This document shows, piece by piece, positions 1 to 64,000 of a stretch of DNA of 64,000 bases. This stretch comes from Pyrinomonadales bacterium. GTDB lineage: Bacteria; Acidobacteriota; Blastocatellia; Pyrinomonadales; Pyrinomonadaceae. The stretch covers positions 375 through 64,374 of the forward strand of contig JBBRYU010000001.1 of assembly GCA_038237345.1 (NCBI GenBank), written 5' to 3'. Every line of letters starts with the position of its first letter. Positions within the stretch are counted from its first letter, which is position 1. Below the pieces are notes generated by a model, which saw only the letters and a list, made by a program, of their open reading frames with translations, made no database searches and was not told the origin of the DNA. Position numbers and translations under genes: made by a program.

Positions 1-129
1 GATCGTGGGCCGCCGCGCGTACAGCAGATGATTCAACAAGGGCGCGCCCCAATGTTTCGTCTGGGCGGAGAAAACGCGTTTGACGTAACCGTCAGTTTCT
101 TCCGGCTCCACGCCTGCAATCCGCGCCAT
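1..129 (-). CDS. carboxymuconolactone decarboxylase (AhpD-like) family protein, N-terminal fragment; the gene runs off the window start
   Basis: ATG at 129-127 on the minus strand. Reads MARIAGVEPEETDGYVKRVFSAQTKHWGAPLLNHLLYARRPTI, which resembles typical CMD-family N-termini. The frame is open to the window edge. It is missing from the ORF track because it is truncated. Confidence 0.5.
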   Translation of the reverse strand, partial: MARIAGVEPEETDGYVKRVFSAQTKHWGAPLLNHLLYARRPTI

Positions 130-140
130 CTCTTGCGCCC

Positions 141-386
141 TCAGACGCGCGCCGCGTCGTCCGCTTCGACTACGCCCGCGCACGCCGGCCTGCATTGCGC
201 GGCGACGCCATCGACCGCGGCGCGCGGGCGTAACACCAACTCGCCACCGCAGTTCGGGCACGCCGCGCTCAGCGCCGCCGCACACTCAGGGCAGAACGTG
301 CATTCGTAAATGCAGATGTTTGCCGCCGCATCGCGCGCTAACGCGCGCCCGCATTTTTCACAACTATCTTTCATCAGCAACGCCAT
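141..386 (-). CDS. DUF1272-like Cys-rich zinc-ribbon protein
   Basis: ORF 141-446. The motif CEKCG...ICIYECTFCPECA...CPNCGGELVLRP matches the DUF1272 pattern. The internal Met (MALLMKDSCEKCG) at 386 is the more likely start. Confidence 0.65.
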   Translation of the reverse strand: MALLMKDSCEKCGRALARDAAANICIYECTFCPECAAALSAACPNCGGELVLRPRAAVDGVAAQCRPACAGVVEADDAARV

Positions 387-554
387 CGCCAGCAGCCTCC
401 ACAACACACATTGACACCAAACACGCCTAACAGTCAGGCGACGCAAACTGCTGACATCCTAGCGCAACTATACATATTGACAAGCACCATTTTCACCCGC
501 GCCGATGAGGCCACTATGCTGCTAGTTTGAAGCTGGCAGGATGAATGACGAGCA

Positions 555-2480
555 TCAGTTTAGAATGAACTCAATCTCTTCACGCAGCCGACCCGGTTGC
601 TGGCTGCGCTTGATCTCGATGGCGCGCACGCGCGCCGCCACATCGAGCAGACTGGCAACGTTACCGGAGAAGAACTCCTGTGACGAATCGGGCGGCGCGG
701 TCTCCCCTTGCGCGCCCTTGCGCTCCTGCCAGTAAGCTTTGATACGCTGCGCGTCGAGCCGCGCGAAGACCTGATCGAACGATTGCTTGCGCTGGTCGAG
801 CCGGATAACGGCTAGCTCATCAAGCGCGGACGTTGCAGCCGCCGCGCGCGTGTCGCCGCCGGGGCGCGTTTGCGTTTGCGCGTTGAGCATCGCTTGCACC
901 AGTGCCGTGTTGTTCGCAACGATCAACTCGTGCCCGCTGAGCGCATAACAGAGTTGCCGTCCAAGCATCGGCAGCGTGAGCGTGCGTATGTGTTGACTGC
1001 CGTCCGTCCATTGCAGAGCAGCGGTTACGCCCGCGATGGTCAGCCGGCTCTGCGCGAGGTTCGCCAGCGCACGCTCGAACGCGGCGCGCTCAAGACTGTC
1101 AGGCGCGGCGAGCGTTAGCGCGGCGGCGCGGCGAAACTCGACGAAGAGCGGCCCCGCATTCGTCTGCGGATTCGCGGCCGTCGCGGCATAGAGCGGACGC
1201 GCGGGCGCGAGCGCGCGTTGCAAGTCAGCGACAAAGCGGCTCTCCGTCGCGGCGCGCAATTCGCCATCGTAGCGCGTGTCGTTCGCGCGCAGACGCGCGT
1301 CCACTGGATCGTCAATCAAACGGTCGTAACCCTGATCGAGATAATCATAGCCGTTGCCATAACCCGCTTCGTCTTCGCCCTCGGCCGCGAAGTTCGAGTC
1401 GTCGTAAGACCGCCAACTCCAATTCGCTCCGTCGCCGCCACCATCATCTTCCGGCGCGCGGTCGAGCAGCGTGTCGCGCAATAGCGCACCCGCTCCGTCA
1501 CGCGCGAGCGCACGCACTTTGTAGTAAGGCGCGTCGGCCGGCATCAGCGCGGCAAGGCGTTGGGCGTCTGCGGCGGGCAGCGACGTGGCCGGTCGTGTCG
1601 TCTGCCCGCTCAACAGAAAACGCCGATGCTCGATCCACTTGCCCGCTTGTATTTCGAGATCGAACAACCCGGCGCGCAGCGTCTGCAACTCCGCTATGTT
1701 GCGCTGCACCCAGTAGCTTTTGAAATACCAATCGCGGTTGAGCGCGGTCTGATCGACCCAGACGGTGGCCAGATGCGGCGCGAGTTCGCGGCTGAGCGTT
1801 TGAAAAGCAGGGTCGTCGGCGAGCCGATCCTTTTGCGCGCGGCCGTTGATGTTGGCGAGTGTGCGCAGCAACAGACGCTCGTCCGTCGCCAGCACGAAAC
1901 GCCCGCGCGCCCAGGCGAACGCCAGCGTCTGTCGCTCGCGCCCCAGATCAACCTCCGCCTCGCGCCGGTAATAACTCGTACCGTCCGGCAACTCCGTCTC
2001 CTCGAAGCCATCCTTGTGCGTGAAGAACGCAGCCGCCAACGACTGTTCTTCACTAACCGGCGCGATGAGGACGAGATCGAGCCGGCCGATGTCGTAGATG
2101 GCGATGGCCGCTTTGTGCTGCGTCGCGGCGGCGAGCGTGCCCGCGTCGAGCGTGAAACCGAGCGCGTCGTTGTACTCCGTCCAGCGTTCGACGAGTTTGA
2201 GCGCGAGATGGCGGCGCGCGAACTGTTGAAAGCTCGTGCTGCTCAGGAGTTGCTGCTTGAATGTGGACTCGTCCCAGAGTTTGACGAGCGCGGGCAAGTC
2301 CGCGCACTGCGCATAGACGAGCGCGCCGCGCGGCAGATCGGCCGCGAGCGCATAGGGGCCGCGCGCCTCCCGCGTCGCACGCGCATAGACAAGCAAACTC
2401 ACGCACACGACGAGCGCGAGCGCAGCGCTAACGATAATAAGCTTTCGGTATTTTCTCCGACGAGTCTGTTTGTTATTCAT
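555..2480 (-). CDS. hypothetical membrane-anchored protein (641 aa), last gene of the 15.5-kb operon
   Basis: ORF 555-2627. The start is taken at MNNKQTRRRKYRKLIIVSAALALVVCVSLLVYA (ATG 2480), which gives a basic N-terminus followed by one TM helix. I recognise no domain. Confidence 0.7.
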   Translation of the reverse strand: MNNKQTRRRKYRKLIIVSAALALVVCVSLLVYARATREARGPYALAADLPRGALVYAQCADLPALVKLWDESTFKQQLLSSTSFQQFARRHLALKLVERWTEYNDALGFTLDAGTLAAATQHKAAIAIYDIGRLDLVLIAPVSEEQSLAAAFFTHKDGFEETELPDGTSYYRREAEVDLGRERQTLAFAWARGRFVLATDERLLLRTLANINGRAQKDRLADDPAFQTLSRELAPHLATVWVDQTALNRDWYFKSYWVQRNIAELQTLRAGLFDLEIQAGKWIEHRRFLLSGQTTRPATSLPAADAQRLAALMPADAPYYKVRALARDGAGALLRDTLLDRAPEDDGGGDGANWSWRSYDDSNFAAEGEDEAGYGNGYDYLDQGYDRLIDDPVDARLRANDTRYDGELRAATESRFVADLQRALAPARPLYAATAANPQTNAGPLFVEFRRAAALTLAAPDSLERAAFERALANLAQSRLTIAGVTAALQWTDGSQHIRTLTLPMLGRQLCYALSGHELIVANNTALVQAMLNAQTQTRPGGDTRAAAATSALDELAVIRLDQRKQSFDQVFARLDAQRIKAYWQERKGAQGETAPPDSSQEFFSGNVASLLDVAARVRAIEIKRSQQPGRLREEIEFILN

Positions 2481-2503
2481 GATGTCGCCTTGCCCGCCGG
2501 ACT

Positions 2504-3454
2504 CTATCTTTCGTCCGCGCCGAAGCGTTGTTGCGCTGCCTGCCAGACCAAATACTGCACACGCATGTTGAGCAGTTTCATGCGCGCCGCCGGCCGCGTG
2601 CGCCAGTGCCCGGCGAGCGCGTGCCATGCGCCGTCGGTTTCGAGCCAGTAAGTGTGGAGCGGCGCGTCGCCGTTGTACTTGATCACTTCAGCAGTCGTTT
2701 CGAGTTGCAGGCGTGGCCCGCTACTGGCTGCGGTGGCGGGCACGACTGTGTAGCGTGTGGTCATACGCTCTTTAACCGCGCTCCAATCCGCGCCGCGATA
2801 GCCCGCGACCGGTTTAATCTCTTCTTCCGTAAACTCCGCCACCTGTTCGAGCACACCGTTAATTAATTTCAGCACGCGCGCTTTGCGCACGTATGTGGTC
2901 GTATCGCCCGTGCTTTCATGCAACACCAACTCGTGCGTGCCGGGTTTGATCAGTTCCGGCAACTCAAGCCAGTTGCGATACGGATAATCCTCAGAGCGCA
3001 GCCACGCCGAGAGCGCGGCGCGCAACTGCCAGCCGCATTCATCGCGTTGCAGGATGAGCGCAACCGGCTGCTCGAAACGCGCGAAGGTGAGCAACGCTTC
3101 CAACTGGCCGTCGCCGTCCAGCTCGGCATAACGCACGCGCGCCTCTGCCGCGCGCTCCGGGTATTCACGGTCGCGCTCGTAGTCGTAATAGACGTGCGCC
3201 ACGCCGGGACGCAGATAAAGCCGCCGCAATGTTTCGCGCCGCACGCCTACGTCCTCGCTCTTGAGCGCGACGAGAATCGCCTCCGGGCTGGCGAAATATG
3301 CTTCCGCCAGACAGCGCGCTGACGTGGTTGGGCCGGGCACGAGTCTGGGCGCGAACGTAAACAGGCCCGCGATAAAAGCGTAGAGGCAGACCGCGAGCAG
3401 ACTGCTGCCGAATCCGAACCCGAACGCGATCATGCGTGAGCGCCAACGCCACAT
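2504..3454 (-). CDS. hypothetical membrane-anchored protein (316 aa)
   Basis: ORF with an N-terminal hydrophobic helix (IAFGFGFGSSLLAVCLYAFIAGLF). It begins 19 nt downstream of the TPR giant and ends 23 nt upstream of the next gene. Confidence 0.7.
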   Translation of the reverse strand: MWRWRSRMIAFGFGFGSSLLAVCLYAFIAGLFTFAPRLVPGPTTSARCLAEAYFASPEAILVALKSEDVGVRRETLRRLYLRPGVAHVYYDYERDREYPERAAEARVRYAELDGDGQLEALLTFARFEQPVALILQRDECGWQLRAALSAWLRSEDYPYRNWLELPELIKPGTHELVLHESTGDTTTYVRKARVLKLINGVLEQVAEFTEEEIKPVAGYRGADWSAVKERMTTRYTVVPATAASSGPRLQLETTAEVIKYNGDAPLHTYWLETDGAWHALAGHWRTRPAARMKLLNMRVQYLVWQAAQQRFGADER

Positions 3455-3473
3455 AACGAGACCTCCCTTTCAT

Positions 3474-6400
3474 TCAAAGCCGCGCGACGAAACGCGCGTC
3501 CACCGTCAGCGCGTGCTTGTACGTCCTAGCTTCCTGCGTCGTCTGTAAACGTGCGATGCGCGCCGCGCTCGCGCGTCGCTCCACATCGCTTGCGAGCAAT
3601 GCGAACCGCGCACGCTCAAACGCGGCTGCGCGCTCCCACTCGCCCACCGCTTCGGCCGCCGCCGACAGCGCGCCAAGCAACTCAAGCCGCGCCGCCACCG
3701 CACGCACCTGCGCACGCGCCGCCAAAGTCTGGAAAGGGCTGTTGCTTGTTGCGGCAACCTCTTGCGCGCTCAGCCGCTCATTATCTTGCGCGTCCGCAGC
3801 GACAGTTTGCGCATCATCACTGCTCGCCTCGTCCGCTCGCGTCTTGCTGGCGGACTGTAATCCAGCATCAAGCTCGGCCAAACGTAATGCTGCGCGCGGC
3901 CGCTGCATAGCGATGTACACGCGCATCAACGCTCGCGCCGCTTCACCTTCGGGCAGACCGAACGCGGGCCACGGATCAATACTCTGACCGGCCGCGAGCG
4001 CGGCGGTTAAACTTACCCGCGCGGCCTCGGCTTGGCTGTCTTGCTGTTCGAGCAAGGCACTGAATGCATATAAGTAAGAGTTCGGATTGATTGTCGTGAG
4101 CTTACTGACAACTGTGCGGGCCTCCGCGCTGCGCCCCGCGCCGACGAGCGCCAACGCCTCAAGCGCCGTCGTCATCTCGCTATCTTTAGTTTGTGCCGCC
4201 ACGCCCGCGCGCAATGTTGACCATGCATCGAGTTTGTCGCCGACTATCTCCGGCGCAAGCCACACTGCCTGCCAGCGTGCGCGGCGCGTCGTCGTGCGAT
4301 CCGCGATGATCGCGGCGAGACCTGCGAGCGCATCATCCTGTTGCCCGTGCGCGGCGAGCAGGCGCACCAACTCGATGCGGTTGACTTCATCCGCAGGCGC
4401 AAGCTCGCGCAAGCGTTGGCGATAATTAATCGCATCGTCGTAGAGACCAGCCGTGGCCGCTGTGTCTGCGGCCAGCACGAGCGCAGTGTTGAGGTTGATG
4501 TTGTAAGCGGCGGCGGGCAACTCGATACCCGTCTCCCCGACCGCGTAAGGCTTGAGCCAGGCGGCGGCGGCGAGCGTCGCTTCTGCGGCAGGCCGTGACT
4601 CCTCCTGCCCTAGCTCAATCATCAGCCGCAACAGCATACGACCGCGCGCCTCATCCTGCGCGTTGAAGGCGAACCGCGCGAGCGCGGCGAAGCGCGGCGC
4701 GTCGTATTGCGCCAACGCGAGCGCACGTGTATAGGCGGCGGCGAGCAACTCTGTCGCCTCGTCGCCGTGCCCTTCCGCGCGCAACAGCGCCACCGCCTCG
4801 TTCAAGCGGGCCGTATCCGGCGGCTTGACGGCCGTGAGTTGCGCGCTGGTCTCAACGCCGACCAGATGCTTGAGCGCGGCGACCGCCTGCGCGCTATGAC
4901 CGGCGCGCAAGTCCACCCGCGCAGCCGCGAGCCGCAGCCACAGCGGGCGCGCATAACGGCCCTTCAATTCCTGTTCGATGCGATTGAGCAACGCACGCGC
5001 TTGCGCCGGCTCGCCTGTGTCGCACAGATAGGTCAGATAGCGACTCGCCCACGTGAGGCGTGCGCTCGTCGGCTCGGAGATTTTGAAATCGTTTTCGTGA
5101 TCAAGCGTCTCTTCAGCTTCGCCGGCGTGCCAATGCTTTTGCAACTGCTCGTTGTAATCATAGTCGCGCTCGTAACTGCTCAAGCCCGCGCTGCGCGCAA
5201 GCAACAACTCGTAAAACGCGCCCTGTGCGCGGCGGGCGACGAGCGCCTCGGTCACGATCAACTCCGGCAACGCGACGCTCGCCGGCACGGCCGCGCACAA
5301 CGCGCGGAAGAACGCTACCTGCGCTTCATTTGCCTCCGGCAGATGCGCGTGCGCCGCAGCTACGATTTCATCCGGCTCAACGCGTGCCGCAGCCGGAGGG
5401 TCGTCCGGCACGCCCGTCGGCCGCGCGTTGAATGAACCACTCAAGGCGCGCAGTAGCGGCTTGTAGTCCGCGAATTGTGCGCGCTCGTCGCCGGTATAAG
5501 TGTTGTGCTCGTCTTCGTTCGCACCTTTGAGTCGCGCGGCTAAGATGGGGAATAACTGCGTGCGCGCTTCCGCCGCCAGTCCGTGCGCGGCGAGCGTGCG
5601 CAGGTAAAGCGCGCAAGCTTCATGCGTAGGCGCGTCGCCCGCGATGAGTTGTCGCCATTCGGCACGGGCGCGCTCGCGTTCGCCGTGCTGGAAGTAAGCT
5701 GCGCCGATGTCTGCGCGCAGTTGCTGATCATCCGGTTGTGCTGCGAGCGCGAGTTGCAGATGTTCGAGCGCGCGGGCCGGGTCGCGTTGCGCGAGATACC
5801 AACGACCAAGTCGCGCCTGCTCGGCAGCATCGTGCGGCCGATTCTCGATCAGCGCGGGCAGCAGCGCGCGGCTCTTGCGGCGTTGTTCAGACTCGTCTGC
5901 CTGATAAAGCCATTGCCCGTAACGCGCGGCGAGTTGGAACCAGTCGTCGCCGACGAGTTGCCGTCCCGTGTCGGGGTGTTGCGTGATCAGTTCGCCGATG
6001 GGTTTGAATTGCAACGCCGTGACGAAATAGTTTTCTCTATCGGCTGTGGTCTCGCCGAGCGCGAGGCTCGCTTCGGCGTTGCGCGCGAGTTGCCATGCGC
6101 GCGGCATGGGCGCGTGCGCAATCGCGTCGTGCGCCAACGCGCCTTCATTGGCCGTCAACAGGAAATTGATCAACCGCACTTGATGCGCTGACGGACGCTC
6201 CGCACGCTGTTGCAACTCCGCGCGGCCTTCAGGGCCTGACTCCAACAGCGCGGCGAAGTAGCGCGTGATGAGCGCGTCGTCCTGCGCGACCGGCGGCGCG
6301 GTCAGCGCACCTGTCTGTTCGTAGTAGGCGCGCAACGCCGACAACTCGCGTCCGCCGTCACCCAAGAGGCGCGCATACTCGGCGCTGAGTTGCGCATAGT

Positions 6401-9400
6401 TGAAGCTGTTGCGCGCGACATCGCGCCCCTGCTCTGTATCTAACAATTCGACGATGCGGGGAAACTCCCCCGCCGCGTTGTAGAAATCTACGAGCGCGTG
6501 CAGTCGCGCGTGATACTGTGCGGCGTCGCCGGCCGCAAAGGCCGCGTCCTTCTGCGCGCGCAAAATCTTCTCTTCGAGCGCACCGAGACCTGCCCGGCGA
6601 CTCAAATTCTGCAACAGCGCGCGTGTGCCGTGCGGATCGTGTGCGCCTTTGAGCGCGTCGTCCGCGCGCGTCTGCCAATCGCGGAAGAGCGCGATCAACT
6701 CATCACCCGTCGCGCGCTCGGCCGCCAACGCGCCCACCGCTTCGGGCAATGCACTGTCAAGCACTTGCAACCGCTCGCGCGCTTTGCTCGCCTGTTTTTC
6801 GTCGCCCCCATCCGCATCAGTCAGCAAACGCTCGCGCAGTTGCCACAGCCGCGCCGCGATTTGATCGAGCGCTTCCTCTGCGCGCAAGGTCTGCACATAG
6901 CCCGCGATATCTGCGGCGCGCAGGTCGCTCTTGTAGGGCGCGGCACTCAGCGCGGCGAACGCCTGCCGGTAAGCGGCGACGGCTTGCGCCTGTTCATCGC
7001 CGTGCAGGCGCGCGGCGGCGGCAAACTGATCGTGCGCGGACTGCGCCGCGGGCGTGGGCTGCGGTTCGGGCGGCAACTTCTGCCGCGCCACTTCGGCTTC
7101 GCGCTTGCGCCCCAACTGCGTGAGCAGCGCGACGGTCTTCCGGATGTATTGTGGATCGTCGTTCGATAGCTCGGCCGCTTGCGCGAGCGCGCCGAGCGCG
7201 CCGTCATAATCCTTGCCGCGTTTGGACACATCTGCGAGCGCCGCATAGAGGTCGAGCATTTCAGGCTGATTGGCGAGCGCGGCGCGATAGTTGGCGGCGG
7301 CGGAGTTGAAGTCGCCATTCGCTTCGTAGATGCGCGCCAGCACGACGTTCCAGCGATAGTTTTTGTAAGCCTGCTGCGCCGTCTGTTTGTAATAAGCGAC
7401 GAGCGCATCGCCGCCGCCATAGCGTTTGACGTAGACCAGCGCGGCAGCGAGCGTCTGTTCGTCGTCCGGGTCGCGGTTGATGATCTCTATGTGCTGCGCG
7501 ACCGCCGCGCGATAATCTTTCAGCCGCGTGAACGCATCGAGCATCTGCGTGCGCAGTTCGGCCACTTGCGCCCGCGTCGTCTTGAGGTCGCCGTCCTGCG
7601 CTTTGATCGCCGCCAGCGTCTCGCTGAAGACCTGCGCGAGCGCCGCGCGCTGTCCGGTGCGTACGTAGAGCCGCGCCAGTTCGTGAAAGACATCCGTATT
7701 CAGCTTGTCCTCTGCATGCAACGCGCGCAGCACACGCTCGGCCGCGCCCGTATGATTCAACTCCAACTCGCGCGCAGCCAGCCGGCGCGCGAAGAGGTAG
7801 TGGAAGCGACCGCGACCGCGCGTCACACCAGCGCGCAGCACGTCGAGCGCCGCCGCGCGCCGCCCCAGCCGCCAGTAGAAATTCGCGGCCTCGCTTAGCA
7901 CACCATAATTCGTCGGATACCGGCCGCGCAGTTCATCCAACACAGACATGGCCGCGCTCGTCGCGCCCGTGCCCGCGTAACTCTCCGCCAGTTGCAAACG
8001 ATAAGAGATGCGCGAATGCGGCCCTTGCGCGCTCTCGGTCAGACGTTTGAGCGCGGCACGCTCGCCGTCCTTATCCTCAACTTCAGAGAAGATCGCACGT
8101 GCGCGTGCAAGAAATTGCTGCTCGTGTCGGGCCGTGATCTCTTGCCGCAACAGGGCCGACGCTTCCGTCCGCTGCCCCGCCGCTTGCAATAACGCGGTGT
8201 AGCCAAGCACGAGTGGCGCATCAGCGCGCACGTTACGCCGCGCCTGCGCCCACGCCTGTCGCAACTGCGCGGGGATACCCGGTCGCTGATAGAGCGTGAG
8301 CAGTCGCCGCTTCGCGCGCTCGTAATCATCCGCGTTCTCAGCGAGCGCGTATGCGTACTCGCCGAGCGCGGCCGGCAGTTGGTGTTGCGCTTCGAGGATC
8401 GCGCCGGCCTGGAAAGCGTAGCGCGTCTGATCATTCATCTCTGCGCGCAACTGTTTAATGATGCGCAGGGCGTCCGCATATTGGAAGTAGTCCCAATAGA
8501 CGGTCGCCGTCGCGAGATACGTCTCCGGCTCGCCACGCCCTAAGGTGATGAGTTGTTCCCACTCGCCGCGGGCGCGGTCGTAATTGCCCAACTCGGCCTG
8601 CAACTCACCGGCGCGCGTGCGATAGTCGGCGGCGGCGGGCGCGGCGTCCGCGAGCGCGTGGCTCGTGGCCGCGGCCTCTTCTAAGAAACGCCGATTGTGC
8701 TGTCCCAGCGAGCGTGTGAAAGCGATGAGTCGTTCAGCATATTCGGGCGTGTTCGGGTAGAGACGATTCAATTCGCGGTAGGCATCAATCGCGTCCTCAT
8801 AGTCCGAGAGCCACGCGGCGGCATCGGCGCGAAAAAGCTTATAAGGCAACACGGCCAACGCGCCCGGATCATTTTCCGCCTGCGTGCGACAACGCGCGCG
8901 CGCCTGTGCGAGATAAGCGCGCAACTCATTTTGCTTGGCGAGGTAAGCGAGAAACTGCTCGCGCGTCTCGCGCGAAACGAAAAAGTATTCGGCCAGCAAC
9001 GCGCGCCACTCACCCCAACGCTCATGCGCGCTGTAGAACTGCAACAGCCCTGCGACGAAGCTCATGTTGTGCGGGAAACGTTCGTGCGCGCGACTGTAGA
9101 GACCGAGATAAAGCCCCGCCTCGAAGCTCGCGGCATCGGCGTATGCGCGCGCGGCAACGAACTGCTCGAGATAGGCGGCCGCCTCTTCGTCATTCATCTG
9201 CGCCAACAACTCGCGCGAGAACTGCGCAAACTCCTGCTTCCGCTCGCGGCGCAGATACCAACGCGCCATGCGGTCGCGCCACACGTTGTTGGGAAATTGT
9301 TTCAACGCGGCTTGATAGACGCGCAACTGTTCGTCGGCCAGCTTCGTCTGCCCGAGCCATTGCAGCATCTGTTCGTATAGCCCCGGCTCGGCCGGATACT

Positions 9401-11459
9401 TTTTGATCTCGGCGCTGTAGAGCGCGAGTATGTCGGTGGTGCGCTCGTCGCGCGCGAGCGCGGCAACGTAGCGTTCAAGCACCGCCGCGTAGGTGACGCT
9501 GTCCGCGCGCTCGCCCGTGCGTGTGCGCCAGCGCGCGGTCGGCACGGCCAAGTGATCCTGATACTGCGGGTGATCGTAGTAGTAATAATTTCCGCTCGTC
9601 GGCTCGCCGTGGCCCGGAATGTCTATGCCGCGATTCGAGTCCGGCGGATAGGCGGCGGGCGCAGGCTGCGCGTCAGTCGGTTCGGCGTTGACGTTGAGCG
9701 TCTGCACCTGTTGGGCTTCATCGGCGGCGGACTGCGCCTGTTGCGCGGCGGGCACGAGCGGCGTGCCGGGCTGGCGGTGTTGGCCGAGGTGATCGAGGAT
9801 GCGTTGATAGAGCGCAGGCTCTTTGTCGTGCTGTTCCAGCGTCACGTAGCAGTCGGCCAGCTTCAACGCCACTTCGGGAAATTGCGGCGCGTCGCCGTAA
9901 CGCCCCTCGAACTCGGCGAGCGTCGCGGCGGCCACATCCAGCTCGCCCGTCGCCGTGTAGAGCCGCACGATGTCGAGATACATCTGCGCCAACTCCGGCG
10001 CGGTCGGATACTCCTGCTTATATGCGCTGAAGATGCGATACGCGGCGGCGCGGTTGAAATACTTGACTGCGTCGCCTTCTTCCTTGCTTAACTCAGACTG
10101 CGGATTTGTGTCCGAGAAGAGCAGCGAGAGGATGCCGCCCGTGATGCCCGGATGCGGATCGGCGGTGGCGATGTCCTGATAAAATTTCAGATCGCCGGCG
10201 GTCAACGCCAGCCGCTCGCCATTCGCATCGGAGAGCAGCGCAAACAATTGATAGAGCACCTTCGCGCGCAACTCGCCGCCCGGCTTGAGACCGCCCTGCA
10301 AGTAGAGCGTGTAGAGAAAACGCGACGCGGCATCGGCGTAGCCTGCCGCTAAGAGCATGCGCGCGATGGTGGCCAACTCTTCCGGTTGCCATTGCACCCC
10401 GCGCGCCGCCCGCGCTTTCTCCAATTGCACGAAGATGTCCGGGTCTGTCTCGTAGGCGTGTTGCGTGAAGTGCGCGAGCCGCACGGCCGCATCGTAGTTT
10501 GTCGGGTCGCGCCGAAAAGCGGTGCGCAACTCGCGCCCGTAAGCGCGAAAGCGATCATGGTCTTTGAGGAATTCGTAGAAGGATTCGGACAACTCGTCCG
10601 GCCAAAACGGATCGAAGGCGGCTTGATAAATTTGCTCCACCTCGCGCGTTCGCCCCAGCGTGTCGAGTATCTCCGCTTCTTTTACGAGCAATTGCGCCGA
10701 GCGCGCGGGAAAGCGCGTCTTGTGTGCGCGCAGCACTTGCAGGGCCGCCGCGTTATTCCGCTCAGCTATTAATTTATCTATGTACTGCTCGATGATCTCG
10801 TAGGCGGACGGGTCTTGCGCGATCACACCTTCGTAAAATTCAGGCGCGAGATATTTTGCCAATCGATGCACGCGCGCCAACTCGACCAACCGCCTCAGCA
10901 AACTTGCCTGCGCCGCGACGGGTGCGCGCGTGAGCAGACGCTCAAGCACGGCCGCTTCTTGCGCGAATTCGGCGCGACGGTCGTAGAAGGCAGCGAGTGT
11001 TTCGAGCGCAGTGTCGCTGTCGTGTTGCAGCGCGACGTAATGCTCCAACTCGCGCGTGGCCTCGTCAGCGCGGCCGAGTTTCTCGTCGAGCTGCGCGAGT
11101 TTGAGAAGTATTTCAGGCTCGTCCGGATGTTTCGTTTGCACGTCGGCAAGCCGGTTGCGCGCTTCCGCTGTCGGGTACGGCACGAGCGCCTGTGCGCCGA
11201 AGAATTCCGTGCGAGTGAACAGGGCCGTTTCGATGAGCGTTGCCGGTTCGTGCTCGCGCGCAGCGACGACGCGGTGCGGTTGCACGATGGCGAGCGCGGC
11301 GTAGGCGCAGAGGCCGGCGAGCAAGAGCAGGCGCGGGACGGAGATAAGCCTCACGCAAAGACGCAAAGACGCAAAGGCGGACGCAAAGCGATCTCCTGCG
11401 CGCTCGCTGCGCGTTTCTCTTTGCGCCTTCGCGTCCTTGCGTGAGCCTGTCCGTTTCAT
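3474..11459 (-). CDS. giant TPR-repeat protein (up to 2661 aa) with an N-terminal membrane anchor
   Basis: Uninterrupted 7986-nt ORF. It has Ala/Leu/Arg/Tyr-rich TPR-like periodicity throughout and no Walker A motif. The hydrophobic segment is RLISVPRLLLLAGLCAYAALAIV. The start is uncertain: ATG 11459 overlaps the upstream stop as ATGA, while an alternative in-frame GTG at 11354 would place the palindromic element 11350-11445 in an intergenic gap. Confidence 0.85.
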   Translation of the reverse strand: MKRTGSRKDAKAQRETRSERAGDRFASAFASLRLCVRLISVPRLLLLAGLCAYAALAIVQPHRVVAAREHEPATLIETALFTRTEFFGAQALVPYPTAEARNRLADVQTKHPDEPEILLKLAQLDEKLGRADEATRELEHYVALQHDSDTALETLAAFYDRRAEFAQEAAVLERLLTRAPVAAQASLLRRLVELARVHRLAKYLAPEFYEGVIAQDPSAYEIIEQYIDKLIAERNNAAALQVLRAHKTRFPARSAQLLVKEAEILDTLGRTREVEQIYQAAFDPFWPDELSESFYEFLKDHDRFRAYGRELRTAFRRDPTNYDAAVRLAHFTQHAYETDPDIFVQLEKARAARGVQWQPEELATIARMLLAAGYADAASRFLYTLYLQGGLKPGGELRAKVLYQLFALLSDANGERLALTAGDLKFYQDIATADPHPGITGGILSLLFSDTNPQSELSKEEGDAVKYFNRAAAYRIFSAYKQEYPTAPELAQMYLDIVRLYTATGELDVAAATLAEFEGRYGDAPQFPEVALKLADCYVTLEQHDKEPALYQRILDHLGQHRQPGTPLVPAAQQAQSAADEAQQVQTLNVNAEPTDAQPAPAAYPPDSNRGIDIPGHGEPTSGNYYYYDHPQYQDHLAVPTARWRTRTGERADSVTYAAVLERYVAALARDERTTDILALYSAEIKKYPAEPGLYEQMLQWLGQTKLADEQLRVYQAALKQFPNNVWRDRMARWYLRRERKQEFAQFSRELLAQMNDEEAAAYLEQFVAARAYADAASFEAGLYLGLYSRAHERFPHNMSFVAGLLQFYSAHERWGEWRALLAEYFFVSRETREQFLAYLAKQNELRAYLAQARARCRTQAENDPGALAVLPYKLFRADAAAWLSDYEDAIDAYRELNRLYPNTPEYAERLIAFTRSLGQHNRRFLEEAAATSHALADAAPAAADYRTRAGELQAELGNYDRARGEWEQLITLGRGEPETYLATATVYWDYFQYADALRIIKQLRAEMNDQTRYAFQAGAILEAQHQLPAALGEYAYALAENADDYERAKRRLLTLYQRPGIPAQLRQAWAQARRNVRADAPLVLGYTALLQAAGQRTEASALLRQEITARHEQQFLARARAIFSEVEDKDGERAALKRLTESAQGPHSRISYRLQLAESYAGTGATSAAMSVLDELRGRYPTNYGVLSEAANFYWRLGRRAAALDVLRAGVTRGRGRFHYLFARRLAARELELNHTGAAERVLRALHAEDKLNTDVFHELARLYVRTGQRAALAQVFSETLAAIKAQDGDLKTTRAQVAELRTQMLDAFTRLKDYRAAVAQHIEIINRDPDDEQTLAAALVYVKRYGGGDALVAYYKQTAQQAYKNYRWNVVLARIYEANGDFNSAAANYRAALANQPEMLDLYAALADVSKRGKDYDGALGALAQAAELSNDDPQYIRKTVALLTQLGRKREAEVARQKLPPEPQPTPAAQSAHDQFAAAARLHGDEQAQAVAAYRQAFAALSAAPYKSDLRAADIAGYVQTLRAEEALDQIAARLWQLRERLLTDADGGDEKQASKARERLQVLDSALPEAVGALAAERATGDELIALFRDWQTRADDALKGAHDPHGTRALLQNLSRRAGLGALEEKILRAQKDAAFAAGDAAQYHARLHALVDFYNAAGEFPRIVELLDTEQGRDVARNSFNYAQLSAEYARLLGDGGRELSALRAYYEQTGALTAPPVAQDDALITRYFAALLESGPEGRAELQQRAERPSAHQVRLINFLLTANEGALAHDAIAHAPMPRAWQLARNAEASLALGETTADRENYFVTALQFKPIGELITQHPDTGRQLVGDDWFQLAARYGQWLYQADESEQRRKSRALLPALIENRPHDAAEQARLGRWYLAQRDPARALEHLQLALAAQPDDQQLRADIGAAYFQHGERERARAEWRQLIAGDAPTHEACALYLRTLAAHGLAAEARTQLFPILAARLKGANEDEHNTYTGDERAQFADYKPLLRALSGSFNARPTGVPDDPPAAARVEPDEIVAAAHAHLPEANEAQVAFFRALCAAVPASVALPELIVTEALVARRAQGAFYELLLARSAGLSSYERDYDYNEQLQKHWHAGEAEETLDHENDFKISEPTSARLTWASRYLTYLCDTGEPAQARALLNRIEQELKGRYARPLWLRLAAARVDLRAGHSAQAVAALKHLVGVETSAQLTAVKPPDTARLNEAVALLRAEGHGDEATELLAAAYTRALALAQYDAPRFAALARFAFNAQDEARGRMLLRLMIELGQEESRPAAEATLAAAAWLKPYAVGETGIELPAAAYNINLNTALVLAADTAATAGLYDDAINYRQRLRELAPADEVNRIELVRLLAAHGQQDDALAGLAAIIADRTTTRRARWQAVWLAPEIVGDKLDAWSTLRAGVAAQTKDSEMTTALEALALVGAGRSAEARTVVSKLTTINPNSYLYAFSALLEQQDSQAEAARVSLTAALAAGQSIDPWPAFGLPEGEAARALMRVYIAMQRPRAALRLAELDAGLQSASKTRADEASSDDAQTVAADAQDNERLSAQEVAATSNSPFQTLAARAQVRAVAARLELLGALSAAAEAVGEWERAAAFERARFALLASDVERRASAARIARLQTTQEARTYKHALTVDARFVARL
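11350..11445. repeat. REP-like imperfect palindromic element
   Basis: Left arm ctcacgcaaagacgcaaagacgcaaaggcggacgcaaagcg. Right arm cgctgcgcgtttctctttgcgccttcgcgtccttgcgtgag. The 9-bp termini are perfect (ctcacgcaa / ttgcgtgag), and there is an internal tandem gcaaagac. Confidence 0.5.
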
Positions 11460-13903
11460 CAGCGTGCCAACACTGCGATCCGCAGTTCCGCGCTCGACTG
11501 GTTATGCGCGAAGTCTTCGGCCGTGACCGTCAACACATACTGCCCGGCGGCCAGCGTTGCCGGCACACGCAAGACGCCCACGTTCGTCTGTTCTTTGTCC
11601 GACCAGACAAGCTGCGCGGGCTGTGCGCCATAAAGTTTTGCGATCAAGCGCACGGTGTCGCTGTCCGCCCCGACGCGCACGCGCAACTCATCGCCCGCGC
11701 GCACGGTCTCGGCCGCTACGCTCACGCGCAGCTTCGGCGCATGACTGTCCACGACGAAACTCTTCTCTTCCTGATAGCCGCGCCCGCCCTTGTCCGTGAG
11801 CAGCAGGCGACAACGATACGCGCCGTCAGGCAGCCACGCGGGCGCGAGGAAGCGCACTTCCCAGACGCCCGCCGCCGGCAGATATTGCAACGGCAGAGTC
11901 TCGCCGAATGGCAGCACGGCGAAGACAGCGTTGATTGACTCGTCGGTCTTGACGCGCAAGACGGGATCGCCCGGTTGGATCAGGCGCGGGCGCAACAGTG
12001 CGCGCGGCGCGGCGAGGAACGCGGTGTAGGGCGTGGCGAACTTATATTTTTCGGCGAGGCGGATGATCTCCGCAATGTAGTCTTCGCGCTCGCCGTCCAA
12101 ATCCATCGCGCGCAAGAGCGCATCCACGCGGGCGCGCGCCCAGAGACGCGGCACGTGCTCGTGCGTGTCGTCGAATTCGGGCAGCGCAACGGTGCGCGCC
12201 AGCTTGATCGTCTGCGCGCCGTATTGACCTTGCACCGCGATGGTCGTTTGCGGCGCGGGCTGTTTGTAGCGACCGACGAAGGCCACGCTTGAGCCGTCGA
12301 AGCTGTGCGCGTCCGGCGCGGCATAGATTTGATAGAAAACTTTCTTGTCAGCGGTGAAGCGTAAGTCTTCGATGTTGGGCGTGCCGACTTTGGCGAAGAA
12401 GAGGCGCAGTTGCGTCGTGATGTCTTCGGTCTCGCGTGCCCCGGCGAAATAGCCGTGCGTCTTTTGCGCGAGCGTTTCCAACAGCGTGCGATTGGCGTCG
12501 CCGCCAAGCGCGAAGGCGAAGACGCGCACCGGGGCGATGCTCTGTGCATCTTTGCGCGGCCCGCTTGGCTTTTGTCCGTCGAAGAGACGAATGATCTCCT
12601 TCAAGTCGGTTGTGCCGAGCGTCGGGTTGGCGTCGGAGATGAGGACGATGCTGCGCTCGCCCGGCGGGAGCGCGGGCGCAAGTTCCAACGCTTTGGTGAA
12701 TGCTTTGCGCAGGTCTGTGCCGCCGCCGAGCATAGAGCCTTTGACGAAGGCCAGCGCTTGCTCGACGTGCTCAGGCGTCGCGGTGAACGGCGCGGGCGCA
12801 AGCACGTTTGTGTGTTCGTTGAAGAGGACGAGATTGAAACTGTCTTGCGGCGTCAGCCCATGCAGAAAATAGTCGAGCGCCTCAACCGCGCGAGCCAGTT
12901 TATCGCCGTACATCGAGAGCGACGTGTCGCAGAGCAAGACAAGATTGCGCGGTTGCTGAAATTGCGGCTGCGCGGCATTGCTTTGGCCGCCGGATTGCGC
13001 GTGTTGTTCGTTGAAGATGGCGCGGGCGGCGAAGTAGCCGTCGGGGTTGCGCGCGGCGAGCGCGGGATCGCGCAGATCATAGGCCGTGATCTGTTCGGGC
13101 GCGCGGTAGGCGATGAAGGAGAGCGTGCTGGCGGGCACATCGATCCGGTAGTCGAACGAGAAATCTTCTTGTAACGCGAGGTCGCGTGCTTGCAAGTCGG
13201 CCGTGAACTCGTGTGCATTGCTCGCGGTCACGCCGAGCGGATATGCGCCCGTCTGCGGCGCGAGCGGCGTGAACGGATAATCGCTCAGCACGTGCAGGTG
13301 CAAGTTGAATTCGCCGACGTGCTGCGGATCGCCAAACGAAGGTTTCAAGGGGAAGGTGAAATGCGAGACGAGACCTTCGACCGGCAGCGTCTCTGTGTAC
13401 TCAAGCTCGACGCGCTTCGTGCCGTAGGCGGGGATGGGCCAGACTTTGGCGTTGAAGGCGGCGCGTCCTTCGTGCTCGTCGTCCTGTTGCAAGAGACCGG
13501 GGTCGAGTTGCGGTTGCTTGAGTTGCGTGTAGATGGCGTTGGCGCGGCGCTTCTCCAGCATCACGCCGGGGATGCGTGTGTCGCCGTCCCACACGGCGAA
13601 GTCGGAGACAGAGGCCGGCGGCGGCAGCGCGAACAGGAACTTGCCTTCGAGCGCCTGCGCCGTGTGGTTGTCGAAGATTTGCCGGACGCGCACGCGCGCG
13701 TGCTGATTGTCGATCAGCACATCCACGTTCATCACCTGCAACGAGAGCAGACGCTCGTCCGGCTTATCTTTCAGCGACGAAGGCACGAGCACGCCCGATT
13801 GCGCCGCGCTCCGTTGTGCGGGCCAACAGAGGGCCGCGCCGAGCGCGAGACCAAGCAAGGCAATAACGAACCTGGTGCGAGAACTATGGTGTGTCGCTCT
13901 CAT
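11459..13903 (-). CDS. VIT domain + von Willebrand factor type A domain protein with a C-terminal Ig-like region, secreted
   Basis: VIT-like segment LSLQVMNVDVLIDNQHARVRVRQIFDNHT...FAVWDGDTRIPGVMLEKRRA. vWA MIDAS-type segment LVLLCDTSLSMYG. The start is taken at MRATHHSSRTRFVIALLGLALGAALC (ATG 13903, signal-like), only 2 nt after the upstream stop. Confidence 0.85.
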   Translation of the reverse strand: MRATHHSSRTRFVIALLGLALGAALCWPAQRSAAQSGVLVPSSLKDKPDERLLSLQVMNVDVLIDNQHARVRVRQIFDNHTAQALEGKFLFALPPPASVSDFAVWDGDTRIPGVMLEKRRANAIYTQLKQPQLDPGLLQQDDEHEGRAAFNAKVWPIPAYGTKRVELEYTETLPVEGLVSHFTFPLKPSFGDPQHVGEFNLHLHVLSDYPFTPLAPQTGAYPLGVTASNAHEFTADLQARDLALQEDFSFDYRIDVPASTLSFIAYRAPEQITAYDLRDPALAARNPDGYFAARAIFNEQHAQSGGQSNAAQPQFQQPRNLVLLCDTSLSMYGDKLARAVEALDYFLHGLTPQDSFNLVLFNEHTNVLAPAPFTATPEHVEQALAFVKGSMLGGGTDLRKAFTKALELAPALPPGERSIVLISDANPTLGTTDLKEIIRLFDGQKPSGPRKDAQSIAPVRVFAFALGGDANRTLLETLAQKTHGYFAGARETEDITTQLRLFFAKVGTPNIEDLRFTADKKVFYQIYAAPDAHSFDGSSVAFVGRYKQPAPQTTIAVQGQYGAQTIKLARTVALPEFDDTHEHVPRLWARARVDALLRAMDLDGEREDYIAEIIRLAEKYKFATPYTAFLAAPRALLRPRLIQPGDPVLRVKTDESINAVFAVLPFGETLPLQYLPAAGVWEVRFLAPAWLPDGAYRCRLLLTDKGGRGYQEEKSFVVDSHAPKLRVSVAAETVRAGDELRVRVGADSDTVRLIAKLYGAQPAQLVWSDKEQTNVGVLRVPATLAAGQYVLTVTAEDFAHNQSSAELRIAVLAR

Positions 13904-13905
13904 TT

Positions 13906-16035
13906 TTACTCGAAGTAACTCGCGCCAATGCGCGCGATGCCGTTCGTCGTGCCGAAGTAAACATGCTGCCCGTCGCCCGTCACGCTGAGCACGGTCGGCG
14001 CGGGCAGTTCCGCTTGCAGATGCGTCCACTTTTGCGTGTGTAAATCCAGAACCCACACGCCATCGAGCGTGCCCGCATAGAGCCGCGCGCCATCGCTCCA
14101 CAGGGCGTTTGGGTTGACGACGAACCCGCCGGTCTCGGCCGCGAACGGACGCAACTCGCCCGCCGGCATCAACTCAAATACGCCGCCGCCATACGTGCCG
14201 ATGAACAGGCGCGGCCCCGCAGCGCAGAGGGCCGTCACCCAGTTGTGCGTGAGTTTGGAGTTAGCGTCCGTGAAGACGCGCACGACGCGCCCCGCCGCGA
14301 CTTCGGCCAGCCCGCCGAGCGTGCCGACGAAGATCGTGCGGCCGCGCGGCAACACTGCATAGAGGCTGTTGCTCGGCAACCCTTGCACGGTCGTCAATCC
14401 CCGCCAACGCCCTTGCGCGCCCAAGCTAAGACCGCGACTCGTCGCGCAGACCAACTCCGCACTCTGCCCATGATGCGCCGCGCCCGCCGCAGTTGTTTGC
14501 CCCGCGTTCCCTTGCGCGGGCAGCACAGCGACGCCGGTGATGGCATTGCTCAACAGGCCATCGCTTGTCGTCAGGCTTGTCTCATGCAACGCCGCATCGA
14601 AGTGCGCGAGTCCCTGTGCGGTGGCCACATGCATCGTGTTCGTGTCGGCCGCGAATGAGAGCGCGTTGATCTCGCGCGCCGTTTCTGTGGCCAGATGTGT
14701 GAGCCGGCGACCGTCGGGCGCGAGCAGGTCTATGCCGGCGCGGAAACTGCCGGCCCAGAGACGACCCGCACCGTCGAGCGCGAGCGCGGCGACCGTGTTA
14801 CTCGCCGGCCCGCGTTGTTGCGCGTCGGGCTGCATGAACGGCATGAGCGCGAAGAGGGCGCAAGTTGTGCGCGCTGAACTAGAGTTTGTCGTGTCAGACG
14901 TGTTGTCATTTGTGCGCCAGACGCCAACGCTCGTGAGCAGCCAGAATTGATTATCAAGCGCGAGCAGGCGGCAATCAGTCGAACTTTCATTCGCCGCTTG
15001 CGCGTCGCGCCATATGATAGGTTGGAGTTGCGGCCCGCGCGTCGCGTGCTCTGCCAACACGAACAATTTGCCGTCGTCCTGACAGAGCAGCACGCGCCCG
15101 CCGAGTTGTTGCAGGCTGGCGAGCGACGGCAGCGTGGCGATGAGGCGAAACGGCTGCGCCCGCGCCTGTTCAGCCGCTAACAACTCATCGACACGCGCGA
15201 CCGCGAGTCCGAAATCGGTAGCGACCAGCACGCGCGCGTCGTCCGCCGCTATGCCAACCACGCGGGCAGAGGGCAGCCCCGCAGCCGTCGTGAAGTGCAG
15301 CCAACGTCCGGCCTCGCGCACCCACAGTCCGTCGGCGTATGTGCCGACGTAGAGCCGCGCGCCCGCGCGCATGAGACAGTTGATCGCTGTCAGCCGGCGC
15401 TCGTCCGCGCCCGCTTTCAGTTCTGTGAACTGCCGCCCGTCGAACTCGATGAGACCGCCCGCGAACGTGCCGATGAGCAACCGGCCCACATCGTCGAGCA
15501 GCGCGGTGATCGCCTGCGGCTGGCGGTCGGGCCAACGATAACTCTCGAAGTGTGCGCCGTCGAAGGTGACGAGACCTTGCGTGCGCGTGCCGATGAACAG
15601 CTTGTCATGCCACACGATCAGGCTCGTGAGATCGCTTTCGGGCAGACCGTCCAGCACCGTGTAGTGATGCACGGGCGCGCCTGTCTGCGTCAATTCGAGC
15701 AGCCCGCCGTCGGTCGCGGCGAAGTACGAATCGTGCAGCCGCGCGACGGCGCGGACACGTTGTGTGCTTTGCCAGATTTGCAACTCCGGCCGGTTGAGCG
15801 TCAGGTGTGGTTTTATCTCAAACGGAATGACGTGCTGTCGCTCAAGCCGCGCCCGTTCGTCGGCGAGGCGCGCACGCGCATCTCGCTGCACGCGCCCCGC
15901 GCCGAACAGACAGACGAGCGGCAACAAAACTGCCAGCCCGACGAGCAGCCTGCGCTGGCGCACACACGCGGCACGCGTGCGCGCTATGCTCCCGCGCAGA
16001 GCAAGAGTGTACGCAGGCAAACTCGCCCGGCTCAT
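13906..16035 (-). CDS. membrane-anchored beta-propeller repeat protein (two-component-regulator-propeller-like repeats)
   Basis: ORF 13906-16320. Recurring motifs of the type GLPSNSLYAV, GGLIEFDG, TLDGVWVLD and YFGTTNGIARI occur at roughly 45-aa intervals. A TM helix (LLVGLAVLLPLVCLFGAG) follows the proposed start MSRASLPAY (ATG 16035). The start is uncertain. Confidence 0.75.
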   Translation of the reverse strand: MSRASLPAYTLALRGSIARTRAACVRQRRLLVGLAVLLPLVCLFGAGRVQRDARARLADERARLERQHVIPFEIKPHLTLNRPELQIWQSTQRVRAVARLHDSYFAATDGGLLELTQTGAPVHHYTVLDGLPESDLTSLIVWHDKLFIGTRTQGLVTFDGAHFESYRWPDRQPQAITALLDDVGRLLIGTFAGGLIEFDGRQFTELKAGADERRLTAINCLMRAGARLYVGTYADGLWVREAGRWLHFTTAAGLPSARVVGIAADDARVLVATDFGLAVARVDELLAAEQARAQPFRLIATLPSLASLQQLGGRVLLCQDDGKLFVLAEHATRGPQLQPIIWRDAQAANESSTDCRLLALDNQFWLLTSVGVWRTNDNTSDTTNSSSARTTCALFALMPFMQPDAQQRGPASNTVAALALDGAGRLWAGSFRAGIDLLAPDGRRLTHLATETAREINALSFAADTNTMHVATAQGLAHFDAALHETSLTTSDGLLSNAITGVAVLPAQGNAGQTTAAGAAHHGQSAELVCATSRGLSLGAQGRWRGLTTVQGLPSNSLYAVLPRGRTIFVGTLGGLAEVAAGRVVRVFTDANSKLTHNWVTALCAAGPRLFIGTYGGGVFELMPAGELRPFAAETGGFVVNPNALWSDGARLYAGTLDGVWVLDLHTQKWTHLQAELPAPTVLSVTGDGQHVYFGTTNGIARIGASYFE

Positions 16036-16519
16036 TCGTTCCAGTCGTGGTCGTTCGTTGTCGCGCACGTCTTGGTCTATGTTGTTCGTCTGTACATGGC
16101 GGCCCGTTAACCGCATCACGCGGATTATCAGTGCGGAGCGGGCTAAGGCGACACGTGCCGCCGGACAGTGCGCGCTCCGAGTCAGTACGGCGCGCAGCCC
16201 GGCGTGTTGAACAGCTACGCATGTGGGTTGGCACACGCGCGCGTATGTGGCTAGACACAGTCTGAGCTTGCTATGACCGAGTTGCAGAGCACGCAGTCGG
16301 TTTACCATGGCGCGGAACAAATTATCTGTCTTCGCGTCCGGGGCATCTACGAGTACTCATACGTGGCGCGGGCCGCCACGCCGGGCCGTATCATTGTGTC
16401 CCCGCCCAAAGCCGAAGAGATGTACAATCCTGAAACCTTCGGGCGCGGCGCGACCGACCGCGTGATCGTTGAATGACTGATGAGCAAGAGCGCGACCTCG
16501 CCGCGCGCAGACCAAGCCA

Positions 16520-17554
16520 ATGACTGACTCAACCTCACTCTTTTCCGCGCTGCTCGCGCAAAAGCAACAAGCTTACGGCAAGGCTTTGGAGTACGCCTGC
16601 GCCGCCGCACTGCTCGACTGGCTGCATGCGCACGGGACGCTAAGCTCGCTCGCCGACTCCGATGCGGCGCAGACTGCCCGCCGCCGCTACGACGCGCTCG
16701 CGCCCGAGACACGCGCCAAATACGACCTCGGCGCGACGGCCGGCGTGTGCCTGCTCGCGCGCCTTGAGCCTGTGTTGCAAACGCCCGCCGCGAGTGATCG
16801 CTTCACGTTGCGCATACAAGCGGACGCGCAGGGCGAAGCGGGCGATGTGCGCGATGTCGTCGCGGCGAACGAGCGCGGATGGACGCTCGGCGTCTCGGTC
16901 AAGCACAACAACGACGTGGCGAAGAACCCGCGCCTCGCGCGTACGCTCGACTTCTGTCAACACTGGACGACGCGCCCCTGCGACGCCGCCTACTTCGCCG
17001 CGATCAAGCCTGTCTTCACCGAACTGGAACAACTCGCCACCGTCGGCGCGCACTGGAGTTCGCTCAATCTCACCGAACAGGAGAAGGCCGCGCGCTTCTA
17101 TCGCCCCGTCATGACGGCGCTCGCGGCGCAACTCGAACGCCTCGCGCGCCAGCACGCGGATGCGCCCGCCGCCCTCACCGCCTACTTCCTCGGCCGCCCG
17201 GACTTCTACAAACTGATCGTCTCCATGCCCGACCGCACGACGACCGTGCAAGCATTCTCTTTCGCGGGCACGCTCGGCCGCGGCGTAAGCATTGAAAATC
17301 AAAGCGCAGTCAAACAGTCGCCAGACACAGACAAGCCGGCTGTCAACATCGCCCGCCTGTCCTTGCCCGGCAAGCTGAACATCGTCGCATTCAAACCACG
17401 TTCCGCCAACACCATCTTGCTGACCTTTGATCAAGGTTGGGCGTTCTCCCTGCGCCTGCACAATGCCTCGTCACACGTCGAAGCAAGTCTCAAGCTCGAC
17501 GTGCGGCTGACCAGTGCGCCGCCCGAGCTCGTTAAGTTGCAAGTACGGTGGTAG
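16520..17554 (+). CDS. possible HaeIII-family (PD-(D/E)xK) restriction endonuclease; solitary
   Basis: 344-aa ORF. From memory, the N-terminal GKALEYACAAAL and the core GDVRDVVAANERGWTLGVSVKHNNDVAKNPRL resemble the HaeIII-family signature (D...S/ExK followed by KHN..A.K..RL). This is not verified by alignment. Confidence 0.5.
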   Translation: MTDSTSLFSALLAQKQQAYGKALEYACAAALLDWLHAHGTLSSLADSDAAQTARRRYDALAPETRAKYDLGATAGVCLLARLEPVLQTPAASDRFTLRIQADAQGEAGDVRDVVAANERGWTLGVSVKHNNDVAKNPRLARTLDFCQHWTTRPCDAAYFAAIKPVFTELEQLATVGAHWSSLNLTEQEKAARFYRPVMTALAAQLERLARQHADAPAALTAYFLGRPDFYKLIVSMPDRTTTVQAFSFAGTLGRGVSIENQSAVKQSPDTDKPAVNIARLSLPGKLNIVAFKPRSANTILLTFDQGWAFSLRLHNASSHVEASLKLDVRLTSAPPELVKLQVRW

Positions 17555-17593
17555 AAGCGATGAAGATTGAATGAGGGGTAACGGGCGTCGTAA

Positions 17594-17660
17594 CATAGAG
17601 GGCACAGAGGCGGCACCGAGATCACAGAGTCTGCTCCGTGTCCTCTGTGTGCCTTCTGTG
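17594..17660. repeat. REP-like imperfect palindrome between convergent genes; possible bidirectional terminator
   Basis: Arms catagagggcacagaggcggcaccgag and ctccgtgtcctctgtgtgccttctgtg around the loop atcacagagtctg. The cacagag / ctctgtg units repeat. Confidence 0.45.
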
Positions 17661-17697
17661 TTGAAACCGGCCGCGGCTGACACACAGCTCAGAGCAA

Positions 17698-18315
17698 TTA
17701 ACTCTTCGCCAGCAACTCTCTGCTCTCGACGATCTCCGCGCCTGCTGCCGCCATCTCGCGCAAGGCGCGCTCCGTGTCGCCCGTATTGACTTCGACGCCG
17801 CGACAAGCATCTTCGACGACCGTTGTGCGGAAGCCGAGCGCGACCGCGTCGAGCGCGGTGAACTTGACGCAGTAGTCTGTGGCGAGACCGGTGATGACCA
17901 CATCCGTCACGCCCTGCGCCTTGAGATAGTCGCCGAGACCTGTAGCGCGCCGGTGCTCGTTGTCGAAGAAGCCGCTATAAGAATCAACCTCCATGTCCGT
18001 GCCTTTGAGGAAAGTGCGCGCGATGCGGCCCGTGTCGAGCGCGGGCACGAACTCCGCGCCGGCACTCTCCTGTATGCAGTGCGGCGGCCAGAGCGTCGCG
18101 AAGCTTGAATGACCGGCGGGATGCCAGTCCTTCGTCGCCACGATCAGAGCGAAGTGCTTTTGTAGCTCGTTCACGACCGGCACGACGCGGTCGCCATCGC
18201 GCACGGCGAGCGCGCCGCCCGGACAGAAATCGTTTTGAATATCCACGAGGATGAGCGCGCGTTTAGTCTGCGCGCCCGCCACCGTTCGCCCTTGCGACTC
18301 ATTCGTGCCTGTCAC
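17698..18315 (-). CDS. pncA: nicotinamidase/pyrazinamidase (isochorismatase family)
   Basis: ALILVDIQNDFCPGGALAV, KDWHPAGHSSF and TGLATDYCVKFTALDA are the catalytic Asp/Lys/Cys and metal-site motifs of PncA. Confidence 0.85.
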   Translation of the reverse strand: MTGTNESQGRTVAGAQTKRALILVDIQNDFCPGGALAVRDGDRVVPVVNELQKHFALIVATKDWHPAGHSSFATLWPPHCIQESAGAEFVPALDTGRIARTFLKGTDMEVDSYSGFFDNEHRRATGLGDYLKAQGVTDVVITGLATDYCVKFTALDAVALGFRTTVVEDACRGVEVNTGDTERALREMAAAGAEIVESRELLAKS

Positions 18316-18327
18316 TTGCTCACTCCT

Positions 18328-18807
18328 TCATGCGCCATCGCCATGTGCCAAGACGCGCACGGTCTGGCCCGGCGCGAGTCGCCCCGTTTGAATGACGCGC
18401 GCGTAAAGCCGCGACTCGCCGGGATGCAACTTCTGTGAGATGCGTTCGAACTCGCCGCCGATGAACGACTCAACGAGTGAGTTGCAAGGGTTGGCGGGTT
18501 TGCTGATCTCAATGATCACTTCGTCGCCGAGCGCGAGACGCGCGCCAGGTGCGAGTTGCGCCCAATCAAGTCCCGCCATCGTCACGTTCTCGCCGACCGA
18601 GCCGGGATAGATCGGATGCCCTTCGGCCTGCAATGCTTCGATGCGCTCAAGCGCGTAGAGACAGAGGGCGCGCTCCGGCCCGCCGTGTATGTCTGGATGC
18701 TCCTGCCGGTCGCCGACGAGACCCGTGGGCGTTAATAGGGCTTCAGCTACGGGCCGCTTCGGCACACCGCCGTCCGAACAGTTGAGTTGATGTATGTGAC
18801 CTTGCAT
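18328..18807 (-). CDS. MOSC domain-containing protein
   Basis: GGVPKRPV...GLVGDRQEHPDIHGGPERALCLY...GSVGENVTMAGLDW is typical of the MOSC beta-barrel. Confidence 0.85.
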   Translation of the reverse strand: MQGHIHQLNCSDGGVPKRPVAEALLTPTGLVGDRQEHPDIHGGPERALCLYALERIEALQAEGHPIYPGSVGENVTMAGLDWAQLAPGARLALGDEVIIEISKPANPCNSLVESFIGGEFERISQKLHPGESRLYARVIQTGRLAPGQTVRVLAHGDGA

Positions 18808-18828
18808 GGGGAATCCTTTTTGCGCGTA

Positions 18829-18999
18829 TTAAGTTGCCCGCCGGCCGCGCGGCTCCGGCTTGTCGCCCAGATTCGATTTGTCCTTCGGCAACTCCTGCGA
18901 CTTGCCATCCGACTTACGCGCGCTCGTCGCATCGCGCATCCTCTTATTCTGTTTGTCCGTTCGTTGCCCGTCTTTCTTCTGTCGCTCCTTATCTGACAT
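18829..18999 (-). CDS. small highly basic hydrophilic protein (56 aa), absent from the ORF track
   Basis: ATG at 18999 is preceded by AGGAGGG with a 3-nt spacer. Reads MSDKERQKKDGQRTDKQNKRMRDATSARKSDGKSQELPKDKSNLGDKPEPRGRRAT and ends at TAA 18831-18829. It lies in the gap between the MOSC and P-loop genes. Confidence 0.4.
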   Translation of the reverse strand: MSDKERQKKDGQRTDKQNKRMRDATSARKSDGKSQELPKDKSNLGDKPEPRGRRAT

Positions 19000-19022
19000 A
19001 TACCCTCCTGTTGGCTCGTTAA

Positions 19023-19658
19023 TTAAACCGCAACTGCCGTTTGTACAGCCCGCACGCGCGCTAACAACTTCGGCAACTCCGCGCGCGTGTACACGGGAAT
19101 GCCGTGCAACGCATCAGCGTCTGCGGCGGCCGCGCGCCACGCCGCAAATTGCGCCCGCGCGGCCGCCGCATCGTTCGTCTCTTCCGTAAACAGATAAAGC
19201 GCATCGCAACGCGCGAGCGCGCGGCGGGCCGTCGGCTTGATCTTCTCCGCGCATTGCGGCACGCACATGATCATGAAGTCAACCGGCACGTACGGCAGAA
19301 AACTGTTGCCCTCGACCAGCACGCCCGGCGCACGCACGCGCGCCAGCGCTTGTCCGATGCCGCGCTCGACCTGTCCATCCGTGGCGATGAGCCAGTGGAC
19401 GTTCGCCGCGCCCGCGTCCCAGTAGCGGCCCGTGTCTTTGCCCGGCGTGTAAGTCTCCGCGCGCCCTGAGCGCAGCGTCGGCTCGTCGCCAAGTAGATGA
19501 CTCACACAACAGGCATGCGGGTCTTTGCCGCACGAGCGATAGTGCCCGCGCGTCTGCTTGATCGCCTCCCAGCCGGGCAACTGACGCAGCAATTCGCACA
19601 CGAGCGTCGTCTTGCCCGAGTTAGACGTGAAGCCACCGATGGCGACGGTCGTAAGCAT
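19023..19658 (-). CDS. MobB-like P-loop NTPase, Cys-rich, function unknown
   Basis: Walker A segment VAIGGFTSNSGKTTLVCELLRQL, followed by HYRSCGKDPHACCVSH. There is no confident family assignment. Confidence 0.55.
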   Translation of the reverse strand: MLTTVAIGGFTSNSGKTTLVCELLRQLPGWEAIKQTRGHYRSCGKDPHACCVSHLLGDEPTLRSGRAETYTPGKDTGRYWDAGAANVHWLIATDGQVERGIGQALARVRAPGVLVEGNSFLPYVPVDFMIMCVPQCAEKIKPTARRALARCDALYLFTEETNDAAAARAQFAAWRAAAADADALHGIPVYTRAELPKLLARVRAVQTAVAV

Positions 19659-19837
19659 GCTCTACCAGCCAGATTTTAATGCAACTACGAGCTGCGCGTG
19701 AAGGACACACGACGCATTTGTCATCTGAGCAAGCACGGTTAGCCCTACGTCTGCGCCGCGCACACTTGGCAAGGGTGCGGCGTGCGCTATAGATTAGCAA
19801 CGCGAAATCGCTTACCCCGGAGGCTTGACGAAGCGGC

Positions 19838-20188
19838 ATGGCAGCGGACGAAGAACAGAGTGCGCGCTTACGCGAAGTTTGCGCGGTGCTGGCCCGGCAC
19901 GGCGAGTTGGCGCTGCAAGGCGCGCCGCCCGAGTCGGCCGCTTACGACTGGCTCGCGCACGGCTTCGATGATGCGGAAGAGATAGACGAGTGGCTGTGCG
20001 CCCGTTGTTTTCGCGCCCGCCACGCGCGCGACCTTGAGCGCGCCGGCTTCACGCCCGCACAGGCCCGTTTGCGCACCAATGCCGGCCGCATTGCTTATCA
20101 AGACACCATCGCCTATAAACTCGCGCAAGGCGATCTCACGATGGACGAGGCACGCCGCATCATCACCAGCGATTTCTGGGACTTATAA
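19838..20188 (+). CDS. hypothetical protein (116 aa)
   Basis: ORF with GGAGG about 15 nt upstream. No recognisable domain. Confidence 0.45.
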   Translation: MAADEEQSARLREVCAVLARHGELALQGAPPESAAYDWLAHGFDDAEEIDEWLCARCFRARHARDLERAGFTPAQARLRTNAGRIAYQDTIAYKLAQGDLTMDEARRIITSDFWDL

Positions 20189-20235
20189 AACCGCCCGCGC
20201 CCGACCGCGAAACTGCTAAAGGAGTGGCCCCTTAG

Positions 20236-21462
20236 ATGCCGAACGATGCCGCCGCACGTCCGCTCACCGTCCTCTGTCTGGCAAGTTATGAGAAGGGACA
20301 TGAATTCTTGCGCGAGTGCAAACGACAGGGCGCGCGGGTGCTGCTGCTCACCTCGCTCAGTCTTAAGGACACGGCTGATTGGCCGCGCGCAGCCATAGAC
20401 GAAATCTTCTACATGCCCGATGTGGACAAGCAGTGGGATGTAGAGGACACCTGCAAGAGCGTCAGCTATGTGGCGCGCACCGAACGAATTGAGCGCATCG
20501 TCCCGCTTGACGATTTCGATCTGGAAAAGGCCGCCGCGCTGCGCGAGCACCTGCGCGTCCCCGGTTTAGGCGAGACCGCGACGCGCTACTTCCGCGACAA
20601 GCTCGCCATGCGTATGCAGGCGCAAGAGGCGGGCCTACGCGTGCCCGAATTCATCCACACGCTCAACTACGACAACTTACGCGCTTACATGGCGCACATC
20701 CCTGCGCCGTGGCTCTTGAAGCCGCGCTTCGAGGCGTCCGCCACCGGCATCAAGAAGATCAACTCGCCCGCTGAACTCTGGCCCGCGCTCGACGCGCTCG
20801 GCGACCGGCAATCTTTCCACCTGCTCGAACGCTATGTGCCCGGCGACATCTATCACGTTGATTCCATCGTCTATGATAACGAAATCCGCTTCTCGATCTG
20901 CAACCGCTATGGTCTGCCGCCGCTCGACGTGGCGCATGGCGGCGGCATCTTCTCCACGCGCACGCTGGCGCGCGGCACAGCCCAAGAGCAAGCCTTGCAA
21001 GCGGCCAACCGCGCCGTGCTTCGTGCGCTAAAACTCCCGCGCGGTGTCTCGCACACGGAATTCATCGGCAGTCATCAGGATGGCGAGCTTTATTTTCTCG
21101 AAACGGCGGCGCGCGTCGGCGGCGCGAACATCGTGGAGTTGATCGAAGCGGCGACCGGCATCAACCTCTGGGCCGAGTGGGCCAAGATCGAGATCGCCGG
21201 CGGCAAACAACCCTACCACGTGCCGCTCGCCAGCGCCGATCACGCCGGCTTGCTCGTCTCGCTCGCGCGACAGGAATGGCCCGACACATCCGCCTACAAC
21301 GACCGCGAGATCGTCTGGCGGATGAACAAACCCGCGCACGTCGGTCTCATCGTCCGCTCGCACGACCCCGCGCGCATCGATCAACTCATCGCCGACTACA
21401 CCGCGCGCTTCCTCCGCGACTTCAGCGCGACGCTCCCGCCGACCGCGCGTCCGACGAGTTAA
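20236..21462 (+). CDS. ATP-grasp domain protein (408 aa), paralog 1
   Basis: AAAGGAG precedes the ATG. Architecture is a pre-ATP-grasp N-terminus (VLCLASYEKGHEFLRECKRQGARVLLLT), then a central WLLKPRFEASATGIKK, then ELYFLETAARVGGANI. It is collinear with the ORF at 21553-22779. Confidence 0.8.
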   Translation: MPNDAAARPLTVLCLASYEKGHEFLRECKRQGARVLLLTSLSLKDTADWPRAAIDEIFYMPDVDKQWDVEDTCKSVSYVARTERIERIVPLDDFDLEKAAALREHLRVPGLGETATRYFRDKLAMRMQAQEAGLRVPEFIHTLNYDNLRAYMAHIPAPWLLKPRFEASATGIKKINSPAELWPALDALGDRQSFHLLERYVPGDIYHVDSIVYDNEIRFSICNRYGLPPLDVAHGGGIFSTRTLARGTAQEQALQAANRAVLRALKLPRGVSHTEFIGSHQDGELYFLETAARVGGANIVELIEAATGINLWAEWAKIEIAGGKQPYHVPLASADHAGLLVSLARQEWPDTSAYNDREIVWRMNKPAHVGLIVRSHDPARIDQLIADYTARFLRDFSATLPPTARPTS

Positions 21463-21503
21463 ATGACGTAGATTCAAAGCGACGAATAGAGCAGAGCGTA
21501 TGT

Positions 21504-21538
21504 GCCGGGAGCGCAGGCATCCTGCCTGCGCTCCCGGC
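21504..21538. terminator. perfect 16-bp hairpin between the convergent ATP-grasp genes (bidirectional terminator candidate)
   Basis: gccgggagcgcaggca tcc tgcctgcgctcccggc. Confidence 0.7.
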
Positions 21539-21552
21539 GCGCAACTGCGTTG

Positions 21553-22779
21553 TTACTCGGCCCGTTCGGGCGGCGGCGCGACCGCGCTGAAGTCGGTGCT
21601 GAAGCGGCGGGCGTAATCATCTAACAGTTCGAGCACGCGTTGTTGTGCGGGCGCGCGGACGACGAGGCCGATGTGGTGGCGTTTGCGCACGCGGTAGGTG
21701 ATCTCCGCATCCGTGAAGGCGGACGTGTCGGGCCATTCGTGGCGCGCGAGCGAGAGCGCAATGCCGGCGTAGTATTGCTGCGGCGGGGACAGTTCATAGC
21801 CGCCGTTCGCTTCAGCCAGTTCAAGCTTGGCCCATTCGCGCCAGATGTTAAGCCCGCTCGCGGCCTCGTGCGTCTCGGCAATATATGCGCCGCCGACGCG
21901 CGCCGCGATTTCGAGAAAGTAGAGCTCACCATCGGCCGCGCTCTTGATGAACTCGGCGTGCGCCGCGCCGCGTCGCAGCCCGAGCGCGCTGATCACTTGC
22001 TGATTAAGACGTAACAACTCGGTGCGCCCGGCCGCGTCGTAAGCAACTGTGTAAGAGAGAAAGACGCCGCCCCCGTGCATCACGTCGAGCGGCGGGCGGC
22101 CGTAACGATTCACGCACGCGAACAGCACTTCGCCGTTCAAGACCAACGAGTCCACGTGATACACGTCGCCGGGCACGAAGCGTTCTAGCAGATGAAAGGG
22201 CGCACGCTCGTGCGGTCGCTCGCGCGCGTCGAGTTCTTCGAGGGCGCGCCAGAGTTGTTCCGCGTCATGCACTTTCCTGATGCCGATGGCGGACACATCT
22301 GTGCGCGGCTTGAGTACCCACGGCGCGGGCGTGCGCCCCATATAATCATGTATGTCTGCGCGGTTGATCGCGCCGACGAAGTCGGGCACGCGCAGGCCGG
22401 CGGCGCGGGCCGTGTCGCGCATGGCCAGTTTGTCGCGGAAGCGGCGCGCGGTCGAAGCATCCATGCCGGGCAGACGCAGATGCTCGCGAATGAGACCGGC
22501 CGTGATCACGTCGAACTCTTCGAGGGCGACGAGGCGCGCGATGCGTTGCTGGCGCGCAAGCTGCGTGACGGCGTGAATGAAGTAATCAGGGCCGGCGTCC
22601 TGCGGCAGCACGATGAACTCGTCGAGACCATCGTGCGGCCAGTCCTCGTGCCGCCACTTCTCTTTCGTGAGAAGCACGACGCGCGCTCCCTGCTGCTTAC
22701 ACTCACGCAGGAAATCAACGCCCTTGAAGAAACTGGCGAGACAGACGACGGTCGGCGTGTTTGGCGGCGAGTCGTTCAC
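21553..22779 (-). CDS. ATP-grasp domain protein (408 aa), paralog 2
   Basis: VVCLASFFKGVDFLRECKQQGARVVLLT, WVLKPRTDVSAIGIRK and ELYFLEIAARVGGAYI. It has the same length as 20236-21462 and is collinear with it over its full length. Confidence 0.8.
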   Translation of the reverse strand: MNDSPPNTPTVVCLASFFKGVDFLRECKQQGARVVLLTKEKWRHEDWPHDGLDEFIVLPQDAGPDYFIHAVTQLARQQRIARLVALEEFDVITAGLIREHLRLPGMDASTARRFRDKLAMRDTARAAGLRVPDFVGAINRADIHDYMGRTPAPWVLKPRTDVSAIGIRKVHDAEQLWRALEELDARERPHERAPFHLLERFVPGDVYHVDSLVLNGEVLFACVNRYGRPPLDVMHGGGVFLSYTVAYDAAGRTELLRLNQQVISALGLRRGAAHAEFIKSAADGELYFLEIAARVGGAYIAETHEAASGLNIWREWAKLELAEANGGYELSPPQQYYAGIALSLARHEWPDTSAFTDAEITYRVRKRHHIGLVVRAPAQQRVLELLDDYARRFSTDFSAVAPPPERAE

Positions 22780-22964
22780 GTGCGCGTTCCTTTATGATAG
22801 GAGGGTCGCAGGGGCAGAAACACGCACGCAGTAAGTGTGTCTGCCGCCCGCGTGCGCGTCATGCGCCCTTACTGCGTGCGGGCTTCCGCATGCTCATTCA
22901 ATGAGTTGCGGCGGCAGTATATAACAGCCGCGCGCCAGGGGTCATTGCCACACAGACGGGAAAG

Positions 22965-22993
22965 CCCGCGCGAATTCAATTAACTCGCGCGGG
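22965..22993 (-). terminator. 9-bp GC hairpin downstream of the TonB-C gene
   Basis: cccgcgcga attcaattaac tcgcgcggg, located 26 nt past the stop at 23019. Confidence 0.55.
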
Positions 22994-23018
22994 CCATTGA
23001 TGCAACATACGCCGTCGC

Positions 23019-24500
23019 TCAATAGATATTGAAGTTGTAGACGACGGAGACGTACTGCGAGACTTTGTGCCCGTCCTTCTCGGCCGGCGTGAACTGTATT
23101 TTGCGCGCCGCTTCAATCGCCTTCTCCGTCAACCCATCAGGCAGACGCTTAATGGGCACGATGCTCAGCACCTGCCCCGACGCGGACAAGACCATGCGCA
23201 ACGTGACCTCGCCCGTGACGTTGTTCTTGCGCGCTTCTTCCGTAAACTGCGGCTCCGGCTTCGCCGTGATGACCGCGCGGCGGGTCACGTCATGCACGGT
23301 GAATACTGTTTTTGCGTAGTCTATCGTGCCGCCGCGATCACCGGGGCCGCCGCCGCCGGGTTTCTTCGGGCCGCCGCCTGTGTTCCCGCCCTCGCCGGGG
23401 CCATAGCCGTTACCATTGCCCGTACCGACGCCGCCACCATTGCCGTCGCCGATACCGTTGCCGTCACCTGAGCCGGATGACAACTCGGTGGCTTGCGATT
23501 TCGGATCGCCGTATGGCAGCGCGCGTGCGTCGGGCGGAAAGAGTACCGGATCGCCTTCGAGCGTGGCCGGCGTCGGCAAGTGCGCGTTTAGTATGATCGG
23601 CGGCTTCGGGTCGGGCGCTACGAGTGGCGGCTGCCACGTGGCCGGCGGCAGTTTGCCCTGAATCGCCGGCAGCGCCTCGTGTCGTCCGCCACTACCGCCG
23701 CCGCCCGGCCGCTCCTTGTTCTGCAACGAGCCGCCGCCCGCGCCGTGACTCGCCATCCCGGCCGGCCCCGCCTCCTGCTTCTGCTCCGGCGGAATAGTAT
23801 TGACGACCCAACCCGTCACTTCCAAACCTTCGTTGGCATTGCCGGCGAGCGTCGGATACGCCTTGTGATAACCCTCAAGCGCGACGACCGCACCGACAAG
23901 TGTTAAGACAACGACGAGCGCGGTCACGAGTCCGTAGGCAACATTCTCGCGCGCCAACCCGCGCCGCAACAACAAGCTGTAACCAACGGCCGTGCGCTGC
24001 GTGAACCCGAACGGATCACGCTTGAACTCCGGCCACGTCAAACGCGACGCCGCCGTGACCGCGCTCATCTCAGTCGTCAAACGCGCGAGCAGCCCCGCTT
24101 CCGGCAACAATGTTAACTGATACTCCGCCCGCGCGGATGTGCCTGCGACAATCACCGGTGCCCAGTCGTCGCCAATCATTTCAGCAACCGACATATTCAA
24201 TGCCGGCATGGGCGCGCGTGCGCCGTCCGTTTGGTCAGACCGCGCTTCAGCCAAGACGGCCGCCAGCATGTCGGGTTGTTGCTCTGTGACGAGCGGCAGT
24301 CCGTCCACCGGACAGAAACGGAACTGCGGTGCAAATTCTTCATAGCACATCGGACATCGCTTCATCTCTTCTTCCTCCTCCGCGCGCCGGCTCACCTGCC
24401 GGCGATATGAATCCAGCACGCGCGAGCGCAGCGCATCGGGCGCTGGTCTAGCGCGCCAACTCAGCAGCAATAGCTTCAATGCCTGCTCTTCGCTCATCAT
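23019..24500 (-). CDS. TonB C-terminal domain protein with an N-terminal zinc-ribbon and one TM helix; putative anti-sigma partner
   Basis: Start overlaps the sigma gene stop as ATGA. CPMCYEEF..FCPVDG zinc-ribbon, TM helix VAYGLVTALVVVLTLVGAVVAL, a Gly/Asn/Pro-rich linker, and a C-terminal TonB_C-like segment (AKPEPQFTEEARKNNVTGEVTLRMVLSASGQV). Confidence 0.8.
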   Translation of the reverse strand: MMSEEQALKLLLLSWRARPAPDALRSRVLDSYRRQVSRRAEEEEEMKRCPMCYEEFAPQFRFCPVDGLPLVTEQQPDMLAAVLAEARSDQTDGARAPMPALNMSVAEMIGDDWAPVIVAGTSARAEYQLTLLPEAGLLARLTTEMSAVTAASRLTWPEFKRDPFGFTQRTAVGYSLLLRRGLARENVAYGLVTALVVVLTLVGAVVALEGYHKAYPTLAGNANEGLEVTGWVVNTIPPEQKQEAGPAGMASHGAGGGSLQNKERPGGGGSGGRHEALPAIQGKLPPATWQPPLVAPDPKPPIILNAHLPTPATLEGDPVLFPPDARALPYGDPKSQATELSSGSGDGNGIGDGNGGGVGTGNGNGYGPGEGGNTGGGPKKPGGGGPGDRGGTIDYAKTVFTVHDVTRRAVITAKPEPQFTEEARKNNVTGEVTLRMVLSASGQVLSIVPIKRLPDGLTEKAIEAARKIQFTPAEKDGHKVSQYVSVVYNFNIY

Positions 24501-25108
24501 TGCTTCAACTCCCGCGCGCTCGGCCCGCTCGCCAGATACGGCGCGAGTTGCCGCCGTAAGTTTTCCCGCGCACGCGCGAGCCGCGCCTTGACCGTGCCTA
24601 CGTCCGCGCCGACCACCGCGGCGATCTCCGCCAGACTCAACTCTTCATACTCGAACAGCACGAGCGCCTCGCGTTGCAACGGCGACAAATTCATCACCGC
24701 GCGTTGGACGACTTCGGCCAACTCGGCCGCGAGCAGTTGGCGCAAAGGCTGTTGCGCTTCCTGCGTGTGCGGCTCGTCATGCAAATCATCGAGCGCGATC
24801 TCGACGCGCGGGTGGCGAAACTGTTTGAGCGCGAGATTGCGCGCCGCCGCGTAGAGATACGTGCGCAGACTGGCGCGCGTCGGATCGAAGCTGTCGGGTC
24901 GTTTGAGCAAACTGAGAAAGCAATCGTGCGTTACGTCTTCGGCGCGCGTCGCCGAGCCGAGCAAGCGATAGGCGAAGCGATAGATTGCATCGCGGTAACG
25001 CTCGTAGAGCAAGAGGAACGCGGCCTCTTCGCCCCGGCGCGCGCGCTCGATGAGCGCCTCGTCTGTCGTCTGATCGGGCAACCTGCTTCGGCTCGTTTCC
25101 GGCCCCAC
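24497..25108 (-). CDS. ECF-type RNA polymerase sigma-70 factor
   Basis: Region 2 (LLYERYRDAIYRFAYRLLGSATRAEDVTHDCFL) and region 4 (LSPLQREALVLFEYEELSLAEIAAVVGADVGTVKARLARAR). Confidence 0.9.
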   Translation of the reverse strand: MGPETSRSRLPDQTTDEALIERARRGEEAAFLLLYERYRDAIYRFAYRLLGSATRAEDVTHDCFLSLLKRPDSFDPTRASLRTYLYAAARNLALKQFRHPRVEIALDDLHDEPHTQEAQQPLRQLLAAELAEVVQRAVMNLSPLQREALVLFEYEELSLAEIAAVVGADVGTVKARLARARENLRRQLAPYLASGPSARELKQ

Positions 25109-25324
25109 GGCTTGCTCACGGAGGTATTACCGCGACGATGGCAAAAGAGACGCTGCGGAGGCCAAATATTTTGCGTCGCTCTGCCACCGATGTTGTCGCT
25201 TGGAAGCCGACATACTCCGACGCGGTTGCATGAACGCGAGCCCCGGCGCGAAAAATAAATATCCGCCGTGTGGAAACCTGACCCGAACAAGCGCGCATCA
25301 CAGCGCCAATTCGGAGGTAGCCCC

Positions 25325-28300
25325 ATGCGCCGTAGATGGCTTGCCCTTCTACTCTGTCTCGCAGTGTGTCTCGTCTGCGCCGTCCGCTTCGTCGCCGCCG
25401 ATGACAACACGCTGCGCGTCAACGAAACCGCCACGCAGATTCTCTTCAGCGCCGAGCAAACGAGCGTCACGCTCGCCGTTGCGAACGACACGGGCCGCGC
25501 GTTGGGCGTGCGCCTGCGTGTCGAGTTGCTCGACACGCACGACGTTGTGCGCGCCGCCGCTACGCGCGCCGAACAACTAAGGGCCGGCGCGAATCGCGTG
25601 CCCGTCGTGCTCAAGCCGTCGCTGCTCGCCACGCTCAACGACAGCGAGCGCAAACTGATCTTGTGGTATCGCCTGCGCTACACCGTCACGGCCGATACCG
25701 GCACGCCCGTGCTGGCCGCGGGCGTCATCTCCGTCAATCAACTCGGCACGCCCGATCTGTTCGAGTTGCACGTCGCCGCGCCTGAGTACGCGCGCGAGGG
25801 ACAAACTATCCGCGCGCGTGTCCGGGCCGCGCACCCGCTGACGGGGCAACCCGCGCCCGGCGTCAACGTCGCCGGCGAGTTCACCTTCGACGGCCCCGCC
25901 GGCGACGATGTGGAGTTGAAGGCGGCGAGCGTGACCGACCCGGAAGGTTATGCCGCACTCAACTTCGTGTTGCCGCGCAACGTGGCTGCTGATGAAGGCG
26001 AGTTACAGATCACGGCGCGGCGCGGCGACTTCGCGCAAGCGGCCGCGCAGGACATACACTTCGATCATCACGCGCAAATTCTAATCAGCACCGACAAGCC
26101 GCTCTATCAACCGGGGCAGACCTTGCACGTCCGCGCGCTCGTCTTCACACCGGCCAAGCGCGCGCTCGCCGCCACCGAAGCGATGCTAACGATCAGCGAT
26201 CCGGAGGACAAGACCGTCTTTCGCGCGCCGCTTAAAACGTCGCGCTTCGGCGTCGCCAGCGTTGACTGGACGCTGCCGGAGAACACACGCCTCGGCGATT
26301 ACCAACTCAACGTGAAGATCGAAGACGGCCGCTACGAAGACTCCGAGAATCGGGCGACGATTCGCATCAGCCGCTACGACTTGCCTAACTTCGCCGTGAA
26401 CGTGAAGCCCGACCGGCCTTATTACCTGCCGGGGCAAAACGCGGCGGAGGTCGAAGTGCGCGCCGATTATTTATTTGGTGAACCGGTCAAGCGCGGGCAC
26501 GTGCGCGTCGTGCGCGAGACCGGGCGCAAGTGGAATTATCGCGAACAGAAGTGGGACATTGATGAGGCGGAAAAGTGGGAAGGCGAGACGGACGACGCGG
26601 GTCGCTTCGTCGCGCACGTCAAGCTAACAGCCGCGCACGAAGATTTTGCCGACGAGAATTATTCCCGCTTCCGCGATCTCTCCTACGCCGCCTACTTCAC
26701 CGACCCGACCACCAATCGCACAGAGCAACGCCGCTTCGACCTGCGCCTGACGCACGACGCCATACACGTCTACGTGATCGAAGGGCACGAGCGGCAAGCG
26801 CAGGATTTGCCGTTCGAGTTCTACGTCTCGACCTCTTACCCCGACGGTTCGCCGGCCGAGTGCGCCGTCGCGCTGCGCCAACCTGTGGCCGAAGCGGACG
26901 AGCAGGACAAAGACAAGCAAGCGGCGGACAGTGCGCCCGCGTTGCGTACCGTGCGCACGAACAAATATGGCGTAGCAAAGGTGACAGGTCTCGTGCTGCC
27001 GCGCCGTGTGGCAGCAGACGCAGAGGATGTCAGTCTCCGTTTCGTGGCGCGCGACGACAAAGGCATGACGGGGCGGCACACGCAACAGTTCTATCCGACG
27101 AATAATCCGGTCATCCGCGTCGCGACCAACAAGGCGCTCTACCGGCCGGGCGAGCCGTTGGCGGTCGAGATCACGGCCAACCGGCCGGAGTTGAAGTTGG
27201 TCGTGGACGTGGCGCGCGACTTCAAAATGCTGCGCTCCGAGTTCGTGCAACTGCACGACGGCCGCGCTACGTTGACCTTGCCCACCAACGCTGAATTTCA
27301 CGACGAGATCACCGTCGCGGCTTACACGTTCGCGCGCTTGAGCTATGACGACAACGATGACGCTTACGTGAAAGGCTGGCGCACAGTCCTCTTCCCGCGC
27401 AGGCATGATCTGCAACTCGACATGAAGTTGAGCAAAGACACGTATCAGCCGGGCGAGGCGGCGCACGCCGACTTCCGTGTGCGCGACGGCGCGGGGCGCG
27501 CGACCGAGAGCGCGCTCGGCATCGTCGTTTTCGACAAAGCGGTGGAAGAGCGCGCCCGCACCGACGGCGAGTTCGGCACGAACAGCTTCTACAATCTCTA
27601 TCGCTACTGGCACGGCACGAACGCGCTCGCCGGCATCGCGCGCGGCGATCTCAACCGGCTCGATCTCGCGCAACCCTTGCCTGCCGGTCTCGATCTCGTT
27701 GCCGAGATACTGCTGCGCGATGAAGGTCTCGCGCCGCAACTATTCGGCGGGCTTGATCTCAACGTGAACGAGAGCGCAGTCTTCGACAAACTCGTGGCGG
27801 CCCAACTCGCCGCGCTACGGCAGATACTCGAAGGGCAATACGTCGCGCAGGCGCTCTATCCGGCGGACGCGGCGGCCATGCAGCGTCTGCTGTCAACGTG
27901 GGGCTTCGACTTCGCGGCGTTGCGCGATCCGTGGGGCACGCCCTTTCGCGTGCGCTTCGCGGTCGCGCGCGAGAACGACGTGCTCGAAATAGTCAGCGCG
28001 GGCGCGGACAAACGTTTCGACACGGCCGATGATTTCGTCGCCACGCGCCTCCTGCGCCCCTACTTTCGTTTCACCGGCGAAGCGATCAATCGCGCCGTCG
28101 CACGCTTCCACGCGCGCACCGGCGCATACATCCGCGACGCCGCGACGCTCAAGAGCGAGTTGGCCCGCGAAGGCATAAACCTCGACGCGCTGCGCGATCC
28201 GTGGGGCCAGCCTTATCGTTTAAGCTTCAACGCGGCGGGCAAACTCTATCTCGTCGGCGTGGAGAGCGACGGCCCCAACGGCAAACTCGATCCCACGAAT

Positions 28301-31300
28301 GACCCGCACGCCGACGACTTCCACCTCTGGACGGCGCAGATCGATTACAGCACAGACCTGCGCGCCCGGCTCGACACGGCGCTCGCGCGCCACTTCGATG
28401 TGACCGCGCGCTTCCCGCAAGACAAGCCGGAGTTCGAGGCCGCGCTTGCACGCGCCGGTCTGGCCGCAAGCGCGCTCAGCGATCCGTGGGGTCATCCCTT
28501 CTACGTCACGTTCCGCCAGAACGCGCGCTACGCCGACCGCGTTGTCGTCCAGTCTTACGCACAATACGGGCAGCAACCGAAAGAGCGCACGGAGATCACG
28601 CCCGTCACCCAGACCGTCAACTTCATAAACCTGCGTAGCGCCGGCCCCGACGGCCAAGAAGGCACTTGGGACGACTTCGACGTGGCCACCATCTTTCGCA
28701 TCATCACCGAGCAAGGGGCGCAGGACAAGACGCCGCAGCCCGCACGCACGCCTGTCCAACTGACCGGCGGCAGTGGCGCGATCCACGGCACAATCACCGA
28801 TCCGGCCGGCGGGGCTGTTCCGGGCGCAACCGTGCAGGCGACGCACAAGTACAGCGGCCAAGTTTTCAGCGCGACGAGCAACGACGACGGTACGTATCTT
28901 GTGCGCAATCTGCCGGCCGGTTTTTATTCGGTCGCCGTTTCGTCGCCGGGCTTCAAGAACACGGTCATCACGGAAGTGCCCGTGCAGGCGGCGAACCTGA
29001 CGCAACTCGACGTCAGGCTCGAAGTCGGCTCGGTCTCTGAGGCCGTGACAGTGATGGGCGGGCAGAGCGGACTCGTAGAGACTTCAAGTACGTCGATCTC
29101 CAGCCGCCAGATAACCGAGTTGCCGGTGAATAGCAGAAATTACGTTAACCTTGCAATGCTCAAGCCGGGTATACATGTCGTGACCAAGCCCGGCGCAGAG
29201 ACCGCAACGCCGCGCCTACGCGAATACTTTCCCGAAACGCTGCTCTGGCAGCCGTCGCTCGAAACTGATCGCCGCGGGCGCGCACAACTCGACTTCAAGC
29301 TGGCCGATAACATCACGACTTGGAAGTTGTCCGTCTTCGGCTCGACTGCCGATGGCGAGGTCGGCGCGGTCGAGCGCGAGGTGCGCGCCTTCCAACCGTT
29401 CTTCGTCGAGCATGATCCGCCGCGCGTCTTGACCGAGGGCGACGAGATCATGCTGCCCGTCGTGCTGCGCAACTATCTCGCACGCGCGCAGCAAGTCGCC
29501 GTGCGGATGCAGCCCGCCGACTGGTTCACGCTGCTCACCGCCGCCGAGTTGCGTGCGCAAGTTCCTGCGGGCGATGCGACGCGCGAGATTTTTGGCTTCC
29601 GCACCGTCGCATCTGTCAAAGACGGCAAGCAGCGCGTCACCGCCATCGGCGCGGACGCGCGCGACGCGATTGAAAAGCCGATCAGCGTTCACCCGGACGG
29701 CGAAGAGATCGCGCAGACAAGCGCGCAACTGCTTGGCGCGAACGGCGTGCTCGAAACGGACGTGCCGGCGAATGCCATCCCGCGCTCCGCGCACGCAGAG
29801 TTGAAGCTCTATCCGAATTTGCTGACGCACGTGATCGAAAGCGTCGAAGCGATCCTTGTGCGCCCGCATGGTTGCGCCGAGCAGACGCTCTCTTCGACGT
29901 ATCCGAGCCTGCTCGTCTTGCGCCATTACAAATTGCTGCATGGCAACGCCGCGCAGTTGCCGCCCATCGCCGTCAAGGCGGATAAATATTTGCGCGCGGG
30001 CTACGACCGCTTGCTCTCTTACCGCGCGCCCGGCGGCGGCTTCTCTTACTGGGGACGTGGTGAGGCGGATGTCGCGCTCACCGCCTACGCCGTCCGCTTT
30101 CTCGAAGACGCGCGCGAGTTGCTGCCGATTGACGAAGACGCGCTGCAAGCGGCGCGCACGTGGCTCGTCGCGCAACAACAAAAGGACGGTAGCTGGCCCG
30201 CTTACGAGGGGGACAAGAAGCGCTCCGACCGGCGCACGCTGCTGCTCACGGGTTACGTTGCCCGCGTGTTAGCACGCCACAAGGACGAAACGGCCGCCAA
30301 CAAAACGCAGACGCAAACACCCGCGCCAACGCCAACGGCCGGCAATGATCCCGCGCCTGCGCCGCAGCCGACCGCGTTGCAACGCGCGCTCGACTTTCTC
30401 GCGCCGCATCTCGACGAGATTGACGAGCCTTATTTTATCGCGGCTTACACCATCGCGGCCGTAGATGCCAATGCGCCGCCTGCCGCCATCGCCAAAGCCA
30501 CGGCGCGTCTGCGCACGCTCGCCAGACGCGAAGCGGATGGAAGCTATTGGGCGCTTGAGACGAACACGCCGTTCTACGGTTGGGGTCTCGCCGGGCGCAT
30601 CGAGACGACCGCGCTGGCCGTACAGGCGCTCACGAAAGCAGTAGGCAGTGGACAGGCAGAACAAGGCGACTCGCTGCCCGTTGATGATCTGCTCGCGCGT
30701 AGCACTATCTTCCTGTTGCGCAATAAGGATCGCTATGGCGTCTGGCTCTCGACACAGGCGACCGTCAACGTGCTCGATGCGCTCGTCGCGCTCTCCCCCA
30801 CACGCGGCGCGGGCACAACAGACGGCCCTGCGGCCGTCGTGCCCGCGTCGCGTGCCGCCACCGAACCGGCTGAAGTCTTCGTCAACAATCAACGCGCCGG
30901 CACGTTGCTCTTGCCCGCAGACGAGCGGCTTGATGCGCCGCTCACGCTCGACCTCACGCGCTTTCTCACGCCGGGGCAGAACCGGATCGAGATCAAACGC
31001 ACCGGCACGGGCAAAGCTTTCGCGCAGGTGGTCACGACCTACTACGTGCCGTGGCCGCAGTCTGCGGGCGCGGCGGCAACGCACCATGCCGCGCCGCAGT
31101 CGGCGAGCGCGCTCCGCCTTGCGATCAACTTCGACAAAGTTAAAGCGATGACGGGTGAAGAGGTCGCGTGTCGCGTTGAGGCCGAGCGCGTCGGCTTTCA
31201 CGGTTACGGGATGCTGCTCGCGGAGATCGGTCTGCCGCCGGGCGCGGACGTGGATCGCGCGTCGCTTGAGCGGGCGATGAAAGAGTCGGGCTGGGAATTG

Positions 31301-31519
31301 AGTAGCTACGACGTGCTGCCGGATCGCCTCGTCGTCTATCTCTGGCCGCGCGCGGGCGGCACGCAGTTCACATTCACCTTCCGCCCGCGCTACGGGCTGA
31401 GCGCGCAGACCGCGCCGTCAGTGCTATACGACTATTACAACCCGGAGGCGCGCACCATCTTAGCGCCCACGAAGTTCAACTTTAACGAACGCGCACGGAT
31501 AGAACAGGCGCAGCAGTAG
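25325..31519 (+). CDS. alpha-2-macroglobulin family protein (2064 aa) with an intact thioester motif, three GspG-like inserts and a CarboxypepD_reg-like domain
   Basis: Start at MRRRWLALLLCLAVCLVCA (ATG 25325, GGAGG upstream). MG-domain-like N-terminal half. Three DPWG-containing units at about 27850-28680. IHGTITDPAGGAVPGATVQA...DDGTYLVRNLPAGFYSVAVSSPGFK at about 28780-29010. The thioester box GCAEQT has its CAEQ codons at 29873-29884. Confidence 0.85.
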   Translation: MRRRWLALLLCLAVCLVCAVRFVAADDNTLRVNETATQILFSAEQTSVTLAVANDTGRALGVRLRVELLDTHDVVRAAATRAEQLRAGANRVPVVLKPSLLATLNDSERKLILWYRLRYTVTADTGTPVLAAGVISVNQLGTPDLFELHVAAPEYAREGQTIRARVRAAHPLTGQPAPGVNVAGEFTFDGPAGDDVELKAASVTDPEGYAALNFVLPRNVAADEGELQITARRGDFAQAAAQDIHFDHHAQILISTDKPLYQPGQTLHVRALVFTPAKRALAATEAMLTISDPEDKTVFRAPLKTSRFGVASVDWTLPENTRLGDYQLNVKIEDGRYEDSENRATIRISRYDLPNFAVNVKPDRPYYLPGQNAAEVEVRADYLFGEPVKRGHVRVVRETGRKWNYREQKWDIDEAEKWEGETDDAGRFVAHVKLTAAHEDFADENYSRFRDLSYAAYFTDPTTNRTEQRRFDLRLTHDAIHVYVIEGHERQAQDLPFEFYVSTSYPDGSPAECAVALRQPVAEADEQDKDKQAADSAPALRTVRTNKYGVAKVTGLVLPRRVAADAEDVSLRFVARDDKGMTGRHTQQFYPTNNPVIRVATNKALYRPGEPLAVEITANRPELKLVVDVARDFKMLRSEFVQLHDGRATLTLPTNAEFHDEITVAAYTFARLSYDDNDDAYVKGWRTVLFPRRHDLQLDMKLSKDTYQPGEAAHADFRVRDGAGRATESALGIVVFDKAVEERARTDGEFGTNSFYNLYRYWHGTNALAGIARGDLNRLDLAQPLPAGLDLVAEILLRDEGLAPQLFGGLDLNVNESAVFDKLVAAQLAALRQILEGQYVAQALYPADAAAMQRLLSTWGFDFAALRDPWGTPFRVRFAVARENDVLEIVSAGADKRFDTADDFVATRLLRPYFRFTGEAINRAVARFHARTGAYIRDAATLKSELAREGINLDALRDPWGQPYRLSFNAAGKLYLVGVESDGPNGKLDPTNDPHADDFHLWTAQIDYSTDLRARLDTALARHFDVTARFPQDKPEFEAALARAGLAASALSDPWGHPFYVTFRQNARYADRVVVQSYAQYGQQPKERTEITPVTQTVNFINLRSAGPDGQEGTWDDFDVATIFRIITEQGAQDKTPQPARTPVQLTGGSGAIHGTITDPAGGAVPGATVQATHKYSGQVFSATSNDDGTYLVRNLPAGFYSVAVSSPGFKNTVITEVPVQAANLTQLDVRLEVGSVSEAVTVMGGQSGLVETSSTSISSRQITELPVNSRNYVNLAMLKPGIHVVTKPGAETATPRLREYFPETLLWQPSLETDRRGRAQLDFKLADNITTWKLSVFGSTADGEVGAVEREVRAFQPFFVEHDPPRVLTEGDEIMLPVVLRNYLARAQQVAVRMQPADWFTLLTAAELRAQVPAGDATREIFGFRTVASVKDGKQRVTAIGADARDAIEKPISVHPDGEEIAQTSAQLLGANGVLETDVPANAIPRSAHAELKLYPNLLTHVIESVEAILVRPHGCAEQTLSSTYPSLLVLRHYKLLHGNAAQLPPIAVKADKYLRAGYDRLLSYRAPGGGFSYWGRGEADVALTAYAVRFLEDARELLPIDEDALQAARTWLVAQQQKDGSWPAYEGDKKRSDRRTLLLTGYVARVLARHKDETAANKTQTQTPAPTPTAGNDPAPAPQPTALQRALDFLAPHLDEIDEPYFIAAYTIAAVDANAPPAAIAKATARLRTLARREADGSYWALETNTPFYGWGLAGRIETTALAVQALTKAVGSGQAEQGDSLPVDDLLARSTIFLLRNKDRYGVWLSTQATVNVLDALVALSPTRGAGTTDGPAAVVPASRAATEPAEVFVNNQRAGTLLLPADERLDAPLTLDLTRFLTPGQNRIEIKRTGTGKAFAQVVTTYYVPWPQSAGAAATHHAAPQSASALRLAINFDKVKAMTGEEVACRVEAERVGFHGYGMLLAEIGLPPGADVDRASLERAMKESGWELSSYDVLPDRLVVYLWPRAGGTQFTFTFRPRYGLSAQTAPSVLYDYYNPEARTILAPTKFNFNERARIEQAQQ

Positions 31520-31580
31520 CTCAACCACGTGACAGAGTCAAGTCTAAGAAGCTGTTTGCAACAGTCCCGTGAGGGACGGA

Positions 31581-31707
31581 ATGTTTATAGTCTAAGGCGC
31601 TTGGTTAGCAACTTAGCTCCGTAGGAGCGGCATGTCCATATTCCGCTCCTACGGAGCTTGGTAGTTAGCAGGCCGGTCGGCTACAAACATCTCGCTCCTA
31701 CGGAGCT
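31581..31707. repeat. cluster of three copies of a short palindromic unit (core GCTCCGTAGGAGC / GCTCCTACGGAGC)
   Basis: agctccgtaggagcgg (31615-31630) and ccgctcctacggagct (31643-31658) form a perfect 16-bp stem. A third copy, cgctcctacggagct, lies at 31693-31707 and is preceded by ctacaaacat. The inverted atgtttatag is at 31581-31590. A separate gtccc-gtga-gggac hairpin is at 31564-31577. Confidence 0.5.
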
Positions 31708-31789
31708 AAGAATTTGCACATATCTTCTAAATTTGGCCTGGGCTGATTGACACTGTTAAGCTAAGCCCAATCTCAAAAGGAGGTGTTGC

Positions 31790-32818
31790 ATGCGTCTGAC
31801 CGAGATGGTCGCCTGCGCGGGTTGAGCGGCGAAACTCGCGCCGAGCGATCTCGCCCACGTGCTGGGCGGCTTGCACATTCCAAAGTCTGCCAATCTGCTT
31901 GTCGGCATCGAGACGGCGGACGATGCCGGCGTGTATCTGCTGCGCGACGACCTCGCGCTCGTGCAGACCGTGGACTTCTTTACGCCGATTGTTGACGACC
32001 CCTACGACTACGGCCGCATCGCCGCGCTCAACTCGATCAACGACGTGTGGGCCATGGGCGGCACGCCGATTACCGCGCTCGCTGTCACTTGCTTCCCGAA
32101 AAAAGGTCTCGACTTTGCGATCCTCGGCGACATCATGCGCGGCGGCTTGGACGTGTTGACGGAACACGGCGTCGCCCTCCTCGGCGGGCATAGCGTGGAC
32201 GACCAGCAGATCATGTTCGGCTACGCCGTCACCGGCACGATCCACCCGCAACGGATCATTACTAATCGCGCCGCGCAAGTCGGCGACGTGATCATTTTGA
32301 CGAAGCCCATCGGCACGGGCGTCATCTCGACCGGCATCAAATTCGGCAAGGCGAGTGAGCCGGTAATGCGCGCGTCGCTCGACACGATGCTGCTGGCCGG
32401 GCGTGAGGCGGCGGCGGCGATGCAAGAGTTCGGCGCGCACGCGGCGACTGATGTGACGGGCTTCGCGCTGCTCGGTCATGCGTGGGAGTTAGCGCATGCC
32501 AGCAACGTCACCCTTGAACTTGAGGCGGCGCGCGTGCCGCTCATCAACGGCGCGTTGGCGTTAGCCGCGCAAGGGTTGTTGACGAGTGGCGACAAGACGA
32601 ATCGGCGCTATGTCGGCGACGACGTGCGGTTGGGTGATGAGATCAGCCCGGCCGTAGGCAACCTGCTCTTCGACCCGCAGACGGCCGGCGGCCTTTTGAT
32701 CTCCGTCGCGCCGGAGCGCGCCGACGCACTGCTCGCGCGCCTCAGTGAGCGTTACAAGGACGCAAGTATCATCGGGCGTGCGGTCGCGCGCGGCACGCAT
32801 GCCATCGTAGTCAAATAA
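31790..32818 (+). CDS. selD: selenide, water dikinase with an in-frame UGA (selenocysteine) at 31823-31825
   Basis: AAAGGAGG then ATG at 31790. Reads [30 protein letters not shown] and runs in frame into track ORF 31859-32818 (AIR-synthase-like body DDAGVY...[15 protein letters not shown]). The UGA aligns with the catalytic Cys, and a Lys lies at +3 as in the GCGCK loop of E. coli SelD. Confidence 0.85.
31840..31870 (+). other. candidate SECIS-like stem-loop downstream of the selD UGA
   Basis: GCCG/CGGC plus AGCG/UGCU pairing with a GGG bulge and a 12-nt loop, 17-47 nt after the UGA. Found by hand folding only. Confidence 0.3.
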
Positions 32819-32820
32819 TT

Positions 32821-33657
32821 ATGCACGAACAAAACTTCGCTCAAACGGAAGCACCGGCGGAACAACAGATAGAGATGCCGCGTGTCGCCTCCCCGCGTCG
32901 CCGCGTGGCGTCGCTGATACTTAAACTCAGCATCTGCCTCGTCTCATTGCTGACGCTGCTCGGCGGCTCGCTCGGTGAACATTTCTACCAGCCTGAAGCT
33001 TTTAACGATGCTCTCAGTGCGCCGTTGGCACAGCAGAGCAAGCCCGCGCCCAAAGCCACGCCCACCACCGCGGACAAGCTTGACCGGCCAGTCAGCGAGC
33101 CTTACACGGGCGACCTGTCGATCTTTGAAGACCCGAAGCGCGCGGAGCGGTTGCAGATCGAGCGTGTGATGGACTTGTTACAACTCAAGGAGGGCACAAG
33201 CGTCGCGGACATCGGCGCAGGTTCCGGTTGGTTCACGGTGCGGGCGGCGCGGCGCGTCGGCAGCGCGGGCGCGGTCTATGCCGTCGAGATCAATCAGGAC
33301 TATCTCAAGCACATCGCCGCCCGCGCCGCGCAGGAGAAGTTGCCGAACATACGCCCGGTGCTGGGGCGCGAGGACGATCCGCTCTTGCCGCCTGCGAGCG
33401 TCGATGCCGTGTTGCTCTTAAAGACTTATCACGAGATCGCGCAGCCCGTCCGCCTGCTCCGCAACCTGCGCCCGGCGTTACGCAAGGGCGCGCTCGTCGG
33501 CATCATTGATCGCAACGGCAAGGGCGATGATCACGGGCTGGATGTGGGCGTGGTGCTAAAAGAGTTCGAGCGCGCAGGCTATGAGCGCGTGGCGCAGTAC
33601 GACTTCGTCAAGCCGGACAAGATGGACTATTTTTTGATCTTCCGCGCGCGGAGTTAA
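32821..33657 (+). CDS. class I SAM-dependent methyltransferase with an N-terminal membrane anchor
   Basis: ATG lies 2 nt after the selD stop. TM helix LILKLSICLVSLLTLLGGSL. SAM motif I VADIGAGSGWFTVRAA, followed by VYAVEIN. Confidence 0.8.
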   Translation: MHEQNFAQTEAPAEQQIEMPRVASPRRRVASLILKLSICLVSLLTLLGGSLGEHFYQPEAFNDALSAPLAQQSKPAPKATPTTADKLDRPVSEPYTGDLSIFEDPKRAERLQIERVMDLLQLKEGTSVADIGAGSGWFTVRAARRVGSAGAVYAVEINQDYLKHIAARAAQEKLPNIRPVLGREDDPLLPPASVDAVLLLKTYHEIAQPVRLLRNLRPALRKGALVGIIDRNGKGDDHGLDVGVVLKEFERAGYERVAQYDFVKPDKMDYFLIFRARS

Positions 33658-33674
33658 TGGGCTGTGGCTCGAAG

Positions 33675-35507
33675 TTAATCAATGCCCCGCCGGCCGAAAC
33701 TGATAATGTTCCGCCCACGCCCCTTAATTGTTGGCTGCTCCGACAAAACTGACTGGACGACTGCCAGCCGCGCTTGCAGACGCGCTTCCGGCCGCTGAAA
33801 TCTGTCCGCGTCCGCGCGGGCGCGGGCGAAGTCCACGCGCGCGAGCGTCGTCAGCGTCCCGCCGCATTGCTCAATCAGCGAGCGCCACATATAACCGCCC
33901 TGCCCGCGCAACTCGTCCTGCTCAAACTGCTCTTGCCCGAAGCCGTCAACGACGGCCGCCGCCGCTATCAGTTCGTTCAGTTGATCGATCCGCGTTTCCA
34001 CGATCTCGAAGGCGCGGGCCGGCGCGAGCGCCACGTAAGCCTGCGCGATTTGCAGTTGCAGGGAGAACTGTTCCGCGTTCTGCGCCCGCCCGCTCAATAG
34101 GTTGGCCGCTTCGTCCACCAATTGCCGCGCCGCTTGCGGCTCTTTGCCGGCCAACATGCGCGCCAGATTGAGCAAGACGTTCACCCGCTCGTTGAGCGCC
34201 TTGACATGCTCTAACAAATGCAGCGCCCCCTCCACGTCGCCGCGCTGGGCCGCCTGCCAGAGCGCACGCTGTTCGAGGCCGCGCAACATCTGTTCGCGCT
34301 GCGGCTTGTTCTCTACGTGCGTGCGTATGATCTCGCGCGCCCGCTCCAAGCCGCCCTCGTTGAACGCGCGCTCGGCCGCCACTTGATACAGTTGGCCGCG
34401 CATCTCCGGCGGCGCATTCGCGGCGGCTTCGAGTAGCGCATCCACCGACCCTTTCTGCAAAAGCGGTTCATACTGTCGCCACACCGCAGCTTGCGGATTC
34501 ACCACCTGCTCATACTCCGTGATTTGCCGCCGCAGCGTCGCTGCCTGCGTGGGCGCATAACGCTCCACATCCGGCAACACCTGCTGCAACGTCGAGATCA
34601 GGCCATAGAGATTGCCTGTCTGTCGTTGCGCGGGCGATGCGTTGTGCAGCGCCTTCATCATGGCGTTAACCAACTCGCGGCGCATTTGCTCGTCTACGTG
34701 CAATTGGCGCGGGTTAGGCAGGTTGACGCTCTGCTGCCCGGCGTTCGCCGGCTCGGCCGTGCGTGTCGCTTGCAACAGATAGGCCGCCACGTTGGTCGCT
34801 TCGCCTTCGCGCAGGAAGTCTGCGGCGCGCAGTTTCTGTGCGATCTCGCCCGCGAGTGTGTCGGCCGCTGCGGGACTCTTCTGTCGCAACTGCTCCAGCA
34901 CCCCCGCCAAACCGTATGACATCCCCCGCTGCAAAGTCTCTTCGGCCAGTCGGAGCGCTTGTTGCGGATCGGCGGCGCTGGTCTGTTCCGCGAGATTCAA
35001 CTCAAGCGCTAAGTCCGGATCGGGCTGTTGATTATATGCGCCGGGCTGAACGGGCGGCGGCGGTTGGCGCGTGGCGCGCAGGAAATCGAGCGCGAGTTTC
35101 GGATCGCGCCGGGCGACGAACTGGAGCAACTGTTGGCGCAACTGCGCGGGCGTGGAGATCAGATTGTAGTACTGCGGATCGTCGCTGGCGACGGCCTGCA
35201 TCATGGCGGTCAGATTGTTCATCGCCATGCTGAAGAGTTCGCGCGCACGCGCCTTGTCGCGCGGCCACAGCAACTCGGCGCTAGTCGCCTGCAAGCGGAC
35301 GCGATTCTCCGGCAGCTTGAGACTCTGCGCCTCTGTAATGATCTCGTCGAGCAGCGCGAGTGCCTGCGGCTCAAGTTCTTTGTCCACTGCGGGGCGCGGC
35401 TCAGCGCGGCGCGTGGGGGTCAGTTTCTCCGCACTCTGACCCATAACAGTCGCCGCGAGGAGCGCGAGAGAGAGCAGGCTGGCGGTCAGCAGCTTGGCCG
35501 GGTTCAT
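33675..35507 (-). CDS. hypothetical secreted alpha-helical repeat protein (610 aa)
   Basis: ORF 33675-35564. The start is taken at MNPAKLLTASLLSLALLAATVMGQS (signal peptide-like). No domain recognised. Confidence 0.7.
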   Translation of the reverse strand: MNPAKLLTASLLSLALLAATVMGQSAEKLTPTRRAEPRPAVDKELEPQALALLDEIITEAQSLKLPENRVRLQATSAELLWPRDKARARELFSMAMNNLTAMMQAVASDDPQYYNLISTPAQLRQQLLQFVARRDPKLALDFLRATRQPPPPVQPGAYNQQPDPDLALELNLAEQTSAADPQQALRLAEETLQRGMSYGLAGVLEQLRQKSPAAADTLAGEIAQKLRAADFLREGEATNVAAYLLQATRTAEPANAGQQSVNLPNPRQLHVDEQMRRELVNAMMKALHNASPAQRQTGNLYGLISTLQQVLPDVERYAPTQAATLRRQITEYEQVVNPQAAVWRQYEPLLQKGSVDALLEAAANAPPEMRGQLYQVAAERAFNEGGLERAREIIRTHVENKPQREQMLRGLEQRALWQAAQRGDVEGALHLLEHVKALNERVNVLLNLARMLAGKEPQAARQLVDEAANLLSGRAQNAEQFSLQLQIAQAYVALAPARAFEIVETRIDQLNELIAAAAVVDGFGQEQFEQDELRGQGGYMWRSLIEQCGGTLTTLARVDFARARADADRFQRPEARLQARLAVVQSVLSEQPTIKGRGRNIISFGRRGID

Positions 35508-35758
35508 CACCACCTCACGTTGATAAAAACTGTTCGGACGGTTTGCAGGGGCACGAAACATCAACGCCGTCGGACGCGAAAACTTGCGCCACCGTAGATG
35601 CGTTGTGCGTTGTGTGCTTCTCTGCGATGCGCGGAACTGCGTCGGAGGATGCTTGTCCGGCAGCGCCGGTGCGCCAACTTCTATGCGCCGGGTAACTTGC
35701 TGCTTGCCTGTAGGGGCGAATGCTCTGTCCCTACAAAGCTCAATACTTTGCTACGCGC

Positions 35759-35974
35759 TTACAGCCCCGCGTCTTCCTTCTTCTTCGTCCACATAGACGC
35801 GATCTGGTGCGCCTCCGCCAGCGTCAAATTATCATAGACATCGGCATCGTTCTGTATCTCGCCGTCCTCCAACTCGCACACCTGCCAGTCCGGCGCGTTC
35901 GGATCATTGCCTGTCCGCCCCGGCGATATCCTGATCTCCCACGTCACGTTCGCACTGCTCTCTTGTTCAGCCAT
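35759..35974 (-). CDS. small acidic hypothetical protein (71 aa)
   Basis: ORF with AAAGGAA upstream. Weak support only. Confidence 0.4.
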   Translation of the reverse strand: MAEQESSANVTWEIRISPGRTGNDPNAPDWQVCELEDGEIQNDADVYDNLTLAEAHQIASMWTKKKEDAGL

Positions 35975-36215
35975 TAAAATAGATTCCTTTCATCTGTCCG
36001 GGATTGAAAATAATAAGGCGCACGCTTATCTCACGACGTGGCGCAGCATAACTAACACTCCGGCCCGCGCGCAACGTGTGCCCGCGCGTTTCCGCACCAA
36101 CGCGGGCGTACATTTTCGCGCTGCGGGCTGGTGAAATGTACGGTCGGCATCGGCGGAGACATACATTTGACAGCCATCGAAGGGGTACGGTAACGTGGAC
36201 AACAATTCCGCATGC

Positions 36216-36291
<76 letters not shown>

Positions 36292-36621
36292 ATTCTTTTC
36301 AACTACTTGTGGCTGCGCCGAGAAGCTGAGGTTGGGGCACGGTACCGTCTTGGTAACGTAACTCCCCAAATACTTCGTCGGTAGTGGGGAGTAAGGTGGG
36401 ATAGTAGATAATCTGAACCCAATGGCCACTATCTCCCTTAAATGTCTCCACTACCATTTCTGTTAGAGCTTATGTAGCTGGACGTTACGGAGGACTTGAG
36501 TGGGAACGAGCAGAGCAGCGCGCGACGTTTCATTCGACCCCTTGAGGATTAGGCACTCGCCCCCGTTTTGAACAGCCTATCTAGATTTAAGGGATTGATG
36601 CGGCGGTGATGCGCAGCCCCG

Positions 36622-37047
36622 CTAAGAAGGCTGAAAGGATGACAGGATGATCCACTCCGCGCCGAATGCTTCCAAAGTCTGAAAGCGACCCTCCGCCTTC
36701 ATCTGGTTAATACGTTGGCGGGTAACACCCAAGCGCCTGGCCGCCTCACTCTGGCGGACGTAATCCTCGAACATCTGCCACTCTGCAGACTGTTCCCCGG
36801 CATTGCGCACAAGGACTTCAAAGAGAGTCTTGGCGTTGCCGGCCGGGCGGTCAAACTGCTGTAACTTGCGCCACTTCTCCCGCGTTTGGCTGCGCTCATC
36901 CTGCCCTTCCCATACCCATGCCTGACAATCGCGGCAACGATATTTCTGTCGGTCGCGCGCCCGCCCAAAGCGCCATAGGAAACCGCCGCACTTGGGACAA
37001 GGCGGCCGAGACCGGCGCTTCAGCGCAATCTCAGTCCATGCTCCCAT
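36622..37047 (-). CDS. zinc-ribbon + helix-turn-helix protein (IS1 InsA-like N-terminus), orphan next to the tRNA
   Basis: CPKCGG...YRCRDCQ zinc ribbon and a C-terminal SEAARRLGVTRQRINQMKAEGR HTH. It sits in a locally lower-GC patch. Confidence 0.5.
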   Translation of the reverse strand: MGAWTEIALKRRSRPPCPKCGGFLWRFGRARDRQKYRCRDCQAWVWEGQDERSQTREKWRKLQQFDRPAGNAKTLFEVLVRNAGEQSAEWQMFEDYVRQSEAARRLGVTRQRINQMKAEGRFQTLEAFGAEWIILSSFQPS

Positions 37048-37162
37048 AATATAGCTCCCTGCGACTCAATCTTTGGTAGTGTCTTGATTTGCCGGCTGAT
37101 TGAGCGGTACTCGCTGTTCAACTTCCCGCCGAGACTCAACGCAACGCTGGCACAGTTGTCTG

Positions 37163-38659
37163 TTACTGCTTTTGTCCCAACCAGCGCAGTGCTTCGGGCC
37201 GCGCAATCGAAGACGGCACTGAGCCGAGCGTGTAGCCGGCGATCTCTTTCATCAACCTTTCGGCACTGGCGCGGTCGCCTAAGCCATCGTGTGCGCGGGC
37301 CAGCAATAGTTTGATAAATATGTCGTCCGCGTTGGCTTGTTTGAGATGTTCGAGCGCGCCCTTGTAGTCGCGTTTTTCGAGCAAGATGTAACCGACCAGA
37401 TAATGATAGCTTTTCGTGTAAGCAGGATTCGGGTTGCCGGCCTTTGCCAACTCGGCGCGCATCCAGTCGGCTTGCTGCATAGCTGCATCGAACTCGCCGA
37501 TCTTCGCCAGTATGCGCCCACGCGCATGGCGATAGCGCCCCTCCCAGAGCAGTTTGTCGGTCTCGGAATAATCCGGCGAGCGGCGCGACGCCTCGTAGCC
37601 TTTGCGATAAGCGTTCGCTGCTTCGATCAAACGGCCCGCTTCCAGATAAGAACGACCGAGCGCGTCCCAACCTGAATTGATCATGACCCATTCGTGCTCC
37701 GCTTCGGCGATGGCGATGGCCTGCTCGTAGTATTTCGCCGCCTCTTCGATCTCGCCCTGGTGCACATAGGTGAAGGCCGCGGCGAAGAGTAGGCCGGGCC
37801 GATCCGCTCCCTTCGTGCGCTCTAGGCCCGCGCGGTAATCCGCCCGCGCGCCCGCCACGTCGCCGGCAAAAAACTTTGCGTCGCCGCGCCGCCGATAGAC
37901 GTTGATGTAATCGGGATCGATCTTCAGCGCACGCGTGTAGTATGCGACGGCCTTGTCGAACTGCTGCATCTGCTGATAGGTGTGCGCGATGGTCTGATAC
38001 GGCTCGGCTTCGTCGGGCAGTAGCCGCGCGTAAGCCTCGCGTACTGCGAGCGATTGAGCAAACTCGCCGCGCGTCGCATGCATCTCGCCGAGCGCGTTAA
38101 GGGCCGGCGCAAACTTCGGGTCGCTCTCCGTCACGCGCTTGAATTCCGCCAATGCTTCCGCGCGCCGGTTGGTCGCATTGTAGAGTTGCGCTAGACGTGT
38201 GCGCAGCCGCGCGTCCGCTGGTAGCAGCTTGACTGCCTGCTCCATCAGTTCGATGGCTTTTATGAGTTTGCTATCAGCCTGCGCTTGCCAACTTAAAATC
38301 AACAACCGCTCCGGCTCAGATACCTGAGCGACCAGCTCCGCCGCCTTCCTGATGTGGGGCACGGAATCACCCGCCAGCCCGCGAAACAAGTATCCAAGCG
38401 CGAATTGCGGATCGGCTTCGATAGCTTGCTGAAAGAGGAGGGTCGCCTCCTTCAAGCGCGTGCGGTCGTATTTCGCGAGTCCCTGCTCGAAGTAGACGCG
38501 TGCCTTCTCAGATGAGGTGGTGCAGGCCAGCTTCGACTTGTCGTCTGCGGCTGATGCTTGTGCTACACACAACGCGAGCATGAGGCAACCAAGTAATTTT
38601 GAAATGTGCGTAACGGCTTGGGCATTAAAGAAAGGCCAAGTAAGTTGGGCTTGCCGCAT
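37163..38659 (-). CDS. TPR-repeat protein, secreted
   Basis: Start at ATG 38659 with GGAGG 8 nt upstream. Signal-like LLGCLMLALCVAQASA. Multiple 34-aa TPR units (e.g. AVAYYTRALKIDPDYINVYRRRGDAKF). Confidence 0.8.
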   Translation of the reverse strand: MRQAQLTWPFFNAQAVTHISKLLGCLMLALCVAQASAADDKSKLACTTSSEKARVYFEQGLAKYDRTRLKEATLLFQQAIEADPQFALGYLFRGLAGDSVPHIRKAAELVAQVSEPERLLILSWQAQADSKLIKAIELMEQAVKLLPADARLRTRLAQLYNATNRRAEALAEFKRVTESDPKFAPALNALGEMHATRGEFAQSLAVREAYARLLPDEAEPYQTIAHTYQQMQQFDKAVAYYTRALKIDPDYINVYRRRGDAKFFAGDVAGARADYRAGLERTKGADRPGLLFAAAFTYVHQGEIEEAAKYYEQAIAIAEAEHEWVMINSGWDALGRSYLEAGRLIEAANAYRKGYEASRRSPDYSETDKLLWEGRYRHARGRILAKIGEFDAAMQQADWMRAELAKAGNPNPAYTKSYHYLVGYILLEKRDYKGALEHLKQANADDIFIKLLLARAHDGLGDRASAERLMKEIAGYTLGSVPSSIARPEALRWLGQKQ

Positions 38660-38792
38660 GCCAGAGACCTCCGTAGATTTGTGTGGGCGAAAACTATCAC
38701 GCATCGAGATACATGTCGAGACTGCTTGCGGTATGATGACGTTCCAGTCGTGTAGTTCTAAGAGAAGTTAATAGTCCTAATCTTGCTCCGAG

Positions 38793-40370
38793 GTGTTAGT
38801 GAGATACCGCCCCGCTCACCGTTATAAATTTTCCGCCTCATGCGTCGGGTTAACGCTATGCCTCGTCTTGCTCGCGGGCTGCACGGGCAGGCGGTCAAGC
38901 ACCGAGCATGAACTGGTCATCGGCGCGCGTGCCGACGACTACGTGGTCGAACCGCTCAAGTCGAAGCTCGGCATGTATCCGCTCAACGCTCAAATCTGCG
39001 AACCGTTGGTGCGCATCACCGCCGATTACCAAATCGAGCCGCTGCTGGCGGTTCGTTGGGAGCATCGGGGCAACACATGGCGTTTCTTTCTCCGCCCGGG
39101 CGTTGTCTTCTCTAACGGTCAGCCGCTCACGAGTGAGGCCGTCAGGTACACCTTCGCGCGGTTAGTGCAAGGCGACCGCGCCGGAATTTATCAGCACATC
39201 TATCTCGACGAGAATTCGGTCAGTGTAGTGGACGACCTCACGGTAGACATCACGCCCGCGCGCCCGAATGAACGACTGCTCGAACAGCTCGGGCACGCGA
39301 ACTACGGCATTATCGCTCCCGGCACGGAGCCTGCCGCCGAACCGGTTGGGACAGGCCCGTTCAAGCTCGTCGAGTACCAGCGCGGCCAATGGCTCAAGCT
39401 TGAACGCAACGTGCGGTATTGGGGCCAGCGCCCGCCGCTGGGTCGTCTGACCTTTCGCTTCCTGCCCGACGACACGACACGCGTGTTAGCGCTGCAAGCG
39501 GGTGAGGTCGGCATGATCCTCGACGTGCCGCGCGAACAGGCGGCCACGTTACGCGCGCAGAGGGGAACGCGCGTGGTGGAAGCACCCGTGGGTCGCGTCG
39601 CGTCAATCTTCCTCAATATTCACGGTCAGGCGTCCCATGATCTTCTGGCAAACAGGAACCTGCGGCGTGCGCTCGCGCTGGCGCTCGACCGTCGCGCGCT
39701 GATTGAAAAGGTGTGGGAGGGCAACGGCGAGTTGGTCGCAACTATCGGCCCGCGCGCGATGCTCGGCGAACACGGCTCAATGGTAGCGGGCTTTCCCTAC
39801 GATCCGCAGGGGGCGGCACAGTTGCTGACGCAAGCAGGATGGACGCCGGGCGCGGACGGCGTGCGGGTGCGCGAGGGGCGGCGGTTGACGTTGACGATCA
39901 TCGCGTGGCCGGAGTTCGACACGGCGACAATCGAGTTCTTGCAGGGACAACTCGCAACCAGCGGAATCGAATTGCGGATCATGAGATCTCCCGACGCGGC
40001 TTCCTATCAGGCGCGGGTCGAGTCCGGCGAGTTCGATCTCGATCTCGAAGGCGCTAATCAGAATGACGCCAACCCGCTCTTTCTGCCCGCGCTGCGCTTC
40101 TATTCTAAAGCAACCAGCAAGACTGTCCGCTACTTCGCGCCCGGCGGTCGTTTCGATGCGGCCATCGAAGCCGGTCTGGCCGCGAATGAGCGCGGACAGG
40201 TCATGCTCCGCTCTGCCGAAGCGCAGCGCATCCTCGTTGACGAGGAAATTGTCGTCATCCCGCTCGCCGGGCTGAAACGCATCTACGCGATGCGCGCCGA
40301 AGTGCGCGGCTTCACCCCTCATCCTTCGCTGTTGCACCAGCGTTGGGATACGATCTCTGTCGAGCGATGA
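38793..40370 (+). CDS. ABC transporter substrate-binding lipoprotein, family 5 (NikA/DppA/OppA type)
   Basis: Lipobox LLAGC. Family-5 SBP features such as GTGPFKLVEYQRGQWLKLERNVRYWG. Confidence 0.85.
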   Translation: MLVRYRPAHRYKFSASCVGLTLCLVLLAGCTGRRSSTEHELVIGARADDYVVEPLKSKLGMYPLNAQICEPLVRITADYQIEPLLAVRWEHRGNTWRFFLRPGVVFSNGQPLTSEAVRYTFARLVQGDRAGIYQHIYLDENSVSVVDDLTVDITPARPNERLLEQLGHANYGIIAPGTEPAAEPVGTGPFKLVEYQRGQWLKLERNVRYWGQRPPLGRLTFRFLPDDTTRVLALQAGEVGMILDVPREQAATLRAQRGTRVVEAPVGRVASIFLNIHGQASHDLLANRNLRRALALALDRRALIEKVWEGNGELVATIGPRAMLGEHGSMVAGFPYDPQGAAQLLTQAGWTPGADGVRVREGRRLTLTIIAWPEFDTATIEFLQGQLATSGIELRIMRSPDAASYQARVESGEFDLDLEGANQNDANPLFLPALRFYSKATSKTVRYFAPGGRFDAAIEAGLAANERGQVMLRSAEAQRILVDEEIVVIPLAGLKRIYAMRAEVRGFTPHPSLLHQRWDTISVER

Positions 40371-41320
40371 AACGCTACGTACTCATCCGCATTCTTTCTC
40401 TTATCCCCCTCTGGCTCGGCATCTCCGTGCTCGCCTTCGCGTTGAGCAATCTCGCGCCGGGCGACCCGGCGACGGTGATCGCGTACCGTCTCTCGGACGC
40501 GCCGCCGAGCGTGGAGCAGATCGCGGCCATCCGCCGCGAATACCACCTGGACGAGCCGCTACCCGTGCGCTACGCGCGATGGCTCGCCGCGGCGGCGCGG
40601 GGCGACCTCGGAATTTCGTACCGGACAAAAACGTCTGTGCTCAAGGAGCTAGCCGCACACTTTCCCGCGACGCTCCAGATCGCGTGTGCAGCGCTCATCA
40701 TCGCCCTTGTTATCGCCCTACCATTCGGCGTGCTGGCGGCGATGCGGCGCGGCTCCTGGTTCGATCACGGGGCGCGGGTGGGCGCGCTGCTCGGCGCGTC
40801 GTTGCCTGGTTACTGGCTGGGTTATCTGCTGATCCTCATTTTCTCCCTTGTCCTCGGCTGGCTGCCGGTGGCCGGACGCGACGGGGCGGGGTCGGCGGCG
40901 TTACCGGCGCTCACGCTCGGTCTCGGTACGGCGGCGACGCTCGCGCGCCTAACGCGCTCAAGTCTGCTCGAAGTGCTGGGCGAAGACTTCATCCGCACGG
41001 CGCGGGCGAAAGGACTCGGTGAGTGGGCGGTCGTCTGGCGGCACGCATTGAAAAGCGCGCTCATCCCTGTGCTGACTGCGACTGGCATCGCTTTCGGTCA
41101 TCTCCTGGGCGGCGCGGTGATAGTGGAGGAAATCTTCGCGTGGCCCGGCGTCGGACATCTGTTAATGAGCTCGATTTACGACCGTGACTACCCGATGATT
41201 CAGGGCTTTGTGCTTTTTATGGGCACGGTTTTCACGCTGCTCAGTCTCCTCATTGATCTCTCGTACCTGTGGATTGACCCGCGTATTCGTTTGGCAAATG
41301 GCAGGCGGGTGGACTGGTGA
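40367..41320 (+). CDS. ABC transporter permease (NikB/DppB type)
   Basis: ATGA overlap with the SBP stop. MKRYVLIRILSLIPLWLGISVLAFALSNLAPGDP. EAA-like loop FIRTARAKGL. Confidence 0.85.
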   Translation: MKRYVLIRILSLIPLWLGISVLAFALSNLAPGDPATVIAYRLSDAPPSVEQIAAIRREYHLDEPLPVRYARWLAAAARGDLGISYRTKTSVLKELAAHFPATLQIACAALIIALVIALPFGVLAAMRRGSWFDHGARVGALLGASLPGYWLGYLLILIFSLVLGWLPVAGRDGAGSAALPALTLGLGTAATLARLTRSSLLEVLGEDFIRTARAKGLGEWAVVWRHALKSALIPVLTATGIAFGHLLGGAVIVEEIFAWPGVGHLLMSSIYDRDYPMIQGFVLFMGTVFTLLSLLIDLSYLWIDPRIRLANGRRVDW

Positions 41321-42246
41321 GCGGCGAGCGTGAAGTTTTTGCAGACGCGCGGGCGCACCGCGACTCGTTCGACGTGGCGGGGCGCAGGGCGTTATCAACC
41401 GCGTGGCTGGGCGGCGGGCAGCAGGGTGTTCTCCGACGATTGGTGCGCGACCGGGCGGCGGTTGTGGGGCTGGTCATCATCGTGCTGCTCGTGGCGCTCG
41501 CGCTCGCCGCGCCGCTCCTCGCGCCGCACGACCCGGCAGCGCAACACCTCCATGCGCGACTCGCAGCACCGAATCTCACGTTCCCACTCGGCACGGATAA
41601 TCTCGGGCGCTGTCTGTTGAGCCGTTTGCTATACGGCGCGCGTGTGTCGTTGGCGGCGGCGACGGCGGCGGCGTTGCTGGCGTTGCTGATTGGCGTCAGC
41701 GTCGGCGCTATTGCCGGCTATGCGGGCGGGTGGGCAGATGTGGTGATCATGCGGTTTGTGGACTTGCTGCTCGCCTTTCCGCTGCTCGTTTTGGCGCTGG
41801 CGATTACGGGCTTTATCGGTGTCGGTATGGGCAGCGTGCTCGTCGGAGTGGTGAGCGTATGGTGGGCGTCTTATGCGCGCATCGTGCGCGGGCTGATGCT
41901 CTCTTTGCGCGAACGTCCGTTCGTCGAAGCCGCGCGGGCGATGGGCGCAGCCCCTGCCCGCATCATCATTCGTCACCTGCTCCCGAATGTGCTGCCACCC
42001 GTCATCGTGCTTGCCACATTGGAAATGGGCGGTTTGCTCTTAGTCATCTCCGGGCTTAACTTTCTCGGTCTCGGTGTGCAGCCGCCGACGCCGGAATGGG
42101 GCGCGATGCTCAACGACGGGCGACCATTCTTGCGCAGCGCGCCGCAACTGATGATCTACCCGGGCCTGGCGATCAGCCTCGCCGTCATGGCGTGCAACCT
42201 GCTCGGTGACGGACTGCGGGACGCGCTCGATCCATACTTGCAGTAG
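41317..42246 (+). CDS. ABC transporter permease (NikC/DppC type)
   Basis: GTGA overlap with the upstream gene. HPLGTDNLGRC-type motif (FPLGTDNLGRCLLSRLLYGARVSL). FVEAARAMGA loop. Confidence 0.85.
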   Translation: MSGEREVFADARAHRDSFDVAGRRALSTAWLGGGQQGVLRRLVRDRAAVVGLVIIVLLVALALAAPLLAPHDPAAQHLHARLAAPNLTFPLGTDNLGRCLLSRLLYGARVSLAAATAAALLALLIGVSVGAIAGYAGGWADVVIMRFVDLLLAFPLLVLALAITGFIGVGMGSVLVGVVSVWWASYARIVRGLMLSLRERPFVEAARAMGAAPARIIIRHLLPNVLPPVIVLATLEMGGLLLVISGLNFLGLGVQPPTPEWGAMLNDGRPFLRSAPQLMIYPGLAISLAVMACNLLGDGLRDALDPYLQ

Positions 42247-42260
42247 CTTGAAACCGGTGG

Positions 42261-42632
42261 CTATTTGCGCGTTGCGAACCGCGAGAGCGCGAAGAGGCTT
42301 TTGCGCACACCCGCGCCCTCCTTTGTCAGCCGGTATTCAACGCGCGGCGGTATTTCCGCAAACTCCTGACGGCGGATCAGCCCTGCGCCTTCAAGTTCGG
42401 CGAGCCTGATGGTCAGGGTTGACGAACTCATGTCGTCCATTTCGCTCCGCAGGTCGCCGAAGCGCATACACGCGCGCTCCCCGATCAGGAAGAGCAAGCG
42501 CAACGCGTACTTGCGCCCGATGATCTGCACAAGCCCGGTCGTGGCGCAGATGCACTCGTGCCCGGCGGCGGCGATGCGGTCGATACACCCGCACGCATTC
42601 TCTGCGGGCACGCTTAGGATCGGCAATCCCAT
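42261..42632 (-). CDS. HxlR-family winged-helix transcriptional regulator
   Basis: GRKYALRLLFLIGERACMRFGDLRSEM..MSSSTLTIRLAELEGAGLIRRQEFAEIPPRVEYRLT. Confidence 0.8.
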   Translation of the reverse strand: MGLPILSVPAENACGCIDRIAAAGHECICATTGLVQIIGRKYALRLLFLIGERACMRFGDLRSEMDDMSSSTLTIRLAELEGAGLIRRQEFAEIPPRVEYRLTKEGAGVRKSLFALSRFATRK

Positions 42633-42665
42633 CTATGACTCCCATCGGTCACACGCCGCAGCTTA

Positions 42666-43076
42666 TCAATTCAACGAGTTCTGGTGCGGCTCATGCGCGG
42701 GCAAGAAATGTTTACACGCGCCCTCGATTGAGTCGGGGTCGTGGCAATCACAGTCCGGCTCGTCGCACTCGAAGTGGCCCGGCTTGAGCATCTCCTCGAA
42801 CTCGTCCGCGAAGCGGCGACCACCTTCTCGCTTCCCTTGCTCCGTTAATGCGTACTTGTCGTCGCCAACCCGTTTGAGCAGCCCGGTAGACACCATCTCC
42901 TCCAGATTGTCCGCCAGGACATCATCTCCGGCACTGAGAAACTTGCGCAGGTCGGCAAGGGTGAACTCCTGCCCGAAGCCCTCGCCCGCCATCCAGTACA
43001 TCACCTGCAAGACTTCATCGCGCCAGTAGACGCTGTTGACCGGATCACCGGCCTTATGTTTATCCTGCTCCGGCAT
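42666..43076 (-). CDS. hypothetical protein with a winged-helix-like core and a Cys/His-rich tail; last gene of the hydrogenase operon
   Basis: 136-aa ORF. C-terminus reads GHFECDEPDCDCHDPDSIEGACKHFLPAHEPH. Confidence 0.6.
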   Translation of the reverse strand: MPEQDKHKAGDPVNSVYWRDEVLQVMYWMAGEGFGQEFTLADLRKFLSAGDDVLADNLEEMVSTGLLKRVGDDKYALTEQGKREGGRRFADEFEEMLKPGHFECDEPDCDCHDPDSIEGACKHFLPAHEPHQNSLN

Positions 43077-43090
43077 AATACCTCACCTCA

Positions 43091-44032
43091 TTAAAGAGCC
43101 ACCTTCACCTTGTCGTCTTCAACTTTCGATGGCATAGAATGAAGTCGCAACTCGGGTTTTTCCACACAAGCGCCCGCGCGTCTCAAGTTGTAACTGTACC
43201 CGTGACAGGTGCAGGTAAGCACGGGGCTATCGAACAGCGCGTCGTCGAGCGTGCGCCCCGACTCGGCGGGGCAGGCGTTACGGTAAGTGTAGAACTCGCC
43301 GTCTAGTTTACAGACCAGCAAGTTGATCTCGGCGTAATTGACGACCTTGAATTGCCCATCCTCGAACCCCAGTGCGCGCACGACCGAGACCCAAGTGCCG
43401 CTCACGTTCGTCGTGTCGGGGCGCGGTCTTTTGATCTGCACCAACTTGGCGGGCGACGCTGCTGCCGCCTCACTTCGCGGCGGAGCGATCATCGCGCCCA
43501 GCAACGCGGCAGCTTTGGCCGTCGCTTCGACTTGCTCGGCCACGCCCTCGATGTCAATCCCCAGAAGTTCGGGCGCGGCCACATCAAGCACCTTTTCAAT
43601 TTCCAGTTTCAGCGCCGCCACCGGCGGAGCGCCTTTGCCGTTGCGCATCAAACGCAGGAGCGCGCGCCCGTCGTCCACACCGAGCAACTTCACGTCGCAG
43701 CCTTGCGCGATTAAAAAGGGGCGCAGCTCTTCAATCGCCCTCGCCACCCTCGTTTCCAACTCTTCCGGCAGGAGATCGTGTATGGTCAGGATCGCACGGA
43801 TGACCTCATCCCCCAGCATCCGCGAGTATATCTCGCTCTTCATCGGCAGCGACTCGAAAGTCGCCAGTATGCGGCGCAGCACCTCCCCGTGCAGTTTGAG
43901 GATGATCTGCACAATGTCCAGAGCTTGCTCGCGCGCTTCCGTGTCCGGGTATTGTTCAAGCTCCGCGACGAGCGCGCTCAACTGCCCGAGCAGTTCTTCC
44001 GCATCGTAGTCCTGAGCCTCGCCCGCGCTCAT
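43091..44032 (-). CDS. NifU-C-like domain fused to a Rieske-like domain
   Basis: IEELRPFLIAQGCDVKLLGVDDGRALLRL resembles the NifU C-terminal fold. The C-terminus has CTCHGYSY (Rieske box 2), but box 1 reads CPAESG, so the His is missing. Confidence 0.65.
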   Translation of the reverse strand: MSAGEAQDYDAEELLGQLSALVAELEQYPDTEAREQALDIVQIILKLHGEVLRRILATFESLPMKSEIYSRMLGDEVIRAILTIHDLLPEELETRVARAIEELRPFLIAQGCDVKLLGVDDGRALLRLMRNGKGAPPVAALKLEIEKVLDVAAPELLGIDIEGVAEQVEATAKAAALLGAMIAPPRSEAAAASPAKLVQIKRPRPDTTNVSGTWVSVVRALGFEDGQFKVVNYAEINLLVCKLDGEFYTYRNACPAESGRTLDDALFDSPVLTCTCHGYSYNLRRAGACVEKPELRLHSMPSKVEDDKVKVAL

Positions 44033-44562
44033 CCGCGCTTCGCCTTCATCACTTCAGCCTTAACGAGTTCAATCGCCTCGCCCACACGGGCTGCGACGAC
44101 GGGGCTGAACTCCAACCCGAAATCCTCTTTCTGCGGCTCGATCTCGACGATGGTCACGTCATCGGGAAGAACGCCGAAGTGCTTGCAGACGATCAAAAGA
44201 TTTTCCAAACTGATGACCCCGGTGATCGCCTCTTCGACGCACGCCTGTATCCCGGCATTGTCGGGCAGCACCCCGTCCCAGGCGTACACCTCCAGCGTGC
44301 CCGGTTCGCGCCCCCGGTTAGCAGCGCTGACGAGCACGACCTTGTCGTATTTAACGGGAGACTCTTCGAGCCACTGGTAGATCATGACGGGGCCGAAATT
44401 GAGGTCTTCGACGTGGACGTGCGGGGGCCAACCCATCTCCGCCATTTCCCCATACAGCACGCGCCCGAATGACAGGTCGCTCATGTTGGAATAGCCGATG
44501 CCCGAAACCAGCACCCTACTGATTTCGGAATGCGGAATGCGGATTTCGGATTGAAGAGTCAT
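44029..44562 (-). CDS. hydrogenase maturation endopeptidase-like protein (divergent)
   Basis: VLVSGIGYSNMSDLSFG stands in place of the GIGNxxxxDDGxG motif. The size (177 aa) and the position directly after the large subunit fit. It overlaps the downstream gene as ATGA. Confidence 0.65.
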   Translation of the reverse strand: MTLQSEIRIPHSEISRVLVSGIGYSNMSDLSFGRVLYGEMAEMGWPPHVHVEDLNFGPVMIYQWLEESPVKYDKVVLVSAANRGREPGTLEVYAWDGVLPDNAGIQACVEEAITGVISLENLLIVCKHFGVLPDDVTIVEIEPQKEDFGLEFSPVVAARVGEAIELVKAEVMKAKRG

Positions 44563-44613
44563 AAGACAGAAACATTCTTTGGCTTGCTAATCCGAAATCC
44601 GCATTCCGAAATC
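44521..44613. repeat. 25-bp inverted repeat bracketing the start codon of the maturation protease
   Basis: Left arm gatttcggaatgcggaatgcggatttcggatt (44521-44552). Right arm aatccgaaatccgcattccgaaatc (44589-44613). The reverse complement of the right arm equals the left arm minus one tandem atgcgga copy. ATG 44562-44560 lies in the loop. Confidence 0.7.
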
Positions 44614-44624
44614 TGCCATCGTTA

Positions 44625-45899
44625 TTATCCTTCAGCCGAACAGGCACAGGTGTTGACCTCGCGCACGATCTCGCGCTCGCCGCCGTAGATGTGCGTGGTG
44701 CAGGGCATGCAGGGATCGAAGCTGCGGATGGCGCGGAGCATGTCCACGCCCGTGAAATCCTCCGGGCGCGCGTAGTCTTCGAGGATCGGCGTGTTCAGCA
44801 CGGCCTCTTCGTAGGGGCCGGGGTTGCCGAACGGATCTTTCGGCGAGGCGTTGAAGGTGGACGGCGTGACAATCTGGTAGTTAGTTATTGCGCCCTTATC
44901 TAGCGTCAGGTGGTGCGACAGATAGCCGCGCCCCGCGCCCCAGAAGCCGACGCCGATGCGCTCGCCCATCGGCACCTCGAATTTCGTGCTGACTTTGTCC
45001 TCACCCTTGCGCAAGAGGTCGAACGCCTTCAAGACCATCGTGTAGGCGACCATCAGGTTGTAGCCCATGCAGTAGGCGCGCGCGCGGTTGCGCTCGAAGG
45101 CGTTCCACACCGTGGGAATCTTCCACTCGAAATCCATCTCGCGCAGCATCGTCTTCGGCATGTGAAACTTGAGGCTGTGGCCGGTGGCTTCCATGAACTG
45201 GTTCTTCGGCATCAGCCCGGCGGCGGCGGTCGTCCAGATGCGGGCGTAGGCCCCGGCTTCGACCACCTGCCTGTCCCAGCGCGGCGCGGTGTCCCACGTG
45301 TAGCGATCCTTCCAACTCTCCTTCGACGGCTTCGGCAGCGTCTCTTTATTCCACGGATGATTCGGCGAGAGCGGCGCGCCCGACGGGTCGGTCATAAACC
45401 GCTGTTTGCCGTTTTGGTTCCAGTCTTCGTAATAAGAGTGTTCGACGAACTCTTCGAGACCGAGGTTGAGCTGCTGCAACTTCGTCGTGACGAGTTGGCC
45501 GTCAATGACCGCGCCCGGTGTCGCCCAACGTGCTTCGCCCCACTCGTTGCACCGCGCGTAAGACGCATCGTAAGAGTTCTCGTCGTCCCACATGCCGAGG
45601 TCGATCATGTTTGCCGCCCGCGCGCCGACCTGCTTGTATTCGGGATTGTAGTCGTAGAAGAACTCGGTGAGATCGTCCCATAGCAGGATCATCCGCTTCG
45701 TCCAGTCGATCATCTTCTGGAGCCGCGTGTAGGTCTCGTTGAAGTCCGTGATCGTGACTGTCGAGGACATGCCGCCGGGCACGACCGTCTGCGGGTGCGG
45801 GTACTTGCCGAAAAGCACGGAATAGGCTTCACGCGGTACGCGCGTCATCTTGAGACCATCGAGATACAACTTGCCGGAGAGCGGGTTTAAGCCCTTCAT
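44625..45899 (-). CDS. [NiFe]-hydrogenase large subunit, C-terminal 424-aa part
   Basis: FGKYPHPQTVVPGG region and the C-terminal Ni-binding box RSFDPCMPCTTH. It is in the same frame as 45915-46496, separated only by TAA plus 15 nt. Confidence 0.85.
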   Translation of the reverse strand: MKGLNPLSGKLYLDGLKMTRVPREAYSVLFGKYPHPQTVVPGGMSSTVTITDFNETYTRLQKMIDWTKRMILLWDDLTEFFYDYNPEYKQVGARAANMIDLGMWDDENSYDASYARCNEWGEARWATPGAVIDGQLVTTKLQQLNLGLEEFVEHSYYEDWNQNGKQRFMTDPSGAPLSPNHPWNKETLPKPSKESWKDRYTWDTAPRWDRQVVEAGAYARIWTTAAAGLMPKNQFMEATGHSLKFHMPKTMLREMDFEWKIPTVWNAFERNRARAYCMGYNLMVAYTMVLKAFDLLRKGEDKVSTKFEVPMGERIGVGFWGAGRGYLSHHLTLDKGAITNYQIVTPSTFNASPKDPFGNPGPYEEAVLNTPILEDYARPEDFTGVDMLRAIRSFDPCMPCTTHIYGGEREIVREVNTCACSAEG

Positions 45900-45914
45900 G
45901 ATGTCACCGATAGT

Positions 45915-46496
45915 TTAGAACTGATGAACCTCGGCGTTCGCTGCTTCCGTCACCTTCGCCTTCTCCCACATCGCCGGGGTGGTCGCTTCGACGACGACCT
46001 GCGAGTAGTCCGGGCCGGCGAGCAGGAAGAGATGGAGCGGGTGGTCGTACAGAAAATCGAGCGCGAGCGCGAGATTGCGCAGCACCGTACCGAGCGGCGG
46101 CGGCGAAATCCCGAAGGCCATCTCGATGGCCTCGCAAGCGGCGGTCGAGTGGACGCCGCCGCAGACGCCGCAGGCGCGACTCGAAATATAGATGGCGTCC
46201 CGCGGGTCGCGCCCCTTCAGGATCACTTCGTAGCCGCGAAAGATGGTCGCAATCGAGTTGGCGTCGAGGAACTTGCGCTCCTGCAAATCGGCCACGGCGT
46301 GGAACGAGAGCGCGCCCGCCACGCGCGTCACCGGCGAGATGCTGACATCCTTGATGTGCCCGTTGCGCGCGAGCAGTTCTTCTAGCTTGTCACGCTTGAT
46401 CTCACGCGGTTTGTAGGCGTAAGGGTCAACCATCCCGCCTTTGAGGTGCGCGTTACCCTGCGCGTCGAATTCAACTGGAAGATTCTTGAAGCACAT
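45915..46496 (-). CDS. [NiFe]-hydrogenase large subunit, N-terminal 193-aa part, ending at an in-frame TAA (45917-45915)
   Basis: Contains the L1 box SSRACGVCGGVH. The N-terminal motif reads SPVTRVAGAL instead of the usual PxTRxEGH. Confidence 0.85.
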   Translation of the reverse strand: MCFKNLPVEFDAQGNAHLKGGMVDPYAYKPREIKRDKLEELLARNGHIKDVSISPVTRVAGALSFHAVADLQERKFLDANSIATIFRGYEVILKGRDPRDAIYISSRACGVCGGVHSTAACEAIEMAFGISPPPLGTVLRNLALALDFLYDHPLHLFLLAGPDYSQVVVEATTPAMWEKAKVTEAANAEVHQF

Positions 46497-46604
46497 TTAT
46501 AGGAAGTCTCCGTTGCCACCTGTTCTCGCGTTAACTTAAGGTCTGCCTGTCTCAGAATGAAACCGCTCATCACGCGACACGGTTATGGAAAGCGACAGCC
46601 TGTC

Positions 46605-46928
46605 TCAGAAGTTAAAAGTTTCTTCCTCGGCGACCAAGAGAACCGGCGGCCCGCCGGTGGAAATTGAAGTGGCGTGCGCTAACGTCTCCTGCCCGCCGGC
46701 GGAAGCGGCACAGGCTTCGAGGGCTGCCATTGACGGAAAGTGGATTTCCGCGATCCGGTGAAATGCAGGCTCGCCCTGTGGGGAGCCGAACACCTTCGTC
46801 GCTATGAATTTGGTCTTGCCTGCCAGCTTTTCAATGGCCATCGGCACATGCTCGTCTTGATAGGCTTTCTCGAAGGCTTCGAGATCATCCGGGCGAGGGT
46901 ACATCACGATTAGTTTCACTCCAGCCAT
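46605..46928 (-). CDS. EthD-family protein
   Basis: Start MAGVKLIVMYPRPDDLEAFEKAYQDEHVPM (ATG 46928, GGGAGGG upstream). This is the typical EthD pattern. It lies between the small and large subunit genes. Confidence 0.75.
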   Translation of the reverse strand: MAGVKLIVMYPRPDDLEAFEKAYQDEHVPMAIEKLAGKTKFIATKVFGSPQGEPAFHRIAEIHFPSMAALEACAASAGGQETLAHATSISTGGPPVLLVAEEETFNF

Positions 46929-46950
46929 TTTCCCTCCCGTCAACAAGTGC

Positions 46951-48375
46951 TCAAACTCTCTTCGCCGCTTCCTTCGCCCGATCTTCGGGCAGCACCTGAT
47001 AATCACTGTCACCATAGACACGACCGGGAAGGCTCCGGTGTCCCAGGGGGAACTTCACCTGCGGATTTCGTTCGGGACGCTTCGCACCTTGAAACTGCAT
47101 CGCCTCGTAGAAGACTTCGAGAATCCTGTGCGTGAGCGAAGTGTTGCCCTTCTCCATCGCCCACCCGCTCGGCACCGTGTCGTGCCAGCGTATTTCGCGG
47201 TTGCGCTCGCGCTGGCTGATGCGCCGCAGCGGACGGATGATCGAGCCGAGCAGGCGCGAGGCGTTGCTCGACACGAGCGATCCCGGCGGCGACTTGTAGA
47301 AGGGCGAGAACTTGTCGGGGAAGCCGGGCATCGTGCAGCCGATGCAAGGCGCACCGGAGTTCATGCACCCGCCCATGTGCGCGATAGCGCCCTTCTCCGT
47401 GATGTTGCAGTTGACGACCGGCCCCCAGCAGCCGATCTCCACTAGACACTCCTTGTCGCCGTACTCTTTCGCGAAACTCCCTTCCTCGTAGAAGCCGGCG
47501 CGCACGCAGTGGGTATGTACCGTCTCGGAGAACTGCCACGCCGGGCGACCCAGCTCGTCGAACTCAGGTAGGGGGCCGAGACCTTGCAGGAAGAGGAGAA
47601 TCGCCTGCACCGCGTCGGTGAAGTTGTCGCCGACGGGGGCGCAGCCCGGAATGTTGATGACGGGCAAGCCGAGAGCGGAGCGGTAATCTTTGCCGAGCCA
47701 ATCCATCACGCTCATTGAGCCGGTGATGTTGCCGTAGGCCGCGGGGATGCCGCCCCACGTCGCGCACGTGCCAACGGCGATAACGGCCGCCGCGCCCGGC
47801 GAGAGCCGCTTGATCCACTCGGCGGTCGAGACGCGCCGGCGCTGATTGCTCGGTGCCCAGAGGGGCAGCGAGCCTTCACCGGCGAACGGCTCGCCGCCGG
47901 CGGTCAAATTCTCGTCGGGGATCGAGCCTTCGTAAGCAATGACGTAAGGGCCGTCGAGTTCCCCCCGCTCGGCCATCAACAGCGATTGGATGTAATGGTC
48001 GCCAGCTTCGAGTTGCAGCACGTAGTGGTGCAGGATGACGAGCGGCACGCCCGGAATGGAGCCGGTCAGCAAATCTTCGAGCGCCGGTTCGGTCGCGCCG
48101 CTCACAGAGACGGTGCAGCCGTCGCAACTCATCCCGGCGAGCCAGAAGACGTAGACCTTCTCTAACGGGCCGAGACTAAGCATGGTCTTGCCCTGCGACT
48201 CGTGTATGTCTTCGATCAATTCTTCCGACGTGCGTCGCCCGACGTTGCCAACTTGATCCGGCAGGCTGGTCGTCGATGAAATACGCTGCTTATGACTACC
48301 AGCCTCGCCGCCGTGTTTCTCAGGAATCTCGCCCATTAAATTTCCCTCTCCCCATGCTGTGCCAGCGATGCTCAT
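46951..48375 (-). CDS. [NiFe]-hydrogenase small subunit (long form, no Tat signal)
   Basis: FWLAGMSCDGC, AVGTCATWGGIPAA, NIPGCAP, and the distal cluster CWGPVVNCN...GGCMNSGAPCIGCTMPGFPDKF. There is no RRxFxK plus hydrophobic region. A C-terminal extension of about 110 aa is present. The start overlaps the upstream small gene as ATGA. Confidence 0.85.
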   Translation of the reverse strand: MSIAGTAWGEGNLMGEIPEKHGGEAGSHKQRISSTTSLPDQVGNVGRRTSEELIEDIHESQGKTMLSLGPLEKVYVFWLAGMSCDGCTVSVSGATEPALEDLLTGSIPGVPLVILHHYVLQLEAGDHYIQSLLMAERGELDGPYVIAYEGSIPDENLTAGGEPFAGEGSLPLWAPSNQRRRVSTAEWIKRLSPGAAAVIAVGTCATWGGIPAAYGNITGSMSVMDWLGKDYRSALGLPVINIPGCAPVGDNFTDAVQAILLFLQGLGPLPEFDELGRPAWQFSETVHTHCVRAGFYEEGSFAKEYGDKECLVEIGCWGPVVNCNITEKGAIAHMGGCMNSGAPCIGCTMPGFPDKFSPFYKSPPGSLVSSNASRLLGSIIRPLRRISQRERNREIRWHDTVPSGWAMEKGNTSLTHRILEVFYEAMQFQGAKRPERNPQVKFPLGHRSLPGRVYGDSDYQVLPEDRAKEAAKRV

Positions 48376-48662
48376 CCACGCAGCAACGCTTCGCCCACCG
48401 TACCCACGTTTGCGTCCACGTTGGTGAAGTGCGCCGCGACGGATTCCAGCCCGCCCGCGAGCGCCGTCAAGCCCCCGTTGAGCGTCTCCACCCCGCCGAG
48501 CATCTCCGTCTCTTTCTCAATCGCGCGCACGCCCCAGTTGATCTTCTCGATATACTTTCGCACCGATTGGAGCGTGCGCAAAATCAGAAAGAGAGACACG
48601 ACGAGCGCGATCAGCAAACTCGCGGCGAGCAGCGCCGTCAGGATCGTTAACAGCAATATCAT
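48372..48662 (-). CDS. small single-pass membrane protein D (96 aa), DUF948-like architecture
   Basis: GGAGGAGG precedes ATG 48662. MILLLTILTALLAASLLIALVVSLFLIL, then ...ETLNGGLTALAGGLESVAAHFTNVD. Paralog of protein B. Confidence 0.7.
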   Translation of the reverse strand: MILLLTILTALLAASLLIALVVSLFLILRTLQSVRKYIEKINWGVRAIEKETEMLGGVETLNGGLTALAGGLESVAAHFTNVDANVGTVGEALLRG

Positions 48663-48663
48663 C

Positions 48664-48969
48664 TTACGACCTCCTCCCGACGAGCGCGGCCCCGACCGCA
48701 CCCAGCTTCTGTTCAATCGAAGCCGACCCCGCATCAATCGCGCCGGCAACAGCCAGAATCTTCCCGGCCACGCCCCTCGTCGTTTCCAACCCCGAGATCA
48801 GAGCGGTGTTGCGCACGATGCCCTGCGCCGCAGTGAGCGTAGTGGACGCGAGTTGCAGGATGTCTCTCTCTGTCCGCACGATCAGGAACACGAGTTTCAA
48901 AATAAACAGCGTCAGGATGAGCGCGACGATTAAGGTCGCCGACCAGACGATGATGATCGCAGTGTCCAT
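48664..48969 (-). CDS. small single-pass membrane protein C (101 aa)
   Basis: MDTAIIIVWSATLIVALILTLFILKLVFLIV, then ...VRNTALISGLETTRGVAGKILAVAGAID..SIEQKLGAVGAAL. Paralog of protein A. Confidence 0.7.
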   Translation of the reverse strand: MDTAIIIVWSATLIVALILTLFILKLVFLIVRTERDILQLASTTLTAAQGIVRNTALISGLETTRGVAGKILAVAGAIDAGSASIEQKLGAVGAALVGRRS

Positions 48970-49016
48970 AGTTCACTCGCCTTTCAAATGACGGGGCGAC
49001 TCCGAGTCGAGAGCAG

Positions 49017-49316
49017 TCACACCATCTCACCGATGCCGAGATGCGCCGCGACTGCGTTCAAGCTCTCGTCCACCCCGGAGAGATGCCCGTCAACCGACTG
49101 CAACCCATCCCCGACGCTTGTCAACCCGCCGTTGATGAATTCCAGATGCCCCTGCAAAGGCGCGGTGTTCTCCCGCGCCTGAATCAGCCCGCGCTTAACT
49201 TCGGCGAGCGCGCTGCCGATGCGCCAGAGGTAGAAGCAGATCGTAATCAGGCTCACGGCCAGCGCCAGCACCAGCACGACGGCGTAGATGACAGTCAGCC
49301 ACGTAAGTAGTCGCAT
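49017..49316 (-). CDS. small single-pass membrane protein B (99 aa)
   Basis: Start MRLLTWLTVIYAVVLVLALAVSLITICFYL (ATG 49316, GAGGTG upstream), then ...EFINGGLTSVGDGLQSVDGHLSGVD. Confidence 0.7.
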   Translation of the reverse strand: MRLLTWLTVIYAVVLVLALAVSLITICFYLWRIGSALAEVKRGLIQARENTAPLQGHLEFINGGLTSVGDGLQSVDGHLSGVDESLNAVAAHLGIGEMV

Positions 49317-49320
49317 CCCG

Positions 49321-49629
49321 TCACCTCTTCGGCGCGAGCGCATTGCCGAGCGCCGCTATCGTGTTGTCAATTGATTCCGCGCGCGTGTTGATCGACTGCG
49401 CGGTCTCCAGAATCTGCCCCGCGACCCGGTTGGTCACGTTCAGCATCCAGATCGAGACGGTGTTGCCCGCGATCTGTTTGCCCGCGTCCCAGATGTTGCT
49501 CGCGTTCTTGTTCACGCGGTTGGCCGCCGCGATGAGCATGATAAGCAAAACCGCGACGATGACGATCACCACCGCGCCCGCGACGAGCGAGTAAGTCCAG
49601 ATCGTCATCGTGTCCATGTGCTCGAACAT
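49321..49629 (-). CDS. small single-pass membrane protein A (102 aa)
   Basis: Start MFEHMDTMTIWTYSLVAGAVVIVIVAVLLIMLI (ATG 49629, AGGAGGG 8 nt upstream), then ...AGNTVSIWMLNVTNRVAGQILETAQSIN..SIDNTIAALGNAL. Confidence 0.7.
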   Translation of the reverse strand: MFEHMDTMTIWTYSLVAGAVVIVIVAVLLIMLIAAANRVNKNASNIWDAGKQIAGNTVSIWMLNVTNRVAGQILETAQSINTRAESIDNTIAALGNALAPKR

Positions 49630-49630
49630 C

Positions 49631-50428
49631 CTATTTCCCTCCTGCTTCAACGGCGTTGCTTGCGAATTCATGTAGGAGAAAATCTGCCACGCGCGACAGC
49701 TCTGCGACGATGGGAGCAGTCACATCGTAATCAATCACCGCGCGCCCCGTCCTGTCAGCCTCGGTTACGTTCTCATCGAAAGGAATGCCAGCTATTAGTT
49801 GTAAATCGTGCTTACGGCAATATGCCCGGACGGCTTCCTCGTCCTGCGGACTGCGGAGTTTGTTGCCGATGCCGTAGATGCGCTTTAGCCCTAGTTCGCG
49901 CGCGAGCGGCACAGTTCGTCCGGCGGTCTCCATCGAACGATAGTAAGGCTCAAGGACGACGAGCAGCGCGTCAACGTATCTGAGCGTGCCCCGGCTCAGA
50001 TGTTCGATAGAAGCCTCCATGTCCATCACGGTCACGCTCTCTGTACTGTTGACGATCTCACCGACGAGGCTGCGCACGGCAGCGTGTGCGCCGCAGAGTC
50101 AACCCGCGCCCGCGTGATCGACGCGCGTGCCGACCAGCACCGTCACACCGTCGGGGGCCTTCAGCCCGTACTGGCTGATGATCTCGGCCACCGGTCTCGT
50201 CAGCACATGTCGGGTCGCGCCCGTCTCGTCCTCGCGCCGCTCGACGATGCTGCGCGGTATTGACTCGATCTCCACGCCGGGGCCGACGCCCAGAGCCTGT
50301 AAGAGATTAGGATTCGGGTCGCCGTCAATCGCGAGCACGGGCAGACCGCGCCGGGCCAACAGGCGTGTGAGCGTCGCCGAGATGGTAGTTTTGCCGGAAC
50401 CGCCTTTACCACTGACCGCAATCTTCAT
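49631..50428 (-). CDS. CooC-type (MinD/ParA superfamily) nickel-insertion ATPase with an in-frame UGA at 50101-50099
   Basis: Track ORFs 50099-50428 and 49631-50077 share one continuous frame. The joined product is 265 aa: MKIAVSGKGGSGKTT..., AIDGDPNPNL, GTRVDHAGAG-UGA-LCGAHAAVRSLV, VMDMEASIEHLSRGT. The UGA replaces the first Cys of the CooC CxC motif. Confidence 0.75.
50069..50094 (-). other. candidate SECIS-like hairpin after the CooC UGA
   Basis: mRNA GCGCAC-ACGCUGCC-GUGCGC (6 perfect bp, 8-nt loop), extended by 2 bp across one mismatch. The perfect stem begins 7 nt after the UGA. Found by hand folding only. Confidence 0.35.
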
Positions 50429-50524
50429 AGACTGACTCCTAGTTCAAGGAAACCGTTTAATTGAAGCTGTGGGTTCGCGCTCATCATACTCCCGGCGCTG
50501 TTACATGAAAAGAGTTAATACTCA

Positions 50525-50591
50525 CTTCGATTTATCGAAGCGTGCGCAAAAGGGAATTGTGAATCCGCAGGGCGCAATCTACAATCCGCAG
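50525..50591. promoter_or_regulatory. divergent control region: a 7-2-7 palindrome and two AATCCGCAG direct repeats
   Basis: cttcgat-tt-atcgaag at 50525-50540. aatccgcag at 50562-50570 and again at 50583-50591, giving a 21-nt period. The region lies between the CooC-led operon (minus) and the protease-permease operon (plus). Confidence 0.4.
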
Positions 50592-50593
50592 TT

Positions 50594-51097
50594 GTGATGA
50601 GAATCCTGATCGCCGGTGTCGGAAATGTGCTGCGGGGCGATGACGGCTTCGGCGTCGAAGTAGCGCAGGCGCTCGCCCGCAACCGTAACCTTCCTGCTAC
50701 CGTCACACTATTCGAGGCTGGGATAGCCGGCATCCCGCTCGTACAGGAGTTGATGGACGGCTACGACGCGCTCATCATCGCGGACGCCGTCGAGCGGGGC
50801 GGCGCGCCGGGCACGATTTATGTTATCGAGCCTGACATTGCCGATCCTGCCCTCCTTGATCCTGCCGCGCTACACGCTTCGTTAGCCGATGCTCATTACA
50901 CGGAGCCGTCAAAAGTCTTAATTCTGGCCAAGGCGTTGAGCGTGTTACCGCCGCAAGTATTCGTCGTCGGTTGCCAGCCGGCGGGCTTCGATGAGTTGGG
51001 GGCTGAACTGAGCGCGCCGGTGCGGGCCGCGGTGCAGTTGGCCGTCCAACGCATAGCAGCGCTGGTCGCGCGCCTGAGTCAGCAAGAGACATTATGA
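50594..51097 (+). CDS. hydrogenase maturation endopeptidase (canonical HybD/HupD type)
   Basis: MRILIAGVGNVLRGDDGFGVEVAQAL, ALIIADAV and DAHYTEP. Its stop overlaps the downstream ABC permease start as ATGA. Confidence 0.85.
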   Translation: MMRILIAGVGNVLRGDDGFGVEVAQALARNRNLPATVTLFEAGIAGIPLVQELMDGYDALIIADAVERGGAPGTIYVIEPDIADPALLDPAALHASLADAHYTEPSKVLILAKALSVLPPQVFVVGCQPAGFDELGAELSAPVRAAVQLAVQRIAALVARLSQQETL

Positions 51098-52101
51098 GAT
51101 TGCGCCGCCGGTTAATCGCACGCTTATCCGGCCGCCTGCTCATCAAGCGTGCCGTGCAATCGGCGCTCTTAATCCTCACGCTCATCATCATCAACTTCCT
51201 GCTGATTCATCTCGCGCCGGGCGACCCTGTGCATATCCTCGCCGGTCAGAGCGGCGACGAAAAATACTACGAGTTCATCCGCGCGCAATTCGGTCTCGAC
51301 CGCCCGCTCGCAACGCAACTCTGGATTTATCTAGCGCGCGTGCTGCGCGGCGACTTCGGCTACTCGCTCGGCTACCAGCAGCCGGTCAGCGCCGTCATCC
51401 TCGCGCGTGTTCCAGCGACGCTCCTGTTAACGCTCAGCGCTGTATCTCTCTCGTCGGTCGGCGGTGTGGCGCTCGGCGTCGAGGCCGCGCGCAGAGAGAA
51501 TTCGCTGACAGATGGCGCGATCAACACCTTCGCGCTGGTGGGCTACTCCGTCCCTTCCTTCTCCATCGGCCATCTGCTGCTCATCGTCTTCGCGCTCCGC
51601 CTCGGTCTCTTCCCCGTGCAAAATATGTCTTCCGCGCAACAGGAGTTGACGGGCGCGGCTTACGGTCTCGACGTGCTCGCGCATCTCGTCTTGCCGGTCG
51701 TGTCGCTCGCCATCGTCTACCTCGCACAGATCATGCGCCTGACGCGCACGGCGATGCTGGGCGTGCTGGGCGAGAACTTCATCACCGCAGCCCGCGCTAA
51801 GGGCTTGCCGGAGCGCCGTGTGCTGTACGGGCACGCGTTGCGGAACGCGCTGTTGCCGATTGTCACGGTCGTCGGCCACGACTTCGGCATGCTGCTGAGC
51901 GGCGCGGTGTTGGTCGAGACGGTGTTCGCGTGGCCGGGTCTCGGCCGGCTAATGATCGATGCGCTCGCCATGCGTGATTACCCGGTCTTGCTGGGGCTGT
52001 TTCTCATGATCTCGATCAGCGTCGTCGTGTTGAATTTCATGATCGATCTGATCTATGCCGCGCTCGATCCGCGCATCAACTATGGACGAACAAGCAAATG
52101 A
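51094..52101 (+). CDS. ABC transporter permease (NikB/DppB type), second set
   Basis: LLIKRAVQSALLILTLIIINFLLIHLAPGDP. FITAARAKGL loop. Confidence 0.85.
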   Translation: MRLRRRLIARLSGRLLIKRAVQSALLILTLIIINFLLIHLAPGDPVHILAGQSGDEKYYEFIRAQFGLDRPLATQLWIYLARVLRGDFGYSLGYQQPVSAVILARVPATLLLTLSAVSLSSVGGVALGVEAARRENSLTDGAINTFALVGYSVPSFSIGHLLLIVFALRLGLFPVQNMSSAQQELTGAAYGLDVLAHLVLPVVSLAIVYLAQIMRLTRTAMLGVLGENFITAARAKGLPERRVLYGHALRNALLPIVTVVGHDFGMLLSGAVLVETVFAWPGLGRLMIDALAMRDYPVLLGLFLMISISVVVLNFMIDLIYAALDPRINYGRTSK

Positions 52102-52979
52102 GGCGCGAGACGATCAACTTACGCGCGCCGGAGAGTTGGGTCATCTGGCACAGCTTCAGGCGCAGCCGGACGGCAGTGGCCGGCGTTATCCTACTGCTGC
52201 TCTTTCTCTGTGCTGCCCTGTTTGCCGCGCAGATCGCGCCGCGCGATCCGCAGCAGACTTCGGCCGCAAGTCTCCGCCCGCCCTCCGCGCAGTTCCTGTG
52301 CGGCACGGACGATCTCGGCCGCGACGTGTTCAGTGGGGTCGTGCATGGCGCGCGTATATCAATCTCGATAGGCGTCACCGTGGCTCTGTTGAGCAGTTTG
52401 CTCGGCGTGTTGATTGGCGCGACGGCGGGCTATGCGGGTGGACTCGTTGACGATCTGTTGATGCGGCTCACGGAGCTTTTCATGATCCCGCCCAGATTCT
52501 TTCTGGCCCTCATCACCGCCGCGCTCTTCGGCTCGACCATGTTCACGCTGATCGCTGTGCTGAGCGTCACCTACTGGCCGCATACGGCGCGACTCGTGCG
52601 GGCGGAAGTCATGTCACTCAAGGAGCGAAGTTTTGTCGAAGCCGCCCGCGCCATGGGCGCGAGTCCCGCGCGCATACTATTTCACGACATCATGCCGAAT
52701 GCCTTGCCGCTCATCGTGACCAACGTCGTGCTAATGGTGGGCGGGGTAATACTTGTCGAAGCGGGGTTGGAATTTATCGGTCTCGGCGACAGCAGGTACA
52801 TCAGTTGGGGCTACATGCTGCACAACGGCGAGCACTTCATCCGCGATGCATGGTGGATCATCTTCTTCCCGGCGCTGGCCATCTCGCTGCTCGTCCTCGC
52901 GCTCAATGCCGTCGGCGACGCCCTCAACCGCGCGCTTGACCCTAAATCGCGGAGAGAAGGTCTCAGTAAAATTATCTGA
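52098..52979 (+). CDS. ABC transporter permease (NikC/DppC type), second set
   Basis: ATGA overlap with the upstream gene. FLCGTDDLGRDVFSGVVHGARISI. FVEAARAMGA loop. Confidence 0.85.
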   Translation: MRRETINLRAPESWVIWHSFRRSRTAVAGVILLLLFLCAALFAAQIAPRDPQQTSAASLRPPSAQFLCGTDDLGRDVFSGVVHGARISISIGVTVALLSSLLGVLIGATAGYAGGLVDDLLMRLTELFMIPPRFFLALITAALFGSTMFTLIAVLSVTYWPHTARLVRAEVMSLKERSFVEAARAMGASPARILFHDIMPNALPLIVTNVVLMVGGVILVEAGLEFIGLGDSRYISWGYMLHNGEHFIRDAWWIIFFPALAISLLVLALNAVGDALNRALDPKSRREGLSKII

Positions 52980-53047
52980 CGTTTGGCTTCTTCCAGCGCG
53001 TAATAATGCCTAATTCCACTTGCTTCACCAGCACTGGCTTTAGGCGC

Positions 53048-53079
53048 TTGACTCCGTACTTGGGTACAGGGTGTAAGCT
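53048..53079 (+). promoter_or_regulatory. mer-type operator/promoter with an overlong spacer
   Basis: gcTTGACTccgtacttgggtacagggtgTAAGCT: -35 TTGACT, a 19-20-nt spacer holding an imperfect dyad (ACTCCGTAC-TTGG-GTACAGGGT), and -10 TAAGCT. As I recall the Tn21/Tn501 merOP (GCTTGACTCCGTACATGAGTACGGAAGTAAGGT), the first 14 nt (GCTTGACTCCGTAC) are identical. The element ends about 10 nt before the merR-like ATG. Confidence 0.6.
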
Positions 53080-53088
53080 CTCACTGAG

Positions 53089-53502
53089 ATGAAGAACACG
53101 GCGGACAGCATAACCAGCAGCGAACTGGCGAAACGTAGCGCGGTGAATTTGGAAACCATTCGTTACTACGAACGGCAAGGGTTGCTGCCAAAGCCGCCGC
53201 GCTCGGCAGCAGGTTATCGGTTATTTTCGTTAGCCGAGGTGCGGCGCGTTCGTTTCATCAAGCGGGCACAGGAACTGGGCTTCTCGTTGAAAGAGATCAA
53301 AGAGTTGCTTGCCCTGCGCGTCACACCCGGCACGACCAGCGCGGACGTGCGCAAACGGGCAGAAGCCAAGATTGCCGACATCGAGGAGAAAGTACAGACC
53401 CTGCGGGCCATGCAGCAGGCTTTGACCCGATTGACCGCCACTTGCTGCGGCGACGGAGCGATCAGTGAATGTCCGATTCTTGAAAGTCTAAACGTAGAGT
53501 AA
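53089..53502 (+). CDS. MerR-family heavy-metal-responsive transcriptional regulator
   Basis: VNLETIRYYERQGLL, RVRFIKRAQELGFSLKEIKELL and a C-terminal CCGDGAISECPILESL. The position matching the third Hg ligand of MerR (the THC box) reads TTS. Confidence 0.85.
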   Translation: MKNTADSITSSELAKRSAVNLETIRYYERQGLLPKPPRSAAGYRLFSLAEVRRVRFIKRAQELGFSLKEIKELLALRVTPGTTSADVRKRAEAKIADIEEKVQTLRAMQQALTRLTATCCGDGAISECPILESLNVE

Positions 53503-53514
53503 GGAGAACATGTA

Positions 53515-53790
53515 ATGGCTACTAATCAGAAACGTAAAATCGAAGTCTTTAGTGCCGGCTGTGCGGCGTGCGAGGAGACCGTTAAACTGGTCAATCAGAT
53601 CGCCTGCGAGTCGTGCGAGGTGGAAGTCCTGGACATGCGCCGGGATGATGTGGCGGCGAGAGCCAAGCAGTACGGCATACGCACTGTCCCGGCCGTGGTC
53701 ATTGACGGGAAACTGGCCGATTGCTGCGCCGGTCGGGGCGCGGAGGAAGCTACGCTCAGAGCCGGCGGTCTGGGCGTGCGGCTGTCTTAG
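53515..53790 (+). CDS. small thioredoxin-fold protein (Thioredoxin_3-like)
   Basis: KIEVFSAGCAACEETVKLV (CxxC) ... YGIRTVPAVVIDGKL. Confidence 0.75.
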   Translation: MATNQKRKIEVFSAGCAACEETVKLVNQIACESCEVEVLDMRRDDVAARAKQYGIRTVPAVVIDGKLADCCAGRGAEEATLRAGGLGVRLS

Positions 53791-54504
53791 ATGAATCCGT
53801 TTGATTACATTGAGAGCGTGTCGGCTTCGGTCGCGCAGTACCCGTTCATCGCGCTGCTCGTCGCGGCCGTGGGTGGCGCGCTCTCGACCAGCACTTGACC
53901 CTGCACGTTCCCTGCGGGCGTAGGGGTCATCAGCTATGTCGGCGCGCAGGTTGAGGGCGCACCGGAGGAGCGACGGCGACGGCGGGGTATGCTGATCTCC
54001 TTCGCCTTCTTCTTCGGTGTTGTGCTCAGTCTGCTCGTGCTCGGCACGGCCGCCGCCTTGCTCGGTCGCTTGCTCGCACGCTGGAGCGCGGCCTTTGCCG
54101 TCGGGACAGCCGTGTTCTCGTTGGCAGCGGGATTGATCGCGATTTGCGGCCCGGCCGTGCGCCGCCGCTTCCCCGACCCGGAAGTCGGCAAACGCGGCGG
54201 CATCATCGGCGCGTTCCTGTACGGCCTCTGTTACAGCGTGGCCACCATCATCACGTCCGCCGGGCCTCTGTTGCTGTTGCTCACGGTTGCCGCCGCCATC
54301 GGCCGGCCGGCGTATGGCGCGGCACTCTCGCTCTCGTATGCTATCGGGCGCGGCGTGCCGTTTCTGCTGTTGGGCTTATTTGCCGGCGCGGTGGGCGCGG
54401 GGCTCGCGCGCATCGGGCGTGCGCGGCGTATCGCTGAGATTGTGAGCGGGGTCGCGCTCGTGGTACTGGCCATTTACTTCGCGCGCCTGGCGCAAATGCT
54501 ATGA
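53791..54504 (+). CDS. CcdA/DsbD-family membrane protein with an in-frame UGA at 53896-53898
   Basis: ATG 53791 directly abuts the upstream stop. Reads MNPFDYIESVSASVAQYPFIALLVAAVGGALSTST-UGA-PCTFPAGVGVISYV... and continues in frame (66 codons) into track ORF 53989-54504. The PCxxP box of TM1 is encoded upstream of the track ORF start. Confidence 0.7.
53909..53926 (+). other. candidate SECIS-like hairpin after the CcdA-like UGA
   Basis: UCCCUGC-GGGC-GUAGGGG: 7 bp including 2 G-U pairs, with an apical loop that starts GG and lies 20-23 nt after the U of UGA. Found by hand folding only. Confidence 0.4.
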
Positions 54505-54513
54505 CTGCCGGCG

Positions 54514-54897
54514 CTAACTTTTAACGCTCGCCTTATAACCCATATTCACGATGACCTGCACGAGCTTCTCTCGTGTAGTGCGCCCCGGATCATATTCGAC
54601 GACCGCTTCTTTACGCTCGTAACTCACGTCGACCGTGATTACACCTGCGGTGCGCTTTAACATGGCCTTGATGCCGGTGGCGCAACTGTCGCAATGCATC
54701 CCTTCTATCGCCAACAGCACGCGCTCGGACTGTGTCTCAGCCTTGGGCGCAGCCACAACTAAGGCGTGCGGTGCGCGCATCATCAACTCCGCAGCGCCGG
54801 CCATGACGAACGCGCTCACGGCGAGAGTGAGCATAGCGCGCCACGCGCCCGGCTTGATTGTGCGCTCAATACTTTTTCCCAGCTCTAACATTATCAA
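54514..54897 (-). CDS. heavy-metal-associated (HMA, MerP/CopZ-like) domain protein with an N-terminal hydrophobic segment
   Basis: VLLAIEGMHCDSCATGIKAMLKRTAGVITVDVSYERKEAVVEYD. Confidence 0.75.
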   Translation of the reverse strand: MIMLELGKSIERTIKPGAWRAMLTLAVSAFVMAGAAELMMRAPHALVVAAPKAETQSERVLLAIEGMHCDSCATGIKAMLKRTAGVITVDVSYERKEAVVEYDPGRTTREKLVQVIVNMGYKASVKS

Positions 54898-55048
54898 TAA
54901 CCTCTCAAGTCAGATGTTCTGCATTAACCATAGACCATGTAATTTACCGTGGCCACCAATAAAGCGAAAGCCCACGGCAAAAGGCCGGCAGCGCCATAAG
55001 TCGCATGTTGAATGTTCTTTCGCCATTATCAAATTTTTGGCGAACAGC

Positions 55049-56752
55049 TCAATGCATCCGCTTTCTTTTTTGCCAGAGGAGCACGCCCGTCCCAAGGGCA
55101 AGGAACATAACAAAGGCGAGTAGCAGATAGAGACTACGCCGCGGGAAAGAGTCTGACGCCGCGTGGCGACGGTGTTCGTCAGCCGCCCACCACGCGTCTT
55201 GCGCGAAGTAGACGTTGGCTTTCGCGCTCCACAGGTACATCCCCTGCAACCCGGACTTGTAAGCGGCACCGGAGTTCGGTTCGTACAGCCAGAAGTACGG
55301 CACGTCTTTGACGAGGATGTCCTGCGCCTCGAAGTAATAGGCAGTGCGCTTCTGTCTGTCCAACTCGGCGGCCGCGCGCGCGAACAGTTCGTCAACTCTT
55401 GGGTTGCGATAGCCCGCGCCGTTAGAAAAAGGGATCGGCCCGATGTTTGATGAGACGACCGTGCGCTTAACGCCGATGTCCGGATCGGGGCCGTTCTCGA
55501 AAGAGGCGAAACCCAGATCGAAATCCTTTTTGATATAGACGGCGTCAACCGCCGCGGCGAACTCCATCAGTTGCAGGTCAACCGCGATGCCCACCTCGCG
55601 CAACTGATCGCGGACAGCTTCGGCCACCTTCGCGTAAGAGGATGCGTGGACAAACCTCAGATGAAACCGTATCCCCTCAGCAGCGCGCTTGTAGCCGGCT
55701 TCGTCGAGCAGTTGGTTGGCACGGGCGACGTTATGCTCATACTTGGCCACGTTTGGGTTATACGCCCAACCGAGACTGTGTGACACCGGCCCGGTGGCGG
55801 CAACGCCCTGCCCAAACAAAACCTTTGCCACTAAGAAGTCCTTATCAAGCGCGTGCGCCATCGCTTGCCTGACGCGCAAGTCAGAGAGCGGCGCTCGTGT
55901 GAGGTTCGGAACGAGCGTCTCGACGGTGGCATAGCCTTCGCGGCCTTTGTCGGTGACGACGACACCGGGCGTGCTCTTCAGCCGCGCCAAGTCGAGCGGC
56001 GACGCGCCTAATAAATAATCCACCTCGCCGCGCTCAAACGCGATGGTGGCCAGCGCGCCGCTCGGCATGACCTTGTACACGATGCGATCCAGATACGGTT
56101 TGCCCTGTTTGAAATACCGTTCGTTGCGCACCAGCGTCAGGTGATCGCCCTTCAGCCACGCCTGAAACTTGAACGGCCCGCTGCCGACGGGATTCGTGTT
56201 ATGCGGGTTCGTGAGCGGATCGGTGTTTTCGTATAAGTGCTTCGGCAGCACGGGCGCGTTGGTTACGTCAACGAGTTGGAGAAAGGCGGCGTATGGTCGG
56301 TCGAACTCAAAGACGACGGTGTGCGAGTCGGGCGTGGTGATGCGGCGCAGATTGTCGCCTATCGAACTGCGTGTGCGCGAGTGGTACTTCAACAACAGTT
56401 GCTCGAACGTAAAGCGCACGTCTGCCGAGGTGACGGGCACGCCGTCGTGGAAAACTGCGGTGGGCGCGAGGTGGAAAGTGTACGCCCGCCCGTCGCGCGA
56501 GACCTCCCAGCGTTCGGCCAGGTCGGGCACAGGATTCAACTTGAAGTCGTGCGCCACTAGCCCACTGAAGATCGAGCCGCAGATGAGATGCACACCGCCC
56601 TGCGTCGTGATGGCGGGGTTAAGTCCGCCGGGGTCTGACGAGATGGCGACGACGACGCTGCCGCCGTAGCGAGACTCTTGCCCATGTGCTGAGACGAGTA
56701 AAAACGCATGAGTAAGTAGGAAAATGAAAATGATTCGCGCACTCTTGAACAT
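55049..56752 (-). CDS. ABC transporter substrate-binding protein, family 5, second set
   Basis: Start MFKSARIIFIFLLTHAFLLVSAHG (ATG 56752). GSGPFKFQAWLKGDHLTLVRNERYF. Confidence 0.85.
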   Translation of the reverse strand: MFKSARIIFIFLLTHAFLLVSAHGQESRYGGSVVVAISSDPGGLNPAITTQGGVHLICGSIFSGLVAHDFKLNPVPDLAERWEVSRDGRAYTFHLAPTAVFHDGVPVTSADVRFTFEQLLLKYHSRTRSSIGDNLRRITTPDSHTVVFEFDRPYAAFLQLVDVTNAPVLPKHLYENTDPLTNPHNTNPVGSGPFKFQAWLKGDHLTLVRNERYFKQGKPYLDRIVYKVMPSGALATIAFERGEVDYLLGASPLDLARLKSTPGVVVTDKGREGYATVETLVPNLTRAPLSDLRVRQAMAHALDKDFLVAKVLFGQGVAATGPVSHSLGWAYNPNVAKYEHNVARANQLLDEAGYKRAAEGIRFHLRFVHASSYAKVAEAVRDQLREVGIAVDLQLMEFAAAVDAVYIKKDFDLGFASFENGPDPDIGVKRTVVSSNIGPIPFSNGAGYRNPRVDELFARAAAELDRQKRTAYYFEAQDILVKDVPYFWLYEPNSGAAYKSGLQGMYLWSAKANVYFAQDAWWAADEHRRHAASDSFPRRSLYLLLAFVMFLALGTGVLLWQKRKRMH

Positions 56753-57096
56753 AAACACACCAATGAGCCATTTCTGCAATAGCAAGGTGGCTGCGTAGCA
56801 GAACGCGCAGGCTCACCAAGGCACGCAATTCCCCTATAGCTCCCTGCCTGCCGGCACAAAGCCGTGACCTCTGTGTAAGCTCGTGCAAAATTAACTTTAA
56901 CTATATCATCAACCGGCGGCTTGGGAATTCCGCTAAATTAAAGCATCCCAACAGATGCTAAACGCATCTATGCCTATCTGCTTGAGAAGGCAGAGGATAT
57001 ACTAACTTGTGCGACCTGATGCTGACCCGTACAATGGGCCTTGCACGGACTTTCACGCCGTGTGCCGCCCAGCGACGGCTCAAGCGATAGTGGAAG

Positions 57097-57151
57097 AGAG
57101 GCCGCCGCGCTTAAGTAGTTCGATGAAGCGCCGCCGGCCTCTGAGTTTTTT
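57097..57151 (+). terminator. terminator-like hairpin plus T6 run immediately upstream of the TPR gene start
   Basis: agaggccgccgcgctt ... aagcgccgccggcctct gag tttttt. The outer 8 bp and inner 6 bp pair around an internal loop. Confidence 0.45.
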
Positions 57152-57164
57152 CGACAGGTAGGTG

Positions 57165-58925
57165 ATGCACATTATGCTCAGACGCGCGTTTAGCTTAACT
57201 ATCATCGCTCTCGCCAGCTTGTGTTTCGTTGCGCCGCCGCAGGCCCGTGCGCAGACGGCGCGCGGCAATGATGTCGTGATCGTGTTGCCGTTTGAGAATC
57301 AGTCGAACCGGGCCGAGTTCAACTGGATCGGCGCGAGTTTCGCGGATGCGCTGACCGAGTTGTTGAACGTGCCCGGTCTCGCCGTCGTCTCGACCGACGA
57401 GCGCGAGTTGCTCTTCCAGCGACTACGGCTGCCGCTCTCGTCCGTGCCCTCGCGCGCGACCGCGATCAAGCTCGCGCAGGAGGCGAAGGCTACGCTCGTC
57501 GTGCTTGGCTCGTATGACGTGACCATGAAGCAGGATGCGAAAGCGCTGCCGGACATACGCGGTACGGTGCGCGTCGTGCGCGTCAACGAAGGCCGGCTCG
57601 CGGGCGATGTGATGTCCGACGGGCGTTGGGGTTGGCGGCCGTTCGACTTCGGCGACGCGCTAACCAATTTGCAACAGATGGAAGGCACGCTCGCCTATCA
57701 AGTGTTGTATCAGCGCGACAAGGCTCTGCCCTTTTCGCTGAACAAAATTTTGGAACAGGCGAAGAAAGTCCCGCCCCGTGCGCTCGAAAGTCTGGCGAAG
57801 GGCATCATGACCGAAGACCGCGAGAAGCGTTCCAACTATTTGCAGAACGCGCTCAAGGAGTACGAGAAGGTGAACGCGGGCGCGGTCTATCCGGCGGCCG
57901 CCTTCGAGTTGGGCAATCTCTACTATCGGCAGGAAGACTGGAAGAAGGCGGCGGAGTTCTACACGAAGCTACAAAGGAAAGACCCGCACTACGCCGAGGC
58001 GAGTTTCTACGCCGCGCTCGCTTACTGGCGCATGCACGATCTGCCGAACGCATTAGGCCTACTCGCGCCGCTCACGTCCGACGTGCCGCTCACGGGCATC
58101 TACAACAACGCGGGCGCGCTTTCGGCGCAGGCCGCCCGCGCCGAAAAAGCGCCGGCCGAGCGCGAGCGACTGTTGAAGGATGCGCTCACGTTTCTGGAAC
58201 GCGCACGCGACACCGCGCCCGATGATCCGGCCGTGCGCTACAACTATGCCTACGCGCTCTTCCTCGCCGGCAAGTTCGCTGAGGCGGCGGATCAACTCCG
58301 CGCCATGCTCACGCTGAAACCGCGCGACGGCGAGGCTCTGTTCGTCTTCGCCAAGTCACTTGAGCGCGCGGGCCAGACCGAGCCGGCCACGAATGCCGAT
58401 AACGAAGCACGGCGCTATCTCGCAAATTACGCGAAGGCGCAGACCGAATGGCAGAAGACGCAGACGCTCGCGGAAGTGCCGTTGCGTTTGAACGAGAAGT
58501 TTGATCGTCCCGATTACATCGCGGTGGTGATGCCGCCCGTCGGCAGCGACGCGCCGGCCGACACGACCGTGCAGGATTTGCTCGCCAAGGCCAAGGAGCT
58601 TTATCAAGCGGGCAACGACGACGATGCGCTGTCCCAACTCAACCGCACGCTGATGGTTGAACCGATGAACGCTGAAGCGCACCTGCTGATCGGGCGCATT
58701 TACCTGCGGCGCGGCGACCTCCAGCGCGCCGTCGCCACGCTGAAGACCGCCCTCTTCTGGTCTGAGCAGAAACTGATCGACGCGCACATCCTTTTGGGGC
58801 GCATCTTCCTTGAGAAGGGTGATCGCGCGCAGGCGTTGACGCACGCACGCGCCGCCATTCAACTCGACCCCAACAATCAAGAGGCCATCGCCTTGCAACG
58901 GCAGGTTGACATGAGCGCGAAATGA
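57165..58925 (+). CDS. TPR-repeat protein, secreted
   Basis: Signal-like LRRAFSLTIIALASLCFVAPPQARA. TPR units such as AHLLIGRIYLRRGDLQRAVATLKTALFW. Confidence 0.8.
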   Translation: MHIMLRRAFSLTIIALASLCFVAPPQARAQTARGNDVVIVLPFENQSNRAEFNWIGASFADALTELLNVPGLAVVSTDERELLFQRLRLPLSSVPSRATAIKLAQEAKATLVVLGSYDVTMKQDAKALPDIRGTVRVVRVNEGRLAGDVMSDGRWGWRPFDFGDALTNLQQMEGTLAYQVLYQRDKALPFSLNKILEQAKKVPPRALESLAKGIMTEDREKRSNYLQNALKEYEKVNAGAVYPAAAFELGNLYYRQEDWKKAAEFYTKLQRKDPHYAEASFYAALAYWRMHDLPNALGLLAPLTSDVPLTGIYNNAGALSAQAARAEKAPAERERLLKDALTFLERARDTAPDDPAVRYNYAYALFLAGKFAEAADQLRAMLTLKPRDGEALFVFAKSLERAGQTEPATNADNEARRYLANYAKAQTEWQKTQTLAEVPLRLNEKFDRPDYIAVVMPPVGSDAPADTTVQDLLAKAKELYQAGNDDDALSQLNRTLMVEPMNAEAHLLIGRIYLRRGDLQRAVATLKTALFWSEQKLIDAHILLGRIFLEKGDRAQALTHARAAIQLDPNNQEAIALQRQVDMSAK

Positions 58926-59006
58926 AAGATGCGGGAGGGTAGCTTGAGTGATCAAGCGGCCCTTAACTGTTGTCCTGCAACCTTCATCCCTCATCATTAT
59001 TTTGAT

Positions 59007-59294
59007 ATGCTCTCGCCCGCAGTGATTATCCCGCTCGCGCTCGTCGGCGCTGTATTACTCGGCGTGCTGGTGCTGGTGATAACGCTATCGCGACACAAGA
59101 AAGGCGCGACAGGCGAGCTTGATCTAACGGGTCGGGTTGGCTCAATCGTCGCGGCGCTGCGACCGGAGGGCGCGGTGCTGGTGGACGGCGAGTTGTGGCG
59201 TGCGTGCGCGGCGAACGGCGACGAGATCGCGCGCGGGCGCGTGCGCGTCGTCGGTGTGCGCGGGGTCGTGCTGGAAGTCGAAGCGGAAAGTTAA
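59007..59294 (+). CDS. NfeD-like membrane protein (C-terminal OB-fold)
   Basis: MLSPAVIIPLALVGAVLLGVLVLVITL, then GRVGSIVAALRPEGAVLVDGELWRA...GRVRVVGVRGVVLEVE. Confidence 0.7.
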   Translation: MLSPAVIIPLALVGAVLLGVLVLVITLSRHKKGATGELDLTGRVGSIVAALRPEGAVLVDGELWRACAANGDEIARGRVRVVGVRGVVLEVEAES

Positions 59295-59323
59295 GCGCGG
59301 GCTAAGCCGGGCAACATTCTCTC

Positions 59324-59545
59324 ATGCCCATGATGTCGCAGGACGAAGCGGACGATGTGCGCTATTCGGCGCTCGAAGAATTTCGGCGCGACGAGCGCCG
59401 ACCGGCGATTATCCTGCTGCTCATGCTGCTCATCGCGGCGGCCTTTTTCGCGTTCGGCATCATGGTCGGCCGCTGGACGGTCGCTGCCGATAAAGCACAT
59501 GCTGAAGGCATGCAACCCGCCGCCACGGTCGCACCGGCCAATTGA
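59324..59545 (+). CDS. hypothetical single-pass membrane protein (73 aa)
   Basis: ORF with the hydrophobic segment PAIILLLMLLIAAAFFAFGIMV. Weak support only. Confidence 0.4.
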   Translation: MPMMSQDEADDVRYSALEEFRRDERRPAIILLLMLLIAAAFFAFGIMVGRWTVAADKAHAEGMQPAATVAPAN

Positions 59546-59716
59546 TTCGCTCCTAATTTCCAGAAATCATCTTCCTGTGGCACGCAGAGTGCTTTAAGTG
59601 ACTGCGGCAAGCACGGAGGAAGTTAAACCGTGACCCCGCCGCCATCACTTCTCTGAGCGTGGCCTGCCGCTACGCCAGCCGCCCGCCGAGCGACCCTACT
59701 TAAATCACATCTTTCC

Positions 59717-59752
59717 AGAACCCGGTGACCTTCCGGGTTCTCCCGCTTTTTT
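59717..59752 (+). terminator. 9-bp hairpin followed, after 5 nt, by T6
   Basis: agaacccgg tgacctt ccgggttct cccgc tttttt. Confidence 0.4.
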
Positions 59753-60051
59753 GGGGCCCATTTATTCTTCGTCCGGCTTATGTGCACAACAAGTCAGGCA
59801 CATGATGAGTTCGTGCGCCTATTATGAAATCGCGCTGTCTGACTGACTAGAGCCGGTCAAGGTGACAATTATTGTCGCGCGGCGGGTGACATTTTTCCGC
59901 GCTTCTGCCTTAAATCGTCTAGCGCTCGACGCATTTTGGTGAGCGCCCACTGCTGCGCGAAAAATATTTTCCTGTAGCAAACGGCCGCACCGCGTCGCGT
60001 TTGTCCGCAGCGCGATGACGCACGCGCGCCGCCTCTGTTAAACTCCGCCCC

Positions 60052-61731
60052 GTGCCGGATGCAGTGCCACTCGATGCGTCAAGCGTGCGCCGTCGCTCAC
60101 GGCTTCGGGCACTGGCGCGCACTGCCGCGCCGACGCGCGTCGAGTTCGCGTCCGCCGTGTTGTCCGCGCTGCTGCTCGCCCTCGCTTTTCCGGATTTCGA
60201 TCTCTGGCCGCTCGCATGGATCGGTCTCACACCATTGCTCGTCAATATCGCGCGCCGCCCACGCGCACGGCCAAGCTTTCTGCTCGGCTGGACGACCGGT
60301 ACCCTCTTCTTCTACGCCTCGTGTTGGTGGCTCACACACTCGATGATCCACTACGGTGGTATCCCCGCCGCCCTTGCCTTCCCTTTACTCGCGCCCGGCG
60401 CATTGATCGTCGGTCTGTTTCCGGCCTTGTTCGCGACTGCGCTCGCGCGTCTGTGTGCGCGTTGGGGCACACGCGCACTATTGATCGCGCCGCCCCTGTG
60501 GGTCGCGCTCGAATGGGCACGGCTCGGTGCGACCGGTCAACTATGGAACGCCATCGGCTACTCGCAGGCATATCAGCCCGCGCTCATACAGACCGCGCGC
60601 TGGGGCGGCGTCTATGCCGTCGGCTTTCTGCTCGTAGCCACGAACGCTGCGCTCGCCTACGCGCTCGTGCGGCGCAATGCGCGCGCTGCGTTGACCGCGC
60701 TGCTTGTCTTTTTCGTCGTCGCACTTATCATCACGCTGCCGCTCTTCATCGCAACGCGCGGCCCGCACACGAGCGGCGCAGAGCTACCGTCCGCCGTCGT
60801 CATCGCCGTACAGCCGAACGTCGCGGTGAACTTCGACCGCATGCCGGAAGAGACCGCCGCACTCATCGCGCGGCATCTCTCGCTGAGCGCGGACGCATTG
60901 CGCCAGTGGGATGAGACGCAAGCGCATGAACGTGAACGTGCGCCAACCGATGGCCTTGCTCCACAACTTGCCGGCGCGTGGGCGGCGACGCCGCGCGTCG
61001 TCGTCTGGCCCGAGTCGCCGATGAATTTTAGTTACGCGCGCGATGCGGAGTTCCGTGCGCTCGTGAGCGAGTTCGCGCTGACACATCAAACGGCCGTGCT
61101 GTTCAATTCGCTTGAGCCGGCGCCGGCGGGCGGCGCGTACAATGCGGCGGTGTTGATAGACGCAGGGGGCCGGCTCGCGGCGCAGTATGATAAGATTCGC
61201 CTGCTGCCGTTTGGCGAATATGTGCCGTTGCCGCGCTGGTTTCCCGGCGCGTGGCTGTTGAGCGGCGTGGTGGGCGATTTCACGCCGGGCACGAAGTATC
61301 CATTGCTATCCATCGGCACAGCACGCGGCGGGGTGTTCATCTGTTTCGAGTCCGCGTTCCCGTCCATCGCGCGCACGTTCACACGTGCAGGCGCGGACGT
61401 GCTGATCAACATCTCGAACGACGGCTACTTGGGGCGCACGCCGGTCATGCGCCAACATTTAGCGAACGCGATCTTTCGCGCGGTTGAAAACAGGCGTCCC
61501 ATCCTGCGGGTGACGAACACAGGCATCAGCGCATACATTACACCGCGCGGCAAGATTGAGGACACAACGAACAGTTTTGAGCCGGCCGTGCGCACATGGA
61601 TGGTGGCGCGCTCAATTGACAGCCAGACTTTCTACACGCAGCACGGCGATCTATTCGTCGCGCTCTGCACCATGTTCACTGGATTATCTTTGCTGCTAAC
61701 ATTCAAAGGCCAACGGCAATTGAAGAATTAA
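60052..61731 (+). CDS. lnt: apolipoprotein N-acyltransferase
   Basis: Multi-TM N-terminal half plus a CN-hydrolase domain (VVWPESP, FICFESAFP, LINISNDGYLG). GTG start. Confidence 0.85.
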   Translation: MPDAVPLDASSVRRRSRLRALARTAAPTRVEFASAVLSALLLALAFPDFDLWPLAWIGLTPLLVNIARRPRARPSFLLGWTTGTLFFYASCWWLTHSMIHYGGIPAALAFPLLAPGALIVGLFPALFATALARLCARWGTRALLIAPPLWVALEWARLGATGQLWNAIGYSQAYQPALIQTARWGGVYAVGFLLVATNAALAYALVRRNARAALTALLVFFVVALIITLPLFIATRGPHTSGAELPSAVVIAVQPNVAVNFDRMPEETAALIARHLSLSADALRQWDETQAHERERAPTDGLAPQLAGAWAATPRVVVWPESPMNFSYARDAEFRALVSEFALTHQTAVLFNSLEPAPAGGAYNAAVLIDAGGRLAAQYDKIRLLPFGEYVPLPRWFPGAWLLSGVVGDFTPGTKYPLLSIGTARGGVFICFESAFPSIARTFTRAGADVLINISNDGYLGRTPVMRQHLANAIFRAVENRRPILRVTNTGISAYITPRGKIEDTTNSFEPAVRTWMVARSIDSQTFYTQHGDLFVALCTMFTGLSLLLTFKGQRQLKN

Positions 61732-61938
61732 ATGAATCGTAATTCGACTAGCACGAAGATACTTTTCCACGCCAGCACCGGCTCGCTAGTCATAGGTGTG
61801 CTAACGATCTCCGTGACGCTGTTTGGTGCAGTGCTTTATTATTTCGATCTCAACGAAGGCTGGCTGACTTGGACTGTTTACTTCGCCTTACTTTGCACGG
61901 CGGGACTGTGGCTTACGCGGCGTAAGTCACTCAAATAG
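61732..61938 (+). CDS. small two-TM hypothetical protein (68 aa)
   Basis: ATG directly abuts the lnt stop. There are two hydrophobic segments. Confidence 0.4.
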   Translation: MNRNSTSTKILFHASTGSLVIGVLTISVTLFGAVLYYFDLNEGWLTWTVYFALLCTAGLWLTRRKSLK

Positions 61939-61975
61939 CATTGTCATCACTTAACCTTTGCTACAGAGGATACAA

Positions 61976-63086
61976 ATGATCGAGACTTTATCAACCCAAG
62001 AGTTGCGCGCAAGCTATGACGACCTGCGCACGCGCGTCGAGCAACTCGGGAGGTTTCTTTGATGTCGCGGCGAAGCAAGATGAATTAGCGCGCATTGAGA
62101 CGCAAGCTTCTGCGCCAGATTTCTGGCAGGATCAAGAGGCGGCGCAGAAATTGTTGCAGCAGCGCAGCCGCGTGGAGAAAGTTGTCACGCGCCACCGCCA
62201 GTTCGAGTCCGAGATTGCGGACGCGGGCGTGCTCTTTGAATTCGCGGAGGAAGACGAAGCGAGTCTCGGCGAGTTGCGCCAACTGCTCGCCCGACTTGAA
62301 CAAGAGATCGGCGCGGCCGAGACCGAAATGCTGCTCTCCGGCGACAACGACGCCTTGCATGCCATCTGCACCATTCATCCTGGCGCGGGCGGCACGGAGT
62401 CGCAGGACTGGGCCGAGATGCTCCTGCGCTTGTATCTGAAGTGGGCCGAGCGGCGCGGCTTCAAGACCGAAGTGATCGACTACCAACCGGGCGAAGAAGC
62501 CGGCCTCAAGAGCGTCACGTTCCGCGTCGAAGGCGAATACGCTTACGGTCTCTTGTCCGCCGAAGCGGGCGTGCATCGGCTCGTGCGCATCTCGCCGTTC
62601 GATCAGGCGGCGCGGCGACACACGTCGTTCGCTTCGCTCTTCGTCTATCCTGAGATCGACGAGAACATCGAGGTTGAGATCAACGATAAAGACTTGCGCG
62701 TCGATACTTATCGCGCGACCGGCGCGGGCGGACAGCACATCAACACGACCGATTCGGCCGTGCGCATCACGCACCTGCCCACGAACATCGTCGTCCAGTG
62801 TCAGAACCAACGCTCGCAACATCAGAATCGCGCTGTCGCCATGCAAGTCTTGCGCGCACGCCTCTACGAACTCGAACTGGAAAAGCGCCGCGCCGAGACC
62901 AGCGCGCTCGAAGCGAACAAGGCCGACATCTCGTTCGGCTCGCAGATCAGAAACTACGTGCTGGCGCCCTACCGGCTCGTTAAGGACACGCGCACCAAAC
63001 TTGAGCGTGGAGATGTTGACGCGGTGCTGGCCGGTGACATAGACGATTTCATCAAAGCCTATCTGCTCGCCCAGCGAGCGGCATAG
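61976..63086 (+). CDS. prfB: peptide chain release factor 2, with the programmed +1 frameshift at CTT TGA (62057-62062)
   Basis: Frame 0 reads MIETLSTQELRASYDDLRTRVEQLGRFL-TGA, with an internal SD-like GGGAGG at 62048-62053. The +1 frame continues as DVAAKQDELARIETQASAPDFWQD... It carries the RF2 motifs SPF and GGQHINTTDSAVRITH. Confidence 0.9.
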
Positions 63087-63130
63087 GGTTAGCGCAGACT
63101 GATTCGTTTTCCCGGACTGAGGGACAGTTT

Positions 63131-64000
63131 TATGGCCATCACACAGGCAGACGCGCGGGCGAAGCAGCTCGCGCCGCGCAACACACGGCTCAACGAGATC
63201 GTCGCCATCGCGCTCTTCGCGCTGGGCGCGCTGCTATTATTGTGCCTCGTCTTCTTCAACCCGAACGACAATTCTATTAACTCGGTTGGCGCAGCCACCA
63301 CGCATAATCTGGTCGGGCCGGCCGGCGCTTACGTCGCGGACGCGCTGCTGCAAACGCTCGGACTCGCTGCGTATCTTTTGCCCGTGCTGCTCTTCATGCT
63401 CGCATGGCGACGCTTTCGCACACGCCGGCTGCACGCGCCGTTGCAACGCGTCGTCGGTCTCGTCACCATCCTGCTCGCCGCCGCCTCGCTCCTTGCACTG
63501 TTCAGTCTCCCCCTGCTTTTCGACGGGCGCGTGCGCGCGGGCGGCATGACGGGCACGCTGATCGCCGGCACACTCGTGGGCGCGTTGAACACGGTCGGCG
63601 CGGCGATTTTGCTGACCGCTATCGCGGCGACCGGCTTGCTGTTAGCGACCAACTTCTCCTTCGCCCGCGCCTACGAGCGTATGGCTGGCTCGTTCGGTGA
63701 TCGATTTGCTTTCTTCCGCGCCGTGCCTGAACGTTTCCGCGCATGGCGCGCACAACGCGGCGCACTCACGGAGCAGCGCGCGGAGCAACGCCGCATCGCC
63801 GAGGCCGAACGCGAAGCGAGTCGCAGCGTGGTGAAAACCGAGCGTGAACGCTCGCTCGCGGGTCAGGTCGAAGACTTCATGCGCAAGACCGACCCGGCAC
63901 AAGACGCGCTCGCCTCGTCGGCCATACGCCGCGCGGCGACAGCCGCCGCAGAGGCCGCGCCGCAGCCCGTCGTGCGCCCCGATGAAGCCGCCGCCGCTCC
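63131..64000 (+). CDS. ftsK: DNA translocase FtsK/SpoIIIE, N-terminal membrane domain and linker (runs off the window end)
   Basis: ATG 63131. Reads MAITQADARAKQLAPRNTRLNEIVAIALFALGALLLLCLVFF...LVGPAGAYVADALLQTLGLAAYLLPVLLF, the FtsK 4TM pattern. The frame is open to the window edge, so it is not in the ORF track. Confidence 0.8.

Follow-up and report, generated by a model that had tools for sequence, protein, structure and literature searches.

What would a bacterium build from five adjoining genes for a beta-propeller, a VIT-vWA protein, a giant TPR protein and two anchored proteins that belong to no recognised family? The genes belong to an uncultured member of the Pyrinomonadales (Acidobacteriota, Blastocatellia), and they lie in a 64-kb window, which is the whole stretch of DNA that was analysed. 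The first-pass annotation had placed five minus-strand open reading frames at 555-16035, and we found all of them there: propeller gene A (13906-16035, 709 aa), VIT-vWA gene B (11459-13903, 814 aa), the TPR giant gene C (3474-11459, 2661 aa), gene D (2504-3454, 316 aa) and gene E (555-2480, 641 aa). The junctions, read directly from the sequence, bore out three of the spacings that had been given, a 2-nt gap between A and B (TAA aa ATG), 19 nt between C and D and 23 nt between D and E, but the supposed 4-nt ATGA overlap of B and C is really a 1-nt overlap (TGATG). All five products carry a single hydrophobic segment, at the N-terminus, in agreement with the signal or anchor helix that had been claimed for each. 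With tight junctions and only one upstream intergenic region the layout is that of an operon, and we infer that the five genes are co-transcribed. Their promoter would lie in that region, a divergent 484-bp stretch upstream of gene A (16036-16519, no strand assigned), in which an Rfam search gave no match and a simple scan found no sigma-70-like site.

Because homologues of each of A to E, at 30-87% identity, turn up in many genomes, all of them assembled from metagenomes and none assigned to a cultured carrier, we regard the five as genuine genes and not chance open reading frames. We examined whether they also travel together, and the order A-B-C-(D)-E recurred across 80 related genome loci, in which B ranged from 48 to 89% identity, and 3 metagenome loci; it was seen in almost every related locus of sufficient length. 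The flanking genes vary among loci while the order inside the cluster stays the same. In the 52 loci that extend 3 kb or more upstream, the commonest upstream gene family was shared by only 9. The order of the cluster holds down to approximately 30% identity for C and E, and remote homologues of E (profile E-values of 1e-41 to 1e-52) are still found behind a giant TPR gene. Two of these loci, L084 and L085, also have VIT-vWA and Reg_prop genes called upstream, and in both there is a 4-nt overlap between the end of C and the start of E. The co-conservation on which the first-pass annotation had staked its case is therefore present, remote E homologues included, but the conserved unit is one of three to four genes plus a clade-specific D and not a fixed set of five. 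Its deepest core consists of B, C and E; the propeller gene A is found in most clusters, and the B-C-E trio stands alone in the divergent variant loci L067 and L070. Judged by sequence comparison, the cluster is a conserved gene set of soil Acidobacteria of the class Blastocatellia. That the five are functionally unrelated neighbours, or in part spurious reading frames, is scarcely credible given the overlapping start and stop codons and the clear conservation of all five protein families; the conserved order, the variable flanks and the remote E loci effectively refute it.

Membrane-associated sets of vWA and TPR proteins are also encoded by Bat operons and vWA-MoxR systems, and for the Bat proteins too a complex at the membrane has been proposed, with a poorly defined function (PMC3557215). 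The anchored vWA and TPR proteins of the cluster could accordingly be parts of a stress system of this type, whose AAA+ ATPase and DUF58 partner would have their genes at another site in the genome. We consider this very improbable. Matches to MoxR (AAA_3), DUF58, BatA_N and BatD were absent from the five proteins, from the other gene products scanned across the window and from the conserved flanks, which upholds the earlier view that the system is not Bat-like, and more than 80 loci keep their own composition, never with an ATPase gene. Moreover, B is an ITIH-type VIT-vWA protein with a cleaved signal peptide, secreted and not TM-anchored in the manner of BatA and BatB, the scale differs in that a single TPR protein reaches 2,661 aa, and Bat operons lack the propeller and the E family, both of which the cluster contains. 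None of the five products has a Walker A or HExxH motif, so the giant C does lack a Walker motif as had been noted, and none has an enzymatic or ATPase match in Pfam or NCBIfam. The claim that the operon has no enzymatic component accordingly holds for known catalytic domains, with the caveat that B carries an invariant G-D-P, which in ITIH is a self-cleaving, glycan-coupling site. No PADLOC anti-phage defence model matched any of the five proteins, and no protein mapped to a characterised, unrelated function.

B offers the most detailed clues. Its architecture is VIT, vWA with a MIDAS, an ITIH-type post-vWA region and two Ig-like domains, with Pfam matches to VIT (6.3e-19, 68.6 bits against a cut-off of 26.5), VWA_3 (4e-17) and Big_13 (1e-6); VWA_3, VWA_2 and VWA each exceeded their Pfam cut-offs. 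The N-terminus looks like a cleavable signal peptide (…AQRSAA/QS), the only one among the five products. In the MIDAS, D326-T-S-L-S330 (12914-12928, minus strand), the D and both S residues are invariant in 74 aligned homologues, and in the same homologues the further MIDAS residues downstream are conserved at 95% (Thr) and 100% (Asp). Among PDB sequences, B matched ITIH4 (8.6e-25) and ITIH1 (5.8e-17) over the vWA domain and the 'Y-F-x-TP-T' region, and the phmmer alignments, spanning query residues 316-631 for ITIH4 and 316-644 for ITIH1, took in both the LWA and the Y-F-x-TP-T motifs. By this sequence evidence B is homologous to the human inter-alpha-trypsin-inhibitor heavy chains. The order of VIT, vWA with complete MIDAS and post-vWA region is common to B, ITIH1-4 and the marine proteobacterial sortase target family TIGR03788, as are the post-vWA motifs 'LWA…LL' and 'Y-F-x-TP-T'. 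Unlike the ITIH proteins, B ends in two Ig-like domains in place of the ITI_HC_C region, and neither the giant TPR protein nor E, encoded in the same cluster as B, has an equivalent in the animal or sortase VIT-vWA systems. B was rejected as a member of TIGR03788 itself: it scored 177 bits against an equivalog cut-off of 552, and its C-terminus is Ig-like (Big_13), without a reported LPXTG match. A scan of gene products from the cluster and the remainder of the window likewise gave no sortase domain.

Between the ITIH-like TPYT motif, which it follows directly, and the Ig-like domains stands G645-D646-P647-V648 (11960-11971, minus strand), a candidate Asp-Pro self-cleavage site in which G, D and P are 100% and V 92% conserved in the 74 homologues. 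A G-D-P also follows the post-vWA region in ITIH, and in ITIH3 it is the self-cleaving, glycan-coupling site, where cleavage at GDPH leaves a reactive Asp that forms an ester with chondroitin sulfate (PMC8267560). The motif of B, which reads GDPV and not GDPH, would be equivalent to it in position, an equivalence that does not come from an alignment; it may simply be a structural turn that starts the Ig-like domain.

Envelope vWA proteins adjoining an uncharacterised TPR gene are also known as "force transducers", tethered to the inner membrane and encoded with TolQR-like motors, and their coupling to the motor depends on an SHLS motif in the TM helix (PMC12204202). B was rejected as a transducer of this type, as no MotA/ExbB/TolQ or ExbD/TolR match was found near the cluster and B is not TM-tethered; it lacks the SHLS motif because it has a cleavable signal peptide instead of a TM helix.

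The features of B could also suit surface adhesion, or gliding and attachment, with B as an adhesin that is exported and uses the MIDAS of its vWA domain to bind external substrates while A, C and E hold, present or mask it. An intact MIDAS with Ig-like domains is an architecture typical of adhesins, B alone has a cleavable signal peptide, and among NCBIfam families it comes closest to one of surface-sorted VIT-vWA proteins. Myxobacteria glide with TPR giants and vWA adhesins acting together, a subject that PMC12204202 mentions in passing. Loose parallels are CglB of Myxococcus, a vWA adhesin that acts with the TPR-rich Glt complex, and the PilY1-type vWA/propeller adhesins. However, the Glt proteins had no NCBIfam match, and neither in the cluster nor in its conserved surroundings is there a gene for an outer-membrane barrel, secretin, pilin or sortase, an LPXTG or PEP-CTERM signal or a TolQR/AglRQS motor gene. 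We consider an adhesin system unlikely.

Gene A encodes a short N-terminal tail, a single TM-like segment that serves as the predicted membrane anchor (residues ~27-50) and a Reg_prop twin beta-propeller. The Pfam Reg_prop match of A had an E-value of 1.8e-9, and the domain was matched in 22 of 22 family members. A profile built from 22 homologues matched two periplasmic twin-propeller sensor domains from hybrid two-component systems of Bacteroides, 4a2l (BT4663, 1.8e-30) and 3v9f (1.5e-26), and also PorZ of the T9SS (5m11, 7.6e-6). Like A, these proteins place a Reg_prop twin propeller outside the cytoplasmic membrane. In contrast to the hybrid sensors, A has no Y_Y_Y domain, histidine kinase, receiver or DNA-binding domain; it had no match to HisKA, HATPase or Response_reg, and it ends with the propellers. 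It also lacks a T9SS C-terminal domain. In the cases known, the propellers of the Bacteroides sensors and PorZ bind oligosaccharide or anionic LPS.

C begins with an N-terminal signal or anchor and continues as an all-alpha, TPR-like solenoid, with matches of the TPR class only in Pfam and NCBIfam. The hydrophobic segment is kept in homologues, where it is followed by an invariant EFFG motif. Conservation is highest around residues 350-500, 650-750, 900-1000 and 1300-1400 and falls to its minimum over the final 600 residues, and the N-terminal 700 aa had homologues only in Acidobacteria/Blastocatellia records. At approximately 75 repeats, the solenoid would be hard to fit across the periplasm. 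Residues 471-556 weakly resemble CpoB/YbgF, at 30 bits. LpoA, CpoB and NlpI recruit cell-wall synthases and hydrolases on a small scale, and the giant could be a scaffold that recruits such enzymes of peptidoglycan or envelope biogenesis, their genes lying elsewhere. In the remote locus L084, genes with a transpeptidase domain and a SpoIID domain do overlap the end of the E homologue. That link to cell-wall genes occurs in L084 only, the downstream genes being different in all other inspected loci, and the YbgF match is far below cut-off and reflects generic TPR sequence. We judge the enzyme-scaffold reading to be quite improbable.

E, the third member of the core, consists of an N-terminal anchor and two alpha/beta modules, and its 641-aa start is backed by the lengths of its homologues. 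Its homologues fall into 651 clusters (50% identity) that score E <= 1e-3 among 1.84 billion representatives. Neither E nor D matched Pfam, NCBIfam, PADLOC or PDB sequences, in keeping with the earlier statement that the 316- and 641-aa products fit no recognised family, and remote members of the E family likewise had no match in Pfam, NCBIfam or PDB sequences. The AF2 model of E (pLDDT 69, pTM 0.66) had as its best Foldseek match TP0453, an outer-membrane-associated lipoprotein of Treponema pallidum (E-value 6e-6, probability 1.0), with modest TM-scores of 0.45-0.48 (TM-target 0.48) and an rmsd of ~7 A, on a model of moderate confidence. The amphipathic helices of TP0453 insert into membranes, and the protein is a proposed lipid or glycolipid carrier (PMC5421087). 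The predicted alpha/beta/alpha fold of E may resemble that of this lipid-carrier-like lipoprotein, a match at the level of fold only: E shares no sequence similarity with it, is 2.5 times larger and has two modules. E also has an N-terminal TM anchor and no lipobox.

Taken together, we tentatively favour, at a little short of an even chance, an extracytoplasmic, inner-membrane-anchored assembly that has no energy source of its own and binds, organises or tethers an envelope glycan or glycolipid. As part of this best explanation, the assembly would be specific to the Blastocatellia. The putative physical complex would presumably be sited in the periplasm rather than the outer envelope. The 2,661-aa solenoid of C would serve as its platform, with E as the fixed membrane-side partner of C. 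Secreted B would bind an acidic ligand through the MIDAS metal site, and membrane-anchored A would add a second ligand-binding site, probably for glycan. The most likely job would be a structural one in a glycan or glycolipid layer, such as an exopolysaccharide, capsule or wall polymer, by analogy with the ITIH heavy chains, which stabilise hyaluronan matrices. Among the loci inspected we found no conserved link to polysaccharide-synthesis genes. One possibility within this assembly is that B undergoes Asp-Pro self-cleavage at its G-D-P and is then covalently coupled, through putative chemistry of the ITIH kind. In its full form, in which the giant TPR platform of a B-C-E(+A) complex positions the self-cleaved, ITIH-like B to be esterified or transferred onto an envelope polysaccharide, we regard this as distinctly unlikely. 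If it were true, B-C-E(+A) would be a bacterial envelope machine of a kind not described before, and its chemistry would be a prokaryotic counterpart of that of the animal heavy-chain-hyaluronan matrix, pointing to bacteria as the source of the animal chemistry.

Gene D would be a lineage-specific addition to the glycan-organising assembly. In its product an N-terminal anchor precedes a small helical part and a domain rich in beta structure. The AF2 model (pLDDT 85) gave only non-significant Foldseek matches, to propeller blades (best E-value 3e-3, TM < 0.3). We found 157 homologues of D, and all those with a taxon name were from Acidobacteria/Pyrinomonadaceae; the gene is confined to a subclade of the Pyrinomonadaceae and is missing from many loci that have A, B, C and E.

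The cluster at 555-16035 consists of five co-directional ORFs on the minus strand, 15.5 kb in all, which encode a propeller protein, A (13906-16035, 709 aa), a VIT-vWA protein, B (11459-13903, 814 aa), a giant TPR protein, C (3474-11459, 2661 aa), and two further proteins, D (2504-3454, 316 aa) and E (555-2480, 641 aa). For A, B and E, alternative starts would give longer products, and the lengths and alignments of homologues favoured the shorter ones. Read from the sequence, the A/B junction is TAA-aa-ATG with a 2-nt gap, B and C overlap by 1 nt in TGATG, and 19 and 23 nt separate C from D and D from E; the first-pass annotation had the three gaps right but was slightly off in giving the B/C overlap as ATGA.

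A divergent intergenic region of 484 bp separates A from a HaeIII-type endonuclease gene upstream, and E is followed after 108 nt by a DUF1272 gene. With a GC content of 0.642 against 0.619 in the remainder of the window, the cluster is alike in composition and looks native. Rfam searches gave zero RNA-element matches within or upstream of the operon, and promoter and terminator scans returned counts not above those in shuffled sequence; in a simple scan, promoter-like sites appeared only between E and the next gene. The endonuclease gene itself (16520-17554, plus strand; Pfam RE_HaeIII, 3.5e-73) has A, an isochorismatase gene and a MOSC-domain gene beside it and no DNA methyltransferase gene visible there, and it may be an orphan or have its methylase encoded elsewhere.

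Using B to scan GTDB species genomes, we recovered 80 loci, with flanks of up to 10 kb where the contig allowed. Every homologue of B, of D, of E or of C's N-terminal part was from an Acidobacteriota record, all of these being metagenome-assembled and mostly labelled Pyrinomonadaceae, Pyrinomonadales or Blastocatellia; in the closest, a Pyrinomonadales MAG, B is 86-87% identical. When the five proteins served as tblastn queries, the order A-B-C-(D)-E on a single strand recurred in nearly all sufficiently long loci, at identities from about 85% to about 30%. D was confined to a closer Pyrinomonadaceae subset, and in many other loci C was followed directly by E. Three loci (L066, L067 and L070) represented a divergent variant with B-C-E only, tightly packed and with unrelated genes upstream. 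Remote relatives of E (profile E about 1e-41 to 1e-52) lay directly behind a gene for a TPR protein of 1,910-2,445 aa; at loci L084 and L085, VIT-vWA and Reg_prop genes were called upstream too, with overlaps of 1-17 nt at several junctions, and at L083 the upstream gene calls were short and unannotated. Upstream sequence reached 3 kb or more in 52 loci, of which only 9 shared the commonest upstream gene family, and a search of the loci flanks found no conserved partner genes. A kept gene order between unconserved flanks is characteristic of a functionally linked module, whose core here is B, C and E, with A nearly universal and D a clade-specific addition. These data exclude chance co-location of the five genes, and the co-conservation that the first-pass annotation had set as a check is borne out by an order that recurs in other genomes between differing flanks.

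Two MAGs have two clusters each. In JBFLVQ01 a full A-B-C cluster (L036) coexists with a divergent variant (L066) that has B-C-E but no A, and JBBQGM01 carries two copies (L003 and L004). Such duplicates point either to paralogous systems or to bins in which strains are mixed. At locus L074, additional genes separating B from C (8441-10191) were considered as system components and rejected: they are an insertion of an IS200-type transposase gene with a gene for a PLD-family (NgoFVII-like) nuclease. The case shows that a mobile insertion at the B/C junction can be tolerated by the operon or can disrupt it.

Each of the five proteins has exactly one N-terminal hydrophobic segment. That of B is a typical cleavable signal peptide and those of A, C, D and E resemble signal anchors; all five are predicted to be extracytoplasmic, with A, C, D and E held at the inner membrane and B soluble. 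Walker A and HExxH motifs were found in none of the five, and no catalytic or NTPase domain is recognisable in any of them, which means that the assembly has to act through binding; every one of its parts is a binding or scaffold module outside the cytoplasm. A Bat-like or MoxR-vWA system, with the features of the Bacteroides aerotolerance (Bat) operon taken from PMC3557215 for comparison, does not fit, since MoxR, DUF58, BatA_N and BatD were absent from the cluster, from the gene products scanned across the 64-kb window and from the conserved flanks. The first-pass annotation had likewise seen a signal or anchor in every product and no enzymatic or ATPase component, and had set the cluster apart from Bat and MoxR systems; both its description and its cautious interpretation stand. 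TolQR-coupled vWA force transducers need motor genes and a TM-tethered vWA (PMC12204202), and both are absent here. A system for adhesin presentation is plausible, but outer-membrane, pilus, sortase and motor components are all missing. A role in defence was also considered and rejected, PADLOC having returned no matches.

Reg_prop (Pfam) was present in all 22 tested members of the A family, whose profile matched the periplasmic twin-propeller sensor domains of Bacteroides hybrid two-component systems (HTCS; 4a2l, 1.8e-30; 3v9f, 1.5e-26) and, more weakly, PorZ (5m11, 7.6e-6). The propeller is common to A and the HTCS sensors, but A lacks transmitter domains; it is a predicted ligand-binding ectodomain on a membrane anchor.

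B comprises VIT and vWA domains and a C-terminal Big_13 Ig-like domain (Pfam), and its best solved relatives are the human inter-alpha-trypsin-inhibitor heavy chains ITIH4 and ITIH1, the alignment spanning the vWA into the post-vWA region. Among 74 aligned homologues, the residues of the vWA metal site (MIDAS) were invariant or nearly so, and a P-G-D-P motif lying 14 residues past an ITIH-like TPYT had its G, D and P each conserved in 100%. The GDPH motif of ITIH3 undergoes autocatalytic cleavage between Asp and Pro, and the new C-terminal Asp anhydride formed in this way esterifies chondroitin sulfate (PMC8267560). We infer that the G-D-P of B stands at a position equivalent to this GDPH, in a region where the solved ITIH chains gave no alignment. 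B is a bacterial ITIH homologue in which the MIDAS and the G-D-P motif have both been kept; in animals, the latter underlies the covalent attachment of protein to glycan.

The only matches found along the 2,661 residues of C were TPR-class, and C is one of the largest exported TPR proteins. Each of its homologues opens with a signal or anchor segment, after which comes an invariant EFFG motif. Most of the conservation lies in the N-terminal half, and it is lowest in the final ~600 residues.

D and E are two families without existing annotation, neither matching a Pfam or NCBIfam model nor giving a hit in PDB profile searches even at E <= 1. An exact look-up of D in a contig index returned nothing. 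Its AF2 model was confident (pLDDT 85), with an anchor helix, a small helical region and a beta-rich domain, and had no significant structural neighbours in Foldseek. An FG-GAP/integrin-alpha-like propeller was rejected for D, as the Foldseek matches were non-significant and the DGDG of the window protein is not kept in the family consensus. The E family comprised 651 clusters (50% identity) among 1.84 billion representatives, and ten remote relatives had no Pfam matches. The AF2 model of E (pLDDT 69, pTM 0.66) consists of an anchor helix and two alpha/beta modules with a disordered acidic linker between them, and its sole significant structural neighbour was TP0453 of T. pallidum (E 6e-6, TM-target 0.45-0.48), a protein associated with the outer membrane, whose amphipathic helices insert into bilayers and which is a proposed lipid/glycolipid carrier (PMC5421087). 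An internal duplication in E was discarded because the half-versus-half alignment score fell within the range of shuffled controls. At locus L071, a 587-aa DUF3352 protein (4844-6607) is encoded upstream of the cluster and has an E-like N-terminus (an anchor, then vP..vLafvQi.sL); the kinship of E with DUF3352 that this led us to suspect was unsupported (hhalign probability 0.6%).

We consider it probable that A-E form one co-functional extracytoplasmic assembly. Glycan-related relatives for two of the four core proteins (ITIH for one, HTCS and PorZ propellers for the other), together with the likeness of a third to a proposed lipid/glycolipid carrier, favour a structural role, in which the assembly would organise or tether an envelope glycan or glycolipid layer. 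C would be the platform, in keeping with its size and conservation pattern, with docking sites presumably on its conserved N-terminal half; E would be its constant, translationally coupled partner, B would contribute a metal-dependent binding site, and A a propeller of the oligosaccharide-recognising type. A specific glycan-tethering mechanism is a tentative and somewhat doubtful proposal, and the weaker sub-hypothesis that B is covalently coupled via Asp646-Pro647 cleavage seems improbable. The rival reading of a scaffold for peptidoglycan enzymes draws on the remote locus L084, where a transpeptidase-domain gene and a SpoIID-domain gene (11686-13275) either overlap the E homologue at its end or directly adjoin it; this one locus is the only hint of a link to cell-wall remodelling.

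Literature searches found no description of such a cluster. The vWA, TPR and propeller modules from which it is built are all familiar, and vWA/TPR envelope clusters of unknown function, Bat among them, already form a loose category, so the cluster is not categorically new; ITIH-type chemistry, if true, would lift it beyond that category. To our knowledge, covalent protein-glycan coupling of the ITIH type has so far been found only in animal extracellular matrix. Blastocatellia are abundant in dry, nutrient-poor soils, and we are aware of almost nothing known about their cell envelope. The cluster is a large, strongly conserved, lineage-wide and well-delimited operon, and the MIDAS and G-D-P of B offer a concrete, testable lead towards one sharp hypothesis. 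Were the coupling chemistry to operate, it would link bacterial envelope or matrix organisation to a mechanism of animal extracellular matrix; were it absent, the cluster would still be a well-delimited target for the first genetics of Blastocatellia envelope architecture.

Elsewhere in the window, at 23019-31519, a 2,083-aa bacterial alpha-2-macroglobulin (MG2, bait region, A2M, TED and receptor domains, with a weak T2SSG-like stretch) adjoins a divergent pair encoding an ECF sigma factor and a 493-aa TonB_C-domain protein. An in-frame TAA at 45917-45915 divides the large subunit of a NiFe hydrogenase (44625-46496, minus strand) into two ORFs in the same frame, 45915-46496 covering profile positions 1-85 and 44625-45899 covering 152-508; the gene may be a pseudogene or truly split, or the stop may be an assembly error.

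Follow-up and report, generated by a model that had tools for sequence, protein, structure and literature searches.

A thioester protein and its neighbourhood

We focused on a 64,000-nucleotide stretch of DNA from a soil acidobacterium of the Pyrinomonadales, hereafter the window. It contains an open reading frame at positions 25268..31519 (+) whose likely start is the ATG at 25325, giving a protein of 2,064 amino acids (aa). The features of this gene and its surroundings are as follows.

23019..24500, minus strand: candidate anti-sigma / TonB-like membrane protein, 493 aa, TonB_C
24497..25108, minus strand: ECF sigma factor, 203 aa, divergent and upstream
25200..25227, minus strand: second promoter-like site, matching the next one, AACC-N16-GCTTCCAA, oriented towards the ECF sigma gene
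25275..25302, plus strand: ECF-type promoter-like site, AACC-N16-GCATCACA, ~22 nt 5' of the ATG and directly ahead of a GGAGG ribosome-binding site
25325..31519, plus strand: A2M/TEP-type thioester protein, complete gene including stop codon, 2,064 aa
25325..25399, plus strand: Sec type I signal peptide, putative cleavage between MRRRWLALLLCLAVCLVCAVRFVAA and DD
25400..27556, plus strand: N-terminal macroglobulin domains through the first half of MG6 (Pfam MG2, MG3, MG4-like, A2M_BRD)
27557..27769, plus strand: lead-in to the insert, aa 745-815, partly helical with mixed confidence in the structure model
27770..28060, plus strand: GspG-like module 1 (M1), aa 816-912, two helices and a three-stranded sheet (profile, model)
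28061..28345, plus strand: GspG-like module 2 (M2), aa 913-1007 (profile, model)
28346..28717, plus strand: GspG-like module 3 (M3), aa 1008-1131, with a ~29-aa beta-hairpin extension (profile, model)
28775..29023, plus strand: CarboxypepD_reg beta-sandwich, aa 1151-1233 (model; Pfam aa 1153-1233, nt 28781-29023, 72 bits)
29030..29206, plus strand: probable bait proper, aa 1236-1294, disordered in the model, hypervariable and indel-rich
29039..29059, plus strand: putative TonB-box-like motif EAVTVMG, at the start of the disordered stretch
29207..29254, plus strand: near-invariant TPRLREYFPETLLWQP, aa 1295-1310, aligning with the alpha'-NT / post-bait start of C3, A2M and CD109
29831..30787, plus strand: thioester domain, TED_complement (Pfam and motif position), GCAEQ at 29870-29884
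31208..31456, plus strand: C-terminal A2M receptor-binding-type (MG8) domain (Pfam)

The protein has the canonical MG1-8 / CUB / TED scaffold with an intact CxEQ thioester. Pfam MG2, MG3, A2M_BRD (aa 598-740) and A2M (aa 1305-1395) all exceed their cut-offs, and matches to TED_complement (aa 1503-1821, 105 bits) and A2M_recep (aa 1962-2044) follow. A preliminary description, made from the sequence alone, had reported an A2M with an intact thioester. This was correct, including the CAEQ codons at 29873-29884; the GCAEQ motif occupies aa 1516-1520. GC[AG]EQ is kept in 120 of 120 close homologues and in 81 of 83 full-length representatives at 50% identity. The closest solved structures by sequence are CD109, human A2M, TEP1, C4, C3 and C5 (E 6e-39 to 1e-27). 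Foldseek matched aa 598-1400 to the scaffolds of C3/C4/C5/CD109.

The signal peptide is of the AxA type and has no canonical lipobox. Similarly, a lipobox ([LVI][ASTVI][GAS]C) was found within the first 40 aa of none of the 120 homologues.

Upstream, the divergent ECF sigma and TonB-C pair is present as first described. The 493-aa protein combines a zinc ribbon, one transmembrane segment, a Gly/Pro-rich linker and a periplasmic TonB_C domain, and the start of its gene overlaps the sigma stop codon. The absence of pbpC beside the thioester gene was also confirmed, and no PBP was among the recurrent neighbours scanned in 83 loci. The gene had been said to sit alone. It is indeed monocistronic, but it has a promoter-like motif in common with the divergent ECF sigma gene. 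The two sites are the sole matches to AACC-N16-GCWTCMMA within the 64 kb, a pattern built from these same two sites, so its statistics are circular. AACC-N16-GCxTC sites are kept in ~18 related loci, where the proteins are only 50-60% identical. No match to a sigma-70-type promoter pattern was found between 25000 and 32000. Judging from these motifs, the thioester gene probably shares regulation with the ECF sigma gene. The ECF pair, or TonB_C neighbour, occurs in ~18 of 83 related loci and is absent from ~65. Other neighbours encode an AIR-synthase-like protein and a methyltransferase. The neighbourhood contains no T2SS gene, and no partner gene is conserved there across the family.

Three GspG-like modules

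The preliminary description placed three modules of about 93 aa, resembling the globular domain of the pseudopilin GspG, inside the protein. Their number and place were upheld. Their length was not; M1, M2 and M3 measure ~97, ~95 and ~124 aa, and are not uniform because M3 has an insertion of ~29 aa. DPWG motifs lie at aa 868, 958 and 1053 (nt 27926, 28196 and 28481). The modules are mutually homologous and hence true repeats (hhalign pairwise probability 99.4-99.6%).

GspG ancestry of the modules is supported by HMM, profile-to-PDB and structure comparisons, which agree, and by the spacing of calcium ligands. Pfam/HMM scans recovered T2SSG alongside A2M, MG2, TED and CarboxypepD_reg. In the whole protein, T2SSG matched aa 826-902 with 27.2 bits (cut-off 21); the insert alone scored 36.3 bits over two stretches. 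Taken singly, M1 is at the cut-off (21.4 bits), and M2 (12.7 bits) and M3 (16.0 bits) are below it. The top eight PDB matches of the module profile are all GspG/PulG/XcpT/EpsG. The M1 model has a pLDDT of 90.8, and the modules reach 85-93 within the multi-domain model. The top three Foldseek matches of M1 are two chains of GspG 3g20 (probability 0.98-0.99, TM 0.58-0.66) and XcpT 2kep (probability 0.28), with weak E-values of 0.07-0.1.

In PulG/OutG, calcium is bound by D117, S/T122, D124 and D125 (PMC13081927). The corresponding positions are occupied by D895, T900, D902 and D903 in M1, and by D1109, T1114, D1116 and D1117 in M3. Spacing in both modules equals that of PulG; the three Asp never vary, and 115-120 of 120 homologues have Thr/Ser. 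The calcium loop of M2 is 5 aa longer. The module cassette is probably stabilised by Ca2+. Invariant module residues are mostly structural, namely DPW and the calcium site. The N-terminal helix is best conserved in M2, where this helix (aa 901-950, ~67% identity) is as conserved as the core domains.

Briefly, the modules share with GspG/PulG/XcpT (PF08334) the globular fold (alpha1-C helix, short helix, antiparallel sheet), the DPWG-x-PY motif and the calcium-ligand positions D-x4-[TS]-x-D-D. Unlike those proteins, they are tandem internal domains of a soluble protein. The N-terminal pilin helix had been described as missing. This holds for the prepilin leader and hydrophobic alpha1-N, with no N_methyl match in Pfam and T2SSG profile coverage starting from position ~15, but alpha1-C, the C-terminal half of the helix, is retained. 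Because the modules begin inside a soluble polypeptide and have no N_methyl, they are pseudopilin-derived domains rather than pseudopilins. The alpha3-beta1 loop is ~12 residues shorter than in GspG. In OutG/PulG, this loop carries secretion or substrate specificity (PMC13081927). We found no described precedent for pseudopilin globular domains as internal domains of a soluble protein.

The cassette lies within MG6

The modules open a cassette of ~550 aa that splits MG6 into two halves. CarboxypepD_reg, the disordered stretch and the invariant TPRLREYFPETL come next, in this order. A2M_BRD ends at aa 740, ahead of the cassette. Beyond it, aa 1292 aligns with residue 725 of the human A2M precursor and aa 1299 with residue 16 of the C3b alpha' chain. 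An insert between the N-terminal MG domains and the thioester had been proposed; the position can now be given more sharply. The cassette occupies the A2M bait position, equivalent to that of the anaphylatoxin domain in C3, C4 and C5, exactly within MG6.

The disordered, hypervariable segment aa 1236-1294, immediately ahead of TPRLREYFPETL, is probably where the true bait lies. pLDDT is below 30 over aa 1236-1304. In the homologue alignment, mean identity is 23% for aa 1240-1293 and 85% for the next 19 residues. Bait length ranges from 41 to 91 aa across homologues, and the segment is rich in S, V, T, A and G.

The beta-sandwich first described at about 28780-29010 coincides with the Pfam CarboxypepD_reg match. 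Homology to the N-terminus of TonB-dependent-receptor-like outer-membrane proteins from acidobacteria covers this domain and the first ~50 residues of the bait. A pairwise alignment with a CarboxypepD_reg + OMP_b-brl_4 protein (E 1e-21) reaches ~50 aa past the domain into the motif listed above as EAVTVMG. The family consensus of this motif is ETVTVTA, and 112 of 120 homologues have a motif of this type. Many also have LP-x-NGRN...L-x-PG after the strand. By this resemblance, the ETVTVTA-like motif may be a TonB box. CarboxypepD_reg-type TonB-dependent receptors (acidobacterial OMP_b-brl_4 proteins, SusC-like transporters) likewise have CarboxypepD_reg followed by an ETVTVTA-like strand. However, no plug or barrel comes after it in the thioester protein, where a Pfam scan gave no Plug, TonB_dep_Rec or OMP_b-brl_4; instead, the segment lies inside an A2M and is hypervariable downstream of the motif. 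The conserved M2 helix, and ETVTVTA in a disordered region, fit a binding role no less well than that of a passive spacer.

Human A2M, CD109 and insect TEP1 likewise have the MG scaffold, a CxEQ TED, a receptor-binding-type C-terminal domain and a bait in the middle of MG6. Their own bait is short (~40-100 aa) and mostly flexible, whereas the bacterial Sec-exported protein places ~490 aa of folded domains before its disordered bait. Complement C3/C4/C5 also have a folded domain at the same topological position, then a scissile region and a conserved alpha'-NT-like segment. In contrast to these, GspG-like modules and a beta-sandwich take the place of an anaphylatoxin helix bundle, and Pfam found no ANATO domain. 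Having no furin-type chain processing, the Pyrinomonadales protein, unlike C3/C4/C5, would not set its insert free.

Bacterial Type I A2Ms (E. coli YfhM/ECAM, Salmonella Sa-A2M) are likewise thioester-containing, envelope-located macroglobulins. Their presumed role is to neutralise proteases reaching the periplasm (PMC5764988). Compared with this yfhM-pbpC type, the family studied here lacks the lipobox and the pbpC partner and has the extra cassette. Its match to YfhM (E 3.5e-10) is much weaker than to metazoan TEPs. Type I identity is ruled out by the absent lipoprotein signal and absent pbpC operon. Type II (MagD type; no thioester, six-gene mag operon) is ruled out by the thioester and the monocistronic gene.

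A relative occurs in 478 GTDB species genomes. The best 80 all carry the cassette and are nearly all from Acidobacteriota, mostly Blastocatellia. At 50% identity, the architecture forms no fewer than 262 clusters. It is common in Blastocatellia; as for its being already described, we found no paper or curated family for it.

Possible functions of the cassette

On balance, we favour a Sec-exported, non-lipidated, monomer-type A2M/TEP/complement protease trap with its bait rebuilt into the ~550-aa cassette, and consider this fairly likely. An attacking endopeptidase would cut the disordered stretch (aa ~1236-1294). The cut would free the invariant alpha'-NT-like segment, permitting the usual A2M/C3-type rearrangement. 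Exposure of the thioester would then leave the protease cross-linked or caged. The folded cassette would not be a substrate but a bulky domain that resists proteases and precedes the scissile region, like the anaphylatoxin domain in C3. It would hold the native state, present the bait and remain on the N-terminal fragment after cleavage. Such a stopper role is suggested by this analogy only, and the multi-domain model has a pTM of only 0.43. The divergent ECF sigma factor would drive expression in the Pyrinomonadales genome and in ~18 related species.

The cassette may instead serve for docking, which we regard as possible, though doubtful. The modules, the TonB-box-like strand or both would anchor the soluble trap to some part of the envelope (such as TonB, a TonB_C protein, T2SS/T4P machinery or an outer-membrane protein). 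This attachment would stand in for the lipid anchor of enterobacterial A2Ms, and proteolysis would still be sensed at the disordered bait. Such a role fits the missing lipobox (0/120) and the ETVTVTA-type motif, which persists in 112/120 homologues despite disordered, otherwise hypervariable surroundings. Homology to the CarboxypepD_reg + OMP_b-brl_4 protein running past the domain into the motif (E 1e-21), M2 helix conservation equal to that of core domains, and the adjacent TonB_C gene in ~18/83 loci point the same way. However, the motif may be mere inheritance from a donor outer-membrane protein, and no neighbourhood partner is conserved family-wide. Moreover, the modules lack alpha1-N, which is required for pilus entry, and ~12 residues of the alpha3-beta1 loop, the secretion-specificity element of OutG/PulG. 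Deletion of this same loop weighs against the modules as decoys or recognition elements, a reading we think very unlikely. Here, the three headless pseudopilin domains would mimic the pseudopilus surface and recruit T2SS-type exoproteases, conferring target selectivity; these could be the cell's own, prematurely active, or a competitor's. Proteins secreted by the T2SS reach their fold in the periplasm, and many of them are proteases; the specific GspG ancestry and retained, surface-exposed calcium loop would suit such mimicry. Yet the invariant residues are mostly structural (DPW, calcium site) and the neighbourhood is without a T2SS gene.

We give still less credence to a protein that is not an inhibitor. 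As a complement/TEP-like tagging or adhesion factor, it would use the thioester for covalent attachment to a surface, whether its own envelope, prey or competitor cells, or polymers, with the cassette as a releasable or signalling part. In sequence, E. coli YfhM is a more distant match than CD109, TEP1 and complement are, and the cleavage region comes after a structured domain, an arrangement also seen in C3/C4/C5. Against this, there is no second processing site for cassette release, and the consensus, inspected by eye, has no conserved His where C3 has its catalytic His, which favours hydroxyl attack. In addition, a hypervariable bait is a hallmark of broad-spectrum traps. The favoured protease trap could also be a sensor, an extension we consider unlikely. 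By beta-augmentation, the TonB-box-like strand would dock onto the TonB_C domain that the adjacent anti-sigma-like protein (23019-24500) places in the periplasm; in species that have no TonB_C neighbour, its partner would be TonB itself. Bait cleavage would alter the contact, free the ECF sigma factor and fire the matched divergent promoters, yielding more trap.

Work on bacterial macroglobulins has been confined almost entirely to enterobacteria and Pseudomonas, where two types are recognised (PMC5764988). The cassette-bearing family would be a third, widespread type, nearer to metazoan TEPs than the known bacterial types are, with no lipid anchor or pbpC pairing. It has a structured multi-domain cassette where complement proteins have the anaphylatoxin domain. 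It is also a clear case of pseudopilin globular domains, with their calcium-ligand positions, reused inside a soluble protein, and an outer-membrane receptor appears to have supplied part of the bait from its TonB-box end. Were activation or localisation under the control of the cassette, the family would be an independent natural experiment on the latency of thioester proteins. If the ECF link is real, it would offer a tractable circuit for sensing proteases in a soil phylum that has received little study. Should the trap also be a sensor, this would be a protease-alarm circuit built from TonB-dependent receptor, pseudopilus and complement-like parts.

Domain make-up and distribution of the macroglobulin

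We examined the gene that the preliminary description had read as an alpha-2-macroglobulin (A2M) with an intact thioester, three tandem modules resembling the pseudopilin GspG and a CarboxypepD_reg domain. The finding is real and its interpretation holds. The first ATG, at 25325, is preceded by GGAGG and starts a 2,064-aa protein with N-terminus MRRRWLALLLCLAVCLVCAVRFVAADD. As originally reported, the protein contains DPWG motifs (aa 868, 958 and 1053) and GCAEQ (aa 1516; CAEQ codons 29873–29884). All of the expected Pfam families (MG2, A2M, T2SSG, TED_complement and CarboxypepD_reg) were matched. In NCBIfam, no model reached the cut-off for this protein.

Features of the A2M gene and its product (domains from Pfam)
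25268–31519, forward strand, single long ORF
N-terminal macroglobulin domains, MG2 and MG3
aa 598–740, A2M_BRD
aa 826–902, T2SSG (27.2 bits against a cut-off of 21)
aa 1153–1233, CarboxypepD_reg (71.6 bits)
aa 1305–1395, A2M
aa 1503–1821, TED_complement (105 bits)
aa 1962–2044, A2M_recep

The protein has a signal peptide. A lipobox was found in 0 of 120 homologues, which rules out a lipoprotein anchor. The closest solved structures are CD109, human A2M, TEP1, C4, C3 and C5 (E 6e-39 to 1e-27), whereas E. coli YfhM is a far weaker match (E 3.5e-10). Residue 1292 pairs with residue 725 of the human A2M precursor, which we take to be the end of its bait. The partner of residue 1299 in the C3b alpha' chain is residue 16. 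Since A2M_BRD ends at aa 740, these alignments define aa ~745–1294 as one insertion. This cassette lies between the MG6 halves, at the bait/anaphylatoxin position. The protein belongs to the thioester-protein superfamily but shows the defining features of neither recognised bacterial A2M type.

A word-indexed search returned at least 120 full-length relatives of ~2,000 aa, with 50–76% identity. Those listed derive from Pyrinomonadaceae, Blastocatellia or Acidobacteriota and are annotated only as 'MG2 domain-containing protein' or 'hypothetical'. Each of the 120 listed relatives keeps the thioester and a module spacing of ~90 aa. Searched against 1.84 billion representatives, a module profile matched 262 clusters at E≤1e-30; at E≤1e-3 the number rose to 1,511. 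Three modules are present in 141 of the best 150 representatives, five have four and four are fragments with two. The four-module proteins are family representatives P0121, P0146, P0153, P0161 and P0163. GCxEQ is kept in 81 of 83 full-length representatives. GTDB species genomes contain 478 stretches encoding a relative. The best 80 of these all span aa 598–1400, and are nearly all from Acidobacteriota, mostly Blastocatellia. The nearest relatives are in an Acidobacteriota metagenome-assembled genome (84% identity) and a Pyrinomonadales one (76%), so the window itself probably belongs to Pyrinomonadales. The preliminary description had allowed that the architecture might prove common and already described. 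It did prove common, within a single class of bacteria, and its domains are annotated automatically. It has apparently never been described; our literature search found no published account of a macroglobulin with pseudopilin or GspG modules, or of one in Acidobacteria.

Origin of the GspG-like modules

The modules, M1, M2 and M3, occupy aa 816–912, 913–1007 and 1008–1131. Scanned by itself, the insert matched Pfam T2SSG with 36.3 bits. Among single modules, M1 scored 21.4 bits, equal to the cut-off, and M2 and M3 fell under it. In pairwise hhalign comparisons, the family profiles of M1, M2 and M3 reach probabilities of 99.4–99.6%; M3 is set apart by a ~29-aa inter-strand insertion. A single-sequence phmmer search of the insert against the PDB gave no match; PDB matches were reached with a profile built from 43 modules and run against the complete set of PDB sequences. 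The best eight were exclusively GspG, PulG, XcpT or EpsG: 1t92 (E 2.5e-4), 3g20, 29jd, 2kep, 5wda, 3gn9, 3fu1 and 4lw9. Most alignments span both the helix and the sheet, the loop between the two being ~12 residues shorter in the modules.

AlphaFold2 models every module as a helix, a short helix and three strands (pLDDT 85–93). Foldseek with the 803-aa multi-domain model returned MG scaffolds only. Hence, we used a separate model of M1 (pLDDT 90.8). The top PDB match was EHEC GspG 3g20 (probability 0.98–0.99, TM 0.58–0.66), with weak E-values of 0.07–0.1. Next came XcpT (probability 0.28), ahead of a type IV pilin. The proposed T2SSG-like modules are therefore borne out by Pfam, by the module profile and by Foldseek, and the region is predicted to form three folded units.

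The calcium ligands of PulG and OutG are D117, S/T122, D125 and possibly D124 (PMC13081927). Profile alignment places these positions at D895, T900, D902 and D903 of M1. By module homology, the M3 counterparts are D1109, T1114, D1116 and D1117, with identical spacing. For M1 and M3, Asp at the ligand positions is kept in 120/120 homologues and the Thr/Ser position in 115–120/120. M2 keeps the Asp residues in a loop longer by 5 aa. The modules have neither a leader nor the hydrophobic alpha1-N. Hence, lacking the pseudopilin N-terminal helix, they are derived domains. Our conclusion is that a major pseudopilin was the ancestor of the modules, which retain alpha1-C and the calcium-ligand positions.

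Gene neighbourhood and regulation

As first described, the A2M gene is divergent from an ECF sigma/TonB_C pair and there is no pbpC around it in the window. An AIR-synthase-like gene and a methyltransferase lie downstream.

Features upstream of the A2M gene
23019–24500, reverse strand, TonB_C protein of 493 aa, start overlapping the sigma stop codon
24497–25108, reverse strand, ECF sigma factor of 203 aa, divergent from the A2M gene
25200–25227, reverse strand, promoter-like site facing the ECF sigma gene (AACC-N16-GCxTCxxA)
25275–25302, forward strand, promoter-like site facing the A2M gene (AACC-N16-GCxTCxxA)

The 493-aa protein ends in a TonB_C domain and also carries a CxxC...CPxDG zinc ribbon, a single transmembrane segment and a linker rich in Gly and Pro. 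We regard it as a candidate anti-sigma factor whose sensor domain is of TonB type; its translation is coupled to that of the ECF sigma factor.

We compared 83 related loci. The ECF sigma/TonB_C pair is found in ~18, including some with A2Ms merely 45–52% identical, and so is not universal to the family. In ~30 loci, the upstream position is instead taken by a LuxR-type regulator and a Reg_prop/HisKA_3 kinase of ~1,100 aa. Examples of the kinase (Reg_prop/HisKA_3/HATPase_c) and response regulator are at L021:1436–4858 and L028:835–1710. A CarboxypepD_reg-ankyrin protein is directly downstream in ~12 loci. This ~570–600-aa protein has many ankyrin repeats and is encoded on the same strand, ~130 nt past the A2M orthologue (for example L003:12137–13846 and L031:12364–14172); it is absent from the window. 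The gene neighbourhoods of the window and related loci rule out a pbpC-type or mag-type operon.

Other genes in the window were also noted. A 629-aa ORF (33675–35564, reverse strand) has no Pfam match, and a ~610-aa homologue recurs downstream in ~11 related loci. A very large 2,661-aa ORF (3474–11459, reverse strand) has a TPR repeat near its N-terminus as sole Pfam match. Beside it, 11459–14101 (reverse strand) encodes an 880-aa VIT, VWA and Big_13 protein of inter-alpha-trypsin-inhibitor-like architecture, next to an 804-aa Reg_prop protein (13906–16320, reverse strand). The calls for these two ORFs share ~200 nt, which makes an error in one of the starts probable. On the forward strand, 16520–17554 encodes a restriction endonuclease of HaeIII type (Pfam RE_HaeIII, E 3.5e-73).

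Between the divergent genes of the ECF group lie two conserved promoter-like sites, back to back. On the A2M side, AACC-N16-GCATCACA lies ~20 nt ahead of the GGAGG. On the other, AACC-N16-GC(A/T)(A/T)CC(A)A faces the ECF sigma gene. Such sites are conserved in ~18 related loci at 50–60% protein identity. The two sites are the sole pattern matches in 64 kb; because they also supplied the pattern, their uniqueness indicates specificity, not significance. No sigma-70-type promoter match was found in 25000–32000. Loci of the kinase-linked group differ upstream, where the conserved sequence is sigma-70-like and includes TTTGCAT-N-GATAAT and a CTCCCCAGGC box. We infer that the ECF sigma factor autoregulates and drives the A2M gene.

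The putative bait and the role of the cassette

We aligned 120 homologues and measured conservation as identity to our protein. The modules and CarboxypepD_reg have 45–56% identity and no gaps. Identity is 23% for aa 1240–1293, a stretch that is indel-rich, varies in length from 41 to 91 aa among homologues and has a high content of S, V, T, A and G. The 19 residues after aa 1293 (TPRLREYFPETLLWQP...) have 85% identity. In the model, pLDDT is <30 over aa 1236–1304. This variable and apparently disordered stretch is likely the bait, the pattern being that expected of one. The folded cassette lies upstream and would remain on the N-terminal fragment after cleavage.

Pfam confirms the CarboxypepD_reg domain. 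Residues 1147–1283 align with aa 72–210 of a 1,434-aa protein from related locus L066 (E 1e-21, single-target comparison). This protein combines CarboxypepD_reg with OMP_b-brl_4, and is of an acidobacterial TonB-dependent-receptor-like class. The alignment continues ~50 residues beyond CarboxypepD_reg, through a TonB-box-like strand. The strand is ETVTVTA in the A2M family and EAVTVMG in our protein, at the head of the bait (VGSVSEAVTVMGG). A loose pattern for it fits 112/120 homologues and the strict TonB-box pattern 44/120. An LP-x-NGRN...L-x-PG motif comes next in many homologues. In SusC-like and related receptors, the TonB box falls exactly between such an N-terminal extension and the plug. 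No TonB-dependent receptor occurs in the window, so the comparison relied on the one from a related locus. The TonB-box-like motif is equally present in all groups and so is not specific to the ECF-linked one. By analogy, it may bind a TonB_C domain.

The cassette may serve as an ANA-like bulky latch and presenter. The main alternative is a docking function, either of the cassette or of the TonB-box-like strand; it is supported by a short motif that stays conserved within a disordered stretch and by the highly conserved M2 helix. The modules could also be a decoy for T2SS exoproteases. This is less likely because the secretion-specificity loop of OutG and PulG is deleted in them. In the proposed mechanism, a protease would cut within aa ~1236–1294. 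The cut would free an alpha'-NT-like segment and expose the thioester, as in A2M and C3.

What the first reader, a model, noticed from the sequence alone, without database searches (positions are those of the whole stretch)
44625..46496. [NiFe]-hydrogenase large subunit split by an in-frame TAA, and lacking the canonical TRxEGH glutamate
The 193-aa ORF carries the L1 box RACGVCGGVH. The 424-aa ORF carries the L2 box DPCMPCTTH. They are in the same frame and are separated only by TAA (45917-45915) and five sense codons (TIGDI) before an ATG.

Three explanations are possible:
- a very recent nonsense mutation, or a sequencing error, in an otherwise intact operon;
- a naturally two-piece large subunit, given the weak GGTGA 4 nt before the second ATG;
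- a decaying locus.

Separately, the N-terminal motif reads SPVTRVAGAL where standard enzymes have PxTRxEGH. That Glu is known as a proton-transfer gate in standard [NiFe] enzymes. There is also an N-terminal extension of about 50 aa.

The small subunit has no Tat signal and carries a long C-terminal tail, so the enzyme looks like a divergent cytoplasm-facing uptake type rather than a textbook group 1 enzyme. The stop is TAA, so this is not a Sec site.
Basis: seen in the sequence. Interest (0 to 1): 0.7.

Follow-up and report, generated by a model that had tools for sequence, protein, structure and literature searches.

The report
Hydrogenase gene with one premature stop
This is an ordinary soil-bacterium "group 1l-type" hydrogen-scavenging [NiFe]-hydrogenase gene that carries a single premature TAA stop seen in none of more than 200 relatives, so it is a one-off lesion (a mutation or a base-call error), and the "missing" glutamate is normal for this enzyme class.

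Summary
The two minus-strand ORFs 46496-45915 and 45899-44625 are one [NiFe]-hydrogenase large-subunit gene, interrupted by an in-frame TAA (45917-45915) at codon 194.

The stop is unique to this sequence. All 120 best database homologues are single proteins of 620-635 aa. All 80 genome loci and all 24 metagenome loci read through this position, and the closest have Lys (AAG or AAA) in an identical context, HQF-K-TIGDIM.

The gene shows no other damage:
- All 171 positions that are invariant in 88 relatives are kept.
- dN/dS against the nearest relative is 0.058.
- The other 11 cluster genes are intact.

I read this as a single AAA→TAA lesion, either a recent nonsense mutation or a consensus error. 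It is not an evolved two-piece enzyme and not a decaying locus.

The other "atypical" traits are family traits. PVTRVAG is invariant, and the solved 1h enzyme 5AA5 has Val at the Glu position. The MCFKNLP N-terminus, the lack of a Tat signal and the long small-subunit tail are also shared across the family. The traits match the published group 1l: a four-Cys proximal cluster, HylE, HupD and single-pass membrane ORFs.

A side observation is more interesting than the finding. The neighbouring CooC-like ATPase has a conserved UGA (selenocysteine) at its metal-binding CxC motif.

The parts
44625..46496 (-). hylL-type [NiFe]-hydrogenase large-subunit gene. It has 623 codons plus the natural TAA TAA terminator, with one internal TAA.
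   Evidence: Searches give the sequence. One search gives the Pfam PF00374 hits on both fragments. Searches show 5AA5 as the best sequence and fold match. Searches give full-length homologues.
45915..45917 (-). Premature in-frame TAA at codon 194. Close relatives have Lys here (AAG or AAA).
   Evidence: None of 80 genome loci or 24 metagenome loci has a stop at this position.
45915..46496 (-). N-terminal fragment of 193 aa. It holds the conserved MCFKNLP N-terminus, PVTRVAGAL (46334-46308) and the L1 nickel-ligand motif RACGVCGGVH (46178-46149).
44625..45899 (-). C-terminal fragment of 424 aa, counted from the internal ATG. It holds the L2 motif DPCMPCTTH (44717-44691) and a 21-aa C-terminal extension (44690-44628) with an invariant T-C-x-C.
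45897..45908 (-). GGTGAC ATC ATG: a Shine-Dalgarno-like GGTGA plus ATG, both inside the coding sequence for G-D-I-M. GGT is a synonymous codon unique to the window. Relatives have GGC, GGG or GGA.
46951..48375 (-). Small subunit (hylS-type). It has no Tat signal, a C-D-G-C proximal-cluster motif and a C-terminal extension.
46605..46919 (-). EthD-family gene inserted between the small and large subunit genes. This placement is specific to the lineage.
48372..49671 (-). Four consecutive short ORFs for single-pass membrane proteins (HylTM-like), lying upstream of the small subunit.
   Evidence: One search gives the translations, each with one hydrophobic helix. One search shows they are conserved and intact in L001, L009 and L006.
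49631..50428 (-). CooC-like P-loop ATPase with an in-frame TGA at 50101-50099. The TGA sits at the first Cys of the CxC metal motif and is a probable selenocysteine codon.
44029..44562 (-). Hydrogenase maturation endopeptidase (HupD-type).
43091..44032 (-). NifU-like plus Rieske iron-sulfur protein (HylE/HhyE-type).
42666..43076 (-). Conserved 136-aa ORF of the cluster. It has no family assignment.

Best explanation
The locus encodes a normal cytoplasm-facing, high-affinity-type uptake [NiFe]-hydrogenase. It belongs to the lineage published as group 1l (Hyl), the sister of group 1h.

In this one sequence the large-subunit gene carries a recent point lesion, Lys194 (AAA) to TAA. I take it to be a real nonsense mutation. 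Translation then ends after 193 residues, so the N-terminal pair of nickel-ligand cysteines (L1) is separated from the C-terminal pair (L2), and the strain makes little or no active enzyme.

What is shown:
- The stop is present.
- It is unique among relatives.
- The rest of the gene and the cluster are intact and under purifying selection.

What is inferred:
- The lesion is real rather than a base-call error.
- It abolishes activity.

The absent Glu, the N-terminal extension, the lack of a Tat signal and the long small-subunit tail are traits of the family. They have nothing to do with the lesion.
For: Uniqueness of the stop:
- All 120 best homologues are single proteins of 620-635 aa covering 99-100% of the query.
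- None of 80 genome loci has a stop in the aligned gene. At this column they have R31, K19, A19, and the nearest relative (95% aa identity) reads AEVHQF-K-TIGDIM.
- None of 24 metagenome loci of the close clade has a stop. Their codons are AAG 15, AAA 7, GAA 1, GCA 1.
- AAA to TAA is a single base change.

No other damage:
- All 171 positions invariant in 88 relatives are kept.
- dN/dS against L001 is 0.058, the same as between intact relatives.
- Changes on the window branch are 32 synonymous and 12.7 non-synonymous, against 34 and 11 on the sister branch.
- All other cluster genes are intact against L001, L009 and L006.

TAA is a working stop here. The gene's own terminator is TAA TAA.

Class traits:
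- PVTRVAG and the MCFKNLP N-terminus are invariant in the family.
- 5AA5 has Val at the Glu position.
- The small subunit has C-D-G-C where 5AA5 has C-D-G-D, and a C-terminal extension. This matches Supplementary Note 1 of bioRxiv 10.1101/2020.08.06.239558.
Against: - No reads are available, so a consensus or base-call error cannot be excluded.
- No contig from the same species was found in any collection. The best match is 90% nt identity.
- Low dN/dS on a long branch is also what a still-functional split gene would show.
- An ATG with an SD-like GGTGA lies 15 nt after the stop. The GGT codon that creates it is one of only 9 window-unique synonymous codons among 430. This could hint at selection for re-initiation.
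Confidence: 0.55

Rival explanations
1. This is a sequencing, assembly or consensus artefact. The organism's true codon is AAA or AAG (Lys), the gene is intact, and the enzyme is functional.
For: - The lesion is a single base in an otherwise perfectly conserved gene.
- Every relative has a sense codon at this position.
- A second window-unique base (GGC to GGT) lies only 9 nt away. This could mark a locally poor consensus or a mixed-strain consensus.
Against: - It is a substitution, not a homopolymer indel.
- The rest of the cluster showed no other unexpected stop or frameshift, and neither did a nearby 2-kb stretch that I read.
- From general knowledge, consensus substitution errors in modern assemblies are rarer than genuine nonsense polymorphisms.
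Confidence: 0.25
2. This is a working two-piece large subunit. Ribosomes terminate at TAA and re-initiate at the ATG 15 nt downstream, helped by GGTGA. The 193-aa and 424-aa fragments then co-fold and are matured into an active enzyme.
For: - The SD/anti-SD duplex energy for the internal ATG is -7.4 kcal/mol. Most relatives give -3.5, and the gene's own start gives -6.6.
- The GGT codon that creates GGTGA is absent from the 28 clade sequences inspected at that codon (7 genome and 24 metagenome loci, 3 of them duplicates). Only 2.1% of amino-acid-invariant codons carry such a window-unique synonym.
- Residue 194 is a variable column and lies in a short linker between helices in the model.
- Purifying selection persists on the window branch.
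- From my own knowledge, there is a precedent for split large subunits: VhuA/VhuU of Methanococcus voltae.
Against: - No relative is split.
- Restarting at Met200 would delete K194-I199. That includes the nearly invariant Thr195 and the first turn of helix 196-202, in a region modelled at pLDDT about 95.
- The ATG and the GG-GA are ordinary coding sequence for G-D-I-M in every relative.
- -7.4 kcal/mol ranks only 5th among the 26 ATG triplets inside the gene.
- One synonymous change is weak evidence.
Confidence: 0.1
3. The locus is decaying. The hydrogenase cluster is being lost and the stop is one of several lesions.
For: A second gene of the cluster, the CooC-like ATPase, also looks split by an in-frame stop.
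Against: - That second stop is TGA. It is conserved in 48 related loci across several phyla, is replaced by Cys codons in 14, and is followed by a covarying hairpin. It is a Sec codon, not damage.
- All other cluster genes are intact.
- There is no relaxed selection in hylL.
Confidence: 0.03
4. The TAA is recoded or efficiently read through, by a suppressor tRNA or a changed genetic code, so a full-length protein is made.
For: The organism does recode a stop codon: UGA is read as Sec in selD and in the CooC-like gene.
Against: - The Sec machinery reads UGA, not UAA.
- TAA TAA terminates this very gene.
- The only tRNA in the window is tRNA-Glu(UUC).
- No relative has a stop at this position.
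Confidence: 0.03

Closest known systems
Group 1l [NiFe]-hydrogenase (HylLS of Hymenobacter roseosalivarius and many soil MAGs; Ortiz et al., bioRxiv 10.1101/2020.08.06.239558; PMC13554262)
   Same: - The small subunit has a four-Cys proximal cluster (C-D-G-C) and a C-terminal extension.
- There is no Tat signal.
- A NifU/Rieske HylE-type gene, a HupD-type gene and a CbiA/CooC-type ATPase gene sit in the cluster.
- Several short single-pass membrane ORFs are attached to the structural genes.
- 5AA5 is the best structural relative.
- The family is present in Mackay Glacier MAGs, where only groups 1h and 1l occur.
   Different: - There are four membrane ORFs, not five.
- They lie upstream of hylS rather than between hylS and hylL.
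- None has the tri-cysteine tail described for HylTM4.
- An EthD gene sits between hylS and hylL.
- hylL carries a premature TAA.
- I could not align against a named 1l reference sequence.
Group 1h (actinobacterial-type, Hhy/Hof) [NiFe]-hydrogenase, PDB 5AA5
   Same: - It is the best sequence match (509 bits) and the best fold match (TM 0.85).
- It also lacks the TRxEGH glutamate (PITRIVGSL).
- It is cytoplasmic and has no Tat signal.
- It is associated with a Rieske/NifU protein.
   Different: - Identity is only 41.8%.
- L1 is CGVCGGVH here and CGICGDNH in 5AA5.
- L2 is CMPCTTH here and CLPCGVH in 5AA5.
- The proximal cluster ligand is Cys here and Asp in 5AA5.
- The large subunit here has about 28 extra N-terminal residues, and the small subunit is longer at both ends.
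Naturally split large subunit VhuA/VhuU of Methanococcus voltae (from my own knowledge, not tested here)
   Same: The nickel ligands of one active site are carried on two polypeptides.
   Different: - VhuU is a very short C-terminal peptide carrying the L2 ligands, and it is conserved as a separate gene.
- Here the break comes after residue 193, is caused by a stop codon inside a conserved helix-linker region, and is found in no relative.

Membership tests
[NiFe]-hydrogenase large subunit (Pfam PF00374) | N-terminal CxxC (L1) and C-terminal CxxC-H (L2) ligands of the Ni-Fe site | tested here: met
   RACGVCGGVH and DPCMPCTTH are present. C109, C112, C596, C599 and H602 are invariant in the family alignments.
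[NiFe]-hydrogenase large subunit (Pfam PF00374) | Significant match to the family profile and fold | tested here: met
   PF00374 gives 86 and 173 bits against a cut-off of 25.8. A 90%-identical homologue, modelled, gives Foldseek TM 0.85 to 5AA5.
[NiFe]-hydrogenase large subunit (Pfam PF00374) | One uninterrupted reading frame for the catalytic subunit | tested here: not met
   There is an in-frame TAA at codon 194. All relatives are uninterrupted.
[NiFe]-hydrogenase large subunit (Pfam PF00374) | C-terminal extension removed by a dedicated endopeptidase encoded nearby | tested here: met
   A 21-aa tail follows His602. A HupD-type protease gene lies at 44562-44029. Cleavage itself cannot be tested here.
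Group 1l (Hyl) [NiFe]-hydrogenase | Large subunit forms a lineage separate from group 1h (reported as <40% identity) | tested here: inconclusive
   Identity is 41.8% to the 1h reference 5AA5 and 62-95% to family members, including Mackay Glacier MAGs (L019, L039, L065). L052 carries this type plus a 42%-identical 1h-like copy. No named HylL reference sequence was available for a tree.
Group 1l (Hyl) [NiFe]-hydrogenase | Proximal Fe-S cluster of the small subunit ligated by four Cys (Asp in group 1h) | tested here: met
   The window has MSCDGCTVS where 5AA5 has LGCDGDSVS. The criterion comes from Supplementary Note 1.
Group 1l (Hyl) [NiFe]-hydrogenase | C-terminal extension of the small subunit relative to group 1h (about 100 aa) | tested here: met
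   The alignment to 5AA5_A ends at residue 402 of 474, so about 72 residues extend beyond it.
Group 1l (Hyl) [NiFe]-hydrogenase | Five single-pass membrane ORFs (HylTM1-5) between hylS and hylL | tested here: not met
   There are four such ORFs (49671-48372). They lie upstream of hylS and none has a tri-Cys tail. The gap between hylS and hylL holds an EthD gene instead. The paper says the arrangement is 'often', not always, as described.
Group 1l (Hyl) [NiFe]-hydrogenase | Cluster contains a Rieske-type HylE and a maturation endopeptidase | tested here: met
   43091-44032 carries NifU plus Rieske domains. 44029-44562 is HycI/HupD-type.
Group 1h (Hhy) [NiFe]-hydrogenase | Asp ligand at the proximal cluster, and close similarity to characterised 1h enzymes | tested here: not met
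   The window has Cys instead of Asp and only 41.8% identity to 5AA5.
Naturally split large subunit (Vhu-type) | The split is conserved as two genes among relatives | tested here: not met
   No split occurs in 120 proteins, 80 genome loci or 24 metagenome loci.
Selenocysteine recoding site | UGA codon with a downstream SECIS hairpin, and Cys in some homologues | tested here: not met
   The codon is TAA, and homologues have Lys, Arg or Ala, not Cys. By contrast, the CooC-like gene of the same cluster meets all three criteria.

The most novel reading that the evidence does not exclude
The TAA is real and tolerated. Termination followed by re-initiation at the ATG 15 nt downstream yields a two-fragment catalytic subunit that still assembles a Ni-Fe site. 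On this reading, the window-unique GGC to GGT change that creates GGTGA strengthens the restart. It would be a newly born split [NiFe]-hydrogenase large subunit caught in the act.
Probability: 0.08. Interest if true: 0.6.

Novelty: new member of a known kind. Interest (0 to 1): 0.15.

Why it matters
For the finding itself, it matters very little. It tells an annotator to label this hylL as interrupted (a pseudogene, or "check the base call"). It also warns against inferring H2 scavenging for this strain from gene presence alone.

It corrects one impression as well. The absence of the proton-gate glutamate is a shared trait of the group 1h/1l lineage, so any question about proton transfer belongs to the whole class, not to this gene.

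The follow-up that deserves attention is next door. A CooC-type metal-insertion ATPase has a conserved UGA at its metal-binding CxC motif in hydrogenase clusters of at least seven phyla. If this is confirmed as selenocysteine, it would tie selenium to the maturation of the most widespread atmospheric-H2 oxidising enzymes in soils.

Tried and rejected
- Exact-sequence look-ups of both fragments found nothing. The source genome and independent assemblies of it are not in the collection.
- A degenerate-pattern scan of metagenome contigs returned 24 clade loci. None was above 88% nt identity, so I could not check the base at population level.
- I considered reading the second "split" gene (CooC-like) as evidence of decay. 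I rejected this once the TGA proved conserved, with Cys alternates and a covarying hairpin.
- RNAalifold run on its own gave only a weak three-pair version of that hairpin. The explicit five-pair structure was then counted.
- Rfam found nothing but a tRNA in 30000-64000.
- ARAGORN found no suppressor or Sec tRNA in the window.
- I looked for a named group 1l reference sequence in the supplement of the defining paper. The table held is truncated to group 1h entries, so direct membership by alignment could not be done.
- Literature searches for a selenocysteine-containing CooC found nothing relevant.
- I considered frameshifting past the stop and rejected it by inspection. The downstream sequence continues in the same frame.
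Full report
**Observation**

The minus strand between 46496 and 44625 holds one reading frame of 623 codons. It is interrupted once, by TAA at 45917-45915 (codon 194). The local sequence is TTC TAA ACT ATC GGT GAC ATC ATG.

The 193-aa upstream part carries RACGVCGGVH, and the 424-aa downstream part carries DPCMPCTTH. Both parts hit Pfam PF00374 on complementary halves of the model. The gene ends naturally in TAA TAA, so TAA is an ordinary terminator in this organism.

**What the gene is**

The joined protein is most similar to the large subunit of the actinobacterial-type (group 1h) hydrogenase of Ralstonia eutropha, PDB 5AA5. The match is 509 bits at 41.8% identity over 555 residues. An AlphaFold model of a 90%-identical homologue (pTM 0.79) has 5AA5 as its best structural match, with TM 0.85.

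A database search gave 2,997 homologues. The best 120 are all single proteins of 620-635 aa covering 99-100% of the query, at 62-90% identity. In species-representative genomes the family occurs in Acidobacteriota, Chloroflexota, Gemmatimonadota, Actinomycetota, Armatimonadota, Methylomirabilota and Planctomycetota. The nearest locus (L001, an Acidobacteria MAG) is 95% identical in protein and 90% in DNA.

**The stop is unique**

Across 80 genome loci, the aligned gene contains no stop in any of them. The column of the TAA holds R31, K19, A19, E3, G3, S3 and single others. The closest relatives read AEVHQF-K-TIGDIM, identical to the window on both sides.

A degenerate DNA pattern for HQF-x-TIGDIMKG retrieved 24 further metagenome loci of the close clade. 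Their codons at this position are AAG 15, AAA 7, GAA 1 and GCA 1, with no stop. AAA to TAA is one transversion, and relatives such as L091 differ from the window here by just that base plus one more.

**No other sign of decay**

- All 171 positions that are invariant in 88 full-length relatives are kept in the window protein. Leave-one-out controls break 0-3 of them.
- dN/dS against L001 is 0.058, like pairs of intact relatives at 0.036-0.056.
- Parsimony assigns 32 synonymous and 12.7 non-synonymous changes to the window branch, against 34 and 11 for the sister branch.
- Comparison with L001, L009 and L006 shows every other gene of the cluster to be intact and in frame. These are the CooC-like ATPase, four short membrane ORFs, the small subunit, the endopeptidase, the NifU/Rieske protein and a conserved 136-aa ORF.
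- A neighbouring 2-kb stretch that I read also shows tidy, intact genes.

**Is it an evolved split?**

The ATG 15 nt after the stop and the GGTGA before it are simply the coding sequence for G-D-I-M. That sequence is present in all close relatives, and Met200 is nearly invariant across the family.

The window does have GGT where the 28 clade sequences inspected at that codon have GGC, GGG or GGA. This raises the computed SD/anti-SD pairing from about -3.5 to -7.4 kcal/mol. Only 9 of 430 amino-acid-invariant codons carry such a window-unique synonym. That is a small hint in favour of a real, tolerated stop.

Several points count against it:
- -7.4 kcal/mol ranks only 5th of the 26 ATG triplets inside the gene.
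- In the model, residue 194 lies in a short linker (192-195) between helices 188-191 and 196-202, in a region with pLDDT about 95. A restart at Met200 would therefore delete K194-I199, including the nearly invariant Thr195 and the start of a helix.
- No relative is split.

I rate a functional two-piece enzyme at about 0.1.

**Real mutation or artefact?**

This cannot be settled without reads. The exact fragments are not in the contig index, and no same-species contig was found.

I lean towards a real nonsense mutation (0.55 against 0.25). The change is a substitution, and the surrounding assembly looks clean. From general knowledge, genuine nonsense polymorphisms outnumber consensus substitution errors.

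**The "atypical" traits are class traits**

- P55-V-T-R-V-A-G61 is invariant in the first family alignment. In the second, 41-sequence alignment, six of the seven positions are invariant and V59 is nearly so.
- The characterised 1h enzyme 5AA5 reads PITRIVGSL where E. coli Hyd-1 reads PITRIEGHM. The glutamate is therefore absent across this branch of group 1.
- The N-terminus MCF[KQ]NLP...F...G is conserved family-wide.
- The small subunit lacks a twin-arginine signal. Like the published group 1l enzyme, it has C-D-G-C where 5AA5 has C-D-G-D, plus about 72 extra C-terminal residues.

These small-subunit traits, together with the NifU/Rieske and endopeptidase genes and the run of single-pass membrane ORFs, match the description of group 1l in bioRxiv 10.1101/2020.08.06.239558 (main text and Supplementary Note 1). 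The family also occurs in that study's Mackay Glacier MAGs (L019, L039, L065), where only groups 1h and 1l were found.

There are differences from the published arrangement. The window has four rather than five membrane ORFs, and they lie upstream of hylS. The hylS-hylL spacer holds an EthD gene here and a 1,074-aa gene in L001. I could not align against a named 1l reference, because the held supplement is truncated. Membership therefore rests on traits and on elimination.

**Side observation: a probable selenoprotein in the cluster**

The CooC-like ATPase (50428-49631) looked like a second split gene. Its in-frame codon at 50101-50099 is TGA. The same column is TGA in 48 related loci from several phyla and TGC or TGT in 14. 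It aligns with the first Cys of the C-Y-C metal motif of CooC1, PDB 3KJE.

Nineteen nucleotides downstream lies a 5-bp hairpin, GCUGC-CGUGC-GCAGC. Across 20 sequences, 89% of cells pair. There are 14 double-sided compensatory cells against 4.0 in shuffles (0 of 500 shuffles reach it), and shifted registers pair at only 15-50%. The compensatory changes even alter the encoded amino acids (AAVRS versus ATVRG).

The window also encodes SelD (31790-32818) with its own in-frame TGA at 31823-31825, at the catalytic Cys/Sec position. The organism therefore decodes UGA as Sec, and this "split" is not damage. I found no paper describing a Sec-containing CooC.

**Verdict**

The finding is a correct observation of a one-off premature stop in an otherwise ordinary member of a known hydrogenase class. 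The biochemical "atypicality" is normal for that class. Interest is low. The neighbouring UGA-containing CooC-like gene is the item worth a separate look.

Noticed in passing
window 49631-50428 (-), TGA at 50099-50101; also L001, L005, L007-L009 and about 40 other loci: The CooC-like P-loop ATPase of the hydrogenase cluster has an in-frame TGA at the first Cys of the CxC metal-binding motif (G-A-G-U-L-C). The codon is TGA in 48 related loci across several phyla and TGC or TGT in 14. A 5-bp hairpin 19 nt downstream shows compensatory changes. This looks like an undescribed selenoprotein tied to group 1l hydrogenase maturation. Gene callers will split it in two. No paper on it was found.
   Followed up: partly
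window 31790-32818 (+), TGA at 31823-31825: The selenophosphate synthetase gene selD (TIGR00476, 337 bits) has an in-frame TGA in V-A-C-A-G-U-A-A-K, the known Sec/Cys position of SelD, and a strong AGGAGGTG ribosome-binding site. This shows the organism uses selenocysteine.
   Followed up: partly
window 46491-46493 (Cys2) and 44640-44648 (Cys617-x-Cys619) of the large subunit (-): Family-wide invariant cysteines lie outside the active-site motifs. One is Cys2 in the N-terminus MCF[KQ]NLP. The other two are a T-C-x-C motif inside the C-terminal tail, which would normally be cut off after His602. Their function is unknown. A role in metal delivery during maturation is only a guess.
   Followed up: no
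window 46605-46919 (-); L001 4578-7802; L007 7154-7475: The spacer between hylS and hylL varies within this clade. It holds an EthD-family gene here, a 1,074-aa gene in L001, and only about 66 nt in L009. In L007 the EthD gene lies downstream of hylL instead.
   Followed up: partly
window 50594-51097 (+), 38793-42246 (+), 51094-52979 (+), 55049-56785 (-): A second, HybD-type maturation protease gene is transcribed divergently from the cluster. Two sets of Opp/Nik-type ABC transporter components (solute-binding protein plus two permeases) flank the hydrogenase genes. These may serve nickel uptake. No hypA-F genes lie within the annotated part of the window.
   Followed up: no
window 62016-63086 (+): Release factor 2 (prfB, 510 bits) appears to be encoded in a single frame, matching profile positions 8-352 of 353. 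It seems to lack the programmed +1 frameshift found in many bacteria.
   Followed up: no
L003 4665-5307: In the related MAG locus L003, the CooC-like gene aligns as two overlapping pieces that do not join in one frame around the Sec region. This is either a frameshift or an assembly error in that MAG.
   Followed up: no
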